Source: Candidatus Heimdallarchaeota archaeon | GTDB lineage: Archaea; Asgardarchaeota; Heimdallarchaeia; JABLTI01 | DNA length: 52,318 bases | Assembly (NCBI GenBank): GCA_019058275.1 | Contig: JAHLVW010000022.1 | Location: forward strand, 1 to 52,318 | Reading direction: 5' to 3' | Shown here: piece by piece, positions 1-52,318 of the stretch | Position numbering within the stretch: the first letter of the stretch is position 1 | How the letters are laid out: each line of letters starts with the position of its first letter | Notes under the pieces: generated by a model | What the model was told of the DNA's origin: nothing | Databases searched by the model: none | The model's input: the letters and a program-made list of their open reading frames with translations, nothing else | Program-made: the position numbers and the translations under genes

Positions 1-1000
1 GTCCATTAGTTTCATTACTCCAAACTTCTAATCCATCTTTATCCAAACAATAGATAATCCCACCAATTAAACCTTGATCATTACAGCTTACAATTACTTC
101 TAAATTACCATCCGCATCTAAATCACCTATTGCTGGGGCTGAATCTACAAAACCATTTGCCTTAAATTCCCAAACTTTGTCACCATTACTGTTTATACAT
201 GTAACATTATTACTCAAAGCTCCAAATACTATTTCAAGACCAGGATCAGATGTTATATCTGCAACAGAAGGTGAACAGTAAAATATTGGAGCACCAGCTG
301 AAAAGGTCCAGATTTCAGTACCATTTTCATCGAAGCAATAAACACTATCAGTCGCATCTAAAGAACAAATAATAACTTCCTTTTCACCATCCAGATTAAG
401 ATCAGCTATAGCTGCTGAGCCATATATTGGACCAGATAATAGTGAACTCCATGTTTCATTACCTGTGTTATCTAAACAATAAACATAAGAGTCTTCTGAA
501 CCAAAAATAATATCTAAATACCCATCTTGATCTAAATCTGCTATTGCTGGAGCAGAATCGATAGCTCCTGTAGGATCAGTAAAATTCCACAATGAGTTAC
601 CATTACTATCTAAACAATAGAGTTTGCCACTATTATCCCCAAATAGAATTTCTAAATCACCATCATCATCCAAATCGCCTACCGATGGAGCTGAATACTG
701 AATATCATTATCAGCATAGAAACTCCAAAGTTCTCTTCCATCCTCTTCCAAGCAATATAGATAGTTATCTAAGGAGCCAATTAAAACTTCATATATTCCG
801 TCTTTGTTAAGATCAACGATAGTTGGAGAAGAATATATTTGACCTGTACTATCAAAAGACCAATTTTGCGATTTACCTATTACTAAAATTCCTACAGATT
901 GATATTTTTCATCATTTGGCTTTCTAAGAATATTTTCGTTGAAAGCAATAACAGAAATAACTAACAAAGTAACTAGAACTAATGATTTTTTATTTTTCAT
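1..1000 (-). CDS. FG-GAP/PQQ-like repeat beta-propeller surface protein (5' part; runs off the left edge)
   Basis: Absent from the ORF track because no stop lies in the window. Manual translation from ATG at 1000: MKNKKSLVLVTLLVISVIAF (signal peptide)...WSFDSTGQIYSSPTIVDLNKDGIYEVLIGSLDNYLYCL...APSVGDLDDDGDLEILFG. Same repeat as 28471-30294 and 31122-32795. Confidence 0.9.
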   Translation of the reverse strand, partial: MKNKKSLVLVTLLVISVIAFNENILRKPNDEKYQSVGILVIGKSQNWSFDSTGQIYSSPTIVDLNKDGIYEVLIGSLDNYLYCLEEDGRELWSFYADNDIQYSAPSVGDLDDDGDLEILFGDNSGKLYCLDSNGNSLWNFTDPTGAIDSAPAIADLDQDGYLDIIFGSEDSYVYCLDNTGNETWSSLLSGPIYGSAAIADLNLDGEKEVIICSLDATDSVYCFDENGTEIWTFSAGAPIFYCSPSVADITSDPGLEIVFGALSNNVTCINSNGDKVWEFKANGFVDSAPAIGDLDADGNLEVIVSCNDQGLIGGIIYCLDKDGLEVWSNETNG

Positions 1001-1226
1001 TTTTAGAATCTCCTAGGAAGAGTTGATTTATAATAGCTACAACTTCTTTATAATCTCAAGATTAGCTATATCTTCTTTTCAACCTTTATAGCATTTTTGA
1101 AATTGTCAAATTCCGTACTAAATTCTTCTTTTAAACAAATTAAAACATCGCGCAAAATACATGAAAAAACAAAAACTATTTCTGTAGTGAATTCTTTCAT
1201 TTTCAGCATTAAAGAAAACGGTTGAA

Positions 1227-2240
1227 ATGATTTTGAAGAAAGTGGTAATTGCTGGAACAATACGAGCAGATAATGGACTGCCAATGGGCATAAAAATGCT
1301 AATGGAAGATAGAAGTGCTATAGATGCAGTTGAAGAAACCATCAAAATGGTAGAAGATAATACTGATGATTGGACAGTTGGTTCAGGGGGATTACCTAAT
1401 CTTCTTGGCGAGGTAGAATTAGACGCTTCTATAATGGATGGTCGAACACTGAAAGCAGGAGCAGTTGCTGGAATTAAAGGTTATAAGAATCCTATTTCAG
1501 TTGCTAGAAAGATTATGGAAGAAACACCCCATGTTCTCTTAGTAGGAGAGGGAGCAGAACAGTTTGCTCAAGTCATGGGTTGCGAAAAAGCAGATTTGCT
1601 TACAGAGAATACAAGAGATCTGCATAGGGACTTTTTAGAAGGTAAAGGAATCATCGAAAAATCCTATGATACAGAAGAAACAATGAAGACAAAGGAACGC
1701 TACTTCAAATCTTTTCAACGAATGGTAAAAGATAGCAATTTAATGGAATGGTATGATAGATACGTTCACAGCAATCATGGGACAGTAAATATTCTAGCTA
1801 AAGACAGTAATGGTGACATTTGTTGTGGTGTGTCTACAAGTGGATTGTCATTTAAATTTCCAGGTAGAGCAGGAGATTCACCGATAATAGGTGCAGGTAA
1901 CTATGCAGATAATCGTTACGGTGCTGCTGCATGTGTCGGTGTTGGGGAACTAGTAATGCGATTAGCATTAGCACGAATAGCTGTATATGAACTATCAAAA
2001 GGAGCAACTGCAGAAGAAGCAGCAATAAATGCAATAAAATCGATGGTAGATTTAGCACCAGATAAAGGATCAGTTTCAATTTTAGTGATGGATAAAGAAG
2101 GAAATGTTGTTGCAGCATGCAATTGGAAAGATTATTACTATTGGTTAGCAACCAGTGAAAATCCAACACCAGAGAAAAAAGATTGTATTTTCGTAGATTT
2201 AGAACTTTTAGAAAAAGATGGTGTGGGATATCATCGCTAG
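1227..2240 (+). CDS. Ntn-hydrolase asparaginase family 2 (glycosylasparaginase / isoaspartyl peptidase)
   Basis: VELDASIMDG, GAVAG..NPISVAR, HGTV (autocleavage Thr), STSG, GRAGDSPIIGAG motifs. Confidence 0.92.
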   Translation: MILKKVVIAGTIRADNGLPMGIKMLMEDRSAIDAVEETIKMVEDNTDDWTVGSGGLPNLLGEVELDASIMDGRTLKAGAVAGIKGYKNPISVARKIMEETPHVLLVGEGAEQFAQVMGCEKADLLTENTRDLHRDFLEGKGIIEKSYDTEETMKTKERYFKSFQRMVKDSNLMEWYDRYVHSNHGTVNILAKDSNGDICCGVSTSGLSFKFPGRAGDSPIIGAGNYADNRYGAAACVGVGELVMRLALARIAVYELSKGATAEEAAINAIKSMVDLAPDKGSVSILVMDKEGNVVAACNWKDYYYWLATSENPTPEKKDCIFVDLELLEKDGVGYHR

Positions 2241-2264
2241 AAACAAGAAAAAAAGAAAGAATTA

Positions 2265-2284
2265 GAGACGTTATCTAACGTCTC
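2265..2284 (-). terminator. Hairpin GAGACGTTA-TC-TAACGTCTC followed by a U-rich tract on the minus strand
   Basis: Perfect 9-bp inverted repeat 8 nt after the LVIVD-1 stop; identical 20-mer at 5178-5197. Confidence 0.65.
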
Positions 2285-2292
2285 AAGTTTTG

Positions 2293-5032
2293 CTATCGCG
2301 TTGGAACTTTTCGTTTTCTTACCATTACAAAGACAACTATGATAACAGCAATGAGTACTAAGCCACCACCTATAATGACATAAACCCACCATGGAACATT
2401 CGTTGCTGGGATTTCTACTGTGATATCTACGACATCGCTCCAATCACTGGCAAGACCAAAATCGTCTACAGCCCGGGCTCGGAAGTAATACGTTCCATCC
2501 GTTAATCCAGTTACTTCTTGTGATAACCCAGAAGCATTGTAATCAGTTGGTGTAGCGAATCCAATTTCACTATCTACTTGCAATTCGTAGTGATCAATTG
2601 TTCCATCATCTGTGCTTGCATTCCACGTTATTACAACGCTACTATCATTGATAACATTCCCAGGATCGTAAATACCTGGAATTGTTGGTTGTTCATTGTA
2701 GAAGTAATCAATTGTTATTTCATATAAACGAGCACTTTGATCCCTTGGTCTAGTAAATTCTGCTCTCCAACGAAGGTCATTACCAGGATTGGCAAAAATA
2801 TGTTCAACACCTGAAACAACTGCTTCCCAGTGTGCTCCTCCATCAGCAGACATGAAATATTCGATATATGTTCCTAATGGAATTCGATCGTCTTTGTCCA
2901 ATGTTGCTCTATAAATGATATCATCTCCAGAATCAATTTCAAGAGATTGAGCAAAGGAAGTGCCAGGAATGAAAGTATCAGCAGCACTGCAGAAATGTCG
3001 AAGAGTTACAAGAGATGTTTGATTAGCAACGTATGTGTAATCTCCTGATGCAGTAACTTGTATAGCTCCAGAAGGAGCTGAATAGTTACTATGTAGTTTA
3101 AAGTCATAAACATCAGTTATATTATAGAGTCGAACTCCTTTTGTTAATTCAGCACTCATAGTATATCTGCCAAAATTCCATACACCCCATGAAGTAGTTG
3201 TTTCATAATCTGGATAGGTGATTGATGTTGGATCAGAAACATTGTGAACTGCTAACCATCCACCAGCACCAAGATATGCTAAATCACCAACGACTTGAAT
3301 ATCATACATAGGTGTAGTTCTTAGCAAGCTATCATCTAAAGCAGGACTAGTAAAATCAGTTACTTTATAACAACTGAATGTATCAGAACCAGCAGAAACT
3401 CCTTCGACCATATAAACATGTGTACCTTGAGTCCAAATAGCAGTATTATTTTGATGAATACCAGGGATGTAATTTACTAATATATCATTCACTGAATGAT
3501 CTGTAACGTTCCATATTGTGAAACCTGTAGTAAATGACGCATACATAATTTCTCCATGAACAAACACATCATGAAAACCACTGCCAAGAAAGTAATTTAT
3601 TTCTTTAATATCTGTTGGATCTGAAACATCGAAAATGAATGGACCAGCTTTGCATATTGCGTAAAGGAATTTTCCATTGATATCAAGTTTTCTTATATCA
3701 TAACCTGGTCCAGTGATATAATTGTCTAGTAATATTGGTTGTAGTGGATTTCTAACATCAACGGCGTATACTCCATCTTCTCCACCAGCAATATAAGCAA
3801 TGCCATCAACCACTCTTACATCCCAGATTTCTGGTGCTTCGAATGGATTTGGGTACCATGAATTGCTAAAATTAGCCATGTAACCAATTTGAACGGAGTA
3901 AATACCATCTTGTGTTCCAGCAATTAAATCTCCGCCAAAAAGTGCGACATCATAAGTGTATGGTATTGGTGATATTTCTGTTACGACTGAGATATGATGT
4001 GGATCAAATACATCACAGACTTGCACTTTTCCAGCACCATCAGCAATGAAAAGTGTTCTACCTTGTTTGACTAATTTTTGTGCATGACCGGGAGTATCAT
4101 AAGTACTTGTTATTGTTGGATTTGTAGGATCGCGGATATCAATAACATGCACACCTGCTGGACCATCAGCTAAGTAAGCAAATCCTCCATCAACAATAAC
4201 ATCAGTAGCGTTACCTGGTGTATCAATATATCCAATTTCAGTTGGGTGTGCTTTATTTGTAATATTAAGCATATAGAATCCTTCTGTACTAGCAGCAATA
4301 TAAGCTACTCCACCATTTACTGTTAATCCTAATGACAGATTACAATCCCAAGCACAGCTAACATACGAACCTACAACAAAAGGATTTTCTAGGTCCACGT
4401 AACGCAATGATCGATTACCATCATCATTGAATGAAGTATAGTATGCAAGATGACCATATAGTTCAATATCAGTGACAAAATTGTCTGAACCATGCACCCA
4501 CTTCCATTGTGGATTAAAGGGATCTGTAACATCTTGAATGACTATTGCATCACTAACCATTGTATGAAACTGTCCTGCAACTAGTGTGTCTCCTTCAACA
4601 TCAATAGCTTTAGTTTGCATGAATGATGCATCATCTTCAACTCCTTGAAGTTTAATGTCGGAAAGGTCATTGATATTTAGAATGGTGACTGCATCAGTTT
4701 GAGATGTATTGTACAGCCCTAAGTAAGCTTTTCTACCTTGAACTTCTACATCAACAACTGGTGATTCGGTATAATAGTGATCTAAGATATCCCAGGAAAA
4801 ATCACGTTCATTAGTAACTGTTCCTGTCCCCCACCCAAAAGCGGTGCTCGCACCGTCTAAATAGGTTGTGTCTTCGAAATCCTCAGCAAAGGCACCAAAG
4901 CTCTTTTTTGAGAATTCGCTATTAGTAAAAAAATTTTGCGTTCCAGTCAAAGAAGGAACAAAGATACTTGTGAGCGAGAATAAGCTTAGCACCCACAAAG
5001 TGAGAAAAAAATCTTATCCTTAATGAATCCAT
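2293..5032 (-). CDS. LVIVD-repeat beta-propeller + FN3 + C-terminal TM surface protein (paralogue 1)
   Basis: ORF 2293-4998 has repeated AYLADG..GVHVIDI units, FN3 (YYFRARAVD..G.S.WS), TM and RKRKVPTR tail. ATG at 5032 gives a full signal peptide (MDSLRIRFFLTLWVLSLF) if one base is removed from the A7 tract at 5005-5011. Confidence 0.88.
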
Positions 5033-5177
5033 TTTAAACCCTCATATATATAAAAATATATGATAATAAACAGACAAATGATTTATAATAAAAGAGTATC
5101 GAAAAAGGACATCTTAATATCTAATATAGCACAAATTTTTTTTGAAAAATTAGATTTGAGAAAAAAAGAAAGAAATG

Positions 5178-5197
5178 GAGACGTTATCTAACGTCTC
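5178..5197 (-). terminator. Hairpin identical to 2265-2284, plus U-rich tract
   Basis: GAGACGTTATCTAACGTCTC 8 nt after the LVIVD-2 stop. Confidence 0.65.
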
Positions 5198-5205
5198 ATG
5201 TTTTA

Positions 5206-7969
5206 CTATCTTGTTACTACCTTGCGTTTTCTTACGACAACTATCACAACAACAATTGCTATTATTAATAGAAGTCCACCACCAGCAATGACATAAGCCC
5301 ACCAAGGTATATTAATTGCTGAGATATCTATATCAAGGTCTACAATATCACTCCAAGAACCTGGTAATCCATAATTGTCAACCGCTCGAACTCTGAAATA
5401 GTATGTTCCACTCGTTAAATCAGAAACTACTTGTGAAAGGTCAGATGTATTCCAACTATCAAATGGTGTAGCAAAGGATGTTTCATTATCAACTTGTAGT
5501 TCATAATGATCAATTGTTCCATCGTCTGTGCTTGCAGTCCAGTTTATCATTACACTGCTTACCTCACTTACATCTCCAGGGTCAGAAAGTGTAGGTTCAC
5601 TTGGAGGTTCGTTGTAATCATAATCAATTTCTATCTCATAAATATGAGAACTTCGATCGCTTGGTCCAGCTATTACTGCATGCCAGCGAAGATCGTTGCC
5701 AGGATTTGCGAATATGTGTTTAACGCCAGGAATGACTGCTTCCCAATGAGTACCAGCATCAGCTGACATGAGATAATTAATGTTGGAACCATCAGGAATA
5801 AAGTCAACAGAATCAAGTGTTGCATTATAAATCATCAAATCTGTGGAATCAATTTCAGTAGATTGTGCTATTTGAGTTCCTGGAATGAAGGTTGCTCCAG
5901 CACTCTCAAAATGACGCAAAATAATCAAAGAGGTTTTGTTTGCAACATACGTGTAATCACCATGCGTTGAAACTTGCAATGCACTTGTAGCATCTGAATA
6001 AGTGCTGATTATTGGGGCAAAATTAACATCAGTGTTATTAACTAAAGATACCCCCTCAAAAGAATCTGCACTAATACAATAGGGACCAAATCCCCATGCA
6101 CCATAAGATTCACCATTTGTCCAAGCAAAAGGAGGGAAGAATGGATTAGTAGGATCTGATAAATTATAAACTATCATCCAATCTTTATCGGATGTATAGG
6201 CTATATCACCATCTACAAATATATCATAAAATTGGGCATCTACTGATTCTGATCCTACTAAGATTTCATTAGCAATATCTGAAATATCATAAACGTAAAG
6301 ACATGTTGTTATGGGACCACCAGCGATATTTTCCACTACATATAAATTAGGACCTTGAACCCAAAGAGCAGTCACATTAGTAAAGATGTCAAAGAAACTA
6401 TAGACTCCAGGAATGTTGTATGGGTCAGTTATATTAAAGATATAAATACCATAAGGTCCATCAGCCACGTAAGCCATGTCACCTGAAACGACAACATCAG
6501 TAGGCATATGTAAGAACAATATTGTCCATCAATTGGATATTTGTGGGATCACTGACATCATAGATACGCAAACCACCACTAGGAAGTCCATAATCAGCAA
6601 CGTATGCATAGTTTCCTCGAACATCTAGCTTTCGGTAGTAGGGATCAACTCCTTCGACAATTTGGTCCAGCAAGATTGGGTAATTTGGATTACTAACATC
6701 TAAAGTATATAATCCGTCTGAACCACCAACAACGTAAGCAATATTTCCTTGAACTCGAACATCTGTAGCATTTAGTGTTGAAAATGGATTATCATACCAC
6801 ATACTTGAAAAGTCACCAACAAAACCAATATGATAAGTATATACACCACTAGCTGTGCCTACAACTAAATCTCCACCATAAAGGTCTAAGTCATAAACAT
6901 AAGGAAGTGGTTGCATCTCAGTTACGAATAGTGGATTAGACGGGTCTGCAACATCTAATACTTGAACACCACCAGTACCATCTGCAACGAAAAGAGTATT
7001 TCCTTGTTTTACCAGACGTCTTGCATTGCCAGGAGTATTATAGCTACCTACTATCGTAGGATTGTTAGGATTTCTAACATCAATTACATGCACACCTTCA
7101 GAACCATCTGCAAGATATGCTAATCCACCATCAACGATAACATCAGTAGCATTTCCTGGAGTATCAACAAATCCATATTCAAATGATCTATGCTTATTGG
7201 CAATATTAAGAACATAGAATCCTTCAAAACTAGCAGCAACATAAGCAATATCTCCTTCAACTTCTAATCCCAATGCTTGATCTGATGTCCAATTATTATT
7301 TATGTTCACCAAATTAGCAGGATCTTCAGCGTCAAGTACTCCAATTGATTTACCATCAGATGCTCCATATTCTGTAAAGTAAACTAAATTCCCCTCAGCA
7401 TCGATATCGGTTACTAGTCCACTAGTAACTATATTATCATACCATCCAATATTGTATGGATCCGTAGCATCATATGTCATAAGAAATTGTGCTGGAGTTA
7501 TAGCAAAATCCTTTCCTACATAAATAACGTCGCCATCTACATCTATAGTCATAGTCCCACTATAAATGTTCATTGTGTCTGTAACTTGTAGGTTATACAT
7601 GTCACTTAAATCAATTATTTTTAAGTCATCTATTGGACTTGCATAATCTAGACATGCAATGTATGCTTTCCTTCCTTGTACTTCCAATCCAGTTACTGGA
7701 TTAGGAGTAGCCAAGAAATCCAATAATTCCCAAGTATAATTTCTTGGTTTTAAAACAGTACCAGATCCCCAACCATAAGCATCTGTAGCACCGCCATCTC
7801 TAAAGGTTGTTGTAGTAAAATCCTCAGTAAAGGTATCAGAACTTTTTACATTTAGGAAGTTACTGTAATTATCAGAAATAGCACTTGCAGGTAAAAATAA
7901 CACCATGGTTATAGGAAATAGTAAAATGACAAAAAGTGCAAAGCACTTCAATAATGCTTTAGAATTCAT
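5206..7969 (-). pseudogene. LVIVD-repeat + FN3 + TM surface protein (paralogue 2), split by a 1-nt frameshift near 6503
   Basis: ORFs 6497-7969 and 5206-6519 are colinear with paralogues 1 and 3. Removing one base from tat-gcc-tac-tga restores ..LTY-A-TDVVVSGD. May be an assembly error. Confidence 0.85.
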
Positions 7970-7994
7970 AATTGTATTACTCTCAATTTAATTT

Positions 7995-8006
7995 TATAAA
8001 AGATAC
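7995..8006 (-). promoter_or_regulatory. TATA-containing element GTATCTTTTATA
   Basis: Identical 12-mer at 10870-10881; both end 26 nt before an ATG. Confidence 0.6.
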
Positions 8007-8068
8007 GATGGGTGATAAAAGATAAAAGGCTTTCGTAGAGATCAAAACAATGGTTAAAATAAAAGAAA

Positions 8069-8091
8069 AAAGATGCTAAGAATGCATCTTT
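8069..8091 (-). terminator. Hairpin AAAGATGC-N7-GCATCTTT plus U tract
   Basis: 8-bp inverted repeat just after the LVIVD-3 stop. Confidence 0.55.
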
Positions 8092-8099
8092 GTGTAAAA

Positions 8100-10844
8100 T
8101 TATCTTGTTGGAGTTCTTTTCTTCCGACGAACGACCAGAGAAATAACTACTATTAAGACCACTATTACTAGTAATCCTCCGCCTATAATAAGACCAATCC
8201 ATAAAGTAGCTAGTTTAACAGTTGTTGATTCAACATTGCTCCAATCGCTTACTACACCATAATTGTCAACAGCCCGTACCCGGAAGAAGAATGTTCCTTT
8301 GCCTAAACCGAATACCGATTTACTAGTTCCTTGTGCAGTCATATTCTTTAGAATAGTACCAAATGTATTCGAATCACTTATTTGAAGTTCATAATGGTCA
8401 ACATTATCGTCAGTATCGTTACTTTCACTCCATTCTAACTTGAAAATACCAGTGAACTTCTCAGCACCTAATGCAGTAAGTGTAGGAATAGAAGGTGAAT
8501 AATTAATAGTATAATCTATTGACATAGCATAAATGTGAACACTGCGATCTTTTGGACCAGTAATGACTACGCGCCAACGTAAATCATAACCTGAATCATT
8601 GAAGACATGAGCTACTCCTAGAGTTACAACTTCCCAAGTTGTTCCACCGTCTACAGACATGGAATATTCAACAGTAGTTCCAGCTGGAACGTAATGTCCA
8701 ACATCAAGAGTTGCTTCAGAAACTAAACCGGGAACATTAACCTTCAAAGATTGAGCAGTTGTTGTATCAGCAATATAAGTATCTCCTGCGCTTTCAAAGT
8801 GACGGAGAATAACCAAACTTGTTTTGTTAGCTACGTAAGTGTAATCCCCATGAGTTGTTACTTGTAACGCATTTGTAGCATTTGGATAGATGCTCATTCT
8901 GGGATCAATAGCATATGGATTATTACAATTGACCATTGACACACCCTCATCCGAATCTGCACTGAGACAGTAAGGACCAAATCCCCAAACACCAAGAGAA
9001 TTTCCAAAAGTGAAAGTAGTGAAATAGGGACCAACTGGATTAGTAACATTGTAAAGTATCATCCATGCTTTATCTGCTGTATACGCCACATCACCATCAA
9101 CATATATATCATTGAATTGGGCATCTACACTTGCTGATCCTATAAAAACAGGAGCAGCGAGATTGGTAATGTCATAGATATAGAGACTATTTACTATTGG
9201 ACCACCTGGTATATTATCTACCACGTACAAATGCACTCCTTGTACCCAAATAGCAGTAAGATTCGCAGTACCAATAAAATTATTCGAAAGAACAACAGGG
9301 ACATATGGATTAGAGATATTTAATATAGCAAAACCTGTTGTAAAGGATACGAACTCCAATTCGCCTATAGAGAACATATCTTCTAATAATCCTCCAATAG
9401 TAAAGCTCCTAAATTCAATATCGGAGGGATCTGAAATATCAAAGAGATAGATACCACTGTCATCAACACAGTGAGCGAAATTTCCATCAACATCTAGTTT
9501 CTTAAAACTTTCAGATGGAGCTATTGTAAAGTGATCAAGAAGAATCGGATTGTTTGGATCTTGTACATTTAATGTATAAAATCCATCAGGACCTCCAGCA
9601 ATATAAGCGATATCTCCTTTAACTCTGACATCCCAAACTTGTAGGTCTGAAAAGGTATTTTCGTAAGCATAGTGCTTCAGATTTGTCACTCCTAAACCAG
9701 CGCAAATGTTGAAAGTGTAGACACCTTCTTCTGTACCTACTACTAGGATTCCTCCATAGAGTTCCACACAGTAAGTATACTGTAGTGAACTATCAGAAAC
9801 ATATGAAGGATTATTCGGATCAGCAACATCTAAAACTAGTACACCACCAAGTCCGTCTGCGACAAACAAAGTTTTACCTTGTAAGACCAAATCTATAGCA
9901 TTTCCTGGAGTATCATATTGTCCCAATATTGCTATGTTAGTAGGATCTCTTACATCAATAGTAAATACACCTGCATCCCCTGCTGCAACATAAGCTATAC
10001 CACCATCAACAATAACATCAGTAACGTTACCAGATAATGCTAAATGATCACTCTCAACAGGATGGTGTTTGTTAGTAGCGTTTAAAACGTAGAATCCCTC
10101 ATCGCTAGCTGCAACGTAAACGATTTGTCCTTGAACAGCAAGTCCTAAAGCTTTATTTGAACCCCAATCACAAGTCACTAAATCTAGAAACAAGGGATCT
10201 TCAGTATTAAGAATTCGTAAAGATTTTCCACCAGTAGCATTATAGTTTACAAAGTAAATTAAATGCCCATTTGCTTCTATATCGGTGATAGCTCCATCTA
10301 GCAATCCCCACCCATTTGGATTTGTTGGATTGAAAGGATCAGAGATATCAAAAACAACAATGGAATAACCAACAACTGATACTTGTCCAGCATAGAGATA
10401 ATCTCCATTAGCTTCTACAGCCAACGTATTAATCCATGAATTTTCTCCACCTGTTTTTTTAATATCTGATGAATTTTCAAGATTCAGAATTGTAAGTGAA
10501 TCAATACCAGCTGTTGTGTTATACACACTCGCATAGGCTTTTTTGCCTTGAACATCTAGATCAACTACTGGATCTTCAGTTTCAAAATAGTCCAATTGCG
10601 ACCAAGAAAAGTTTCTTGTATTTGTAATTGTTCCAGTTCCCCATCCCCAAGCATCTGTTTCTCCAGCATCCATGTAAGTATCATTTGTAAAGTCTTCTAC
10701 AAAGATTTCATTTGCCATTTTTGTAATTCCTCCATATGAAGGAACTACTGCATTCGTTGAATTAGTCATTGTTAAACAAGTTGTTAAAGGGAGAATAATG
10801 ATTAGGAATAAGGAAATTAAAAATTGTTTATTACTAATTTTCAT
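8100..10844 (-). CDS. LVIVD-repeat + FN3 + TM surface protein (paralogue 3)
   Basis: Same architecture, tail RRKKRTPTR. Start placed at MKISNK (10844) from the signal peptide and promoter spacing; the ORF track starts at 10883. Confidence 0.9.
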   Translation of the reverse strand: MKISNKQFLISLFLIIILPLTTCLTMTNSTNAVVPSYGGITKMANEIFVEDFTNDTYMDAGETDAWGWGTGTITNTRNFSWSQLDYFETEDPVVDLDVQGKKAYASVYNTTAGIDSLTILNLENSSDIKKTGGENSWINTLAVEANGDYLYAGQVSVVGYSIVVFDISDPFNPTNPNGWGLLDGAITDIEANGHLIYFVNYNATGGKSLRILNTEDPLFLDLVTCDWGSNKALGLAVQGQIVYVAASDEGFYVLNATNKHHPVESDHLALSGNVTDVIVDGGIAYVAAGDAGVFTIDVRDPTNIAILGQYDTPGNAIDLVLQGKTLFVADGLGGVLVLDVADPNNPSYVSDSSLQYTYCVELYGGILVVGTEEGVYTFNICAGLGVTNLKHYAYENTFSDLQVWDVRVKGDIAYIAGGPDGFYTLNVQDPNNPILLDHFTIAPSESFKKLDVDGNFAHCVDDSGIYLFDISDPSDIEFRSFTIGGLLEDMFSIGELEFVSFTTGFAILNISNPYVPVVLSNNFIGTANLTAIWVQGVHLYVVDNIPGGPIVNSLYIYDITNLAAPVFIGSASVDAQFNDIYVDGDVAYTADKAWMILYNVTNPVGPYFTTFTFGNSLGVWGFGPYCLSADSDEGVSMVNCNNPYAIDPRMSIYPNATNALQVTTHGDYTYVANKTSLVILRHFESAGDTYIADTTTAQSLKVNVPGLVSEATLDVGHYVPAGTTVEYSMSVDGGTTWEVVTLGVAHVFNDSGYDLRWRVVITGPKDRSVHIYAMSIDYTINYSPSIPTLTALGAEKFTGIFKLEWSESNDTDDNVDHYELQISDSNTFGTILKNMTAQGTSKSVFGLGKGTFFFRVRAVDNYGVVSDWSNVESTTVKLATLWIGLIIGGGLLVIVVLIVVISLVVRRKKRTPTR

Positions 10845-10869
10845 TTTTAATTCAACCATAAAATAACTG

Positions 10870-10881
10870 TATAAAAGATAC
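10870..10881 (-). promoter_or_regulatory. TATA-containing element GTATCTTTTATA
   Basis: Matches 7995-8006 with the same spacing to the ATG. Confidence 0.6.
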
Positions 10882-11078
10882 ATTAGATAATAGATGATAA
10901 AAAATTATTGCACTTACCTTAAAAGGAACTATTGATTTTAGTTCCCTTTTAATAAAGACAAGATTTTTTACTATCTAAGATAATAATGAAACACCTAAAC
11001 GGTAAATTCAAATGAGGGATAATAATTAGCTCTGATGATACTAGTATTTATACAGCAGCTGCTCGAAAAGCTTTTGTT

Positions 11079-11540
11079 GTGAAGATTTCTGGTTCAGAAT
11101 CAAAAATGCTCCAAGAAAATGAGATTATGATTGGTTGGTCAAAAGTAGAAGGGTTGTTAGACGAATCCTTAACAAAAGAAGACTTTCGAGAAAAAGTACA
11201 GAAACAGTACTTTCCGTTGGAGGAACATAAAAGGAGAGCTGGGCAAGTTGCTGGGGATTTATGGCGATTTATTCGAGAGATGGCTCTCGAGCATTATGTT
11301 TTAGTTCAAACAGAAAAAGGGTTCTTTATTGGTAGGATTACTGGTCCAGCTACTTATGATGAAATGAAAATCTATAATGATACAGCATTTCGAAGAAAAG
11401 TTGAATGGTTAAATAACAAAGAACCGGTATCACAAGAAAAAACCCCAGAAGATTTACTAAAACGATTGAAGACCATTCAAGCAGTTATTGATGCAAGTGA
11501 TCTGTATCAAGAGATTGAATTTGCGTTAAGAATTTCATGA
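11079..11540 (+). CDS. Standalone N-terminal (PUA/EVE-like) domain of Mrr-cat-type restriction proteins, without nuclease domain
   Basis: IMIGW, AGQVAGDLWRFIREM...YVLV, IGRITG..YD, RRKVEWL pattern. Frame is open upstream to 11016. Confidence 0.65.
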   Translation: MKISGSESKMLQENEIMIGWSKVEGLLDESLTKEDFREKVQKQYFPLEEHKRRAGQVAGDLWRFIREMALEHYVLVQTEKGFFIGRITGPATYDEMKIYNDTAFRRKVEWLNNKEPVSQEKTPEDLLKRLKTIQAVIDASDLYQEIEFALRIS

Positions 11541-12089
11541 TTTAGCCTTTTGAAGTTCAATTCCACCATAGTATGTTGGAGAATTTTTTGGAGCTTTGCC
11601 TTTCAGATGCTTTTTATAGTAAGCATAAGTTAATGGTTCACCATCACTAAGGATTTTTCCACCAACAACTTTAGCAATGAAGAGTGTATGAGTTCCACAA
11701 TCAACAGATTCCTTTACAACTGCTTCTAGATATCCTAAAGAATAATCATAGATGATAGGCATGCCAGTAATGAATTTTTCATATTTGAGTGGGTCTTTGA
11801 ATTTATCAAAATCCTTTCCTAATTTAAAACCGAATCGACCAATAAACTTCAAAGGAGTTTCTGTTGAAAGACCAGATGCAGTGAAGACTTTACTTTTCAT
11901 AATAAATTCATGAGTGTAATTATCTTTACAGATGCTCACAGCAATCATCTGTGGATTTGATGATATCTGAAAAATTGTGTTAACAATTAAAGCATTATAT
12001 TTCCCTTTCATTCGAGAACAAAGGATAAACAACCCATAGCTAATCAATCGAATGCTGTCAGAGTTCTTCTGCCATATTTCCTCATCCAA
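11535..12089 (-). CDS. Flavin reductase family protein (split-barrel FMN-binding)
   Basis: ISYGLFI, FQISSNP, NYTHE, FG.K.G...DKF, DCGTHTLFIAKV, PLTY.YY. Confidence 0.88.
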   Translation of the reverse strand: MDEEIWQKNSDSIRLISYGLFILCSRMKGKYNALIVNTIFQISSNPQMIAVSICKDNYTHEFIMKSKVFTASGLSTETPLKFIGRFGFKLGKDFDKFKDPLKYEKFITGMPIIYDYSLGYLEAVVKESVDCGTHTLFIAKVVGGKILSDGEPLTYAYYKKHLKGKAPKNSPTYYGGIELQKAKS

Positions 12090-12176
12090 ATTCTTCTTTC
12101 TTGTAATATCAATTATATGTTATCTCACAACTAAACATTAAAGAATTCTGCTAACTACTCAAAACCCCCTTTATCT

Positions 12177-13979
12177 ATGAGTAATACTAAACTATTAGTA
12201 GTAAGATATTTGTCTATTCGGAAGGGAGTGATTGTAACGCCCTCATTAAAGTACACAGTTTCTCTACTCAAAAAATACATGAATCCCTACCTTCCTCAGG
12301 TTATGCTCCTAGCTGTGCTGTTATTAATCCTCAGTGGCATAGACATTCTTAATCCTCAAATCATTCGTTACTATATCGAAGCAGTCAACGAACCAGTATT
12401 AAATACCAGACTTATACTAATAGCTTCAATAGTGTACATTATCGTAAATCTAATTCATAGAGTATTATTTGTAATAATAAGATGGATAAGTCAAAATTTA
12501 GCTTGGTCAACAACAAATGATTTACGTATTGATCTAACAAGACACTGTATTAATCTTGATATGAAGTTTCACAATCAGAGAAAAACAGGGGAAATGATTG
12601 AGCGAATTGATGGTGATGCTTCAACTCTCTCAGAATTTTTCAGCACATTCATTATCCATTTTTTAGGTAGTTTCTTACTATTAGCTGGAATTTTAATTGC
12701 AGTTTTTATTGAGAGCTGGATATATGGGTTAATCTTTTTAGGATTTACGATTATTGCTCTGGTAGCTTTGTATTTAGTCAGAAAGGTTGCTTCACCACTT
12801 TGGAAAAAAGTACGAGAATCAACTACTGCCCTTTTTGGAGTAATAGAAGAAAATATCTCTGGGTTTGAGGATATTCGAGCAAATGGCGCAGATGAGTTCT
12901 TAATGAGACGATTTCATGAAAGCGCTCAAACAGATTTCAGAAATAAAAGCAAAGCAATGATTGTTTCAAGGGTTTATTATGCAGTGAACATCCTAATGGG
13001 TGCATTACTCAATATAGGAATTTTAGTAGCGAGTTACTTTCTAGCAGATCGTCTTGGAATAGATGGCGGAGTATTGTTTTTGCTCCTTTCCTATGGAAAT
13101 AACATATTAAGACCACTACGATTAATACTGTGGCAACTAGAACAAATGCAAAATTCGTTAGCGAATATTGATAGAATTAAAGAATGGTTTGATATTAAAT
13201 CAGAAATTACTGATGAGGGTAATTTACTATTCCCAGATGAAGACATAAATCTTGAATTTGATACCCTGGATTTTGGCTATTCTGAGGAATTAGTTCTAAA
13301 GAACATCAATTTCAATATTGAGCCTGGAAAGAAACTAGGGTTGGTTGGTCGAACAGGGAGTGGAAAAACAACCATAGCAAGATTGATTTTTAGATTATAT
13401 GATCCAAACAATGGAAAAATCAAAATAAATGGACTAAACTCAAAGAAATTCCCATTAAGTGAACTTAGGAAAAACGTTGCTTATGTTACCCAAGAAGTAG
13501 AGCTGTTTAAAGCATCAATAAAAGATAATATTACCTTTTTCGATTACGATATGACAGATGAACAAGTACTTCGTGTATTAGAAGATTTAGGACTAAAGAA
13601 ATGGTATGATCAATTGCCAAAAGGTTTGGAAACGGTAATCTTTTCAGAAGATCTCGGGTTATCAGCTGGTGAAGAACAACTCTTGGCTTTAACTCGAGCA
13701 TTTCTTAAGAATCCCAAACTAGTCATTCTAGACGAAGCATCATCAAGGTTAGATCCTGCAACTGAAAAACAAGTTGATTTAGCTTTGGAAAAATTGCTGG
13801 AAGGAAGAAGTGCAATAATTATTGCTCATAGATTAGCAACCTTGCAGAAAGTTGATGACATTCTAATTTTAGAGAAGGGAGAAATTGTTGAATATGGTTC
13901 CAGAGCAGAGCTAGTCAAGAATCCAAACTCTCATTTCTCGAAATTGTTACAGCAAGGAATACAGGAGGTCTTGACTTGA
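12177..13979 (+). CDS. ABC exporter, TMD+NBD subunit A (heterodimer)
   Basis: TM domain, Walker A GRTGSGKT, degenerate signature LSAGE, Walker B ILDEA, IAHR. Confidence 0.95.
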   Translation: MSNTKLLVVRYLSIRKGVIVTPSLKYTVSLLKKYMNPYLPQVMLLAVLLLILSGIDILNPQIIRYYIEAVNEPVLNTRLILIASIVYIIVNLIHRVLFVIIRWISQNLAWSTTNDLRIDLTRHCINLDMKFHNQRKTGEMIERIDGDASTLSEFFSTFIIHFLGSFLLLAGILIAVFIESWIYGLIFLGFTIIALVALYLVRKVASPLWKKVRESTTALFGVIEENISGFEDIRANGADEFLMRRFHESAQTDFRNKSKAMIVSRVYYAVNILMGALLNIGILVASYFLADRLGIDGGVLFLLLSYGNNILRPLRLILWQLEQMQNSLANIDRIKEWFDIKSEITDEGNLLFPDEDINLEFDTLDFGYSEELVLKNINFNIEPGKKLGLVGRTGSGKTTIARLIFRLYDPNNGKIKINGLNSKKFPLSELRKNVAYVTQEVELFKASIKDNITFFDYDMTDEQVLRVLEDLGLKKWYDQLPKGLETVIFSEDLGLSAGEEQLLALTRAFLKNPKLVILDEASSRLDPATEKQVDLALEKLLEGRSAIIIAHRLATLQKVDDILILEKGEIVEYGSRAELVKNPNSHFSKLLQQGIQEVLT

Positions 13980-15772
13980 AAGTTTGGAACCAAGCAGGTA
14001 AACTAATCAGATTTAGAATAGGTTACTTTATTGGAACCTTCATTTCGACCTTATTATGGTTGCTTGGTAGATTTGGTATTAGTTTTGGTGTTCAAGAAAT
14101 AATTGATACTCTAATTGGAGAAGATACTTTCTTCAGTCTAGACATTAAGACATTATTCATTATAATACCTTTTACATTCCTAGCGACATTTCTATTTGGA
14201 TCATTGTTAGATATCCTCTTCTGGTTGTTCTACATTTCAGGCCAAGTGTTGCTTAGAAGAAACATTATGAGAGGATTACTTAGAAAACCGGGTGCTCAAG
14301 CACTCCCAGATACTTCTGGAGAGGCAATCTCGAGATTTAGAGGCGATGTCGATAATGCAGTAAGGTTGTCTTATACGCTGTCAATAAGATTTGGTTTTGT
14401 TGTTTATACTGGAATAACTCTAAGCTATATGTTTTACATAAGCTGGAAAGCAACAAGTCTGATATTCGTACCATTTATGCTTATATTAGCAGTAGGATTA
14501 ACAGCTAGAAGACGAATTGATAAATTAAGGAAGAAGCGAAGAAGAGCTACTGCAGAAGTAACAGATACTCTTGGGAAAATATTCGGATCAATTCAAACAT
14601 TCAAAGTTACTTGTAAAGAAGAGAATATCTTGAACTATTTTGATACTAAATGCCAAACAAGAAAGAAAGCAATTGTAAAAGAAATGGTATTCATTGCGAT
14701 TATTGATTCAATATATCTATTTTCAATATCTCTAGGAATGGGAACAATCCTCTTGCTAATAGGACCAGCTATGAATATTGGAACATTTACAGTTGGTAAT
14801 CTATACTTCTTTCAAACACAGTTGTGGTGGATAGGTGATTTCTTGTGGATGTTGGGAGATATGATACCAGTATACCAGCAAGCAAAAGTATCCTATGAAC
14901 GAATGCTAAAGCTAATTCAAAACCAAGAAGAAACAGTTAATGCTGAAGAAATCGTTGAATCAGGACCAATATATGAATGGATAGATTATCCTCCGTATCA
15001 ACCGATCCTTCGATCGGAAAAAGATAAGATAGCTCTCTTATCAGCTAAGAATTTATCATTTAGCTATCCTGGAACTGATAAGGGAATTTCAGATATTGAC
15101 ATTGAAATCCCTCGAGGTTCTGTTACTGTAGTAACAGGAAGAATAGGTTCAGGAAAAACAACATTACTCAGAGCAATTTTAGGATTAGTCCAAAAAGATC
15201 AAGGAGATATTACTTGGAATGGTGAATTAGTCACAGATCCAGATCAATTTATGATTCCTCCTAGAGCAGCATATACACCACAAATACCTTACTTGTTCAG
15301 TGATTCACTGAAAAACAATATCATGCTTAATATTTTAGAAGAAACTGCTGATATAGATAAGGCAGTGGAGTTAGCAGTTTTTGAACGGGAAGTTAATGGT
15401 TTTGTAGAAAACTATGACACAATCGTTGGACCGAAAGGAGTAAGGCTTTCCGGAGGACAAAAGCAACGATTAGCTGCTGCTAGAATGTTCATTCGAAAAC
15501 CTGAACTACTTGTGTTTGATGATTTATCAAGTGCACTTGATGTCGAAACAGAGCACAAACTTTGGGAACGAATGTTCTCAAGTGGTGCAGAAATCACTTG
15601 TTTAGCTGTTTCTCACCGTCCTATGGCACTTAAGAGAGCAGACATTGTTATAGTTCTAAAGAATGGTAAAATAGACGCTCAAGGCAGACTTCAAGATTTA
15701 CTTAGAACAAACGAGGAAATGCAAAAACTGTGGGAAGGAGATTTAGAAGATAATAACAGTGAAGAAAAATAG
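13976..15772 (+). CDS. ABC exporter, TMD+NBD subunit B (heterodimer)
   Basis: 4-nt overlap with subunit A, SD AGGAGG, GRIGSGKT, LSGGQ, Walker B FDD (catalytic E to D), consistent with one degenerate ATP site. Confidence 0.95.
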   Translation: MKVWNQAGKLIRFRIGYFIGTFISTLLWLLGRFGISFGVQEIIDTLIGEDTFFSLDIKTLFIIIPFTFLATFLFGSLLDILFWLFYISGQVLLRRNIMRGLLRKPGAQALPDTSGEAISRFRGDVDNAVRLSYTLSIRFGFVVYTGITLSYMFYISWKATSLIFVPFMLILAVGLTARRRIDKLRKKRRRATAEVTDTLGKIFGSIQTFKVTCKEENILNYFDTKCQTRKKAIVKEMVFIAIIDSIYLFSISLGMGTILLLIGPAMNIGTFTVGNLYFFQTQLWWIGDFLWMLGDMIPVYQQAKVSYERMLKLIQNQEETVNAEEIVESGPIYEWIDYPPYQPILRSEKDKIALLSAKNLSFSYPGTDKGISDIDIEIPRGSVTVVTGRIGSGKTTLLRAILGLVQKDQGDITWNGELVTDPDQFMIPPRAAYTPQIPYLFSDSLKNNIMLNILEETADIDKAVELAVFEREVNGFVENYDTIVGPKGVRLSGGQKQRLAAARMFIRKPELLVFDDLSSALDVETEHKLWERMFSSGAEITCLAVSHRPMALKRADIVIVLKNGKIDAQGRLQDLLRTNEEMQKLWEGDLEDNNSEEK

Positions 15773-15821
15773 TTTTGATTAAATAAATACCTAAACATAT
15801 TATTGTCGAAGCACTCTAAGC

Positions 15822-15873
15822 TAGATATAAATAGTCATTCACTTTTTTTCATATACAGAACAAGCTTTGCTTG
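15822..15873 (+). promoter_or_regulatory. TATA-like TAGATATAAATAG plus palindrome CAAGC-N3-GCTTG upstream of degV-1
   Basis: Both motifs recur at 17772-17822 with near-identical spacing to the ATG (91 vs 90 nt). Confidence 0.65.
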
Positions 15874-15912
15874 ATTTCTAACTATTACTATCTATATGGA
15901 GCTTTACGCTAT

Positions 15913-16806
15913 ATGAACAAAGTAGCTATAGTAACCGATGGTGTTTGTGACATTTCACAAGCAATGATCGATGAATATGATATTACTTCTGCACCTTTTC
16001 GAATTTTTTTTGGTGATGAGGTGTATAGAACCTGGTATAATGAAAAAAGCACGATAAGTTTGGAAGAATTTTGTTCTAAACTCGCTACAACTACAAAGGA
16101 TAATTTTCCTAAAACTTCTATTCCTTCTCCTGGTGAAATTGCCTTAGCGTACGAAGAAGCACTTAAAAAAGCTGACTCAATAATTGGCATATTTTTAAGT
16201 GCAGCAATGTCTGGGATAGTTCAAGCTGCTCAAAATGCTGCTAAAACTATATTTCCTGATAAAGATATAACTATCTTTGACTCAAAACACACAATGTCAG
16301 GTACAGGTATCCAAGCTCTTGAAGCAGCTAAAATGGCAAAAGCAGGAAAAAGCAAAGAGGAAATCCTTGCTAGACTGAAATCACTTAATCCTCGAGTACG
16401 AACTATATTTGTTATGAATGATTTGAATTACTTGTACAAAGGAGGAAGGATTGGTCGAGCTAAGAAATTGCTAGGCTCTGCATTTAATGTTATACCAACA
16501 GTTCACATGCAAGATGGAATAATTAACCCACTAAAGGCATTTAAAGGAAATAATGCTCTTTCAGAAAACCTAAATGCTTTTTGTGCAAAAATTATGGACC
16601 AATGTGAAACAAATGATGTTATTATAACACACATTAATCACCACGAAATTACTCAAAAAATGTACAAAACGATGAAAGAAACAAACAGCAATGGTGTAAA
16701 TATACATTATTCTGAAGCAAGCCCTATTATGGGAGTCTATACAGGTCCTAAATCAATATGTATAAGCTATATTGGTAACTTTGACAAAAGTTGGTTGATG
16801 AAGTAA
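15913..16806 (+). CDS. DegV/FakB family fatty-acid-binding protein (copy 1)
   Basis: KVAIVTD, PKTS.PSPGE, LS..MSG, DSK, YLYKGGRIG, G.YTGP. Start set at MNKV by comparison with copy 2. Confidence 0.93.
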   Translation: MNKVAIVTDGVCDISQAMIDEYDITSAPFRIFFGDEVYRTWYNEKSTISLEEFCSKLATTTKDNFPKTSIPSPGEIALAYEEALKKADSIIGIFLSAAMSGIVQAAQNAAKTIFPDKDITIFDSKHTMSGTGIQALEAAKMAKAGKSKEEILARLKSLNPRVRTIFVMNDLNYLYKGGRIGRAKKLLGSAFNVIPTVHMQDGIINPLKAFKGNNALSENLNAFCAKIMDQCETNDVIITHINHHEITQKMYKTMKETNSNGVNIHYSEASPIMGVYTGPKSICISYIGNFDKSWLMK

Positions 16807-16892
16807 TCTATAGAATCATCGACAATCTCAAAAATTGAGTAGGTAAAGAAGTCAATATTTAGAGTTAACACTCCAAATTTCTTTAACCTACT

Positions 16893-17603
16893 TCAGCTAT
16901 TTTTTGTAAACCAATTAGTTGAACCAATGCTTGACTTAGTGAAGATATTTTTCAACACTGATGAAAACAATGCCAAAACCATTACTGCAACTAATAACCC
17001 TTGTGTTAAATGGACAAAACCATTTATTCCTAATACCCAATCTGAATGAATACCACCCCAAGGAGGGCAAAATGGAATAAATAAAGCTGCGGGTATACTC
17101 AATAGAACGCCAATTGCACCTGATACTCTGCCTGATTTCTTAAACAATCCTGCAGGTATAATGAGACCAATCCCACATGCCATGTAGACTAGTGGATTCA
17201 TATACAATAAAGCACCCATGAAAACACCCATTCCTTGCCCACCTTTAAATCCTAACCAAATGGGGTAGTTATGACCTAAGATAGCGAGAGCCGGTCCTGA
17301 AATAGACATGATTGTGTATAATGGATTTCTACCATCTAAAGACACAAAATGTGGAAGTGAATAGATCTTATCAATTAAGAAAATTGTAAGGGAACCTTTG
17401 AAAATATCAAGTAGCATGATTGGCAAACCTATTGCAACACCAAAAGTCTTGATGGAATTAACTGCACCTGGATTGCCAGTATTATGCTCACGTAAATCTA
17501 TACCTTTAGCTAAACGTCCTATCCAAACAGAAAAAGGTATAGAGCCAAATAAATATGACCCTAAACAAGTTAGAGTAATCCATAATATGTCTATAGCTTG
17601 CAT
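16893..17603 (-). CDS. PlsY-like (acyl-phosphate:G3P acyltransferase family) membrane protein, divergent (copy 1)
   Basis: YLFGSIP, DLR...TGNPGAVN, DIFKG, GHNYP...FKGGQG; motif-3 His not evident. Confidence 0.88.
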   Translation of the reverse strand: MQAIDILWITLTCLGSYLFGSIPFSVWIGRLAKGIDLREHNTGNPGAVNSIKTFGVAIGLPIMLLDIFKGSLTIFLIDKIYSLPHFVSLDGRNPLYTIMSISGPALAILGHNYPIWLGFKGGQGMGVFMGALLYMNPLVYMACGIGLIIPAGLFKKSGRVSGAIGVLLSIPAALFIPFCPPWGGIHSDWVLGINGFVHLTQGLLVAVMVLALFSSVLKNIFTKSSIGSTNWFTKNS

Positions 17604-17771
17604 ATTTATCAAATCGTTAGAAATTGGTGAAATATAATTTTAGATTAATCACTTCATAATTTGTTTCCTTTTATTTCTTACTCATGTAATCACTAAGTGA
17701 ATCATTCGCTCATTTTCAGCACCTTTACTAAAACACTTATTTATACATAATGTTGTTGAAGCGTTATGAGT

Positions 17772-17822
17772 TAGATATAAATAGGTACCTACATTCTACT
17801 TATTCAGAACAAGCTTAGCTTG
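17772..17822 (+). promoter_or_regulatory. TATA-like TAGATATAAATAG plus palindrome CAAGC-N3-GCTTG upstream of degV-2
   Basis: Conserved with 15822-15873. Confidence 0.65.
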
Positions 17823-17861
17823 ATTTCCAACTATTAGAATCTATATGGTGTTTTATTTGCT

Positions 17862-18755
17862 ATGAGAAAAGTAGCTATTGTAACTGATGGTGTTTGTGAT
17901 CTCTCGCAAGCAATTATCGATGAATATGAAATATCAACTATACCCTATCGTATTTTTTTTGGTAATGAGGTATATAGAATTTGGCATAACGAAAAGAGCA
18001 CGTTAAGTGTAGATGAGTTTGTTGCCAAGTTAGCAAAGTCCACAAAAGAAACATTTCCAAAAACTTCTATGCCTTCTCCTGGTGAAATTGCAGGAGTTTT
18101 TGATGAAGCATTAAAGATAGCTGATACCTTAATTGTCATTCTTTTAAGTACAGGATTATCAGGTGTTGTTCAGGTAGCTCGAACTGTAGCTAATACTAAA
18201 TATCCTGATAAAGATATTACGATCTTTGATTCCAAACATACAATGGTTGGTACAGGTATCCAAGCTTTAGAAGCAGCAAAAATGGCCAAAGAAGGAAAAA
18301 GTAAGGAAGAAATTCTTAATAGACTAGAATCAATCAATCCAAGAGTTAGAACTATTTTAGTCATGAATGATTTGGATTACTTGTATAAAGGTGGACGAAT
18401 AGGTCGAGCTAAAAAACTAATGGGTTTAGCTTTTAATGTTATACCAGTTGTTCAACTGAAGGATGCGGTTATTACTCCTGTTGGATCATTTAAAGGAAAC
18501 AAAAAACTAACAGAAGGATTGAAAACTTTCGGTAAAAAAATCCTTGAACATTGTGAAACAAATGATGTTTTTATAACTCATATTAATCATCATGAAACAG
18601 CTCAAGAAGTCTATAATGTAATGAATGAGAACAATAGTAATGGCATTCAAATCCACTATGGTTTAGCTGGCTCAATTTTAGGTGTCTATACTGGTCCAAA
18701 AACAATTTGCATTAGTTATATTGGCAATTGGGATGAGAAGTGGTTATTTAAGTAA
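17862..18755 (+). CDS. DegV/FakB family fatty-acid-binding protein (copy 2)
   Basis: Same motifs as copy 1; colinear paralogue. Confidence 0.93.
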   Translation: MRKVAIVTDGVCDLSQAIIDEYEISTIPYRIFFGNEVYRIWHNEKSTLSVDEFVAKLAKSTKETFPKTSMPSPGEIAGVFDEALKIADTLIVILLSTGLSGVVQVARTVANTKYPDKDITIFDSKHTMVGTGIQALEAAKMAKEGKSKEEILNRLESINPRVRTILVMNDLDYLYKGGRIGRAKKLMGLAFNVIPVVQLKDAVITPVGSFKGNKKLTEGLKTFGKKILEHCETNDVFITHINHHETAQEVYNVMNENNSNGIQIHYGLAGSILGVYTGPKTICISYIGNWDEKWLFK

Positions 18756-18778
18756 TCAGTAGGTAAAAATTAAATGTG

Positions 18779-18794
18779 AGGAGTAAAGACTCCT
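18779..18794. terminator. Short hairpin AGGAGT-AAAG-ACTCCT between convergent degV-2 and plsY-2
   Basis: 6-bp inverted repeat in a 44-nt convergent gap. Confidence 0.4.
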
Positions 18795-18799
18795 TATAT

Positions 18800-19507
18800 T
18801 TAACCTACTTCTGTCATTTTTTCTATACCGATCTTTGATTTAACGATTACATTTTTTAGCATTGAAGAAAGTAACACTAAACTCATTGCTAAAACAACTA
18901 GACCTTGAGTAACATAGAGAAAACCACTTCCACCTGCTACCCAATCGTTAAGGATGTGAGCCCATGGAGGTGCAAGAGGGAGGAAGAGTCCATCTGGTAT
19001 ACATAATATAACGACAATTAGACCAGCAATTCTATTTGATAATTTCAAAACAGCAACAAGTAAAATATATGTAATTGCATAGAAAGCAAAGACAATAGGA
19101 TTCACATAAAACAATGCTCCCATAAAAACTGACAATCCTTGCCCACCACTAAAATTTATGTATATAGAATAATTATGACCTAATATAGCTAGAGCTGGTC
19201 CAATAATACACATACTTGTAAAAAAGAGGTTTGATCCATTTTCATTTACAAAATATGGTCGTGAGTAAATTTGGTCAATGACTAGAATTGTTATAAATCC
19301 TTTAAGGATATCAAGAAATAAAGCGGTTAAGCCTATTGGTAGACCAAAGGTTCTGATAGCATTAAATCCTCCGGGATTTCCAGTGTGATGTTTCCTGAGA
19401 TCATCACCTTTGAATAATCGACCAAACAAAACTGTGAAAGGTATTGATCCTATTAGATAGGAACCAATACAAGTTAAACTAATCCATAAAATATTGATTG
19501 CTGACAT
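18800..19507 (-). CDS. PlsY-like membrane protein, divergent (copy 2)
   Basis: YLIGSIP, DLR..HTGNPGGFNAIR, DILKG, GHNYS...FSGGQG. Confidence 0.88.
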   Translation of the reverse strand: MSAINILWISLTCIGSYLIGSIPFTVLFGRLFKGDDLRKHHTGNPGGFNAIRTFGLPIGLTALFLDILKGFITILVIDQIYSRPYFVNENGSNLFFTSMCIIGPALAILGHNYSIYINFSGGQGLSVFMGALFYVNPIVFAFYAITYILLVAVLKLSNRIAGLIVVILCIPDGLFLPLAPPWAHILNDWVAGGSGFLYVTQGLVVLAMSLVLLSSMLKNVIVKSKIGIEKMTEVG

Positions 19508-19721
19508 AGTTATGAACCTGAATAGTTAACAAGAGTTTAATAATATGTTTTAATTAAAGTCTTCTGATTCTTAATATTTCTGTGATTTGCCCATTTTTTT
19601 ATGAAAAAAAACCCTTGTTCTCAAATTGCTAATTAAATAAAAGATCAAACATTACCTCAAAAGAATGTAGTATGATTGCATTAAAGACATTAGCTGGTTC
19701 AATCACCATCACATATTTCTG

Positions 19722-20220
19722 TTGGTTAGGACTTTAGCAAAATACTCCTACCAAATTGAACTAATTTACGAGCTGAAATTAGCCATGGAAGATGATAACA
19801 ATATTTTTCTCTCTGCAGTACTATATCAAAGCGATAATTCTGCAGCACCATTGGAAATGCGATTTCTCAAATGCTATTATCTTACCAATTATTACGACCA
19901 AGAAGCAGATGAGCTATAAGTGTTTTTAACAGGAAAATATAGTCATTCTGCTAAACTCATAGGTCTCATCCTTTGAAAAGCAGGAATAGAAATCTATGCG
20001 AGTGATACACTTGAGTTTTATAACTTACAGTAGCTAGTTGAAAATGGGTGTAAGTAAACCTTACAACTCGTTTAGTTCTTTTTATAGAAAAGGTAATGAG
20101 AGAGATATGAGACCAAATAATGATTGACGAATATTTCGACTTTTATGAAGGAGGCAAAGCAATTTTGCAATATATAACTAATGTATTAGGGTTAGACTTT
20201 AAAGAACTCTGGTTACATAA
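19722..20220 (+). pseudogene. Degraded gene remnant of unknown family
   Basis: Protein-like reading continues past several stops (…EADEL*VFLTGKYSHSAKLIGLIL*KAGIEIYA…). Confidence 0.35.
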
Positions 20221-20410
20221 CTTACAAAAAACGATTATTCTTTTAATCAAAATTCTTTTCCTCCCATATTTGAAAAACAATTAACAAAGAGGTTTAGAAA
20301 TAATAAGGATTTTTATCGAAAAATCAGTCTATTTTTTCTCGATTTCATTGGTTTAGGAGATGCAAAGGTATTAATCTACCGATGTGAAATAGCTCTTAAG
20401 CAGGAGTGTC

Positions 20411-21469
20411 ATGCTACTGGTAGGTAGAAGACAAGCAATAAAGAGTCGATTAAAGAAACTAACAATAAGCATTACTTGTATTGATGAACGAATAGCTCCT
20501 CGACCTCAGTTTTTGTCTTTTCGAGTACCTGGTGCTAGTATTTTCCCCCGTGATGATGAATCTTCATTTATTCTTGCAGCAATTCTGTTCTTTGTTGAAG
20601 TTATGAAGCATTTTGATACTATTCGGTTGGTTGTAGCTGATCATGGAACACTAGGAAATCAAGGATATACAGGATGTGGAATGATGAGCATAGAAAAAAT
20701 CCTCCCACAAATAAAAAAGGAGTTACTAGAAGAAAACAATCTAACACTAGAGCAAATTGATTATTATCTTAGTAGACTAACTCTTTATGATCTAAACAAC
20801 CTTGGTGGTATAGGACAGCACGCTAATTGGGAAATAAAGCAACTGGAAAAATTACAGAAGATATTTGCTTTTGAAACTCGTTTGGGGCAAATACTGCCCA
20901 ACGATGAAGCAAGAGAACAAATACCAAATGAAAGATTAGTAATAACTCAACCATACATTAGTCAAGAAGGATTGTTAGCTAATACTGATGAACAAGGGAG
21001 ATTATTTGATGGGAGCACAAACATTCAATCAACTGTTGGCATGTCAATTGTTCAACTAGACAGTAATCTGATTAATGGTTTGTTAATTTTCAGCTACAGA
21101 AAGGGAGAAACAGTAAAAGAAGTATTAGTTTTAGAACCAAGTATTGACCTATTTGACCAGTCAAATAATAGAGTTCTGATACAAAAGATACAACAAATGT
21201 TAGACTACAAAATTCAACGAATAAGCAAAAGTATAGCTAATGTTGTTAACATGTCAACAGAACAATGTTATGCTTATTTGCAATCTATAAAGGATGGAGC
21301 CAATACTAGCTTATATGGTTCAGAAACAGAGCAATTAAGAAGAGCTCAGAAACTCGCAAAAGAAATCAAAGCAACTTGCATCTTGCCAAAGAATATGTCA
21401 ATCAAATATGGTCTAATAAAAATGAATGGTAAAATAATCAAAGAAACTGTGAGGATGCTAGAACAATAA
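20411..21469 (+). CDS. Protein with zeta/beta carbonic-anhydrase-like metal-binding motif
   Basis: CIDER, RVPGA, DH-x9-GCG (Cys/His/Cys triad); SD AGGAG. Confidence 0.55.
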   Translation: MLLVGRRQAIKSRLKKLTISITCIDERIAPRPQFLSFRVPGASIFPRDDESSFILAAILFFVEVMKHFDTIRLVVADHGTLGNQGYTGCGMMSIEKILPQIKKELLEENNLTLEQIDYYLSRLTLYDLNNLGGIGQHANWEIKQLEKLQKIFAFETRLGQILPNDEAREQIPNERLVITQPYISQEGLLANTDEQGRLFDGSTNIQSTVGMSIVQLDSNLINGLLIFSYRKGETVKEVLVLEPSIDLFDQSNNRVLIQKIQQMLDYKIQRISKSIANVVNMSTEQCYAYLQSIKDGANTSLYGSETEQLRRAQKLAKEIKATCILPKNMSIKYGLIKMNGKIIKETVRMLEQ

Positions 21470-21529
21470 AGAATAACATCTTTGAAATGAAAGATTAAAT
21501 TGTTTTCTGAGCACTTTTTTTATAACTTC

Positions 21530-22564
21530 TCATTGAAGGTAAAATTGCCAGACCCAATCAACAGCAGCGTGCAGAAATGCTGCTCCAAATAAACCACTTT
21601 TACGCCAAACATAGCCATAAGCTATTCCTGCACATGTAGCAAAAAGAATGTAGTACCAGACGTACTCTGGAGAAGTGTTGTTCCAATGAGAAAGACCAAA
21701 GATGAAAGAGACAAAAAGAAGCGTGTAACGTTTAGTATGAGGATCTTTGAATTTCTTATCTAATTCATTAAGGACCACTCCTCGAAAAATGAATTCCTCA
21801 GGAAGAGCAATAGTAAGGTAAATGGCAATAAAAACCAGCGTTTTCATCCAAGGTTCAGTAGTAGTATCAACATTCCAGTAGAGAAAACCAGTAGCTAGAC
21901 CAATGGGAGTTATAACAACTAGCAATAATGGTATCATTAAGAAGGAGTATTTTATACTTGCAATAGTTGGTTTGGAGTTCACTTTATTAGTCTCTTTTTG
22001 ATTAAAAGGAGCATAGATGATAAGCAGGAGCTGAACAACCCAGAGAGTCGTTAAATTGTAACCGAGGTCTTGATAGCTGTCAAAGAGAACCATAGTATGT
22101 CGATGATCAAAACCAATCCAAAGCAAAAGAGCACTAATAATAATAAAAATTGAGCGATTAGGGTTTGAGGGGGAGATAGTTAAACCAATAATCATGAGTG
22201 AGATTGGTAGAATATACCAAGTAAGGAAAATAGTAATTGTACTAGCAGTTAGTGTTTCACCAATAATAGAAATAAGAAAGAAAGGAAGAATAAGGGAAAG
22301 GAAAGAAAGGTTAACGAAATCAACCTTATTTTTGTGAATGAATTGTTCATATCTGTCCATGATACCCTTCTTGCTAAAAATAAACACACCTGAAACCCAA
22401 ATGAAACTGAGAAAAGCTGCTAGAACAGTTTTTAGAGCTGTTTCTTGAGGAAAGAGAAAAACAAGGGCAAAAGACAGCGAACCAGTTATAAAGCTAGATA
22501 CAATTAACCAGAAAGAATTGGAATAAATAAAGAGCTTTTTTTCTGTCAGTATACTCTGTATCAT
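21530..22564 (-). CDS. CPBP (Abi / CAAX type II) intramembrane glutamic protease
   Basis: Multi-TM; PEEFIFRG, FGLSH, AFLHAAVD. Confidence 0.92.
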   Translation of the reverse strand: MIQSILTEKKLFIYSNSFWLIVSSFITGSLSFALVFLFPQETALKTVLAAFLSFIWVSGVFIFSKKGIMDRYEQFIHKNKVDFVNLSFLSLILPFFLISIIGETLTASTITIFLTWYILPISLMIIGLTISPSNPNRSIFIIISALLLWIGFDHRHTMVLFDSYQDLGYNLTTLWVVQLLLIIYAPFNQKETNKVNSKPTIASIKYSFLMIPLLLVVITPIGLATGFLYWNVDTTTEPWMKTLVFIAIYLTIALPEEFIFRGVVLNELDKKFKDPHTKRYTLLFVSFIFGLSHWNNTSPEYVWYYILFATCAGIAYGYVWRKSGLFGAAFLHAAVDWVWQFYLQ

Positions 22565-22625
22565 AAATCAAAGTTAGTATTTGCATTGAAAAAACTTCTT
22601 GAAAAAAGAAAATGCTTTAGATGAT

Positions 22626-22835
22626 TCAACTACATCGTATACAAGACCTTCTTCTACCACAAGAGTCTTGACAAAAAGCATCACAACAGCAGTTACAACA
22701 ACAATGGGCAACATCTTCATTAGCATCACGTAAGATGAAAATTCTAAACAATTCATAAAAAATGCTTATAGTCCACAAGCAAAAACCGTTTTTGTTTCTA
22801 AATATCCCATTCAGTAATTTTGATGTTTTTTTCAT
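22626..22835 (-). CDS. Small Cys-rich putative membrane peptide (69 aa)
   Basis: ATG start preceded by GGGATTT (also found before 25147 and 45514); hydrophobic stretch then CCCNCCC...C...C...C..C. Confidence 0.5.
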   Translation of the reverse strand: MKKTSKLLNGIFRNKNGFCLWTISIFYELFRIFILRDANEDVAHCCCNCCCDAFCQDSCGRRRSCIRCS

Positions 22836-23001
22836 CTAAATCCCAAACCAGACAAATACTCTAGTTGTTTCATTACTTTTTTTGAGAAAAATAAACTTTT
22901 TTGTATTGAATTTAGTTGGTGCAAAGGTAACAAAATGTGACCTCATATAGTGAATCTGCTTTTTAAAGAAAGATAATCTACTAAAGTAGAGATGATATTA
23001 G

Positions 23002-24469
23002 ATGATGAAAACATTCAATTTGCAAATTGCAAAAGAAAGATTAGACGGGCTTGATACCTATCTCGAAGAAGCGATAGTTAAAAGAAAAGTTCTTGGTTTA
23101 GGGATTTCTATAGTTGTTGATAATGAGATCATTTATTCCAAGGGATTTGGTTTTCGCGATTTGAAGAAGCAAGAAAAAACGATAAAGGATACAGTATTCC
23201 CAATAGGTTCTTCAACAAAATCGTTTACATCAACAGCCATAGCAATGTTAGTAGAAGACGGCTTACTTGAATGGGATAAACCAGTAAAAAACTACTGCTC
23301 AGAATTTAAATTCAAAGATTCATACATAAATGAGAATGTAACCATTCAAGATATTCTAGGGCATAGAACAGCATTACCTGGACACGATTTCGTTTGGTTT
23401 TGAACCAGAAATAACCTATATGGATAAAATACAGTACTTAGATACCACTAGACCATTCAGAACGACATTTCAATACTGTAACATTCTCTATTGTTCTGCA
23501 TCAGAATTAATTGAAAAATTAACAGGAAAGGGCTATGCGGAATTTGTCCAAGAGAGAATACTAAATCCTTTAGATATGAAAAAGACATTTTTCTCAAGGA
23601 AAGCTGTAAAAAAAGAAGATGATTGTGCTACTTTATACAAAGAAGAGAATGATGAAATCGTTGAGAGTACAGATCATGATCTTAAGCTGGCGAAAGGATC
23701 GGGAAGTATAAGTTCAACAGCAGAGGATATGGCAAAATTTCTACTTTTCCACTTAAATAAAGGAAAGATAAATGGTGAAGAACTAGTATCTGAATCAAAT
23801 ATACTTAAAACTCATTTACCAACAACAATCATAAGATCATGCTCAATGCTAAATAACTTGTATCCCGAAGAAAGAATAGTTCATTCACAAAGTTATGTAC
23901 ATGGATGGATTTGTGAAACATATCGAGGAAACAGAATAAATTACCATGCAGGTAGTTATCAAGGATGTTGCCACATAGCTTGTTTCCTACCAGACCTAAA
24001 AATAGGCATTGATATCTTAACGAATACACTCGAGAGTTTTCTAGGACATATACTTCATTATCACATTATAGATAGGTTGTTAGGACTAGAACAAATAGAT
24101 TACTTGGCAATCGGCGAAACGATTATGACTTCAATAAACGAGAATAAGAAGAAAAGAGAAGAAAAATCAGAGAAAGAAAGAATAAAGAACACGAAACATT
24201 CTCACAAACTTGAAGATTATATTGGGACATATCAACACCCAGCATACTCAGAATTCGAGTTCAAGCTTGAAAACAATAAATTAATCGTTAATCTTGGAAT
24301 ACATACAAGTGAAGTAACTCATTATCATTATGAAACTTTTGAAATCAAGCTGGATTTATTTGATATTTCAATTTTAGCTACTTTTGAGACAAATCAAAAA
24401 GGAATAGTACACGGATTGCGAATACAAACAGAACCAGCGTTAGAACCAGCATTTTTCAAGAAGGTTTAA
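23002..24469 (+). pseudogene. Serine hydrolase (beta-lactamase class C / AmpC-like) with C-terminal DUF3471-like domain, frameshifted near 23400
   Basis: SSTK (SxxK) in ORF 23002-23403; YCN and HAG in 23420-24469. Deleting one T from tggttttgaa restores WF-EPEITY-MDKIQYL. Confidence 0.85.
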
Positions 24470-24503
24470 ATCATCTTTCAAAAAGAATCAATAACATTTA
24501 CTA

Positions 24504-24947
24504 TTATTGATTTTTCTCAATTATTTTTTTCAGGTTTTTGCCTTCTTCTTTCATATGCTTTATTAATTGCTTTTTTTGCTCACTAGCAAATCTAGTTAAT
24601 AATCTACCAAAACGAAAATCAAGAGTCGCAGTAAAAAGTGTACTTTCTCCTTTTGGCTCGAAAACAAATTTTCCCCTAGTAGAAATAAGATTCCCAGGGA
24701 AAAGCATTTTGTATCGTATTAATCTATTCGGAATCACTTCTATCGTTCGAAATTTCATTTTGTGATTTTTACCATGCAAATATTCTTCTGAGTAGAGAAT
24801 TGATCCAACTTCAAATGGGTTACCTTTTTGCCATTCAGCTTTGATATGATCAGGGTGCCAATCACAATAGTTTTCAGAAAGCTTTAGGAACCATTGAAAG
24901 ATTTTTTCCAGTTTTGCTTTTATTTTAATTGTATCAATTAATTCCAT
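24504..24947 (-). CDS. SRPBCC (START/Bet v1-like) family protein
   Basis: I.I.A..EKIF, Y..WHPDH, VGS, C-terminal EG.NLKKIIE helix. Confidence 0.8.
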   Translation of the reverse strand: MELIDTIKIKAKLEKIFQWFLKLSENYCDWHPDHIKAEWQKGNPFEVGSILYSEEYLHGKNHKMKFRTIEVIPNRLIRYKMLFPGNLISTRGKFVFEPKGESTLFTATLDFRFGRLLTRFASEQKKQLIKHMKEEGKNLKKIIEKNQ

Positions 24948-25146
24948 TTTCCACACTCATTTTGCACAATACTTTATTACCATCAAAAATTTTTGTATAA
25001 GACTTTAAAACTTGATTCATAAATAGATGATATTACAGATAAATTGAATTAATGGAAGAATTTAATCTCCTAATCAGCAAAAGATACAAAAAGCTTCAAA
25101 TGGAATTTATCTAAATTATAAAAATAAAATTTGTAAGGGATTTGCA

Positions 25147-25491
25147 ATGAGTGATAACCAATACAAAAGTGAATACCAAACGCTAAGCTTCTACTCCATA
25201 GGAGGAAAATGGGGCTATGCGATAATGCGATTAATGGATTCAAGTAAAGTAATGAAAGTAAGGTTAGCTAAATGTAAAAAGAATGATGACTTTCCTCAAA
25301 GTAAAAAATATGAGTGGACAGATATTCCAGTAGAACATGTGGCTAATTTTAGCCAAGTGCAAAAAATAAACTTCAAACCAACAGATAATTTCCAAAATCT
25401 AGCTGATATGATTATCAAGGAACTTGCTGTTGTTCAAGAACTTAATGAAGCTCAAGAAGGTAAAGAGAAGACTGAAGAGCCAACTGAATAG
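25147..25491 (+). CDS. Small conserved-looking protein, possibly PC4/Whirly-like ssDNA-binding fold
   Basis: Clean ORF; beta-strand pattern (KWGYAIMRL, KVRLAK, QVQKINFK) followed by an amphipathic helix. The fold call is tentative. Confidence 0.55.
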   Translation: MSDNQYKSEYQTLSFYSIGGKWGYAIMRLMDSSKVMKVRLAKCKKNDDFPQSKKYEWTDIPVEHVANFSQVQKINFKPTDNFQNLADMIIKELAVVQELNEAQEGKEKTEEPTE

Positions 25492-25516
25492 GCTTCAAAC
25501 ATAAATTAATAAAATA

Positions 25517-25532
25517 AGGGGAAAATTCCCCT
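25517..25532 (-). terminator. Hairpin AGGGGAA-AA-TTCCCCT
   Basis: 7-bp inverted repeat between convergent genes, U-rich downstream on the minus strand. Confidence 0.5.
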
Positions 25533-25537
25533 GAATT

Positions 25538-28241
25538 TTAACCCAACCCTTTCTTACGTCTAAATAATATTGATACAGCTGTTAAGGAAGCTGCGGTACC
25601 AACATTTACAATCACTAAAGTACTAATAATCCCTTTCAAGGCTGGCGAAAGCTGAGAAGTATCATTAGTTTCAGTTGGTGTTGGTGAATGATCTATTTCT
25701 GGGTAATCATTGGGATCATTTGGATTTGTATTGTATAAAATTTCAGTAGAATCAATAAACAAATCGTTATCCGAATCAGGATTTAATGGATTTGTATGAA
25801 CGTAACCTGTGGCATTTGCTCCAGGATTTGATGGTGTATAAATGCCTAAAACCTCGTTACCGTCTTCAAGCAAATCATCATCTGTATCGGCATCATTGGG
25901 GTCAGTATTGTGATTGTATTCTTTTATGTTGTAAAAATTGTCATTATCTGGATCATAAATGGAATCATCAATTAAAGGATTAAGATTATTATCTACTTCC
26001 CACCCATCGGGCATACCATCAGAGTCTGTATCGGGATTATTTGGATTAGTATTTGCTAGGTATTCATCAATGTTAACAAGGTTATCTGTATCAGGATCAT
26101 CTGTAGAATCATCTGATAAAGGATTCAGTGAATATTCTACTTCCCATCCATCATCCATACCATCATTATCGGTATCAAAATCAGCTGGATCAGTTAGATA
26201 GTAATACACTTCTTCACTATCAATTAGTCCATCAGAATCTGAATCATGATTATTAGTATCAGTATAGTAGGTTGTATCCTCTAAATAATCAGACAGGTTA
26301 TCTCCATCATTATCTAAAATGATGATTTCTACTCCTTGTGAAAAGGATGCAACATAAGCAATGCCATCAACTACCTCAAGTTCTTGACTCATTCCGCCAT
26401 CATCATATTGTCCAATTACTATTGGAGTAGTAGGATCACTACAGTTATAGATGACTAAACCTTGTCCAAAATGAGTAGCATAAAGGAATTCGTCTTCGGC
26501 AGAAACACAGTAGGTATAATTGAATTCTTGATAATCTCCAACCTCAACAATATCAGATACATTACTAACGTCAAAGATTCTTATTCCAAAATCCAAATCA
26601 GCCAAGTAGCAATAATCTCCAGAAACAGTGACATCTCTAATATTATACATACTCGCAATGGAATCTGTTATTGTTGGATTGTTGATATCAGTAATATTTA
26701 GAATAGTTAATCCTTCGCTTAAATCAGCTACAAACGCATAATTTCCCCTAACATAAGTACTATATGGGTAATCATCTTCTAAAACTAGTTTAATAAGAGA
26801 GATATTTTGAGTATCTGTAATATTATAAATAAAAATACCATCATAACCTGCTGATAGGAAGGCATAGTTATTATGTATACAGACATTAATAATGTATTCT
26901 GATAATAAGATTACATTAACTACTTCTGGATTGCTTGGATTACTTACATCAACAACTCCTAAGTAAGTACTGTTAATTATCAAATAGGCTAAATTATTCC
27001 GAACAGCTATAGATGTTATAATAGATATCCCAGGAAATTCTATGTTTCCCATTAGTATAGTTTCTAAAGGATTGCTAACATCAAGAATATAAAGACCCTT
27101 TTGAGCATTAGCTAAATAAGCAAAACCATTTTCTACATAAACATCAACAATATCTCCGCCAAAATCAAAGGTAGTTACATAAGATGGATTGTAGGGATCT
27201 AATCCATTAACAACTATCAAACCTTTACCAAGATCTGTTAGGAAAATAGAATCACCACTTGCCTTTATACTTCTTTGGGCAATAAAATCTAGAGGGATTT
27301 CACCTAATTTTTCTGGTTTAGAAAGGTTGTTAACAGAAATAACCTCGACTATACCATTTCCGAGATTATATAGTAGATCATCCTTTTTATCGATGCGATA
27401 AGAATAAGCTCCAAAATTGGTTTCATTAATTAATGTTGGATTTAAGACATCAGTAAAATTAACTATTTGAACAGAATTGTCAGCTGATAAGTAACCAATA
27501 TTCCCATCAATAACTAGATCAGAAAACAGAATTAGCTCCATAATAGGTGGTAATTTGGTAAGTAGTTAAGGGATCAGAAACATTCATCACTCGTAAATAA
27601 AAACTACTTTGCATCATTACATAGGCATAACTACCATTAGCAACGACATTGGTTACTCTATCACCAAAATCGTACCTAAAAAGATGTTGTGGATCCGAAA
27701 CATCAAAGATATCAAGACCATAGTTATAATTAGCAACAAAAGCTAAATTTCCAAGAACATCTACACTATAACAGTAGTAGTTATCTTCTTTGTAAACACC
27801 AACTTTGGTGATGTTTTCAGGATTAGAGATATCAAGTATAGCGAATCCCTCACCATAGAAACCAGTATAAACATAATCTCCCTGAACACATAAATCATTA
27901 GCATATCCTTCACCTTCGTATTGTCCTATAAAGGTTGGAGTAGATAGATTACTTATATCCATAATTACCAATCCCCCATATTTAGCTGCTATATAAGCAT
28001 AATCACCTTGAATATCAACTTCATATGGCATGCCATAGCTATCATCCCAAGAATTAAGTTCAGAGCAACCAAAACCCGTGGAATATAAACCAGAGGAAAC
28101 ATCCTTCGAGTTGTTTATATGTTTGGAATCTAATCTGAGATTTTCTTTACAAGTCTCACTCGAAACTTCAGAAAAAGTTGGATTGATAAGTGAGAAAATT
28201 AAACAAATAATTACTATAGTTTTGTATGTTCCTTTATGCAA
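25538..28241 (-). pseudogene. LVIVD-repeat + thrombospondin-3-like (DxDxDG) stalk + TM surface protein, frameshifted near 27525
   Basis: ORFs 27519-28256 and 25538-27541 join as ..YGANS/L-FSDLVIDG. Likely TTG start at 28241 after SD GGAGGA. Tail FRRKKGLG. Confidence 0.85.
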
Positions 28242-28418
28242 TACATTGTCCTCCAATTTTTAGAAATAGAAAAACTAGCTATACTTAGGCATCTTCCCCT
28301 AAAAATTTTCTTGAAATAAAGGAACAAATATAGATTAAGTAAAAGGTAATTTTTAAGTGAAATGTGAGGAATTATCTGACTAAAACTCTCATTTTATATT
28401 AAAAAAAAATAAAGAAGA

Positions 28419-28442
28419 ATACACTAAAACAAATTAGTGTAT
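28419..28442 (-). terminator. Hairpin ATACACTAA-N6-TTAGTGTAT plus U tract
   Basis: Identical copy at 31070-31093 behind the paralogue. Confidence 0.65.
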
Positions 28443-28470
28443 CAATTCTAAAGATCATAATATCATTTTA

Positions 28471-30294
28471 CTAGTGTTTCTTCTTTTTATTATATCTAAC
28501 AATTATTGCAATTGTGATTGCGATTAAAGCAAGATCTCCAAGACCTATAGCAGTGGATAACCAGCCAGGAGTTTCTTCAGTAGTTGTTGTTTCAGGAAAA
28601 TCATCTGGATCTAGAGGGTCGGTTTCATTATCAACTTCGTCTCCATCAGAATAACCATCCCCATCTGTGTCATTGTCATTGGGATCTGTTCCATAGGTAT
28701 TTACTTCTTCAACATTTGTTAAACCATCGTTATCTGAATCAAGGTCTGTATCTGCAACCAAAGGATCGGTGAAGTAAAGAAAAACTTCCTCACCATCTGC
28801 TAGACCGTCTCCGTCCGTATCAGTATCAGTAGGATCAGTTTCATAGGTGTTTATTTCCTCGCCATCTGTGAGGTCATCGCCATCTGTATCAGCATCTGAT
28901 GGATCAGTACCATAGAAGAAGACTTCATCACCATCATCAATATCATCTTCATCTGTATCTGCTACATCAGGATTTGTTCCATAGAAATCTTCAGTAGTGT
29001 CATCAATGAGGTCACTATCAGAATCCATACAACCCGTTCTGAAATAAGAGCCTTGATAAGTATACCATGGAGCATCGCCAGATGCTGTAGCACCAGTTAA
29101 CTCTAAGCAATAAACGTCGAAATCATAGCAGCCAAATATTAATTCCATTACTCCATCATTATTTATGTCAGCACATGTTGGTGGATTATAAACTACGTCA
29201 TCCACTAAATAAGAAAATTCCAATGTTCCAGTGTGACTTAAGCAAATGAGATTACTAAAATCATCGCCATATAGAACTTCTAAAGTATTATCATCATCTA
29301 AATCAACAATAGAAGCAGTACCAAAAAGTGTACCGCTAGAAGTATAATCCCATTCTTTAGTACCTGTATGACTTAAACAATACATATAACCATCATATGA
29401 TCCAATAAGAACCTCAAGAGTATTATCACCATCAAGATCTGCAACTGCCGGAGAAGCTTGTATCTTAGATCCAGTTGTAAAGTTCCATTCAGATCCACCT
29501 GTATGGTTTAGACAATAGACTTTGTGATCTATTGAAGCAAAAACAATTTCTAAATCATTGTCATTATCAAGATCAGCTATTGCTGCAGAGCTAAAAACAA
29601 TAGAATCAGCAGTAAAGGACCATTCTACTGTACCTGTATGACTTAGACAATAAGTAGTATTATCTCCTGAACCTACTACAACTTCTAAAGTTCCATCATC
29701 ATCAAGGTCTGCTAATGCGGGTGCACCTGCAACTGGACCACCAGTTTCATAGGCCCATTCATAATTACCTTCATGATCTAAACAATAAGTTTTGTTGTCA
29801 AAAGAACCAAATAGTATTTCGAGCGTGCCATCTGCATCTAAATCACCTACAGAAACTGAATTAAACAACATATCACCAGCTGAGTAAGCCCATTCTTGAG
29901 TTCCTGTGTGACTTAGACAATATACTTTACTATCCATACTAGCAACCAGAATTTCTAATGTACCATCATCATCTAGATCAACTATTGTTGGTGATGATCC
30001 TATTGAACCACCAGCTGTAAATGACCATTCTTCTGCTCCCAAATGGTTAAGGCAATAAACCTCGGTATTATGAGATCCAAAGATTATTTCATATGTTCCA
30101 TCTTTGTCTAGGTCGACAATTGCAGGAGAAGTAATTACATAACCACTAGTTGAAAAATCCCACAATTTTGATACACCTAGAGCTTGCGGATTAAGTTCCG
30201 GCATTTCATCCGAAACAAGAGCATAAGCTCCAAAAGGAGTTATTAATATTGAAGCAATCAATATCACAATTATTACATTTAATTTATGAGTCAC
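28471..30294 (-). CDS. FG-GAP/PQQ-like 8-repeat propeller + about 6 TSP3-like repeats + TM anchor (copy A)
   Basis: Eight SP.I.DLD.DG..E...YCL repeats, DTDGDG repeats, PGW-TM-KKKKH; SD GGAGGGTGA. Confidence 0.92.
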   Translation of the reverse strand: MTHKLNVIIVILIASILITPFGAYALVSDEMPELNPQALGVSKLWDFSTSGYVITSPAIVDLDKDGTYEIIFGSHNTEVYCLNHLGAEEWSFTAGGSIGSSPTIVDLDDDGTLEILVASMDSKVYCLSHTGTQEWAYSAGDMLFNSVSVGDLDADGTLEILFGSFDNKTYCLDHEGNYEWAYETGGPVAGAPALADLDDDGTLEVVVGSGDNTTYCLSHTGTVEWSFTADSIVFSSAAIADLDNDNDLEIVFASIDHKVYCLNHTGGSEWNFTTGSKIQASPAVADLDGDNTLEVLIGSYDGYMYCLSHTGTKEWDYTSSGTLFGTASIVDLDDDNTLEVLYGDDFSNLICLSHTGTLEFSYLVDDVVYNPPTCADINNDGVMELIFGCYDFDVYCLELTGATASGDAPWYTYQGSYFRTGCMDSDSDLIDDTTEDFYGTNPDVADTDEDDIDDGDEVFFYGTDPSDADTDGDDLTDGEEINTYETDPTDTDTDGDGLADGEEVFLYFTDPLVADTDLDSDNDGLTNVEEVNTYGTDPNDNDTDGDGYSDGDEVDNETDPLDPDDFPETTTTEETPGWLSTAIGLGDLALIAITIAIIVRYNKKKKH

Positions 30295-30416
30295 AGTTTA
30301 TCACCCTCCTGGGATATAATATGACTTGTATATAATTTAACAATGAAGCATTTAGATTTTTCTCTAATATTTCAGTAAAAGGAATATACACAAATTTATA
30401 TCCTCAATGCTTTTTT
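30295..30416 (-). repeat. Near-identical 5' non-coding block (copy A)
   Basis: Differs from 32796-32916 at only 3 positions (2 substitutions, 1 indel). Confidence 0.9.
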
Positions 30417-30419
30417 GTC

Positions 30420-30952
30420 GCCTTTTCAATTCCAATAACCGTTTTATCTGAATCTGCTTTCAATAATCCTTTACTAGAATCCAAGATAACTTACTGATTT
30501 ATCCCAAGGATCCTTGATAATAGCACATTTACCAATTATAATTTCAAAAGGACTTGATATGGCTTTCCTATCTGCTTTTGTGCTTTTCTTTATAGAGGTA
30601 TAATTAATAGTTAAATAACTACTTCTCATAGCTGCAGTCGAAACAACAGAACGAATAGAATAACAGGAGAAAAATTACTGAAAGTAATCCAAAGTTTAAC
30701 TTCGAATTAAAGACGTAATCGGAAAATTTTATCAGTAATTTTAATTATTTCATTAGTCTTTTCACTTAATTCATCTTTATCAAGTTCAGTTTGGTTATCT
30801 AAACTTTCTTTTAATTCCAAGAACCTTTTCCTCTCTTTTTCATATTTTTCAAAAACATTTAACTCATGTAAAACATTCTGAAAAACATTCATTTCAGGTC
30901 ACATTCCGATTAGATATTCATATTCAAAATAAAATTCAATGGATTATTTCAT
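30420..30952 (-). pseudogene. Degraded gene fragments between the FG-GAP paralogues
   Basis: Short interrupted frames including the 61-aa ORF 30707-30892, with stops upstream. Confidence 0.35.
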
Positions 30953-31069
30953 GGTGCCAATGTAAATGCTAATACATTTGAAGAAAAAAACATTTCAAAA
31001 TAAATAAAGAAAAAATCTGAAAATCTCTTCTTCAAGAAGTAAAAATTTTTATTAAAAAAATAAAGAAGA

Positions 31070-31093
31070 ATACACTAAAACAAATTAGTGTAT
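31070..31093 (-). terminator. Hairpin ATACACTAA-N6-TTAGTGTAT plus U tract
   Basis: Identical to 28419-28442. Confidence 0.65.
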
Positions 31094-31121
31094 CAGTATT
31101 AAGAATCATATCGTTATTTTA

Positions 31122-32795
31122 CTAGTGTTTCTTCTTTTTATTATATCTAACAATTATTGCTATTGTGATAGCGATTAGTGCAAGGTCACCAATACCCATA
31201 GCAGTGGATAACCAACCAGGGGTTTCTTCAGTAGGATAAACTTCAGGATCTAGAGGGTCGGTTTCATTACCAACTTCGTCACCATCAGAATAACCATCAT
31301 CATCTGTGTCATCATCAAGAGGGTCAGTATCATAGGTGTTTATTTCCTCACCATCTGTAAGACCATCACCATCTGTATCTGCTAGTGTTGGATCTGTACC
31401 ATAGAAGAAGACTTCATCCCAGTCATTAATAGTATCGGAGTCAGTATCTGAATCATCAGTATCTGTGCCAAAGAAATCCTCAGTAGTATCATCAATGAGG
31501 TCACTATCAGAATCCATACAACCAGTTCTAAAGTAAGAACCTTGATAAGTATACCAAGGAGCATCGCCAGATGCTGTAACACCGGTCAATTCTAAACAAT
31601 AAAGATCGAAGTCATAGCTGCCAAATACTACTTCCATAATTCCATCGTTATCAATGTCAACACATGTTGGAGGATTTAAAAGTATGTCATAAACTGCAAA
31701 GGAAGTTTCTAATGATCCAGTATGACTTAGACAATATAACGTACCAGAAACACCATACTCACCTTGGCCATATAGAATTTCAAAAGTATTATCACCATCT
31801 AAATCAGCAATAACGGGAGAACCAAAAATTGGTTTACCTCCAGTATAGTCCCATTCTTTTGTTCCTGTGTGACTTAAACAATACAAATAACCATCATATG
31901 ATCCAACAAGAACCTCGAGAGTGTTATCACCATCAAGATCAGCAACTGCAGGGGAACCATTTATTACATATCCTGTAGTGAAGTTCCATTCAAATCCACC
32001 AGTATGATTTAGACAATAGACTTTGTTATCTATAGAACCAAAAACAATTTCTAAATCATTATCATTGTCAAGATCAGCTATTACTGCAGAACTAGAAACT
32101 GCATTATCAGCAGTATAGGACCATTCTAAAGTACCTGTGTGACTAAGGCAGTAAGTGGTATTATCTGATGAACCTATTATAACTTCTAAAGTTCCATCAT
32201 CATCAAGGTCTGCTAATGAAGGAACTGATACAATCCAATGATCTGTTTCATAGTCCCATTCGTAATTACCTTCATGATCTAAACAATAGGTTTTGTTGTC
32301 ATAAGAACCGAATAATATTTCGAGTGTTCCATCTTCATCTAAATCACCAACAGAAACTGAATTAGCCATCATTCCACCAGTTGTGTAAGACCATTCTTGA
32401 GTTCCAGCGTGACTGAGACAATATACTTTATAATCAGCACTTGTAACTAGAATTTCCATAGTACCATCATCATCGAGATCAGCGATCGTTGGTGATGAAG
32501 TTACCTCAGCACCAGTTGTGTAAGACCATTCTTGAGTTCCCAAATGGTTTATACAATAAACAATGTGATCATGAGAACCAAAGATTATTTCACAAGTTCC
32601 ATCTTTGTCAAGGTCGACGATTGCAGGTGAACCAGCTATATAACTACCCGTTGTAAAATCCCATAATTTTGAAAATGCTACTGCATCAGGATTAACTACA
32701 GGTTTTTCATCATTAACAAAAGCATAAGCTCCTAATGGAGAAATTAGTATAGATATAACCAACATCACAATAATTGCATTTAATTTATGAGTCAT
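31122..32795 (-). CDS. FG-GAP/PQQ-like 8-repeat propeller + about 4 TSP3-like repeats + TM anchor (copy B)
   Basis: Colinear paralogue of 28471-30294 with a shorter stalk. Confidence 0.92.
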   Translation of the reverse strand: MTHKLNAIIVMLVISILISPLGAYAFVNDEKPVVNPDAVAFSKLWDFTTGSYIAGSPAIVDLDKDGTCEIIFGSHDHIVYCINHLGTQEWSYTTGAEVTSSPTIADLDDDGTMEILVTSADYKVYCLSHAGTQEWSYTTGGMMANSVSVGDLDEDGTLEILFGSYDNKTYCLDHEGNYEWDYETDHWIVSVPSLADLDDDGTLEVIIGSSDNTTYCLSHTGTLEWSYTADNAVSSSAVIADLDNDNDLEIVFGSIDNKVYCLNHTGGFEWNFTTGYVINGSPAVADLDGDNTLEVLVGSYDGYLYCLSHTGTKEWDYTGGKPIFGSPVIADLDGDNTFEILYGQGEYGVSGTLYCLSHTGSLETSFAVYDILLNPPTCVDIDNDGIMEVVFGSYDFDLYCLELTGVTASGDAPWYTYQGSYFRTGCMDSDSDLIDDTTEDFFGTDTDDSDTDSDTINDWDEVFFYGTDPTLADTDGDGLTDGEEINTYDTDPLDDDTDDDGYSDGDEVGNETDPLDPEVYPTEETPGWLSTAMGIGDLALIAITIAIIVRYNKKKKH

Positions 32796-32916
32796 AGCTT
32801 ATCACCCTCCTGGGATATAATATGACTTGTAATAATTTAACAATGAAGTATTTAGATTTTTCTCTAATATTTCAGTAAAAGGAATATACACAAATTTATA
32901 TCCTCAATGCTTTTTT
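32796..32916 (-). repeat. Near-identical 5' non-coding block (copy B)
   Basis: See 30295-30416. Confidence 0.9.
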
Positions 32917-33036
32917 AGTGTCAAAATTGACAACATTACTTGGGAAATAGTCAAGGAAGAAGAGATCAATAAACGACAAGAAGAGAAAGAAAAACCTGTT
33001 GAGTAGATTCATTTCCTTATCACCATTTTCCTAGTT

Positions 33037-33651
33037 TTACCTTTCAAAGGAGGAACAAATTTCAGAGTAAATAGGAACCTCGAAGAATTCGTCTTTCTCA
33101 GGAATAAAAACGTAAGCACCAATAGTTACATCAAAACCATCTTTTTCACTAATAGTAATTTTCCCGCGAATCTTGTTGCTTTCTGCAGGAGTCCACCACT
33201 TAGATTCTTTAGATCTTTTCTTGCTGAAAGTTTCCTTCTTTACTCTAACAAGTATCTCGAGCCAACCTAGGAGGTTATTCTTTTCATCAGTGATTTTTTC
33301 CTTAGAAGAATCAATGAGAACTTTCCAACTGTCACGAATATAATCTTCGTCTTCATCAGATAATTCAGCAGTATCATCAGGATGGGAGTGATATTCACCA
33401 AGAATTTGTAAATTAAATGCTTGAAGGAAACCTTGCATCCGTTTCTGAGCAGCAAGGTTGGGTTCCCATTCACCTCCCTTTCTCTTAGCAGTAACATTTG
33501 GGAAAATATTTGTAATCACAATTGCTGGACGATTCTCACCCTCAATCCATCGCCTACTAATAGAACCAATAATAATACCACCAATTTCTTTACGGTAATC
33601 CTCAATAACCGGACCAAGAAGAGATAGGAATGCTTCGGAAGTAATATACAC
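33037..33651 (-). CDS. JAB/MPN+ (JAMM) metalloprotease
   Basis: KEIGG (catalytic Glu) and exact H-x-H-x7-S-x2-D motif (HSHPDDTAELSDED). Confidence 0.88.
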   Translation of the reverse strand: MYITSEAFLSLLGPVIEDYRKEIGGIIIGSISRRWIEGENRPAIVITNIFPNVTAKRKGGEWEPNLAAQKRMQGFLQAFNLQILGEYHSHPDDTAELSDEDEDYIRDSWKVLIDSSKEKITDEKNNLLGWLEILVRVKKETFSKKRSKESKWWTPAESNKIRGKITISEKDGFDVTIGAYVFIPEKDEFFEVPIYSEICSSFER

Positions 33652-33771
33652 ATCCCAATAATCTTCTGGGAGAATAATCGTTCTAATAGCTTAGCCCACC
33701 TTAAAATCATTAATAGCTTATTATTATTGTAACTTGTATTAAACATTTAAGAAGAAAAAGAAGAGTAAAAC

Positions 33772-34659
33772 TCATTCTTTTCTCTCAAGTATAATATTGA
33801 CATGCTCTAATGTCTGATTTGCTTCCCTCACAATTCTCTGATATCTAGTTAGTTTTTCATCTTGTAACTTCCATGAGGGATCCCATTTGTGAGCTAATTC
33901 TTCAACAGCAATCATTCCTTCAGGATTACGAAGGTCACCTAAAGCAAGAATAGCAAATCTAGTTGAAAAAGAACCATAAAAAGAAGACTTGCAAGTTCTA
34001 ACAATACTTGAAAGTTCGGAAATATTCTTCTCTTCTTTTAATTTCCTTATTCGCCAAAATCTGATTTTAATCGGAAAAAAGATGAAAAAGGCAATAATAC
34101 CAGGAATAATTCCAATGAAAACTAAGAGCAAAGCAATGATATCAAAAGTGCTGAAAATAAGGAATTTGTAAGAGTCGAGAAGAGAACTGCTTTCAAGAAT
34201 TTCAACCTGAGAAAGCTCTTTTTTCATCATTGCTTGAGATGAATACTCCTCTATATCGCTACTTACATCAGTTGTTTGGAGTTTCTCAGCATCTGAATAA
34301 GCAAGTAATTCGTCTACAGTAGCAAAATCATTATTCTCTACCAATTTCTTCAAATAATTATTGACATGTTTAAGAGAAATGAGAGTAAAGTTTTTCTTAC
34401 TTCTTTCGCGTTTTGTTTTAAACCTAATCCGTTTTATTTCTTCAACTGAATTTTCTAATTGAATCTTTCCAACATTCAGAACATTAACAGCATCACTCGT
34501 GCCTATTTTGGCTAATGCTTGAGCAATGTTTTTGATCATTTGAATGTCTTTTCCACTAGTTGTACGAAAAACCCAATCTAAATCAGGAATAGCCTCTATA
34601 GTCTTTAAATCACCAAGAGCAGCTATAGCTAAACCTTTCTCCTGTGCTTTACGAAACCT
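33772..34659 (-). CDS. HEAT/PBS-lyase-like repeat membrane protein, probably 5'-truncated
   Basis: AIAALGDLK..EAIP.L (open frame upstream of ATG 34539), AQALAKIG, TM hairpin, AILALGDLR. Confidence 0.6.
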   Translation of the reverse strand, partial: RFRKAQEKGLAIAALGDLKTIEAIPDLDWVFRTTSGKDIQMIKNIAQALAKIGTSDAVNVLNVGKIQLENSVEEIKRIRFKTKRERSKKNFTLISLKHVNNYLKKLVENNDFATVDELLAYSDAEKLQTTDVSSDIEEYSSQAMMKKELSQVEILESSSLLDSYKFLIFSTFDIIALLLVFIGIIPGIIAFFIFFPIKIRFWRIRKLKEEKNISELSSIVRTCKSSFYGSFSTRFAILALGDLRNPEGMIAVEELAHKWDPSWKLQDEKLTRYQRIVREANQTLEHVNIILERKE

Positions 34660-35101
34660 TCACCAGACTTTTTTTGCTAACATTTGGAATAGCTTATGAT
34701 ACGAGCAGATGATAAAGTCAGGATTGCTAAAAACTGTATAGTTCCTTTTTCTTCTGATATGAGAAAATAGGTTGGCAATCCTAGCTCCTGATAATTGCTG
34801 GTCAATAAACGAAAAGACTTCACGTGCTTGTGTTTCAGACGGAATGACCATCACTACAGCTGCTTTTTTTGCTTCTTTCATCGCGAGAGCTCGAAGGAGC
34901 AACAGCTCGTTCATTTGTTTGACAGCTTAGTGACCGTAGGTCAGTATCCTCAATGATTTTTCGTATCTCTTCTTTGGAATAGTCATTTGTTAGTGTATTA
35001 AAAACTTGGACTGGAATTCCTTCTTTGTTTGTATGCAGTTCTGTGAAATTATCGAACAACAACTCGGATAAAGAGATGGAGCTTTGCTGAGAAGTGATCA
35101 T
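34660..35101 (-). pseudogene. SF2 (Ski2/DEAD-like) helicase N-terminal remnant
   Basis: ELLLLRAL...VMVIPSETQAREVF (motif Ia-like), DFIICSYHKL (motif Ib-like); Walker A missing; two frames. Confidence 0.5.
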
Positions 35102-35170
35102 GAGTTTAGTATTCCTCCTGAGAATTAGTCAAGAATCTCTTTGTTCTTAAAAACAGTAATCTTTCCTGCT

Positions 35171-35493
35171 TTATCCACCATACCATCGATCGAGAAATGC
35201 CTTGAATTGAGCCGTCGGTCCCCACCAGTAGACCGCTGTACCGAGCACCCACACCTAACTGTACTGCATCATTTCCACAACTCCCATTATGTCATCTTTT
35301 TGAATGCATTCACTTGCTTTCTGACACGTGATGCACGCTTGGCACGGAGCGATATCTAATTCGTTCAGAATGATTTTCTTAGTTATAGTATTGCCCTCCT
35401 CTGCACCATGAAGAACTTTTTCTATAAGTGTCTCTGTATTGCTGCCGTGGCGTGGCTGCCAACAATACCCAGTGCTCTGATAGGTTCCTTCAT
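35171..35493 (-). pseudogene. Flavodoxin-like / iron-sulfur flavoprotein pseudogene
   Basis: MKEPIRALGIVGS/PRHGSNT frameshift, CQACITC, TAG where the paralogue has Gln (S*VWVLG vs SQVWVFG), truncated after DRWYG. Paralogue of 36368-36961. Confidence 0.88.
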
Positions 35494-35505
35494 AACATTT
35501 ACACC

Positions 35506-36324
35506 TCATTCGGGATCATTCTTCTTCGTATCTCGAGCAGACACAACTTTAGCTGCTTCATCCCAGGATTTTCCTTCTTTGACCATTAAGGAACGAATTT
35601 TGCGATTTTTTGAACCTGGGACCACAATAACTCCCTCCTTTGTTAATGACGCTAGTGATTCTTCAACTACTTCATCTGGTAATTGGATATCGTATTCATC
35701 CTCAGAATCGAGAGTTTGATAACCTAATTCTTCTGTATTGAAGAAATCGGTTTGAGTAAGACCAGGACAAAGTACCTGAATCTTAATATTAAGATCCTTC
35801 TTGTTCATTTCTGATTGCAATGACTTAGAGAAATTACTCAGATAAGATTTGGTTGCAGTATAAACAGTGACACCTGGGTTAGGGAGTCCAACAGCTAAAG
35901 TTCCAAGATTGATAATTGCTCCACTATTCTGCTTGATCATTTGAGGAAGGACAGCTTTTGTCAGTCTGGTGCTGGTAATAATATGAACCTTGATCATGTT
36001 GACTGATTTGGTGATATCAACTTCAGCAAAATAACCTCGTGTACCAAAGCCTGCGTTATTCACTAAGATGGAAATATCATTTAATTCTGCTATTTTCTTT
36101 TCGATTTTCGAAATATCCTGTTCCATGGTTAGATCTGCTGCTAAAACTTCAATTCGTATTGAATGTTTTTCTTGTAGTTCAGCTGCAAGGGATTGCAGTC
36201 GTTTCTTCCTTCGTGCAATAATAATCAAGTTGTACCCTTGAGAAGCCAATTTTCTAGCAAAAGCTTCTCCAATTCCACTGGATGCCCCAGTTATCAAAGC
36301 AAAATTTTTCTTCTTCTTATTCAT
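35506..36324 (-). CDS. Short-chain dehydrogenase/reductase
   Basis: TGASSGIG, NNAG, YTATK, PG. Confidence 0.95.
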   Translation of the reverse strand: MNKKKKNFALITGASSGIGEAFARKLASQGYNLIIIARRKKRLQSLAAELQEKHSIRIEVLAADLTMEQDISKIEKKIAELNDISILVNNAGFGTRGYFAEVDITKSVNMIKVHIITSTRLTKAVLPQMIKQNSGAIINLGTLAVGLPNPGVTVYTATKSYLSNFSKSLQSEMNKKDLNIKIQVLCPGLTQTDFFNTEELGYQTLDSEDEYDIQLPDEVVEESLASLTKEGVIVVPGSKNRKIRSLMVKEGKSWDEAAKVVSARDTKKNDPE

Positions 36325-36367
36325 TCCAAAATTACCTCCAATTTTCTTTATAGTAGATTTAGACTGT

Positions 36368-36961
36368 TCAGATTTTTTTAGAGTGGATTGTTCCAGAGAT
36401 AGCTTCTCGTCCTATGCGTCGAGCTTTTGCAAGCACGTTAGTATGTCCACGCACTTCCCCTCTGCTTTCCACCCCAAGAGCAAGTACAGTCGCAAAATGT
36501 TCCATCCCTTGATAGGGAAGAATATCTTCGAACATCCCTACTGTGTGACGGGCATAATAGGGATCCCCCCAAGCAAGTGGTATAACAAGGATCACGCGTC
36601 GACCCCTAAATACTGTCTTTTTGACTCCATACCACCGATCGATGAATGCTTTGAATTGCGCAGTTGGCCCCCACCAGTAGATCGGAGTGCCAAACACCCA
36701 TACTTGGCTACTTTCCATTTTTTCCAATAGCTTCGCCATATCATCCTGTTGCACACATTCGCCAGTTTTTAAACAAGTATTACAAGCTTGACAGGGTGCA
36801 ATGTTCAGATCATTTAGAGTTATCTTCTTGGTTTGGGCACCAGCTTCCTCTGCACCAGCTAGTACCTCGTCCACAAGAATTTCGGTGTTGCCATTACGAC
36901 GAGGGCTACCAACAATTCCTATAACTCGTTTTTGTTTGCTTCCTTCCAAAGATAGGTTCAC
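36368..36961 (-). CDS. Flavodoxin family / iron-sulfur flavoprotein (NADPH-dependent FMN reductase-like)
   Basis: GSPRRNGNT, CQACNTC-x5-C, TPIYW, KAFIDR. Confidence 0.92.
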   Translation of the reverse strand: MNLSLEGSKQKRVIGIVGSPRRNGNTEILVDEVLAGAEEAGAQTKKITLNDLNIAPCQACNTCLKTGECVQQDDMAKLLEKMESSQVWVFGTPIYWWGPTAQFKAFIDRWYGVKKTVFRGRRVILVIPLAWGDPYYARHTVGMFEDILPYQGMEHFATVLALGVESRGEVRGHTNVLAKARRIGREAISGTIHSKKI

Positions 36962-36999
36962 CTCTGTTTTTTACTAAACTAACTATTTGATTAATCTCG

Positions 37000-38163
37000 T
37001 TATACTTTATATAACAGCTCATGAGCTTTGGCAAGCCAGTTGGGAATATCAATCTGTTGTGGACATTTTTCTAAACATTCTCCGCAATGAACACACGAAA
37101 GAAACGTCTCATCATCAGATAGCCAACTGTTATATCGCATTCGTCCCCCAAAGAGATCATCAAAAATGATTGTCTCATTGTAAAAGCTGAAGATGTCTGG
37201 AATTTTTATTCCGTTAGGACAGGGTATACAATATTGACATTTGCTACAACGGACAGTGGTTTTTTCGAGATACTTATCTCTCACTCGAGATATCAATGCC
37301 AATTCATCTTTAGTCAATGTACCAGGACCAGATTGACTGGCACTAGCTATATTTTGTTTAACTTGCTCAATACTACTCATTCCACTAACAGCAACAGAAA
37401 CCTCTGGTTGGTTCCAAATCCATTGTAGAGCCCAATCCACAGGGGTGCGTTTATGGGATGCAGTGTCCCAAAGTGCCTGTATTTCTAATGGTGCTTTAAC
37501 AAGACTACCACCACGTAGAGGTTCCATTACTGTTACAGCTAATCCTTTTTCAAAGGCATATTCTAATCCCTGTCTTCCAGCTTGGTAGTTTTCATCAATA
37601 TAGTTGTAGAGAATCATACACATAGTCCACTGGTCACATTCATCGATTATCCTCCGAAAAGCTTCGAGATTACCATGATAAGAAAAGCCAAGATAACGAA
37701 TATAACCTTCTGACCTTTTTTGTTCAAGCCAATCTAGAATACCTAAATCACGCACTCTTGTCCAAGAGCATTGTTGACCTCTACTGGGTTCTCCACATTC
37801 CAATGAATGTAGAAGGTAAAAATCTACATAGTCTAATTGCAATCGCTTTAGCTGTTCATTTAGATAACGATCACAGTCATCCAAAGTTCTAACGCCTGAA
37901 ATCAGTAGCTTAGTGGCAATTTTAACCTTCTCTCGGTAACCATCATGGAGAGCTTTACCTATTACTACTTCACTTTTTCCATGATGATAGAGATAACCTG
38001 TACCAATATAATTCACTCCCTGGTCAATAGCGGAGTGGAGCAGCTTAACTGTCTCTTGTTCATCAACTTTTCCTCTGTCGTCATCAATGATTGGGAATCG
38101 AAATCCACCAAAACCCAATATTGATGCCTTCCAATCTAGTTTTCCAAACTTACGATATTGCAT
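37000..38163 (-). CDS. Aldo/keto reductase with C-terminal 4Fe-4S dicluster
   Basis: LGFG, ATK, YLLH, MEPLRGG, CSKCQYC.PCP and CVHCGEC...CP; catalytic Asp position reads Gly (NYIGTG). Confidence 0.93.
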   Translation of the reverse strand: MQYRKFGKLDWKASILGFGGFRFPIIDDDRGKVDEQETVKLLHSAIDQGVNYIGTGYLYHHGKSEVVIGKALHDGYREKVKIATKLLISGVRTLDDCDRYLNEQLKRLQLDYVDFYLLHSLECGEPSRGQQCSWTRVRDLGILDWLEQKRSEGYIRYLGFSYHGNLEAFRRIIDECDQWTMCMILYNYIDENYQAGRQGLEYAFEKGLAVTVMEPLRGGSLVKAPLEIQALWDTASHKRTPVDWALQWIWNQPEVSVAVSGMSSIEQVKQNIASASQSGPGTLTKDELALISRVRDKYLEKTTVRCSKCQYCIPCPNGIKIPDIFSFYNETIIFDDLFGGRMRYNSWLSDDETFLSCVHCGECLEKCPQQIDIPNWLAKAHELLYKV

Positions 38164-38182
38164 TTGTTTACACCTTTGCTGT

Positions 38183-39283
38183 CTAAATACCGGTAGGTTT
38201 CAATAGTTCTGACATTTTTTCATCTAAAGTAGATGAAGGTTTTCCCGGGGGGAGATTTCTTGTACGTCTGAACCAATTGGAAAGTCCCCAACTTAACATA
38301 ATTTTTGGCATAACAATAACATTAATACGAGCGCAATCTTGTTCAGTTACTTCTACATTCAGAGCTCCAAGATTATCTTCTAGCTGTTCAAATGTCCGTG
38401 GACCAATGATAACACTAGTAATACCAGGTTGCTTCATTGTCCATGCGAGGGCTAATTGGCTAATCGTACAACCTTTCTCCTCAGAGATTTCTTTTAGAAC
38501 ATCTAATAAATCATAAACTTTAGATTCAGTCAAATCACTATCCCATACAAATCCCCCTTTTTTAAAATGTGACCAACGTGAATTTTCAGGATACGGTTTA
38601 TCACGTTCATATTTGCCAGTTAAAATACCTCCTCCTAATGGGGAATATGGTATAAGAGCAATACCATATCTTAGTGCCATTGGAACAATACTATTTTCAA
38701 TTAAACGATCAATCATACAATAGAATGGCTGTTCACTTACGAAGCGATTCAATCTCAATTTGTCAGAAACCCAAAGAGCTTCCATAATTTGCCATGGTGA
38801 GAATGAACTGGTACCAATATAGCGAATTTTACCAGCACGAATAAGATCATCAAGTGCACGAAGTGTTTCATCAATGGGGACATGATGATCTGGACGATGT
38901 AGCTGGAATAAATCGATATAATCCGTGCGTAATCGCTTCAAAGAATCATTGCATTCAGCGATAATATGTCTTCGACTCAACCCACTCCTATTAGGATCAT
39001 CCGGGTCCATCGGGAAAAAGGCTTTTGTAGCTAGAATAATTCGGTGACGTTTGCTGTTTTGTTCTAAGGCTTTACCAATTATTTCTTCAGAGCTTCCTGC
39101 TCCTTCATTCACATTTCGTCCACCATAGCGATTAGCGGTATCAATGAAATTTATACCGGATTCTATAGCGTGATTAATCATATCAATAGCTTCATCTTCT
39201 GGTGTACTTATACCGAAATTTATTGTACCTAAACACAATAGACTAACTTTTACACCAGTACGCCCAAGATTACGATATTCCAT
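38183..39283 (-). CDS. Aldo/keto reductase (Tas/AAD-like, no Fe-S domain)
   Basis: IDTANRY, ATK, QLHRPD, YSPLGGGILTGKY. Confidence 0.95.
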   Translation of the reverse strand: MEYRNLGRTGVKVSLLCLGTINFGISTPEDEAIDMINHAIESGINFIDTANRYGGRNVNEGAGSSEEIIGKALEQNSKRHRIILATKAFFPMDPDDPNRSGLSRRHIIAECNDSLKRLRTDYIDLFQLHRPDHHVPIDETLRALDDLIRAGKIRYIGTSSFSPWQIMEALWVSDKLRLNRFVSEQPFYCMIDRLIENSIVPMALRYGIALIPYSPLGGGILTGKYERDKPYPENSRWSHFKKGGFVWDSDLTESKVYDLLDVLKEISEEKGCTISQLALAWTMKQPGITSVIIGPRTFEQLEDNLGALNVEVTEQDCARINVIVMPKIMLSWGLSNWFRRTRNLPPGKPSSTLDEKMSELLKPTGI

Positions 39284-39364
39284 TTTTTAACCTCCTAAAT
39301 TTGAAATTGATTTCTAATTTGGATACCCATCATTTTTCTTTCAACAGATCCAATATGCATCAAC

Positions 39365-39412
39365 AAGATCCAAGGGAGAGACTTCCCACTTTCCAAATTT
39401 GCGATATTCCGT
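39365..39412 (-). pseudogene. 5' remnant of a further aldo/keto reductase
   Basis: Reads (ACG)EYRKFGK-WEVSPL, matching MQYRKFGKLDWKAS of 37000-38163. Confidence 0.6.
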
Positions 39413-39436
39413 AGCTAATCATACTTTGTTGCTTTT

Positions 39437-40498
39437 CTAGTTCCCTGTAGCTGACACCTTCTTTTGTTTCTTCATTTTTTCATAGAGATTTATGCTCTTA
39501 GTAATCATCTCTCTGATGGGTAAATGATAGGGACACTTTTCTTCGCATTCACCACACTGAATGCAATTTTCTGCGCTTTCTACACTAGCTTTCATAAAAC
39601 CTCCAATAGATTCATCAGAAAGCGTTTCTTTCGAAGGCCATAATTTCCATAAAATGGGCATGCACACTAATTGTTCGATTCGAACTCCTTCTGGACAAGG
39701 CATGCAGTAACCACATCGTCTACAAAATTGCGTTCCAAGTTCAGAGCGAAACTTTTCCATCTTCGTTTGTTCTTGAGAAGTTAGTTCCCAAGAACCATTG
39801 ACGATGTTAACAATTTCTTCAATTTCCTTAGTTTTCTCAATCCCTGGAATTGGTACGACATTATCAAATTGCAATAGATATTTGATCGTAAGATTAGCAT
39901 CATCTAATAATCCCCCCGCAAAGGGTTTCATGGCGATAAAACCAACATTATGTTTTTTAGCTAGAGATACCAATTCATTTGCAGGTTCAATTGTAACGAA
40001 ATTAAATGGAACTTGAACTGTCTCAAAATGACTGGTGGTAACAGCTTTTAATGCTACATCTAAAGTGTGAATCGACATACCAATATGTCGAATTTTTCCC
40101 TTTTCCAGAGCTTCTTTGGCTCCTTCCAAAGCCCCACCAGGTTTGAGGATAAGATCTAATCTTTCAAAAGTAGAAGGATTATGGAATTGCCAAAGATCAA
40201 TATAGTCAGTATTTAAGTGTTTTAAGCTTAAATCTATTTGTTCTAATGCTGCTTCTTTACTTTGCCAAGTTCCTTTAGTAGCGATAATTACTTCTTCTCG
40301 TCGATCAGCAATAGCTTTACCAATTCGTTTTTCACTATCTCCATATCCTCGAGCTGTATCAATAAAAGTAACCCCTAGATCGAGAGCTCTTTGGATTACC
40401 TTTATTGCTGCATCCTCTGGTGGTCGTTGAATAGGAATACCTCCTATTCCTACCCGAGTAACTTCCAAACCCGTTTTACCTAATCTTACAGTTTTCAT
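39437..40498 (-). CDS. Aldo/keto reductase with 4Fe-4S dicluster
   Basis: GGIPIQR, DTARGY, ATK, MKPFAGG, two Cys clusters; SD GGAGG before MKTVRL. Confidence 0.95.
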   Translation of the reverse strand: MKTVRLGKTGLEVTRVGIGGIPIQRPPEDAAIKVIQRALDLGVTFIDTARGYGDSEKRIGKAIADRREEVIIATKGTWQSKEAALEQIDLSLKHLNTDYIDLWQFHNPSTFERLDLILKPGGALEGAKEALEKGKIRHIGMSIHTLDVALKAVTTSHFETVQVPFNFVTIEPANELVSLAKKHNVGFIAMKPFAGGLLDDANLTIKYLLQFDNVVPIPGIEKTKEIEEIVNIVNGSWELTSQEQTKMEKFRSELGTQFCRRCGYCMPCPEGVRIEQLVCMPILWKLWPSKETLSDESIGGFMKASVESAENCIQCGECEEKCPYHLPIREMITKSINLYEKMKKQKKVSATGN

Positions 40499-40528
40499 TT
40501 TGTTACCTCCAATGGTATTTTCTTTCAA

Positions 40529-41086
40529 TTACCACCATTTCTTCTTAAGTGGCATAGCAAGCACCTCTCTAATCTCAAATCTTTTAACGTCGTCTTTAAC
40601 GAATAGCTCTTTAGTTGGTGTTGCTCGAGCGATTATTGCAGTATCTGCACCTCGAGCGGTTCCCCCTACGCTAATGATATCTTCATAGAGATGAAGCTCT
40701 CCTTTATCAGCAGCAATAAGAATAATTTCGACAGCAACTTTGAACCCCTGTCCAAATGTGCGGTAAGTTTCTCTTATATCATCCATTCCTTCCAAATGAA
40801 GGGCTAGATGTGTTTTATCTACAGATTTTCCACCAAGTTCGATAATTTGTTGTTTAAAGTTCTGGTGCATTTCTTTATGGGAAACAACAATGATATTTGT
40901 TTGGCTTTTAAGAGCCTTAGAAAATTTCACTCCGGTTTCCCCAGAAGTACTTGCCACGACTACTGTCTTAATGTCGTTTTTCTTTAATCTCTCTTGTACA
41001 ATCTCAATTATTCTCTCTGTATTTTGAGAACCATAATTTGTGAAATATTCAATCTTTCTCATTTCTCTAACAACTCTTTCTATCAT
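40529..41086 (-). CDS. Pyruvate kinase alpha/beta-domain protein (COG1751-like)
   Basis: YF...G..NT, VVASTSGETG, FGQGFKVAVEI...AAD.G, GGT.RGADTA. Confidence 0.88.
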   Translation of the reverse strand: MIERVVREMRKIEYFTNYGSQNTERIIEIVQERLKKNDIKTVVVASTSGETGVKFSKALKSQTNIIVVSHKEMHQNFKQQIIELGGKSVDKTHLALHLEGMDDIRETYRTFGQGFKVAVEIILIAADKGELHLYEDIISVGGTARGADTAIIARATPTKELFVKDDVKRFEIREVLAMPLKKKWW

Positions 41087-42120
41087 AATTTTCTTTGAAT
41101 AATCCCTTCAATAAACTCGATGTTTTCACTAATCATCTCTCGGATAGGTAGTTTGTAAGGACATTTCTCTTCGCATTCGCCACACTGAATACAGTTCTTT
41201 CCACTTGCCACATACTTCGGGTACCACCACTCAGGCTCGTTGAACAATTCCTCTGGCCATAACTTTCTCATACCACGTGCAATCAATATTAATGAGATTA
41301 CCACTCCTTGCGGACAAGGCATGCAATACCCACACTGTCGGCAAAGCTGTGTACCCAGCTCATTGCGAAGCGCTTCCATTTGTTGTTGCTCTTGTGGTGT
41401 TAGCTCCCAGGATCCGCTGTTGACAATATTTACAATCTCCTCGATTTCCTCAACTTTTCCAGTGCCAGGGTCGGGTACAACATTGTCAAACTGCAGAACA
41501 TACTTAATGGCGAGGTTAGCATCCCGCAAATTCCCCCCTGCAAAGGGTTTCATGCCAATAAAACCAACATTCTCTTTTTTGGCCAAGGGAACTAATTCGT
41601 CAACAGCTTCGTTGCTAATAAAGTTAAGAGGAAACTGGACAGTTTCAAAATGACTTGAAGCGACCGCTTTTAATGCCACATCAAGTGAATGACTGCTGAA
41701 ACCAATATGCCGGATCTTACCAGCTTCTAGAGCTTCTTTGGCTGCTTCCATAGCTCCTCCTGGTTTGAGTAAAACCTCATATGCTTCAAAGTCACCAATG
41801 TTATGAAATTGCCACAAATCAATATAGTCTGTTTGTAAACGTTGTAAACTAGAGTCTATGTGCTGGAGAGCGCTTTTCTTATCACGCCAGCCACCCTTTG
41901 TAGCAAGGATCACCTCCTCTCGTCGTTCAGCGATCGCTTTGCCAATACGAATCTCACTGTCTCCATAACCAAGGGCTGTGTCGATGAAGTTGATTCCTAA
42001 ATCTAGAGCGTGTTGAATTACCTTAATCGCTTCTTCTTCAGGTGGTCTTTGAATAGGGATGCCACCAATTCCTATCCGGGTAACTTCCAAGTCAGTTTTT
42101 CCTAATTTTACAGTCTTCAT
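41083..42120 (-). CDS. Aldo/keto reductase with 4Fe-4S dicluster
   Basis: Paralogue of 39437-40498. Confidence 0.95.
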   Translation of the reverse strand: MKTVKLGKTDLEVTRIGIGGIPIQRPPEEEAIKVIQHALDLGINFIDTALGYGDSEIRIGKAIAERREEVILATKGGWRDKKSALQHIDSSLQRLQTDYIDLWQFHNIGDFEAYEVLLKPGGAMEAAKEALEAGKIRHIGFSSHSLDVALKAVASSHFETVQFPLNFISNEAVDELVPLAKKENVGFIGMKPFAGGNLRDANLAIKYVLQFDNVVPDPGTGKVEEIEEIVNIVNSGSWELTPQEQQQMEALRNELGTQLCRQCGYCMPCPQGVVISLILIARGMRKLWPEELFNEPEWWYPKYVASGKNCIQCGECEEKCPYKLPIREMISENIEFIEGIIQRKL

Positions 42121-42248
42121 TTTGCTTTATTCCTTTTAATTTAAAATTAACTTTGATCCGAATACTCTTCAATTATAATGAACAAAATTGCTTTAGCTAA
42201 TAAGTTGCATTCAACAAATCTAATCACATAGATATCTCCATTTGATTG

Positions 42249-43283
42249 TTAGGTTGAAATCTGTTGTTTCTTATACTCCTTAGCTACGCGTTCGTAAAAT
42301 GCTATATTCTCATCAATCATCTCTCGAATGGGCAACTGGTAGGGACACTTTTTTTCACCTTCGCCACACTTGATGCAATTTTTTGCACTCTCAACTGAGC
42401 TATTTACATAATCCCAAGAGAAGAACCAGTCAGCTGGCCAGAGCTCGTATAAGATTTGTAAGTAAATCACACCATCGATAAGTACCCCTTGAGGGCAGGG
42501 CATACAATAACCGCACTGCCGACAAAAACGGCTGCTCACTTTTGAACGGATCTCCTTGATCTCTTGTTGTTCTTGTGGTGAAAGCTCCCAGGATTTATTA
42601 TTGACAATGTCCACTATTTCCTCGATCTCTTCGATTTTTTCAATGCCCGGGTCTGGTACAACATTGTCAAACTGTAAAAGGTACTTAATAGCTAAGTTAG
42701 CATCTCGTATTCTGCCACCTGCGAAAGGTTTCATGGCGATGAACCCAACATCGTGTTTTTTAACTAGAGGAACTAATTCATCTGCCGCTTCGTTACTAAC
42801 GAAATTGAGGGGGAATTGTACGAATTCGAATTGGTCTGAAGCAACCGCTTCCAGTGCTACCTTTAATGAGTGACTGCTAAAACCTATGTGTCGGATCTTC
42901 CCATCCTCGATAGCCTTTCGAGCAAATTCCATGCGATGATTGAGGACTTCTTCCAAATCTTCTAAAGTACTAACACCGTGAAATTGCCATAGGTCGATGT
43001 AGTCAGTGTTCAGACGACGCAAGCTAGTTTCTAAATGCTCGAGAGTTCCACCTTTAGTTGCAATAATCACTTCTTCTCGTCGTCCAGCGATCGCTTTGCT
43101 AATTCGTTCTTCACTCATCCCATTTCCATAACTATATGCAGTGTCGATAAGGTTGACACCCAAATCAATTGTTCTCTGTATCAATTTTATAACTTCTTTT
43201 TCAGAGGGACGTGTGAGTGGAATACCACCCATCCCAATCCTGGAAACCATCAAGTTAGTTTTACCAAGTCTTACCTTCTTCAT
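42249..43283 (-). CDS. Aldo/keto reductase with 4Fe-4S dicluster (one Cys ligand lost)
   Basis: Paralogue; second cluster reads CIKCGEGEKKCP. Confidence 0.93.
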   Translation of the reverse strand: MKKVRLGKTNLMVSRIGMGGIPLTRPSEKEVIKLIQRTIDLGVNLIDTAYSYGNGMSEERISKAIAGRREEVIIATKGGTLEHLETSLRRLNTDYIDLWQFHGVSTLEDLEEVLNHRMEFARKAIEDGKIRHIGFSSHSLKVALEAVASDQFEFVQFPLNFVSNEAADELVPLVKKHDVGFIAMKPFAGGRIRDANLAIKYLLQFDNVVPDPGIEKIEEIEEIVDIVNNKSWELSPQEQQEIKEIRSKVSSRFCRQCGYCMPCPQGVLIDGVIYLQILYELWPADWFFSWDYVNSSVESAKNCIKCGEGEKKCPYQLPIREMIDENIAFYERVAKEYKKQQIST

Positions 43284-43328
43284 TTTCCTTTCTCCTTTCA
43301 ATTATCAGTGGTTGTTATTCTTACTAAG

Positions 43329-43370
43329 TGTCATTAATATGACATTTAATGTCATTATAACGACATTAAA
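43329..43370. promoter_or_regulatory. Tandem palindromic operators (TGTC-N8-GACA x2)
   Basis: TGTCAT-TAAT-ATGACA at 43329-43344 and TTTAATGTC-ATTATAAC-GACATTAAA at 43345-43370. Confidence 0.75.
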
Positions 43371-43413
43371 ATATATTAACTTTTCCATAATTAAGATAAA
43401 GTAATAAAAATGC

Positions 43414-43477
43414 AACGGATATTAAAATATAAGATAGAATAGCACCAGATATTATATAATGTCTTTTAATATCCGTT
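43414..43477. repeat. Perfect 14-bp inverted repeat with 36-nt spacer
   Basis: AACGGATATTAAAA (43414-43427) and TTTTAATATCCGTT (43464-43477). Confidence 0.8.
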
Positions 43478-43528
43478 TAAAAGCAAATAAATTCTAATTT
43501 ACATTAGAATTAAATCGAGTGTCCTAAT

Positions 43529-44203
43529 ATGAACAATAAGAAAAAGAAAGAGTCCCGTGAAACCTTTGATTACATCACCCATAAACCTGAACCGATAAAA
43601 TTCCTAACAAAAAAGGATATGAAAATTGTTGATGATCATTATGAGATTATTGGAGCTCTTCGAAAGAAAAGTATGACTGTGAAAGATATACGCGAGCTTT
43701 TCTATGATAGAGATAAAAAAGAATACAGTTATACTATTAAAACCATTTATCGACATATTGAAAAATTACAAAAATATGAGCTTGTACAAGAAGTAGGATA
43801 TAGAATAACCAAAGGCACTCGATTATGTGAAAAATTATATTCCAGGACAGCAAATCTCTTTTTCCAGGAATTTATTGAAAGCGAGTCTGAATGGTGGAAT
43901 ACTGAAGAAGGAAAAAAGTATGCAGAAAATTTAGCTATAATATTAGGGGAATTATTTCAAGTAACAAAATTCGATAAGTATTGCTATCATGATGTTTTTA
44001 AACAATTTTATGAGCAAAAATACAAAGTGACAGTTGAGCTACTTGAAAAGATTAAGGATAATGAAAAAATTGCAAATATTTATTCTAATATTCATATAGA
44101 TAAAGTGAATAAATTAAATGAAACTATCACAATATTGGTTGCTCTTTTGCGAGAACCCAAATTATTCGAATATTTGCAACATTTATTCACAAAGAAAAAA
44201 TAA
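43529..44203 (+). CDS. Winged-helix transcriptional regulator
   Basis: IIGALRKKSMTVKDI...TIYRHIEKLQKYELV..VGYR...EKLYSRTA; divergent from the AKR operon. Confidence 0.8.
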   Translation: MNNKKKKESRETFDYITHKPEPIKFLTKKDMKIVDDHYEIIGALRKKSMTVKDIRELFYDRDKKEYSYTIKTIYRHIEKLQKYELVQEVGYRITKGTRLCEKLYSRTANLFFQEFIESESEWWNTEEGKKYAENLAIILGELFQVTKFDKYCYHDVFKQFYEQKYKVTVELLEKIKDNEKIANIYSNIHIDKVNKLNETITILVALLREPKLFEYLQHLFTKKK

Positions 44204-44298
44204 TCCATCAAATTTTAGTAATTGGTTGTTTAATATTCTTAAAAAATTGATTTTTATGTTTTAGCAATAAAACAAAGATTATTCTACTTATCAAAAAA

Positions 44299-44406
44299 AT
44301 GAATGCAAAGCTTAATGTAAATTATGCATTAATAGCAGCTGTTGCAGGATTATCTTCCATTTCTGTTTTAACGATAATTGTCAAGAGAAGAAAGCGAATT
44401 CATTAG
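44299..44406 (+). CDS. 35-aa orphan TM + basic-tail peptide (isolated C-terminal anchor)
   Basis: MNAKLNVNYALIAAVAGLSSISVLTIIVKRRKRIH; below the ORF-track cutoff. Confidence 0.45.
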   Translation: MNAKLNVNYALIAAVAGLSSISVLTIIVKRRKRIH

Positions 44407-44523
44407 ATTTCTCTTTCTTTTTCCATTCGCAAAATGAAAATACTTCTAATTTTGCAGGATTTTTCAAGGATAGTTTTTGTTGATATTAAACCTCGTTTAA
44501 CGTAGGTGCGTCCTCTATATCTT

Positions 44524-45009
44524 TTAAGCACAATATTTTTCAATTTCTTCTAAAACATTCAAATCTAAACTAAGTGCGAGCCATCCAACATATTCAATTA
44601 GATTATCTAACAAGCTCCAGTCTATTTGCGAAATTTTTTGAAGAATTTCTGCATTAGCATTTCAAAATAATTCAATAATGAGCTTATTTTTTCCAGAATC
44701 AAGTTTGGAAATTAATTCCTTAATGCCTTTATCTGATTTAATTTTATCTTTAAACTTTTGTTCGAGAAGTGATATAATAATCTCATGAAATAATTGGGAA
44801 TGTTTACCTTCTAATTTCTAACTTATTACTCAAGACGATTTTCTTTCTTTAATCTAGAAACAGCAACATAACTTTGATTCATTGCACGAGGAAGAATAAA
44901 AAAAAGCACAAGAAAAATGATTCCCAAAACGAAAAGTAAAGATCCAAAGTAATAAGCAAAAAAGGCATTATCACCTGGAATTAATAAGACATACAAGTAG
45001 TAATCTTGG
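44524..45009 (-). pseudogene. Remnant of a membrane + helical-repeat protein
   Basis: TM segment (ORF 44826-45038) then an interrupted frame EGKHSQLF…IIELF*NANAEIL…EKYCA. Confidence 0.5.
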
Positions 45010-45282
45010 TCAACAACCTCCTCCCCCACAGAAGACATCGAAATTTAAGTGGTGGAAATTATTCACTTGGCCCTTCATTTGTCTTGGAACATTACTAACA
45101 GGTTGCTGTGAATGTTGTTGTGGAAGTTGCTGTGATTCAGGAAGTAGCTCATCATTAAAAGAGGAACTTGCAGAGGAAGCTGTTGAAAAGGTAGTTGATA
45201 GCTTCTTTGGCGATTGAAGTAATAAATAAATGTAAGAAGCGAAATCCGCTTCTTCAATTCGTTTGATAATTACTACTACCAT
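45010..45282 (-). CDS. Small protein resembling selenoprotein K (SelK/SelG family), ending CGGGGC-TGA
   Basis: Hydrophobic FASYIYLLLQS, disordered S/Q/P linker, NVPRQMKGQVN..HL, Gly-rich Cys terminus; by-eye similarity only. Confidence 0.5.
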   Translation of the reverse strand: MVVVIIKRIEEADFASYIYLLLQSPKKLSTTFSTASSASSSFNDELLPESQQLPQQHSQQPVSNVPRQMKGQVNNFHHLNFDVFCGGGGC

Positions 45283-45513
45283 TTTTTACTGTCCATAACA
45301 CTACGTTGAGTTTCATTTTCTTCAAGTTTTCTAAAGACAAATAAGTATTCGAAAGCAAACAGAAGAAAATCACTTTTTATTGATTGATTTTGTCATAAAT
45401 GTTCAGTTTTATTATTATTATACTGGACTTTCTCTTTTCCTACAAAAGATACAATAACGCTAATCCTCTATAGTATTTAGATTGATTTCAATCTATTACA
45501 CGAAGGGATTTAC

Positions 45514-47945
45514 ATGAAGAAGAGGAGTAGTCTTTTCTTAATAATGATTATATTAGTGAGCTTAGGAGTAGGAATAAGAGGTATCGCTGCAGATACTGAT
45601 ACCCTACTAGACAGTAATAATCTCTCTTCTATGAGTAGCATAACAGGGGATGTCACTTTTCCATTCCCAAAAACTCTGAAATTGAGTGGAGATAATTACT
45701 GGAATATGACTGATTTGTTGGATGTTAATGAAACGTTAGATAACATTCCATCCTTTACTAAAAGTGGTATAACAGCCTATACTGGCAATGATCTTGTGCC
45801 ACAAATAAGTGCAAACAGGTATCTTGTCAATGTAACGCTAATCAATGCAACAATCTATGATGATCATGATATTATTGGTGAAGGAGAAATTTACTTCAAT
45901 GTAACAATAAATGGAAACTTTACAGAAACTGAAAGGTATGGAGCCAATAATGATGAAACACTTGATCTGAATCTAGGTGTTTTCAACTATTGGTGTCTAA
46001 CATTAGATATTAATGTTGAAGTGTGGGATGATGATACATTTCCAGATCCTGATGATGCGTTGGGAGTTTATTCTAATAATATAGGAACCCCGACATCTCA
46101 AAACATTTCAGGTCTAACAGATATTGGTGATGCTAAGGTTTGGCTCGAGATAGAAGTATTAGATACAGCAGCAGGAGTAACAGCTGACTTTTTAGCTGAT
46201 GGATGCAAACCTTATCTATACTTTACCGATGAAACAACCCAAACAGAAGAAGCAGATGAAGTGTTTGCTCGAGTATTAGCAGGTAATGATCCTGTAAAAG
46301 GGAAAACAGTGCTCTGCATACAATACATCTACTACTGGGGATCAGAGTATTTCCCAACACCAATAAATATCCAATTCCATGAAGATGATTATGAGGAGTT
46401 CTTGATATTCATTGATCCAAATGATTGGACGAACCCCTATAGGTATGTCTTCGATGATGGCAGTTATGTTTCGAATACTCGGTCGCAAAGGATAGCCATC
46501 TGGGAGAATTCACCAACGTCATCAATATTGGATACAGAAGCTTATGTCTCAGAGGAACTGACACCTTTACTAGGAGATAATTATACAGCTTCATACAAGA
46601 TTTTCAATTTGGATGAAGCAACACAGGAAAATCGTTCGGGACTAAGTGGAATAACAACAATGAATATTTTGGTACAAAGCTCATTCCACAACTTCCAAGA
46701 AGGACCACCGGGATTACTGGATTTTGTAACTACTGAGTTAGGATATGGATATTCAATTGATGAATTAAATGATTCAATAATAAAAGAATTCTATCAAAGA
46801 CACTACCATGCATTTGAAGAAGGATTGTGGTTTATATCATTCTTAGGAGTAGATACACCAAAAGTCAATCCATTCACGTTTGATGTAATGGGAACATTCG
46901 CATTCCCATACTTAACAAATGCCTATCCAAATGTGGTAGACGATATTGACCGATTCCAAAAAGCGAACAAGAATTTCGTCAACTATGAATATGAACTAGA
47001 GTTAACGACAGCCTTGTTACTGAAAGCAAGGTATACGATCACTGCTCCGGACGCTGTCAATCCAGGAGATGAATTCGATGCTACGATAGAAGTGGAAATA
47101 CTAGAGGATGAAACAGAAATAGCTTTGATTTACATTTCTTCCTCAATGGAACGATAAAAGCACTATTCTTGGATAAGAACTTCCTATTTGATTACGAAGG
47201 AAAAGTAGGTGTAAATATACCAATAGGAACGATAGGTAATATCTTGTCATTGCTAGGATTCAATCCTTACGAACAAGAGGATGTAGATGTTGATGATGCA
47301 GGATACTTGACTCTTAATCAATTTTCATTATCAGCAACACTACTAGGAAACATCATGGAAGCAGACCTATCATTGCACTTCTGGGAAATAATCAAAGGAG
47401 AATTACCAAAATACTATCCAGTGACATATGGACCACTGAACATTCTGGACTACTTTATGGAAGGTATAGACCTAAGCATGGGAGCAAGTTTAGATGGATT
47501 CGTCAATGGAACAATATCATCAAGTGATGAAGCAATAGCGAACGTAACCACTGACAGCTTTGAGTTTGATGGAACGACAACATCAACAACAAGCCATGTA
47601 GCGATCAATGAAGCAATAACAACAAACGAAACATTTGAAATAACATTAGGAGATTTGGCTTTTGCCTTCAGTTTCTTGGCAGATTGGATATTTGATATAG
47701 AATTCAATGACATCATTGCCTTACTAGCACCTGAATATGGACATATGACCTTTGATTTAGGAACATTTCCAGATGTAACATGGACATCTGATGATAGCTA
47801 TAAGCTTGCAACAACATCAGTTTCAAAGGAAGTAGCTGTGCTCGTTGGAGTAACATTAACAAGCGGTCCAAATATCATTATTGTCACAACGACAATTATT
47901 GGAAGTTTAATTGCACTGACTTTTATCAGACGATATAAGAAGTAA
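45514..47945 (+). pseudogene. Surface protein: signal peptide, C2-like domain, NPP1/Vps62-like motif, C-terminal TM; frameshift near 47134
   Basis: VEVWDDDTFPDPDDALG; IQYIYYW...FHEDDYEEF. Adding one base joins ALIY-x-FFLNGTIKALFLDKNF. Tail IRRYKK. Confidence 0.75.
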
Positions 47946-48126
47946 ATTTCACTTCTTTTTCTCTCTTTTTTAATCAACATTGATTAGAGTATCAATATCA
48001 AGTCTGATTAGCATTTTGCATAATGGGGAATATTCTTGTAAAGAGCAAGTAATTTTAATGAGTTGGAGAGTTCTAATGACAAAAAGGCATCAAAAATAGA
48101 AACAGAAATAGTTACCTTTGTTTTTC

Positions 48127-48870
48127 CTAATTGTAGGAATCAACTAAGCATTTTACATAGACCGGACGAATAATTGAAACCACTGGAAAAATTGCTTCTA
48201 ATGCTATACTATTTAATAGTAAATGATGGAAATCATGGGTTACAAATATTCCTTTCTTATCCTTCTCTTTGAGAAAATTAATAAAAATAGAGAGAATTTC
48301 AGCATCTGATTTATTACTAACAGATTTTTCAACTTCAAATCTTATTTTTTCTATTTCTTCTTTTGCTTTTTCTTCATTGGAAATTATTAATCTTTGAATT
48401 TCATAATCCTTAATATAATTAGCAAATTCACCAACTAATCTAATATTTATTTCATTGAAAACATCAATACAGTTTTGCAATACATCGATTATTGATAATT
48501 TGTTTGAAGCCTCTTTCAATATTAATCCCTCAATAAAAAACAAACGATTGCGTAAATCACGTTTTTTCTCAGCAAAAATTTTGTGATCCATGATTTTCCT
48601 AAATTCTAGAATATTATTCTTATCAAAAGATCCTTTCATATCTTTTATCTCATTGTATATTTCCACAAATTTTGTGTTAATTTTATTTGATATTTTGTCA
48701 ACATTTTTAGAGATCTCATCAAAAATTATGTCAGGACATACAATTTTAGCTTTTTTTCTTTTAACTAATTTCAAAGCTTCTTTTAGTGATTCTTCTACTA
48801 CAGCTTTCCAAATGTCTAAAGGAAAAATTAATGCCAAGAAAATGTTCGTATCAAATAAAATGTAAATCAA
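48127..48870 (-). CDS. PIN-domain protein
   Basis: ILFDTNIF, IFDEI, SDAEIL, FVTHD.HHL; long helical insertion. Confidence 0.8.
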   Translation of the reverse strand: MIYILFDTNIFLALIFPLDIWKAVVEESLKEALKLVKRKKAKIVCPDIIFDEISKNVDKISNKINTKFVEIYNEIKDMKGSFDKNNILEFRKIMDHKIFAEKKRDLRNRLFFIEGLILKEASNKLSIIDVLQNCIDVFNEINIRLVGEFANYIKDYEIQRLIISNEEKAKEEIEKIRFEVEKSVSNKSDAEILSIFINFLKEKDKKGIFVTHDFHHLLLNSIALEAIFPVVSIIRPVYVKCLVDSYN

Positions 48871-48896
48871 ATTGTTTAGCTTGCCCCCAAAAATTC

Positions 48897-49913
48897 CTAA
48901 ATATCGTGGATTAATCTAGAAATTAGATACATTTTCTCTTCGTCCTTTTCTTCATAATTATTTGAGAAAGTGAAAGGTACATCTTTCTTTCTTTCTCTAG
49001 AAATTTTAATTAACTCAAAATGCAATTCCATAGAAGCTTTATTCAAATCATTGAGAATATCTTCAAAATGAATATTATCCAAATTCTCATTTGAATATAC
49101 TTCTTTTGGTTTAAATAATTCATCAATGGTTTTTGAAGACCATATATCCATAAATAGATCTAATTCAACTAGTTTAAGAAGCAATTTATATTGTTTAATA
49201 TCAAGTTTTATGATACGAGCAAAAACAGCTTTTGTGTCTTTTTTGAAATGACTTATACTACCTCTACCAGATAATATGCGTCTTAGCTCAGCTAAAACAT
49301 TATTCAGTTCCGATTTTAAATAGTGAAAATAGCTTATCATAACATTAATGGTTTTACTTATATAAGTCATAAACTTTGGATTCAACATTGATTCTAAGAA
49401 CGTTTTTCCATATTTACGTCTAATTGTATAAAGCGTCTCTTCTATTACATCAAAACTTTCGTTGATATGGCTTCGATAGTTTTTGATTAATGTTTTTAAA
49501 ATTGATTTTTTGTCTTTATTAATTGCTATCTCTATCCCTCGATTTAGTTTTAACTGTTCAATTAATAATTTATCTTTTCCAGTTAACTCCAAACCTTCAT
49601 CTCTAACCTTATTAATTAGCTTATCAAATACTTTGTTAATTTCATCTATCCATTTATTGTATACATCATCATAAGTAAACCAAGATGGAATTTTAATTGT
49701 TTTAAATACCTTCTTCCCAATACCTGCCATATTCTCCTTTAGAGTTTCAAGGATTTCAATACTAAGTTTTTTTAATACTTCTTCATCATAAGTAGATTCA
49801 TCTATTTCATAGGTTTCTGTGGGATAAAAAATTGTACCTAAAGGAATAGAAGATGTAATAGCTTTAGGTAATGTTCCTTTTTCCAAAGTATTGGATCCAA
49901 TAACTGTAGCCAT
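48897..49913 (-). CDS. Hypothetical all-helical protein, co-oriented upstream of PIN
   Basis: 338-aa ORF, 26-nt gap to the PIN gene; no motif recognised. Confidence 0.75.
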   Translation of the reverse strand: MATVIGSNTLEKGTLPKAITSSIPLGTIFYPTETYEIDESTYDEEVLKKLSIEILETLKENMAGIGKKVFKTIKIPSWFTYDDVYNKWIDEINKVFDKLINKVRDEGLELTGKDKLLIEQLKLNRGIEIAINKDKKSILKTLIKNYRSHINESFDVIEETLYTIRRKYGKTFLESMLNPKFMTYISKTINVMISYFHYLKSELNNVLAELRRILSGRGSISHFKKDTKAVFARIIKLDIKQYKLLLKLVELDLFMDIWSSKTIDELFKPKEVYSNENLDNIHFEDILNDLNKASMELHFELIKISRERKKDVPFTFSNNYEEKDEEKMYLISRLIHDI

Positions 49914-50296
49914 TTTAATACACTCAAATAATTTAGATTTAATCTTATAAACCTCAGGATTTTCAAGTTGGGATATAGTTATAATTTTATTATTTTAATA
50001 CTTTTATGGTAGATTCAAATTGCTGTATATTTAGTAATATCTTATTTTGGAGAGAATCTCTTAACATAATGTAAAATATTGAATATGTATTTTATTATAA
50101 ATATGCTTCAGAATTAGGTGAATTATTTAAACCCAATCTTTCCTCATATAATATTGTAACTATGAATGAATAAAAGTCTATTGAACTTTAAAAGGATAAT
50201 TCAGGACCATTTTTTTTTAGTTCTCTTTATTATTGTCCTCAACATGAATTATGTTTATATTTTGGGAGATTTTTACTTTAATATTGAATTGATGTT

Positions 50297-51205
50297 TTGT
50301 TGAGAAAAGTATCGTATGTTTTTCCCAATGTTTCAGATATAAGGCAAAGAGGGAGTTTATATGATAGATGGATATTAGCAGAAAAATATAATTGTGACTA
50401 TATTGAAGTTCCTGCTGATTTTATAAAAAATAAAACTGAAATTCAAAAAACAGGATTAGGAATATGTGAATTTTTAGATAAAAAAGCAATTGCTACATTA
50501 TATCAGGACTTCCAATAGTAGAAAGCCATTTAACTATATTTTACATAGTGACCCTTCTTTGCCTAGAAAAGACGAATTGGGAATTCAAATCAAGCAAAGC
50601 TAAAATGGTATGACAATAAATGGGTTGATAAATTCATTAGAATGCTACAATCAATTTCGGAATTCTTTGATTCAACTCCTTATGGAATTGAAATTCATCC
50701 AGGTGACAAAAGGAACACACTAAGAGATTTGTTAAATTCAAGTAAGAAAATTATTGTTCAATTTGAAGCGATTTTTGGTAAGAAACCGTTGATCTTGATT
50801 GAAAATAGAACTGGACAATTTATAGAAAATGGTCTAAATATTTGCAAATTTATGAATTTATTAAAGTGAGAAGAAGATGAATACAAAGAAAAAATAAATT
50901 TTGTTTTAGATGTACAACAACTTTATACATCAACAAAGAAGAATTTTGAAGATCATTTATTCATGCTTCCAATTAAACACATCAAAGCTTTTCACATTCA
51001 TTATAAACATCGAATGCCAGATTTGTCAAATGAAATACCATGGAAAAAAGTTTTTAGCTTAATAAAAAAAATTGAAGAAAATATCATTATTAATCCAGAA
51101 ATACACCATAAAAATAAAGTTGAAGATACCATAGGATTTTGCAATAAGATGTTACCAAATACTAAAGAATTTCTACCTCAGAAAAGTATAAATGATTTTC
51201 TATGA
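50297..51205 (+). pseudogene. Xylose-isomerase / AP-endonuclease-2-like TIM-barrel protein, disrupted
   Basis: YIEVP, ILHSD, EIHPG, LIENR, VLDVQQ, FHIH, NPEIH spread over two frameshifts and an in-frame TGA at 50867. Confidence 0.7.
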
Positions 51206-51398
51206 TCGATATAGTCAAAGAGTTAGAAGAAATCAAGAATCTAAAAGAAAAAAAAGAAGTAGACCAGAAGAAAAAACAAAGTAATAAATAACTAATGACA
51301 TTTGGAACAGCAACCACATAGAGAGGATTCTTCCTTCTTCGTTGAATCAGAACCGCTACAGCAATATTCACAAAAAAAGAAAATAAAAAAATTATGTA

Positions 51399-52160
51399 TT
51401 ATCTATTCAAATTATTATGCGTTTTTTCAATTATTTTAAGTTCTGTAGCCTTTGAATGTTTTTCAGAAACATAATTATATGATAGAAATTTGACACGATT
51501 TCTTATAGGCTCAAATACAGGTCTAGATATTTTATTAATAAAATTTCCTTTTCTCACATTGGAAGAAATTATGAACATTTTTACATTAAAATCTCTTAAT
51601 TCCATGAATTTCAAGAGTGAACTTCTAAAATCTGTAGTGTGATCGATTTCAAAAATTGAATCTGGAAGTTTTCTCTTATTAAACCAAAAAACATCTATGT
51701 ATTTTACAATTTGAATTATGTCGTTATGAGTGAAATCCAATATAGTATTAAAATCAATTATTTCTTTTAAATAGACTGCTTTAGCAGGAAATATCTTATT
51801 ATGATCTTGTGGAGGAATATAGGTTTTGAACCCCTCCATTTTACCAATTTCAACTATTAGACCTTGATAAAGAGAATGTACAGAAACATTAACTTTCTCT
51901 GGTTTGATTTTATTTTTTTCAATTAAATTTGTTACTTCTGCTGGTAATCTGTTTTGATGGGATTTCAAAGCCCATAAACCAGGTTTAATTTTGAAAAAAT
52001 ATTTTTCATTTTGTACAATTCGTCGAATAGATGCAAAAGGTGTTTTTGTCTTCCATATAACATTAGGAATTATTAGTGCATTTTCGTATAAGTAACTCAA
52101 AGTTGCATATCCGTTATTTTCTTCCATTACTTTAATTACTACTTCACGTTGATTCATCAT
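51399..52160 (-). CDS. N-terminal HTH (HARE-HTH-like) + restriction-endonuclease-like domain protein
   Basis: GYATLSYLY..WKTKTPFASIRRIVQ; HS.YQG...EIG...GF.TYIP, IDVFWF, FEIDHTT. Confidence 0.7.
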   Translation of the reverse strand: MMNQREVVIKVMEENNGYATLSYLYENALIIPNVIWKTKTPFASIRRIVQNEKYFFKIKPGLWALKSHQNRLPAEVTNLIEKNKIKPEKVNVSVHSLYQGLIVEIGKMEGFKTYIPPQDHNKIFPAKAVYLKEIIDFNTILDFTHNDIIQIVKYIDVFWFNKRKLPDSIFEIDHTTDFRSSLLKFMELRDFNVKMFIISSNVRKGNFINKISRPVFEPIRNRVKFLSYNYVSEKHSKATELKIIEKTHNNLNR

Positions 52161-52303
52161 CTAATCCCTAAACCTGTTAATAGTAACATTAATCTTAATA
52201 TGATCAATAAAATTATCGTTGCTTAAGAAAGCTAAATTTATTTATCTGAAGATGTTTGAAATTAATAAATCAACTCATTTTTTATTATGTGGAGGAGATT
52301 AAT

Positions 52304-52318
52304 ATGGAAAAGGTTGCA
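52304..52318 (+). CDS. Start of next gene (partial)
   Basis: SD GGAGGA then ATG GAA AAG GTT GCA at the window edge. Confidence 0.5.

Follow-up and report, generated by a model that had tools for sequence, protein, structure and literature searches.

Tandem DegV and PlsY-like gene pairs in a Heimdallarchaeia archaeon: a candidate acyl-phosphate transfer module, with evidence for a changed acceptor site

Introduction

The closest described relatives of the proteins considered here are the bacterial acyltransferase PlsY and the Firmicute carrier FakB. In PlsY of Aquifex aeolicus (aaPlsY, 5XJ5-5XJ9), the phosphate of glycerol-3-phosphate (G3P) is clamped by Ser35, Arg45, Lys104 and Asn180, plus His177, and the hydroxyl of Thr41 binds the acyl-phosphate carbonyl, a residue whose loss is severe (PMC5700162). 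In FakB, the fatty-acid carboxylate is held by Thr61, Ser93, Arg170 and His264 (S. suis FakB2 numbering, PMC10848957). The C-terminal domain of the kinase FakA docks FakB in bacteria, and FakA_NL alone is reported to be an active kinase in S. aureus (PMC9136124).

Homologues of PlsY and PlsC have been known from Asgard genomes since 2017-2019, those of Heimdallarchaeota included (Villanueva 2017; Coleman 2019, PMC6431249; Manoharan 2019, PMC6737245; Wu 2022, PMC8813620). They were discounted partly for want of a known archaeal source of acyl-phosphate (PlsX) (PMC6431249), and closed Heimdallarchaeum genomes had been noted to have no PlsC (PMC8813620), an absence that we reproduce here. Term searches in parts of the same four papers yielded no FakA/FakB acyl-phosphate source, no expansions of DegV and PlsY-like genes, no mention that most paralogues have lost the G3P clamp, no connection with a type I FAS cluster and no family-wide lack of G1PDH. 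DegV or FakA treated as Asgard genes were not found in the literature searched, where one paper has both words, in separate contexts.

The locus described here shares with bacterial PlsY the seven-helix fold (TM 0.74), PF02660, His92, the GGxG loop, N37/N42 and the D..KG motif. With Firmicute FakB (S. aureus FakB1/B2, S. suis FakB2) it shares a full-length DegV/EDD domain with about 30-36% identity to DegV proteins of Bacillota, the Thr, Ser and Arg of the carboxylate site, and multiple paralogues per genome. It differs from bacterial PlsY at several substrate-site residues and in belonging to a subfamily restricted to Heimdallarchaeia, with a K158/R162/PPW motif and TIGR00023 scores under the cut-off. 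From Firmicute FakB it differs by a Tyr in place of the carboxylate His in the window clade, by about 20 paralogues in an archaeon, by a kinase without FakA_C and by the physical pairing of degV genes with PlsY-like genes. We know of no such gene pairing in the bacterial Fak literature.

Results

A duplicated convergent gene pair

The stretch of DNA analysed (the window) comprises 52,318 nt of contig JAHLVW010000022.1 (assembly GCA_019058275.1), of which positions 15,773-19,507 were followed up. The arrangement degV> <plsY degV> <plsY given by the first-pass annotation is borne out, with all four ORFs of 15913-19507 intact and clear Pfam matches for each. The features are:

12177..15772, plus strand: two ABCB/MsbA-like half-transporter genes (Pfam ABC_membrane and ABC_tran) directly 5' of DegV1, context only
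15773..15912, plus strand: conserved upstream region of DegV1, with TATA-like ATATAAATA and palindrome CAAGCTTTGCTTG at 15861-15873
15913..16806, plus strand: DegV1, FakB-type, 297 aa (PF02645 233 bits, TIGR00762 246 bits)
16893..17612, minus strand: PlsY-like 1, 239 aa (PF02660 112 bits, TIGR00023 95 bits)
17613..17861, no strand: intergenic region flanked by the divergently oriented PlsY-like 1 and DegV2, with the conserved DegV upstream block at about 17723-17861 and palindrome CAAGCTTAGCTTG at 17810-17822
17862..18755, plus strand: DegV2, 297 aa (PF02645 217 bits), 69% identity to DegV1
18800..19507, minus strand: PlsY-like 2, 235 aa (PF02660 105 bits, TIGR00023 102 bits), 57% identity to PlsY-like 1

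The start of DegV1 was placed at ATG 15913 and not at TTG 15871, because the alignment of the DegV1 and DegV2 upstream regions runs as far as that ATG, a start that gives both proteins a length of 297 aa. The identities within the DegV pair (69%) and the PlsY-like pair (57%) show that a convergent DegV> <PlsY-like unit was duplicated in tandem; its two genes, being convergent, are not co-transcribed. The window genes are under purifying selection (dN/dS 0.12-0.22 overall; 0.12-0.20 for DegV1 and 0.13-0.19 for PlsY-like 1).

Conserved upstream motifs had been claimed for the cassette as a whole. This holds for the DegV genes, whose upstream regions are 81% identical over about 148 bp and contain TATA-like ATATAAATA and palindrome CAAGCTTnGCTTG (15861-15873 and 17810-17822), but not for the PlsY-like genes, between whose upstream regions no conservation was found. 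A genome-wide search for the palindrome matched the two window sites only, which rules out a regulon with the palindrome as shared operator; it is a duplicated promoter or leader. Scans of the window for tRNA and Rfam families found nothing, and sites in a sigma-70 promoter scan, a model not applicable to archaea, were no more frequent than in shuffled sequence.

The order of the ABC gene pair and DegV1 recurs on a 1.55-Mb contig of GCA_050009915.1, and on contig C70 a gene homologous to the second of the ABC genes adjoins another DegV. Since the ABC genes are absent upstream of DegV1 in a relative with 90% identity (G151), the exporter pair was set aside as a part of the module and entered as context only; its tie to the module is uncertain.

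The host is a Heimdallarchaeia archaeon

The estimated contamination of the bin (6.8%) and protein families typical of bacteria would fit bacterial contamination or an assembly artefact. Against this, the GC content of the contig matches the bin, and the locus is present in identical form on the 1.55-Mb contig of the other assembly. One homologue with 89% identity comes from a MAG named 'Ca. Heimdallarchaeota', the closest homologues, to identities as low as 40%, are almost all from Heimdall/Asgard MAGs, and the same families occur in closed genomes of the sister family. Within the bin, another PlsY-like gene shares contig C115 with an archaeal 16S gene and yet another locus adjoins Ftr on C52. 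A bacterial origin of the contig is thus refuted for practical purposes: the host, called a probable archaeon in the first-pass annotation, is an archaeon of the class Heimdallarchaeia (Asgard).

DegV proteins retain most of the carboxylate site

Both DegV proteins carry the full-length domain (PF02645, cut-off 27 bits), score well over the cut-off of TIGR00762 (246 and 233 bits against 99.7), and DegV1 matches FakB/DegV entries of the PDB down to 4.6e-33. Scores against the FakB1 equivalog NF038249 (144 and 132 bits) are under its cut-off of 350, as expected for distant, non-orthologous members. Residue comparison places equivalents of T61, S93 and R170 in both DegV1 and DegV2, whereas H264 is a Tyr in each of them, as it is in three related paralogues. 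By these profile matches the two proteins are members of the DegV/FakB family, and the earlier assignment to the DegV/FakB and PlsY families agrees with the profile scores.

PlsY-like proteins form a subfamily with an altered G3P clamp

The PlsY-like proteins exceed the PF02660 cut-off of 24.1 bits several-fold and stay under that of the TIGR00023 equivalog (95.4 and 101.7 bits against 137.2). An AF2 model of PlsY-like 1 (pLDDT 91.4) matched by Foldseek only 5XJ5-5XJ8 (aaPlsY) in the PDB, with TM 0.73-0.74 over about 218 columns, and the PlsY fold is predicted to be kept along the full length of the protein. Compared with aaPlsY, PlsY-like 1 carries S35T, T41V, R45K and K104Q, and PlsY-like 2 carries S35T, T41F and K104Q with R45 kept; motif 3 (H177, N180) is gone from both. 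Both copies retain H92, N37, N42 and the GGxG loop.

The subfamily to which they belong is a Heimdall-only clade (SH-aLRT 99). Across 40 members, H114, G124, G125, G127 and N47 are invariant, and the new K158/R162/PPW motif is conserved; the clamp positions, including Ser35 and Arg45, vary. In aaPlsY terms, His92 and GGxG of the acyl-phosphate 'phosphate hole' are thus invariant. Thr41 being Val or Phe in the window copies, even the use of acyl-phosphate is uncertain. The earlier expectation of a PlsY acylating G3P stands as to family and probably fails as to function, with scores below the TIGR00023 cut-off and clamp residues lost: judged from sequence, the window proteins are not canonical G3P acyltransferases. 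There is also evidence that most PlsY paralogues of the lineage constitute a new enzyme subfamily, with a predicted change of acceptor site.

Gene pairing and a single kinase operon

The genome contains about 20 DegV loci and 12 PlsY-like loci, with only one PlsY being canonical; in the sister family, two closed genomes have 9 DegV and 3 PlsY genes each. Five adjacent DegV/PlsY pairs were observed where a rough estimate, from scattering 20 and 12 genes randomly over 4.1 Mb, gives about 0.2 by chance, and adjacency is thus far above chance. The pairing is conserved in at least five species of the genus, as seen in the relatives G151, G153, G154 and G162; among distant subfamily members, a DegV neighbour is present in 3/5 and absent in 2/5. 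Synteny across Asgard genomes, raised as a check in the first-pass annotation, is accordingly found among these Heimdallarchaeia, and its two-gene module in two copies persists as a conserved unit but is no special pair, belonging to the larger DegV and PlsY-like expansion. Simple co-duplication of the two genes as fixed pairs is ruled out by contig C70, where the PlsY-like gene adjoins a DegV of a different clade. For the most part, DegV paralogues stand alone, scattered and beside unrelated genes, and an all-against-all comparison of the neighbours of about 30 DegV/PlsY loci found none that recur except one ABC homologue. We read the window as holding a lineage-specific module of two genes, present twice in tandem and made up of a soluble DegV carrier and a seven-helix membrane protein of PlsY fold.

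As noted before, FakA, PlsX and PlsC are all missing from the window. The lack of FakA does not extend to the genome: contig C69 holds a fakA(N+L)-degV-plsY operon with the genome's single FakA and its sole canonical PlsY (155.7 bits against the TIGR00023 cut-off of 137.2, all residues kept). This FakA (313 aa; Dak2 145 bits, FakA-like_M 77 bits) has DGDTG, the catalytic Cys and HxH (Cys/His/His) intact when aligned to full-length FakA 7W7H, lacks the C-terminal domain and scores 330 bits against TIGR03599, under the cut-off of 396. The DegV gene of the operon has an in-frame TAA in this assembly. Another family has the three genes side by side as well, in three genomes, and across Heimdallarchaeia the presence of FakA, DegV and PlsY goes together genome by genome.

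Fatty-acid and lipid genes of the family

The genome encodes a 3581-aa type I FAS/PKS-like synthase and acetyl-CoA carboxylase, and the FAS cluster of one closed genome includes a PlsY-like gene. Of the other genes that the first-pass annotation proposed to search for besides FakA, PlsX (PF02504), PlsC (PF01553) and the C-domain of GpsA (PF07479) had no convincing match in the genome, and GlpK was rejected because the sole FGGY kinase scores as a xylulokinase. CdsA (PF01148) gave only weak matches, which fall on the CarS gene. Among the families rich in DegV and PlsY-like genes, searches for PlsC-type genes succeeded in 0/12, 0/18 and 0/1 genomes, against 30/30 searched genomes of the other four families, a complementarity that may rest on a single evolutionary event.

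G1PDH (PF13685, NF002022, and tblastn with G1PDH of the sister family) likewise had no convincing match in the genome, and by family it was found in 0/12 genomes of the host family and 49/49 in the rest of the class. A recognisable GGGPS (PF01884) was found neither in this genome nor in any of the 12 family genomes; we do not trust this as a real loss, because the sister family, with G1PDH and CarS, also has no PF01884 match, and a divergent enzyme may have been missed by the search. With neither G1PDH nor a recognisable GGGPS found in any of the 12 genomes, isoprenoid ether lipid synthesis, which the first-pass annotation had expected of the host, is doubtful for the family.

Discussion

We put at about even the chance that carriers of the FakB type hand acyl-phosphate to PlsY-derived acyltransferases with an acceptor other than G3P, a proposal built from sequence comparison. 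A DegV protein would bind a fatty acid that comes from the type I FAS-like megasynthase or from scavenging; the single FakA_N+L kinase (C69) would phosphorylate it to acyl-phosphate; DegV would deliver this to the neighbouring PlsY-like partner, which would move the acyl group onto the non-G3P acceptor. The canonical PlsY of the fakA-degV-plsY operon would perform G3P acylation and the diverged paralogues other acylations, for which sn-2 (second) acylation is one candidate because PlsC-type enzymes were not found. Ligand binding, phosphotransfer, delivery between neighbours and acceptor identity are what we infer here, and the gene context of the loci indicates no acceptor. Counting against the proposal are also the convergent orientation of each pair, the Val or Phe at T41, the missing FakB-docking domain of FakA, the in-frame TAA in the operon DegV, the DegV of another clade in the C70 pair, the two distant subfamily members that have no DegV beside them, and the possible origin of the PlsC complementarity in one event.

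The window proteins might still be ordinary PlsY enzymes that move acyl-phosphate onto G3P (or G1P), the two cassettes differing in chain-length preference only. Such a role would suit clear PF02660 members with the PlsY fold, H92 and the GGxG loop, and bacterial PlsY tolerates both stereoisomers of glycerol-phosphate (PMC13400652) and retains 17% activity as S35T in aaPlsY (PMC5700162). We nevertheless consider it quite unlikely: K104Q, the loss of H177/N180, T41V/F and, in copy 1, R45K affect residues at which any single mutation lowers aaPlsY activity by at least 75-90% (PMC5700162), TIGR00023 scores are under the equivalog cut-off, the clamp positions are not conserved in the subfamily, and a fully canonical PlsY is present elsewhere in the genome. 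Loss of both the G3P site and the donor-site T41 would be explained if the PlsY-like proteins were no longer acyltransferases and served instead as a membrane dock for DegV loading or unloading, as an acyl-phosphate hydrolase, or in lipid binding or transport. Such roles agree with the conserved pairing, in which the partner is a soluble carrier obliged to come to the membrane, and with the ABC exporter genes beside two DegV loci. This is unlikely in our view, since H92, the glycine loop and N37/N42 are conserved over 40 diverged members and, together with the new K/R/PPW motif, look like a remodelled and not a decayed active site; dN/dS is about 0.13-0.22.

That DegV acts outside the Fak cycle, as a sensor or buffer of fatty acids or lipids whose adjacency to PlsY-like genes reflects shared regulation or history, is likewise quite unlikely. 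One FakA without the FakB-docking C-terminal domain for about 20 DegV proteins, the His to Tyr change at the carboxylate site of the window clade and the many scattered singletons with unrelated neighbours speak for it; T61, S93 and R170 are conserved, FakA, DegV and PlsY co-occur genome by genome with the operon in several lineages, and several FakB per FakA are normal in bacteria (PMC10848957).

Returning to transfer from FakB-type carriers to remodelled PlsY-like enzymes, a wider reading, which we regard as unlikely when taken as a whole, is that the family would lack G1P ether lipids and make fatty-acyl glycerolipids without soluble ACP or CoA thioesters at the acylation steps. The type I FAS-like megasynthase would supply free fatty acid, FakA_N+L and the large set of FakB carriers would make acyl-phosphate, the canonical PlsY would acylate G3P from GDPD-type scavenging, and the radiated clamp-less PlsY-like enzymes, the window pair included, would do the acylations of PlsC.

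How an archaeal host came to have bacterial-type membranes is among the unsolved questions of eukaryote origins. To the PlsY and PlsC homologues already known from Asgard genomes, this analysis adds an acyl-phosphate source and possibly a fatty-acid source (FakA/FakB together with a type I FAS cluster linked to it), evidence that the PlsY paralogues of this lineage mostly belong to a new enzyme subfamily with a changed acceptor site, and one family without G1PDH in 12/12 searched genomes. The locus provides clonable proteins and a named lineage for a direct test of archaeal ester-lipid synthesis. If the wider reading were true, a living archaeal lineage near the eukaryote stem would be part-way or fully across the lipid divide.

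The DegV/PlsY-like locus is a tandem duplication in an archaeal genome

ORF listing and profile searches confirmed the arrangement described in the first-pass annotation, that is, four intact ORFs in the order degV> <plsY degV> <plsY:

15913-16806, + strand, DegV1
16893-17612, - strand, PlsY-like 1 (copy 1)
17862-18755, + strand, DegV2
18800-19507, - strand, PlsY-like 2 (copy 2)

Sequence identity is 69% between the two DegV paralogues and 57% between the two PlsY-like paralogues, from which we infer tandem duplication of a convergent DegV> <PlsY-like unit. Both DegV genes are preceded by a conserved block of about 148 bp (81% identity) that contains a TATA-like box and a palindrome of 13 bp, which in a genome-wide search matched just these two sites; alignment of this block fixed the DegV1 start at 15913. 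Comparison of the PlsY-like upstream regions revealed no conservation, so that the conserved upstream motifs previously proposed hold for the DegV genes and not for the PlsY-like genes. All four genes have dN/dS values of 0.12-0.22 (Nei-Gojobori, against orthologues and between paralogues), and no decay is seen in any of them.

Arrayed genes for very large proteins of the LVIVD-repeat, FG-GAP/beta-propeller and TSP3-repeat types, likely surface proteins, dominate the flanks of the locus (2-10883 and 25538-32795). A beta-lactamase-fold/DUF3471 gene is broken into two neighboring ORFs (23002-23403 and 23420-24469, + strand) covering PF00144 positions 4-109 and 127-313, probably by a frameshift or nonsense break. 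On the - strand, 37000-43301 holds five aldo/keto reductase paralogues in a row, of which four are fusions with 4Fe-4S dicluster domains; the same stretch also encodes a pyruvate-kinase-C-like protein, an FMN reductase and an SDR.

The host bin (4.12 Mb, 118 contigs) has a completeness of 92.8% and a contamination of 6.8%, and its archaeal 16S gene shares a contig with a PlsY-like gene. The nearest homologue of PlsY-like 1 (89% identity) is from 'Candidatus Heimdallarchaeota archaeon CSMAG_1263', and almost all named close relatives of the DegV and PlsY-like proteins are from Heimdall or Asgard MAGs. The identical order ABC-ABC-DegV-PlsY-DegV-PlsY is found on a 1,551,900-bp contig of a second assembly, GCA_050009915.1. 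Together, these observations establish the archaeal host that had been presumed and, for practical purposes, rule out bacterial contamination or misassembly.

The window PlsY-like proteins diverge at the glycerol-3-phosphate site

With 95 and 102 bits, both PlsY-like proteins score below the NCBI equivalog cut-off of 137. We aligned them to Aquifex aeolicus PlsY (aaPlsY), a Priestia PlsY and all paralogues, and took residue roles from the aaPlsY structure paper (PMC5700162).

Active-site residues (aaPlsY numbering) in the window PlsY-like proteins
His92 and GGxG loop; acyl-phosphate 'phosphate hole'; kept in both copies
Ser35; G3P phosphate clamp; Thr in both copies
Arg45; G3P phosphate clamp; Lys in copy 1, Arg (kept) in copy 2
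Lys104; G3P phosphate clamp; Gln in both copies
Asn180 and His177 (motif 3); G3P binding; absent from both copies
Thr41; binds the acyl-phosphate carbonyl; Val in copy 1, Phe in copy 2

The AlphaFold model is of high confidence (pLDDT 91.4) and matches aaPlsY alone among solved structures, over almost its full length. The window copies thus share the fold, His92 and the GGxG loop with aaPlsY but differ from it at the G3P clamp, motif 3 and Thr41. The earlier assignment of the window plsY genes as G3P acyltransferases was not upheld: on score and clamp residues, these proteins are predicted not to be canonical PlsY.

A database search retrieved about 42 clusters of window-type PlsY-like proteins (40-89% identity), followed after a sharp score drop by bacterial PlsY. 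Among 40 aligned members, N47, G49, D69, K72, G73, G113, H114, G124, G125 and G127 are invariant; new conservation appears at K158, R162 and a PPW motif, and the positions equivalent to Ser35 and Arg45 are variable. The active site therefore looks remodelled rather than dead. In a tree, window-type proteins form a Heimdall-only clade (SH-aLRT 99). Within it, PlsY-like 1 groups more closely with its orthologues in other species than with PlsY-like 2, which places the duplication before those species.

The host genome encodes FakA and large DegV and PlsY-like families

DegV1 and DegV2 are full-length DegV/FakB-family proteins, about 30-36% identical to Bacillota DegV. Relative to the carboxylate site of bacterial FakB (residue roles from PMC10848957), they keep the Thr, Ser and Arg, while the His is replaced by Tyr in the window clade. 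Genome-wide, we identified about 16 intact and at least 5 disrupted DegV loci, 10 intact and 2 disrupted PlsY-like loci, and five adjacent DegV/PlsY pairs.

The FakA kinase, missing from the window, was found on contig C69 in an operon of the order fakA-degV-plsY. The last gene encodes the only canonical PlsY of the genome (155.7 bits against the 137.2 cut-off, all clamp residues kept). The kinase has the Dak2 and middle domains (FakA_N+L), with DGDTG, the catalytic Cys and HxH; it lacks the C-terminal domain (FakA_C), which docks FakB in bacteria. [quoted passage not shown]

The operon DegV carries an in-frame TAA in this assembly. Several DegV and PlsY-like paralogues, this one included, are interrupted by one in-frame stop each (TAA, TGA or TAG) or by frameshifts (C69:79138-79971, C70:18907-19767, C80:37021-37869, C34:5608-6222, C52:56289-57856, C11:34924-35627), which points either to a large gene family in turnover or to errors in the assembly. 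At C109:2972-6472, a fourth PlsY-like type lies between a 3-beta-HSD/epimerase-family gene and a choline/ethanolamine-kinase-like phosphotransferase, a possible head-group context judging by its neighbors.

DegV and PlsY-like expansions coincide with the absence of PlsC

A scan of 151 Asgard genomes placed DegV almost exclusively in Heimdallarchaeia. At least 15 matches were found in each of the two genomes searched in the host's own family; the sister family has 9-15 in genomes at least 86% complete, two closed ones included, and 3 in a single bin of 76% completeness; counts elsewhere in the class are 0-5. Within the class, PlsY(-like) proteins and FakA co-occur with DegV, and in three genomes of another family fakA, degV and plsY are neighboring single-copy genes. 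The degV-plsY pairing proved conserved: the convergent pair is kept in four other species of the genus (protein identity 45-90%), and three of five distant PlsY-like subfamily members have a DegV neighbor.

In the Heimdall MAG GCA_054383995.1, an EBP-family gene (PF05241, emopamil-binding protein family; L103:2810-3406) lies directly 5' of a window-type PlsY-like gene. Another Asgard family, f13 (e.g., G083:C106:5555-8769), encodes PlsY-domain ORFs of about 400 aa, one to three per genome and tandem in some genomes; this length, double the usual one, means that the PlsY domain is fused to another part. The phylum scan detected no DegV in f13 genomes.

The search of the host genome for PlsX, PlsC, GlpK and GpsA, left outstanding by the first-pass annotation, recovered none of them: PlsX, PlsC and the GpsA C-terminal domain were not found, nor was a glycerol kinase, the sole FGGY kinase scoring as a xylulokinase. 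A bona fide CdsA was likewise not found. CarS and HMG-CoA reductase genes are present, and GDPD occurs in all 12 own-family genomes.

Lipid genes in Heimdallarchaeia (genomes with a match)
G1PDH (NF002022); own family 0/12; sister family 18/18; rest of class 31/31
GGGPS (PF01884); own family 0/12; sister family 3/18 (one strong, two marginal); rest of class 25/31
PlsC-type (PF01553); own family 0/12; sister family 0/18; one further family 0/1; other four 30/30

In the own family, tblastn with sister-family G1PDH matched generic Fe-alcohol dehydrogenases only, confirming the absence of G1PDH. The lack of GGGPS may be a detection failure, and a divergent GGGPS may escape the PF01884 profile; in the sister family this profile matches just 3 of 18 genomes although G1PDH and CarS are present. 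The families without PlsC-type acyltransferases are exactly those rich in DegV and PlsY-like genes. Closed Heimdallarchaeum genomes without PlsC were already described in PMC8813620, in agreement with our PF01553 result.

A 3581-aa type I FAS/PKS-like megasynthase with the domains ER(NMO)-KS-AT-ACP-KR-DH-PPTase is encoded at C22:42255-53000 (L080:4256-15001), with biotin carboxylase and carboxyltransferase genes as neighbors. The megasynthase is kept in 12 of 12 own-family and 17 of 18 sister-family genomes, closed ones included, and in three further families, and the family in which fakA, degV and plsY are single-copy essentially lacks it. One closed sister-family genome (L083, G074:C1:560000-579999) has the order PlsY-like, biotin protein ligase, carboxyltransferase, 3515-aa megasynthase, alpha/beta-hydrolase and BCCP; the fatty-acid-synthesis gene cluster of this closed Heimdallarchaeial genome thus includes a PlsY-like gene. 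Earlier work noted a Heimdall PKS with PUFA-like KS domains as a biosynthetic gene cluster, not linked to lipids (PMC7472256).

A putative Fak-type acyl-phosphate pathway in an archaeon

These gene contents are read most economically as an archaeal acyl-phosphate pathway of the Fak type. More specifically, a fatty acid from the megasynthase or from scavenging would be bound by a DegV carrier and phosphorylated by FakA_N+L; the canonical PlsY of contig C69 would spend the acyl-phosphate on G3P, and the diverged paralogues, the window pair included, would use it on some other acceptor. Against this reading stand the missing FakA_C domain and the convergent orientation of the window DegV and PlsY-like genes; that DegV acts outside a Fak cycle seems to us quite unlikely, given a FakA operon that includes a DegV gene.

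For the window PlsY-like proteins themselves, we give acyltransferases with a new acceptor roughly an even chance. The retained His92 and GGxG loop are consistent with this role, whereas the loss of Thr41 in both copies argues against it. A non-catalytic or hydrolytic function, with which that loss would fit better than the invariant residues do, is unlikely. Canonical G3P acylation is quite unlikely: the shared fold, His92 and the GGxG loop speak for it, the altered clamp and missing motif 3 against it.

PlsY and PlsC homologues in Asgard archaea have been published (PMC6431249, PMC6737245 and PMC8813620). The limited set of literature searched, which is no proof of absence, contained no report of FakA or DegV in Asgard archaea, of the DegV and PlsY-like expansions and the clamp-less PlsY-like subfamily, or of the own-family lack of G1PDH. 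Because the PlsC-less families, which may share a single loss, are those with extra PlsY-like copies, a PlsC-like role is one candidate for the diverged PlsY-like paralogues.

Follow-up and report, generated by a model that had tools for sequence, protein, structure and literature searches.

Introduction

To our knowledge, a single reaction is known for the PlsY scaffold. In the structures of the Aquifex enzyme (aaPlsY), G3P is bound by Ser35, Arg45, Lys104, Asn180, Ser142 and His177; the last of these lies 5.4 A from the 1-OH of G3P, the H177A mutant retains 6.5% activity, and the authors proposed substrate-assisted catalysis that requires no protein base (PMC5700162). Substitutions in the pocket are costly, with residual activities of 17% for S35T, 4.8% for T41A, 6.3% for R45K, 7.4% for K104A and 0.3-5% for H177F, H177L and H177M, and in a survey of 7,288 PlsY homologues roughly 5-9% were without Lys104 or His177, the top alternatives to Lys104 being Arg (2.6%) and Gly (0.5%), with Gln not among them (PMC5700162). 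Bacterial PlsY also accepts G1P with its canonical pocket (PMC13400652). The view of His177 as the general base, from which the original prediction for the locus described here set out, is superseded by these structures: the distance and the residual activity of H177A imply that loss of this His means lost G3P positioning, not lost catalysis.

The Asgard archaea are the archaeal group closest to eukaryotes. Their PlsY homologues have repeatedly been cited as a hint of bacterial-type ester lipids in the archaeal ancestors of eukaryotes, in papers that treat Asgard PlsY as one gene and state that its function is unknown (PMC6431249, PMC6737245, PMC9385802, PMC13400652). Our literature search found nothing on PlsY-like proteins and, for fatty acid kinase in Asgard archaea, PMC13400652 alone. 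Here, we describe a tandem pair of divergent PlsY-like genes, each of which adjoins a gene for a DegV/FakB-type protein.

The Locus and Its Genes

The window, i.e., the whole stretch of DNA that was analysed, comprises 52,318 nt of a Candidatus Heimdallarchaeota archaeon genome (GCA_019058275.1, contig JAHLVW010000022.1, positions 1 to 52,318, forward strand). The features considered below are as follows.

15913..16806, plus strand: DegV/FakB-type fatty-acid-binding protein 1 (DegV1); PF02645 233 bits, TIGR00762 246 bits
16893..17603, minus strand: PlsY-like copy 1, 236 aa; PF02660 112.4 bits, TIGR00023 95.4 bits
16947..16967, minus strand: copy 1, end of TM7, FSSVLKN, the site of H-x-x-N-x-x-R in canonical PlsY
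17037..17066, minus strand: copy 1, PPW....DW insert of the loop between TM6 and TM7, on the outer side by prediction (topology inferred from PMC5700162)
17232..17276, minus strand: copy 1, GHNY....GGQG loop; Lys104 replaced by Gln, His92 and phosphate-hole glycines kept
17448..17480, minus strand: copy 1, motif 1, TGNPGAVNSIK (residues 42-52); Ser35 to Thr, Thr41 to Val, Arg45 to Lys, with Asn37 and Asn42 kept
17862..18755, plus strand: DegV/FakB-type protein 2 (DegV2); PF02645 217 bits, TIGR00762 233 bits
18800..19507, minus strand: PlsY-like copy 2, 235 aa; PF02660 105.4 bits, TIGR00023 101.7 bits
19136..19180, minus strand: copy 2, GHNY....GGQG loop, as read from the translated sequence
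19352..19384, minus strand: copy 2, motif 1, TGNPGGFNAIR; Ser35 to Thr, Thr41 to Phe, Arg45 kept

Both PlsY-like reading frames are intact, and the two products are 57% identical. Copy 1 probably starts at the ATG at 17603 rather than at the TTG at 17612; in an alignment of orthologues these begin at MQAID. DegV1 is convergent with copy 1 (gap of 86 bp). DegV2 converges on copy 2 across 44 bp, and a spacer of 258 bp separates it from copy 1, from which it diverges; the two DegV proteins are about 70% identical. The arrangement of each PlsY-like/DegV pair is not that of an operon, and about half of the GGQG loci (see below) are without a DegV neighbour.

Both copies score above the PF02660 gathering threshold (24.1 bits) and under the TIGR00023 equivalog cut-off (137.2 bits; EC 2.3.1.275). 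The seven-TM PlsY fold is kept in the predicted structure of copy 1 (AF2; pLDDT 84.9, pTM 0.85), which superposes on aaPlsY 5XJ6 (VIA) with Z 21.5 and an rmsd of 2.9 A over 190 residues (model 7-236, chain 1-196), the next unrelated fold matching at Z 4.7; Foldseek gives the same model a TM score of 0.72.

Active-Site Residues

The original prediction held that motif 2 reads GGQG in both copies and that the His and Arg of motif 3 are absent from both, and the translations bear this out. Copy 1 carries TGNPGAVNSIK (42-52), GHNY (110-113), GGQG (121-124), PPWGGIHSDW (180-189) and FSSVLKNIFT (213-222), and copy 2 carries TGNPGGFNAIR, GHNY, GGQG, PPWAHILNDW and LSSMLKNVIV; His-x-x-Asn-x-x-Arg is found in neither. 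GHNY is retained as had been claimed, but for motif 1 (canonically S-G-N-x-G-x-T-N-x-x-R) the claim of retention holds only in part, in view of the changes at Ser35 and Thr41 in both copies and at Arg45 in copy 1.

The residues were mapped in 28 members of the clade to which both copies belong, against aaPlsY and against 39 canonical sequences. Ser35, Lys104 and His177 have given way to other residues throughout the clade, and the positions of Arg45, Ser142 and Asn180 vary. The Ser35 position is occupied by Thr in 16 members, Val in eight and Ile in four, and the Arg45 position by Arg in 10, Lys in eight (copy 1 among them, copy 2 having Arg), Met in seven, Leu in two and Gln in one. The Lys104 position, Lys in all 39 canonical sequences, is Gln in all 28 members (Gln123). 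At the Ser142 position Gly, Thr, Ser or Ala is found, a change of low weight since this Ser is conserved in just 53% of PlsY generally. Neither the G3P phosphate clamp (Ser35, Arg45, Lys104 and Asn180) that marks PlsY proper nor the pair of 2-OH ligands, His177 and Ser142, is found intact.

The equivalences in TM7 and in loop 5 come from sequence alignments that differ by 1-3 residues, and for the last helix two registers, three residues apart, are possible. In one MAFFT run the His177 and Asn180 positions of copy 1 correspond to V216 and N219; in hhalign and a second MAFFT run His177, Asn180 and Arg183 correspond to F213, V216 and N219. The His177 position is hydrophobic in either register, being Phe or Val for copy 1 and Leu or Met for copy 2 (Phe, Leu or Val, or else Ala, Leu, Met or Val, across the clade), the Asn180 position of copy 1 is Val or Asn depending on the register and is not conserved across the clade, and in both registers the motif 3 positions are free of His and Arg.

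The side of the site that holds the acyl-phosphate is retained to a larger extent. His92, Asn37, Asn42 and the glycines of GG.G are kept in 28 of 28 members (H111, N44 and G121-G122-x-G124 in copy numbering), so that the phosphate hole, formed by the His92 side chain and the GG-x-G backbone, and the oxyanion Asn37 are in place. The exception is the hydroxyl of Thr41, a ligand of the acyl-phosphate carbonyl, which is replaced by Met, Phe, Ile or Val across the clade (Val48 in copy 1, Phe48 in copy 2); the change thus extends to the donor site, and these proteins may or may not be catalytic. Two basic residues of cytoplasmic loop 5, Lys155 and Arg159, are new and invariant in the clade, and in one alignment Arg159 corresponds to canonical Ser139, adjacent to the 2-OH ligand Ser142.

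The PPW....DW loop singled out in the original prediction as extra is indeed present, but it also occurs in most of the sister clades that have GGRG at motif 2. In the model it forms a short hairpin that links helices 158-175 and 199-222, and the aaPlsY topology and the positive-inside rule would place it on the external side, away from the cytoplasmic active site. On both grounds it was rejected as a part of a new active site. The changes at Ser35, Thr41, Arg45 and Ser142 had not been part of the original prediction, nor had the pairing with DegV, the clade structure or the presence of a canonical PlsY elsewhere in the genome.

A Clade of One Heimdallarchaeial Family

The two genes, arranged in tandem, belong to a small clade of the PlsY family that is characterized by GGQG and confined to one Heimdallarchaeial family. 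GGQG is invariant in the 28 aligned members, which makes it older than the duplication; the changes common to both copies thus reflect shared ancestry and not two independent events, and the sharing carries no independent weight. Within the family, 10 of 12 genomes have GGQG genes; about 140 Asgard genomes sampled outside it have none. At E <= 1e-30, the sole match among 150 other sampled Asgard genomes lies in a genome of the same genus, and just seven clusters (50% identity) were matched among 1.84 billion representatives. The copy 2 orthologue of the same-genus genome is 83% identical and has a convergent DegV gene there too.

The genes are under purifying selection: relative to same-genus orthologues, dN/dS is 0.19 for the PlsY-like gene (at dS 0.28) and 0.20 for DegV, and the dN/dS values span 0.13-0.24. 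Over 26 sequences 34 columns are invariant, the altered Gln among them, and alignment A1 shows no variation in PPW. An origin by bacterial contamination or by a recent transfer was considered and rejected given the uniform GC, the restriction of the clade to Heimdall MAGs of several studies and the archaeal neighbour genes.

DegV Partners and Other Lipid Genes

A convergent DegV gene adjoins seven of the 15 GGQG loci, to which one remnant and one divergent pair can be added, and none of the 10 GGRG sister loci. The partner DegVs form one clade (SH-aLRT 99) that includes DegV1 and DegV2, and the PlsY-DegV pair is inherited and duplicated as a unit. Against the FakB1 equivalog model, DegV1 and DegV2 score 143.9 and 132.3 bits, under the cut-off of 350, and in seven of seven partner-clade DegVs Tyr takes the place of the His of G-x-H-x-GP that contacts the carboxylate. 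The neighbours in eight other GGQG loci include ABC transporters, LVIVD surface proteins, a PAPS reductase and a PAS/GAF regulator; no third gene recurs there, DegV alone being recurrent.

The genome contains about 12 PF02660 loci, about 20 DegV loci and one FakA-like kinase of 313 aa (Dak2 and FakA-like_M domains, without the C-terminal domain). On contig C69, a FakA-like gene is followed by a DegV gene and then by a PlsY paralogue that scores 155.7 bits against TIGR00023, above the cut-off. Just one PF02660 locus of the genome passes this equivalog model or keeps motif 3, and the window copies are probably not the glycerol-phosphate acyltransferase of the cell. In three of the 12 genomes of the family, GGQG genes are present and neither FakA nor canonical PlsY was detected. 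The completeness of these genomes is 82-90%, and the absence may reflect incompleteness only; if it is real, there would be no source of acyl-phosphate in these genomes.

Acyltransferases of PF01553 were detected in none of the 12 genomes of this family and in none of the 29 of a sister family. Both of these families have multi-copy PlsY, and families with one PlsY have PF01553. GGQG genes were therefore considered as the missing PlsC, a reading weakened by the fact that GGQG genes are absent from the sister family, in which PF01553 was not detected either. The extra paralogues of that family belong to another clade that keeps Ser35, Arg45 and Asn180, and any substitute for PlsC is more likely to be found among those. 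GGGPS (PF01884) was detected in none of the 12 genomes of this family.

Possible Functions

Taken together, the published mutant activities imply that the combined changes of the clade should abolish G3P acylation. Since the active-site residues on the acceptor side are both remodelled and conserved, the most economical reading is a non-G3P acceptor, and the window proteins may be acyl-phosphate-dependent acyltransferases with an acceptor other than glycerol phosphate, a proposal to which we give slightly less than an even chance. To this extent the original prediction of a different acceptor stands, with the exception of G1P, which it had listed: its phosphate is that of G3P, the clamp for which has for the most part been replaced or varies among members, and G1P is already taken by canonical PlsY, so it is an unlikely acceptor. 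In the reaction that we envisage, a fatty acid would be carried by the partner DegV, the single FakA-like kinase of the genome would convert the carried fatty acid to acyl-phosphate, and the PlsY-like protein would pass the acyl group to the non-glycerol-phosphate acceptor by the substrate-assisted chemistry of PlsY; here we infer the donor and the catalysis itself as well as the change of acceptor. More broadly, the GGQG clade and its dedicated DegVs could constitute a new two-component acylation system, in which carrier-specific acyl-phosphate is used to modify a non-glycerol-phosphate acceptor in the membrane; we put this forward tentatively, as a possibility that falls appreciably short of even. 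A neutral lipid head group, a glycolipid or a membrane-protein side chain would be examples of such acceptors. As Lys155 and Arg159 could form a relocated phosphate site, the acceptor may still be a phosphorylated one.

The best surviving alternative, which we regard as unlikely, is that the PlsY-like protein serves DegV in the membrane without catalysing acyl transfer: a fatty acid or acyl-phosphate would bind in its lipid groove and anion hole, and the protein would act as a docking, loading or sensing site for the soluble DegV carrier. The loss of Thr41 together with most acceptor ligands would be explained in this way, given that single changes cost 80-99% of activity in aaPlsY, and so would the status of DegV as the only conserved neighbour and the swap of the carboxylate-contacting His for Tyr in the partner DegV clade itself. 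However, invariant Asn37, His92, Asn42 and GGQG loop, with Gln123 in 28 of 28 members, look like a selected working pocket, and half of the loci of the clade have no DegV neighbour.

Still less probable is a glycerol-phosphate-type acyltransferase whose phosphate site has been rebuilt, so that Lys155 and Arg159 stand in for Arg45 and Lys104 and hold G3P, G1P or lyso-phosphatidate; in the last version, the enzyme could replace the PlsC missing from the family. The invariance of both residues and the placement of Arg159 beside Ser142 in one of the alignments are consistent with such a site, as is the multi-copy PlsY of the two families without PF01553. However, the greater part of the known G3P ligands has been replaced or varies, a hydrophobic residue occupies the His177 position, the sister family has neither detected PF01553 nor GGQG genes, and no remodelling would be needed for G1P because the canonical pocket of bacterial PlsY already takes it (PMC13400652).

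We consider very unlikely some other chemistry in the phosphate hole, such as acyl-phosphate hydrolysis for proof-reading or release, or the binding of isoprenoid or polyprenyl phosphate, with DegV serving general lipid traffic. It would fit a site in which the phosphate hole and His92 are kept and the remainder differs, and an archaeal host whose lipids are expected to be isoprenoid, but the DegV proteins known to date bind fatty acids, and the lack of detectable GGGPS in the family does not speak for an isoprenoid-lipid role. Finally, decay of functionless duplicates, to which the birth-and-death turnover in the genome (an internal TAA in a paralogue on contig C34, a PlsY-DegV pair broken by stops on contig C52) might point, is effectively refuted by the intact frames, the low dN/dS, the invariant columns and the orthologues in 10 genomes.

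Implications and Comparison with Known Systems

Counts of "PlsY" overstate the capacity for lipid synthesis unless the G3P pocket is checked, and the PlsY scaffold seems to have been turned to another substrate, with each copy coupled to its own fatty-acid carrier. If the GGQG proteins and their DegVs do form a two-component acylation system, most of the genes counted as "PlsY" in these Asgard genomes would have no part in phospholipid synthesis, and the acceptors served by the PlsY fold would be more diverse than its single known reaction suggests. Both proteins are small and expressible, which makes the question directly testable.

Compared with bacterial PlsY (PF02660, TIGR00023; 5XJ5-5XJ9), the window copies share the fold, His92, GGxG, Asn37, Asn42 and the Asp/Lys-Gly of TM2, and their association with FakB-type genes fits the Fak-PlsY route. 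They differ in two extra loops on the predicted outer face (one after TM2 and the PPW loop after TM6) and in the replacement of Ser35, Thr41, Lys104 and His177 throughout their clade. The Firmicute FakA/FakB-PlsY system is resembled in that a gene of the DegV/FakB family adjoins a gene of the PlsY family in the window and in the FakA-DegV-PlsY cassette of contig C69; in contrast to that system, the window DegV genes are convergent and not co-transcribed, their products lie far below the FakB1 cut-off and have Tyr for His, and about 20 DegV and 12 PlsY-family loci stand against one short FakA. The PlsY paralogues that NCBIfam names "membrane protein" (PRK14417, PRK14399, PRK14416 and others) are likewise divergent PF02660 members with no canonical motif 3, but the window proteins fall under all of the cut-offs of these models, the best score being 78 bits against 249. 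The GGRG sister clades of the same Heimdall family, represented on contigs C42, C34 and C54 of this genome, belong to the same Asgard-specific radiation and share the outer loops, mostly with PPW, and the absence of a motif 3 His; they are set apart by an Arg at the Lys104 position, where the GGQG clade has Gln.

Organization of the DegV/PlsY-like block

The interval singled out by the original prediction (16893-19507) covers three genes of a four-gene block:

15913-16806, forward strand: DegV1, FakB-type DegV gene (PF02645, 233 bits)
16893-17603, reverse strand: PlsY-like 1, or copy 1 (PF02660, 112 bits)
17862-18755, forward strand: DegV2, FakB-type DegV gene (PF02645, 217 bits)
18800-19507, reverse strand: PlsY-like 2, or copy 2 (PF02660, 105 bits)

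The PlsY-like copies are 57% identical to each other and the DegV copies ~70%. Each DegV gene is convergent with its PlsY-like neighbour (gaps of 86 bp in the first pair and 44 bp in the second), while PlsY-like 1 and DegV2 are divergent and 258 bp apart. The start of copy 1 was placed at the ATG at 17603 and not at an upstream TTG because the starts of its orthologues read MQAID. The host assembly (4.12 Mb, 118 contigs, completeness 92.8%) contains an SSU rRNA of archaeal type (1326 bits vs. 993 with the bacterial model).

Two ABC_membrane+ABC_tran half-transporters and a 352-aa ORF without a Pfam match flank the block (12177-15772 and 20411-21469). At another locus, L023 (DATKZI010000006.1), the same two ABC genes and ORF flank one single PlsY-like gene of the same type; the ORF there lies next to the ABC genes, and thus the DegV/PlsY-like pairs appear to be inserted between them in the window. 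Such PlsY-like genes are present in both L023 and L026 (DATKZI010000058.1), whose NCBI title, "Candidatus Bathyarchaeia archaeon", is probably a mislabel; the L023 homologues share 68% identity with the window ABC exporter and 52% with the 352-aa ORF.

A lineage-restricted GGQG clade

Both copies have Gln (GGQG) at the position of Lys104 of Aquifex aeolicus PlsY (aaPlsY). A search of 5.8 billion proteins returned 27 close relatives at ≥150 bits, all named ones being Asgard MAGs, after which scores drop to ≤97 bits, the level of ordinary bacterial PlsY. Among 1.84 billion representatives searched with a profile there are 16,950 PlsY-family clusters, only 7 of them with E ≤ 1e-30. GGQG genes occur in 10 of the 12 genomes of the window's GTDB family, and at E ≤ 1e-30 the sole match among 150 other Asgard genomes sampled is one genome of the same genus. 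In copy 1 numbering, Gln123 is invariant in 28/28 clade members, as are N44-P45-G46, N49, G110-H111, GG.G, K155 and PPW, while the positions of Ser35 (T/V/I), Thr41 (M/F/I/V) and Arg45 (R/K/M/L/Q) vary. In the tree, the GGQG clade (28 rows, SH-aLRT 84) lies inside a larger clade with a support of 99, in which the basal members have Arg at this position (GGRG). The non-canonical paralogues of this genome all fall on one side, and its paralogue on contig C69 is found among canonical H-x-x-N-x-x-R sequences. The window copies are members of one clade, and their shared changes are not two coincidences. Against an 89%-identical orthologue dN/dS is 0.19 at dS 0.28; the genes are therefore kept by selection, and Gln is a fixed feature and not drift.

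Fold and active site

The model of copy 1 (AF2, 26-sequence alignment; pLDDT 84.9, pTM 0.85) matches aaPlsY over its whole length (model 7-236 vs. chain 1-196; Z 21.5, rmsd 2.9 Å, 190 residues; Foldseek TM 0.72), the best unrelated match reaching only Z 4.7. Of the structural comparison proposed with the original prediction, this covers the fold; the motif-3 His is found in neither register of the sequence alignments. Two inserts mark the clade, in the TM2-TM3 loop (residues about 82-93) and the TM6-TM7 loop (PPW....DW, 180-189), the latter also present in most of the GGRG sister clades. Both are predicted to sit on the outer face, on the side opposite the active site, because motif-bearing PlsY loops are cytoplasmic (PMC5700162) and Lys/Arg of copy 1 are concentrated in loops 1 and 5 and in the C-tail.

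All motifs listed in the original prediction are present in the translated copies. Residues were mapped by aligning the sequences to aaPlsY with HMMER and, jointly, with 39 canonical sequences; for the last helix, register A (one MAFFT run) agrees with the original prediction and register B was given by hhalign and another MAFFT run.

Residues of copy 1, their aaPlsY equivalents, and the role and residual single-mutant activity of the latter (PMC5700162)
T42: Ser35; G3P phosphate clamp; S35T 17%
N44: Asn37; oxyanion stabilization
V48: Thr41; acyl carbonyl ligand; T41A 4.8%
N49: Asn42
K52: Arg45; G3P phosphate clamp; R45K 6.3%
H111: His92; side chain forms, with backbone 104-107, the hole for the acyl-phosphate phosphate
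Q123: Lys104; G3P phosphate clamp; K104A 7.4%
G162 or G165: Ser142; G3P 2-OH ligand
V216 (A) or F213 (B): His177; G3P 2-OH ligand; H177A 6.5%, H177F 0.3%, H177L 2.5%
N219 (A) or V216 (B): Asn180; G3P phosphate clamp
N219 (B): Arg183

The motif-3 His and Arg are indeed missing from the motif positions in either register. Motif 1, described as retained, keeps the Asn37 and Asn42 equivalents but is altered, in copy 1, at T42, V48 and K52. Binding of the G3P phosphate by the Lys agrees with the aaPlsY structures; the view of the His as general base is outdated, since these structures assign no protein base, His177 lies 5.4 Å from the 1-OH and H177A keeps activity (PMC5700162). The changes remove or alter most G3P-binding side chains, plus Thr41, and leave intact the phosphate hole and the His92, Asn37 and Asn42 equivalents. 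We infer that, combined, they would be incompatible with useful G3P acylation. The argument extends to G1P, one of the acceptors originally suggested, because it bears the same phosphate.

DegV partners

A convergent DegV gene accompanies both window GGQG genes and, in the family's other genomes, the GGQG genes at 5 of 12 loci, with a DegV remnant at one more; beside this genome's third GGQG gene (contig C70) the DegV gene is divergent and comes from another DegV clade. None of the 10 GGRG loci examined has a DegV neighbour, and no other recurring neighbour of GGQG genes was found at eight other loci compared. The convergent partners form one clade (7 rows, SH-aLRT 99), separate from the 13 other DegV paralogues of this genome taken into the tree; its branching order parallels that of the PlsY-like genes, and the two kinds of gene have nearly the same dN and nearly the same dS. 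The pair is therefore a co-inherited, duplicated module. It is neither an operon nor an obligatory pair. All 7 partners, DegV1 and DegV2 included, have Tyr (GVYTGP) at the His of G-x-H-x-GP, a residue kept by most of the genome's other DegV paralogues. The head-group contact of the carrier may have changed together with its membrane partner.

Possible acyl-phosphate supply and acyltransferase distribution

PF02660 loci number about 12 in the genome and DegV loci >20, and there is one FakA-like gene (Dak2 + FakA-like_M, 313 aa, without the C-terminal domain), located in a cassette:

C69:78075-80768 (= L099:6076-8769), one direction for all three genes: FakA-like, DegV, canonical PlsY

FakA-like is directly followed by DegV (its frame broken by a TAA in the present assembly) and then by the sole PlsY above the TIGR00023 cut-off (155.7 bits). 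The cassette was found in 9 of 12 family genomes, on a single contig in at least seven others besides this one. No PlsX (PF02504), PlsC-type acyltransferase (PF01553) or GGGPS (PF01884) was found in the genome. Elsewhere in it, a GGRG gene (C34:5476-6246) has an internal TAA, and one pair of neighbouring PlsY and DegV genes (C52:56223-57853) is broken by several stops, which is birth-and-death inside expanded families.

In a class-wide sample of Heimdallarchaeial families, PF02660 matches number 4-13 per genome in this family vs. 0-5 in others (mostly 2-3 in the sister family, f2). PF01553 was not found in either multi-copy family (0/12 and, in f2, 0/29) and is present in single-PlsY ones (f3 11/12, f6 3/3), a comparison that is a lead only, related genomes not being independent. 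GGGPS was found mainly in family f4 (19/22; 0/12 in the window's family), the sensitivity of Pfam for Asgard GGGPS being modest. The extra f2 paralogues (G026:C1:479776-480504 and 1470111-1470824; L101, L102) have the motifs SKNVGGRN..R, GGRG and Q-x-x-N, in which Ser35, Arg45 and Asn180 are retained and Lys104, Thr41 and His177 are not. They form another non-canonical class, and if a phosphorylated acceptor (lysoPA, for example) is sought, these paralogues are the better candidates.

Possible function

The window PlsY-likes are very probably not the G3P/G1P acyltransferase. The best-supported reading, which we hold tentatively, is acyl-phosphate-dependent transfer to a different acceptor: the pocket has kept the residues required for holding the acyl-phosphate phosphate and stabilizing the tetrahedral intermediate and has lost those that hold glycerol phosphate, acyl-phosphate could in principle be made via FakA, and the sole conserved neighbour encodes a fatty-acid carrier. 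The original proposal of a non-G3P acceptor is partly supported in this form, with the acceptor side remodelled and Gln123 fixed in the clade and without its general-base premise or G1P. A non-catalytic protein for docking or loading DegV, a rival favoured by the loss of Thr41, is unlikely. Somewhat less likely is a phosphate site rebuilt for G3P, G1P or lysoPA with K155 and R159 (the latter present in 27/28 clade members), and other chemistry at the preserved phosphate hole is less likely still. Gene decay, contradicted by the selection data, is scarcely credible.

Studies of the lipid genes of Asgard archaea regard PlsY as one orthologue, with a function that they describe as unresolved (PMC6431249, PMC6737245, PMC9385802, PMC13400652); we found no description of PlsY paralogue classes or of the GGQG type in this literature. 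In a survey of PlsY homologues, 5-9% are without Lys104 or His177, and Gln is absent among the top alternatives for Lys104 (PMC5700162). The GGQG PlsY-likes are a conserved PlsY subfamily, restricted to one lineage, in which the acceptor site is remodelled and which has a DegV partner of its own.
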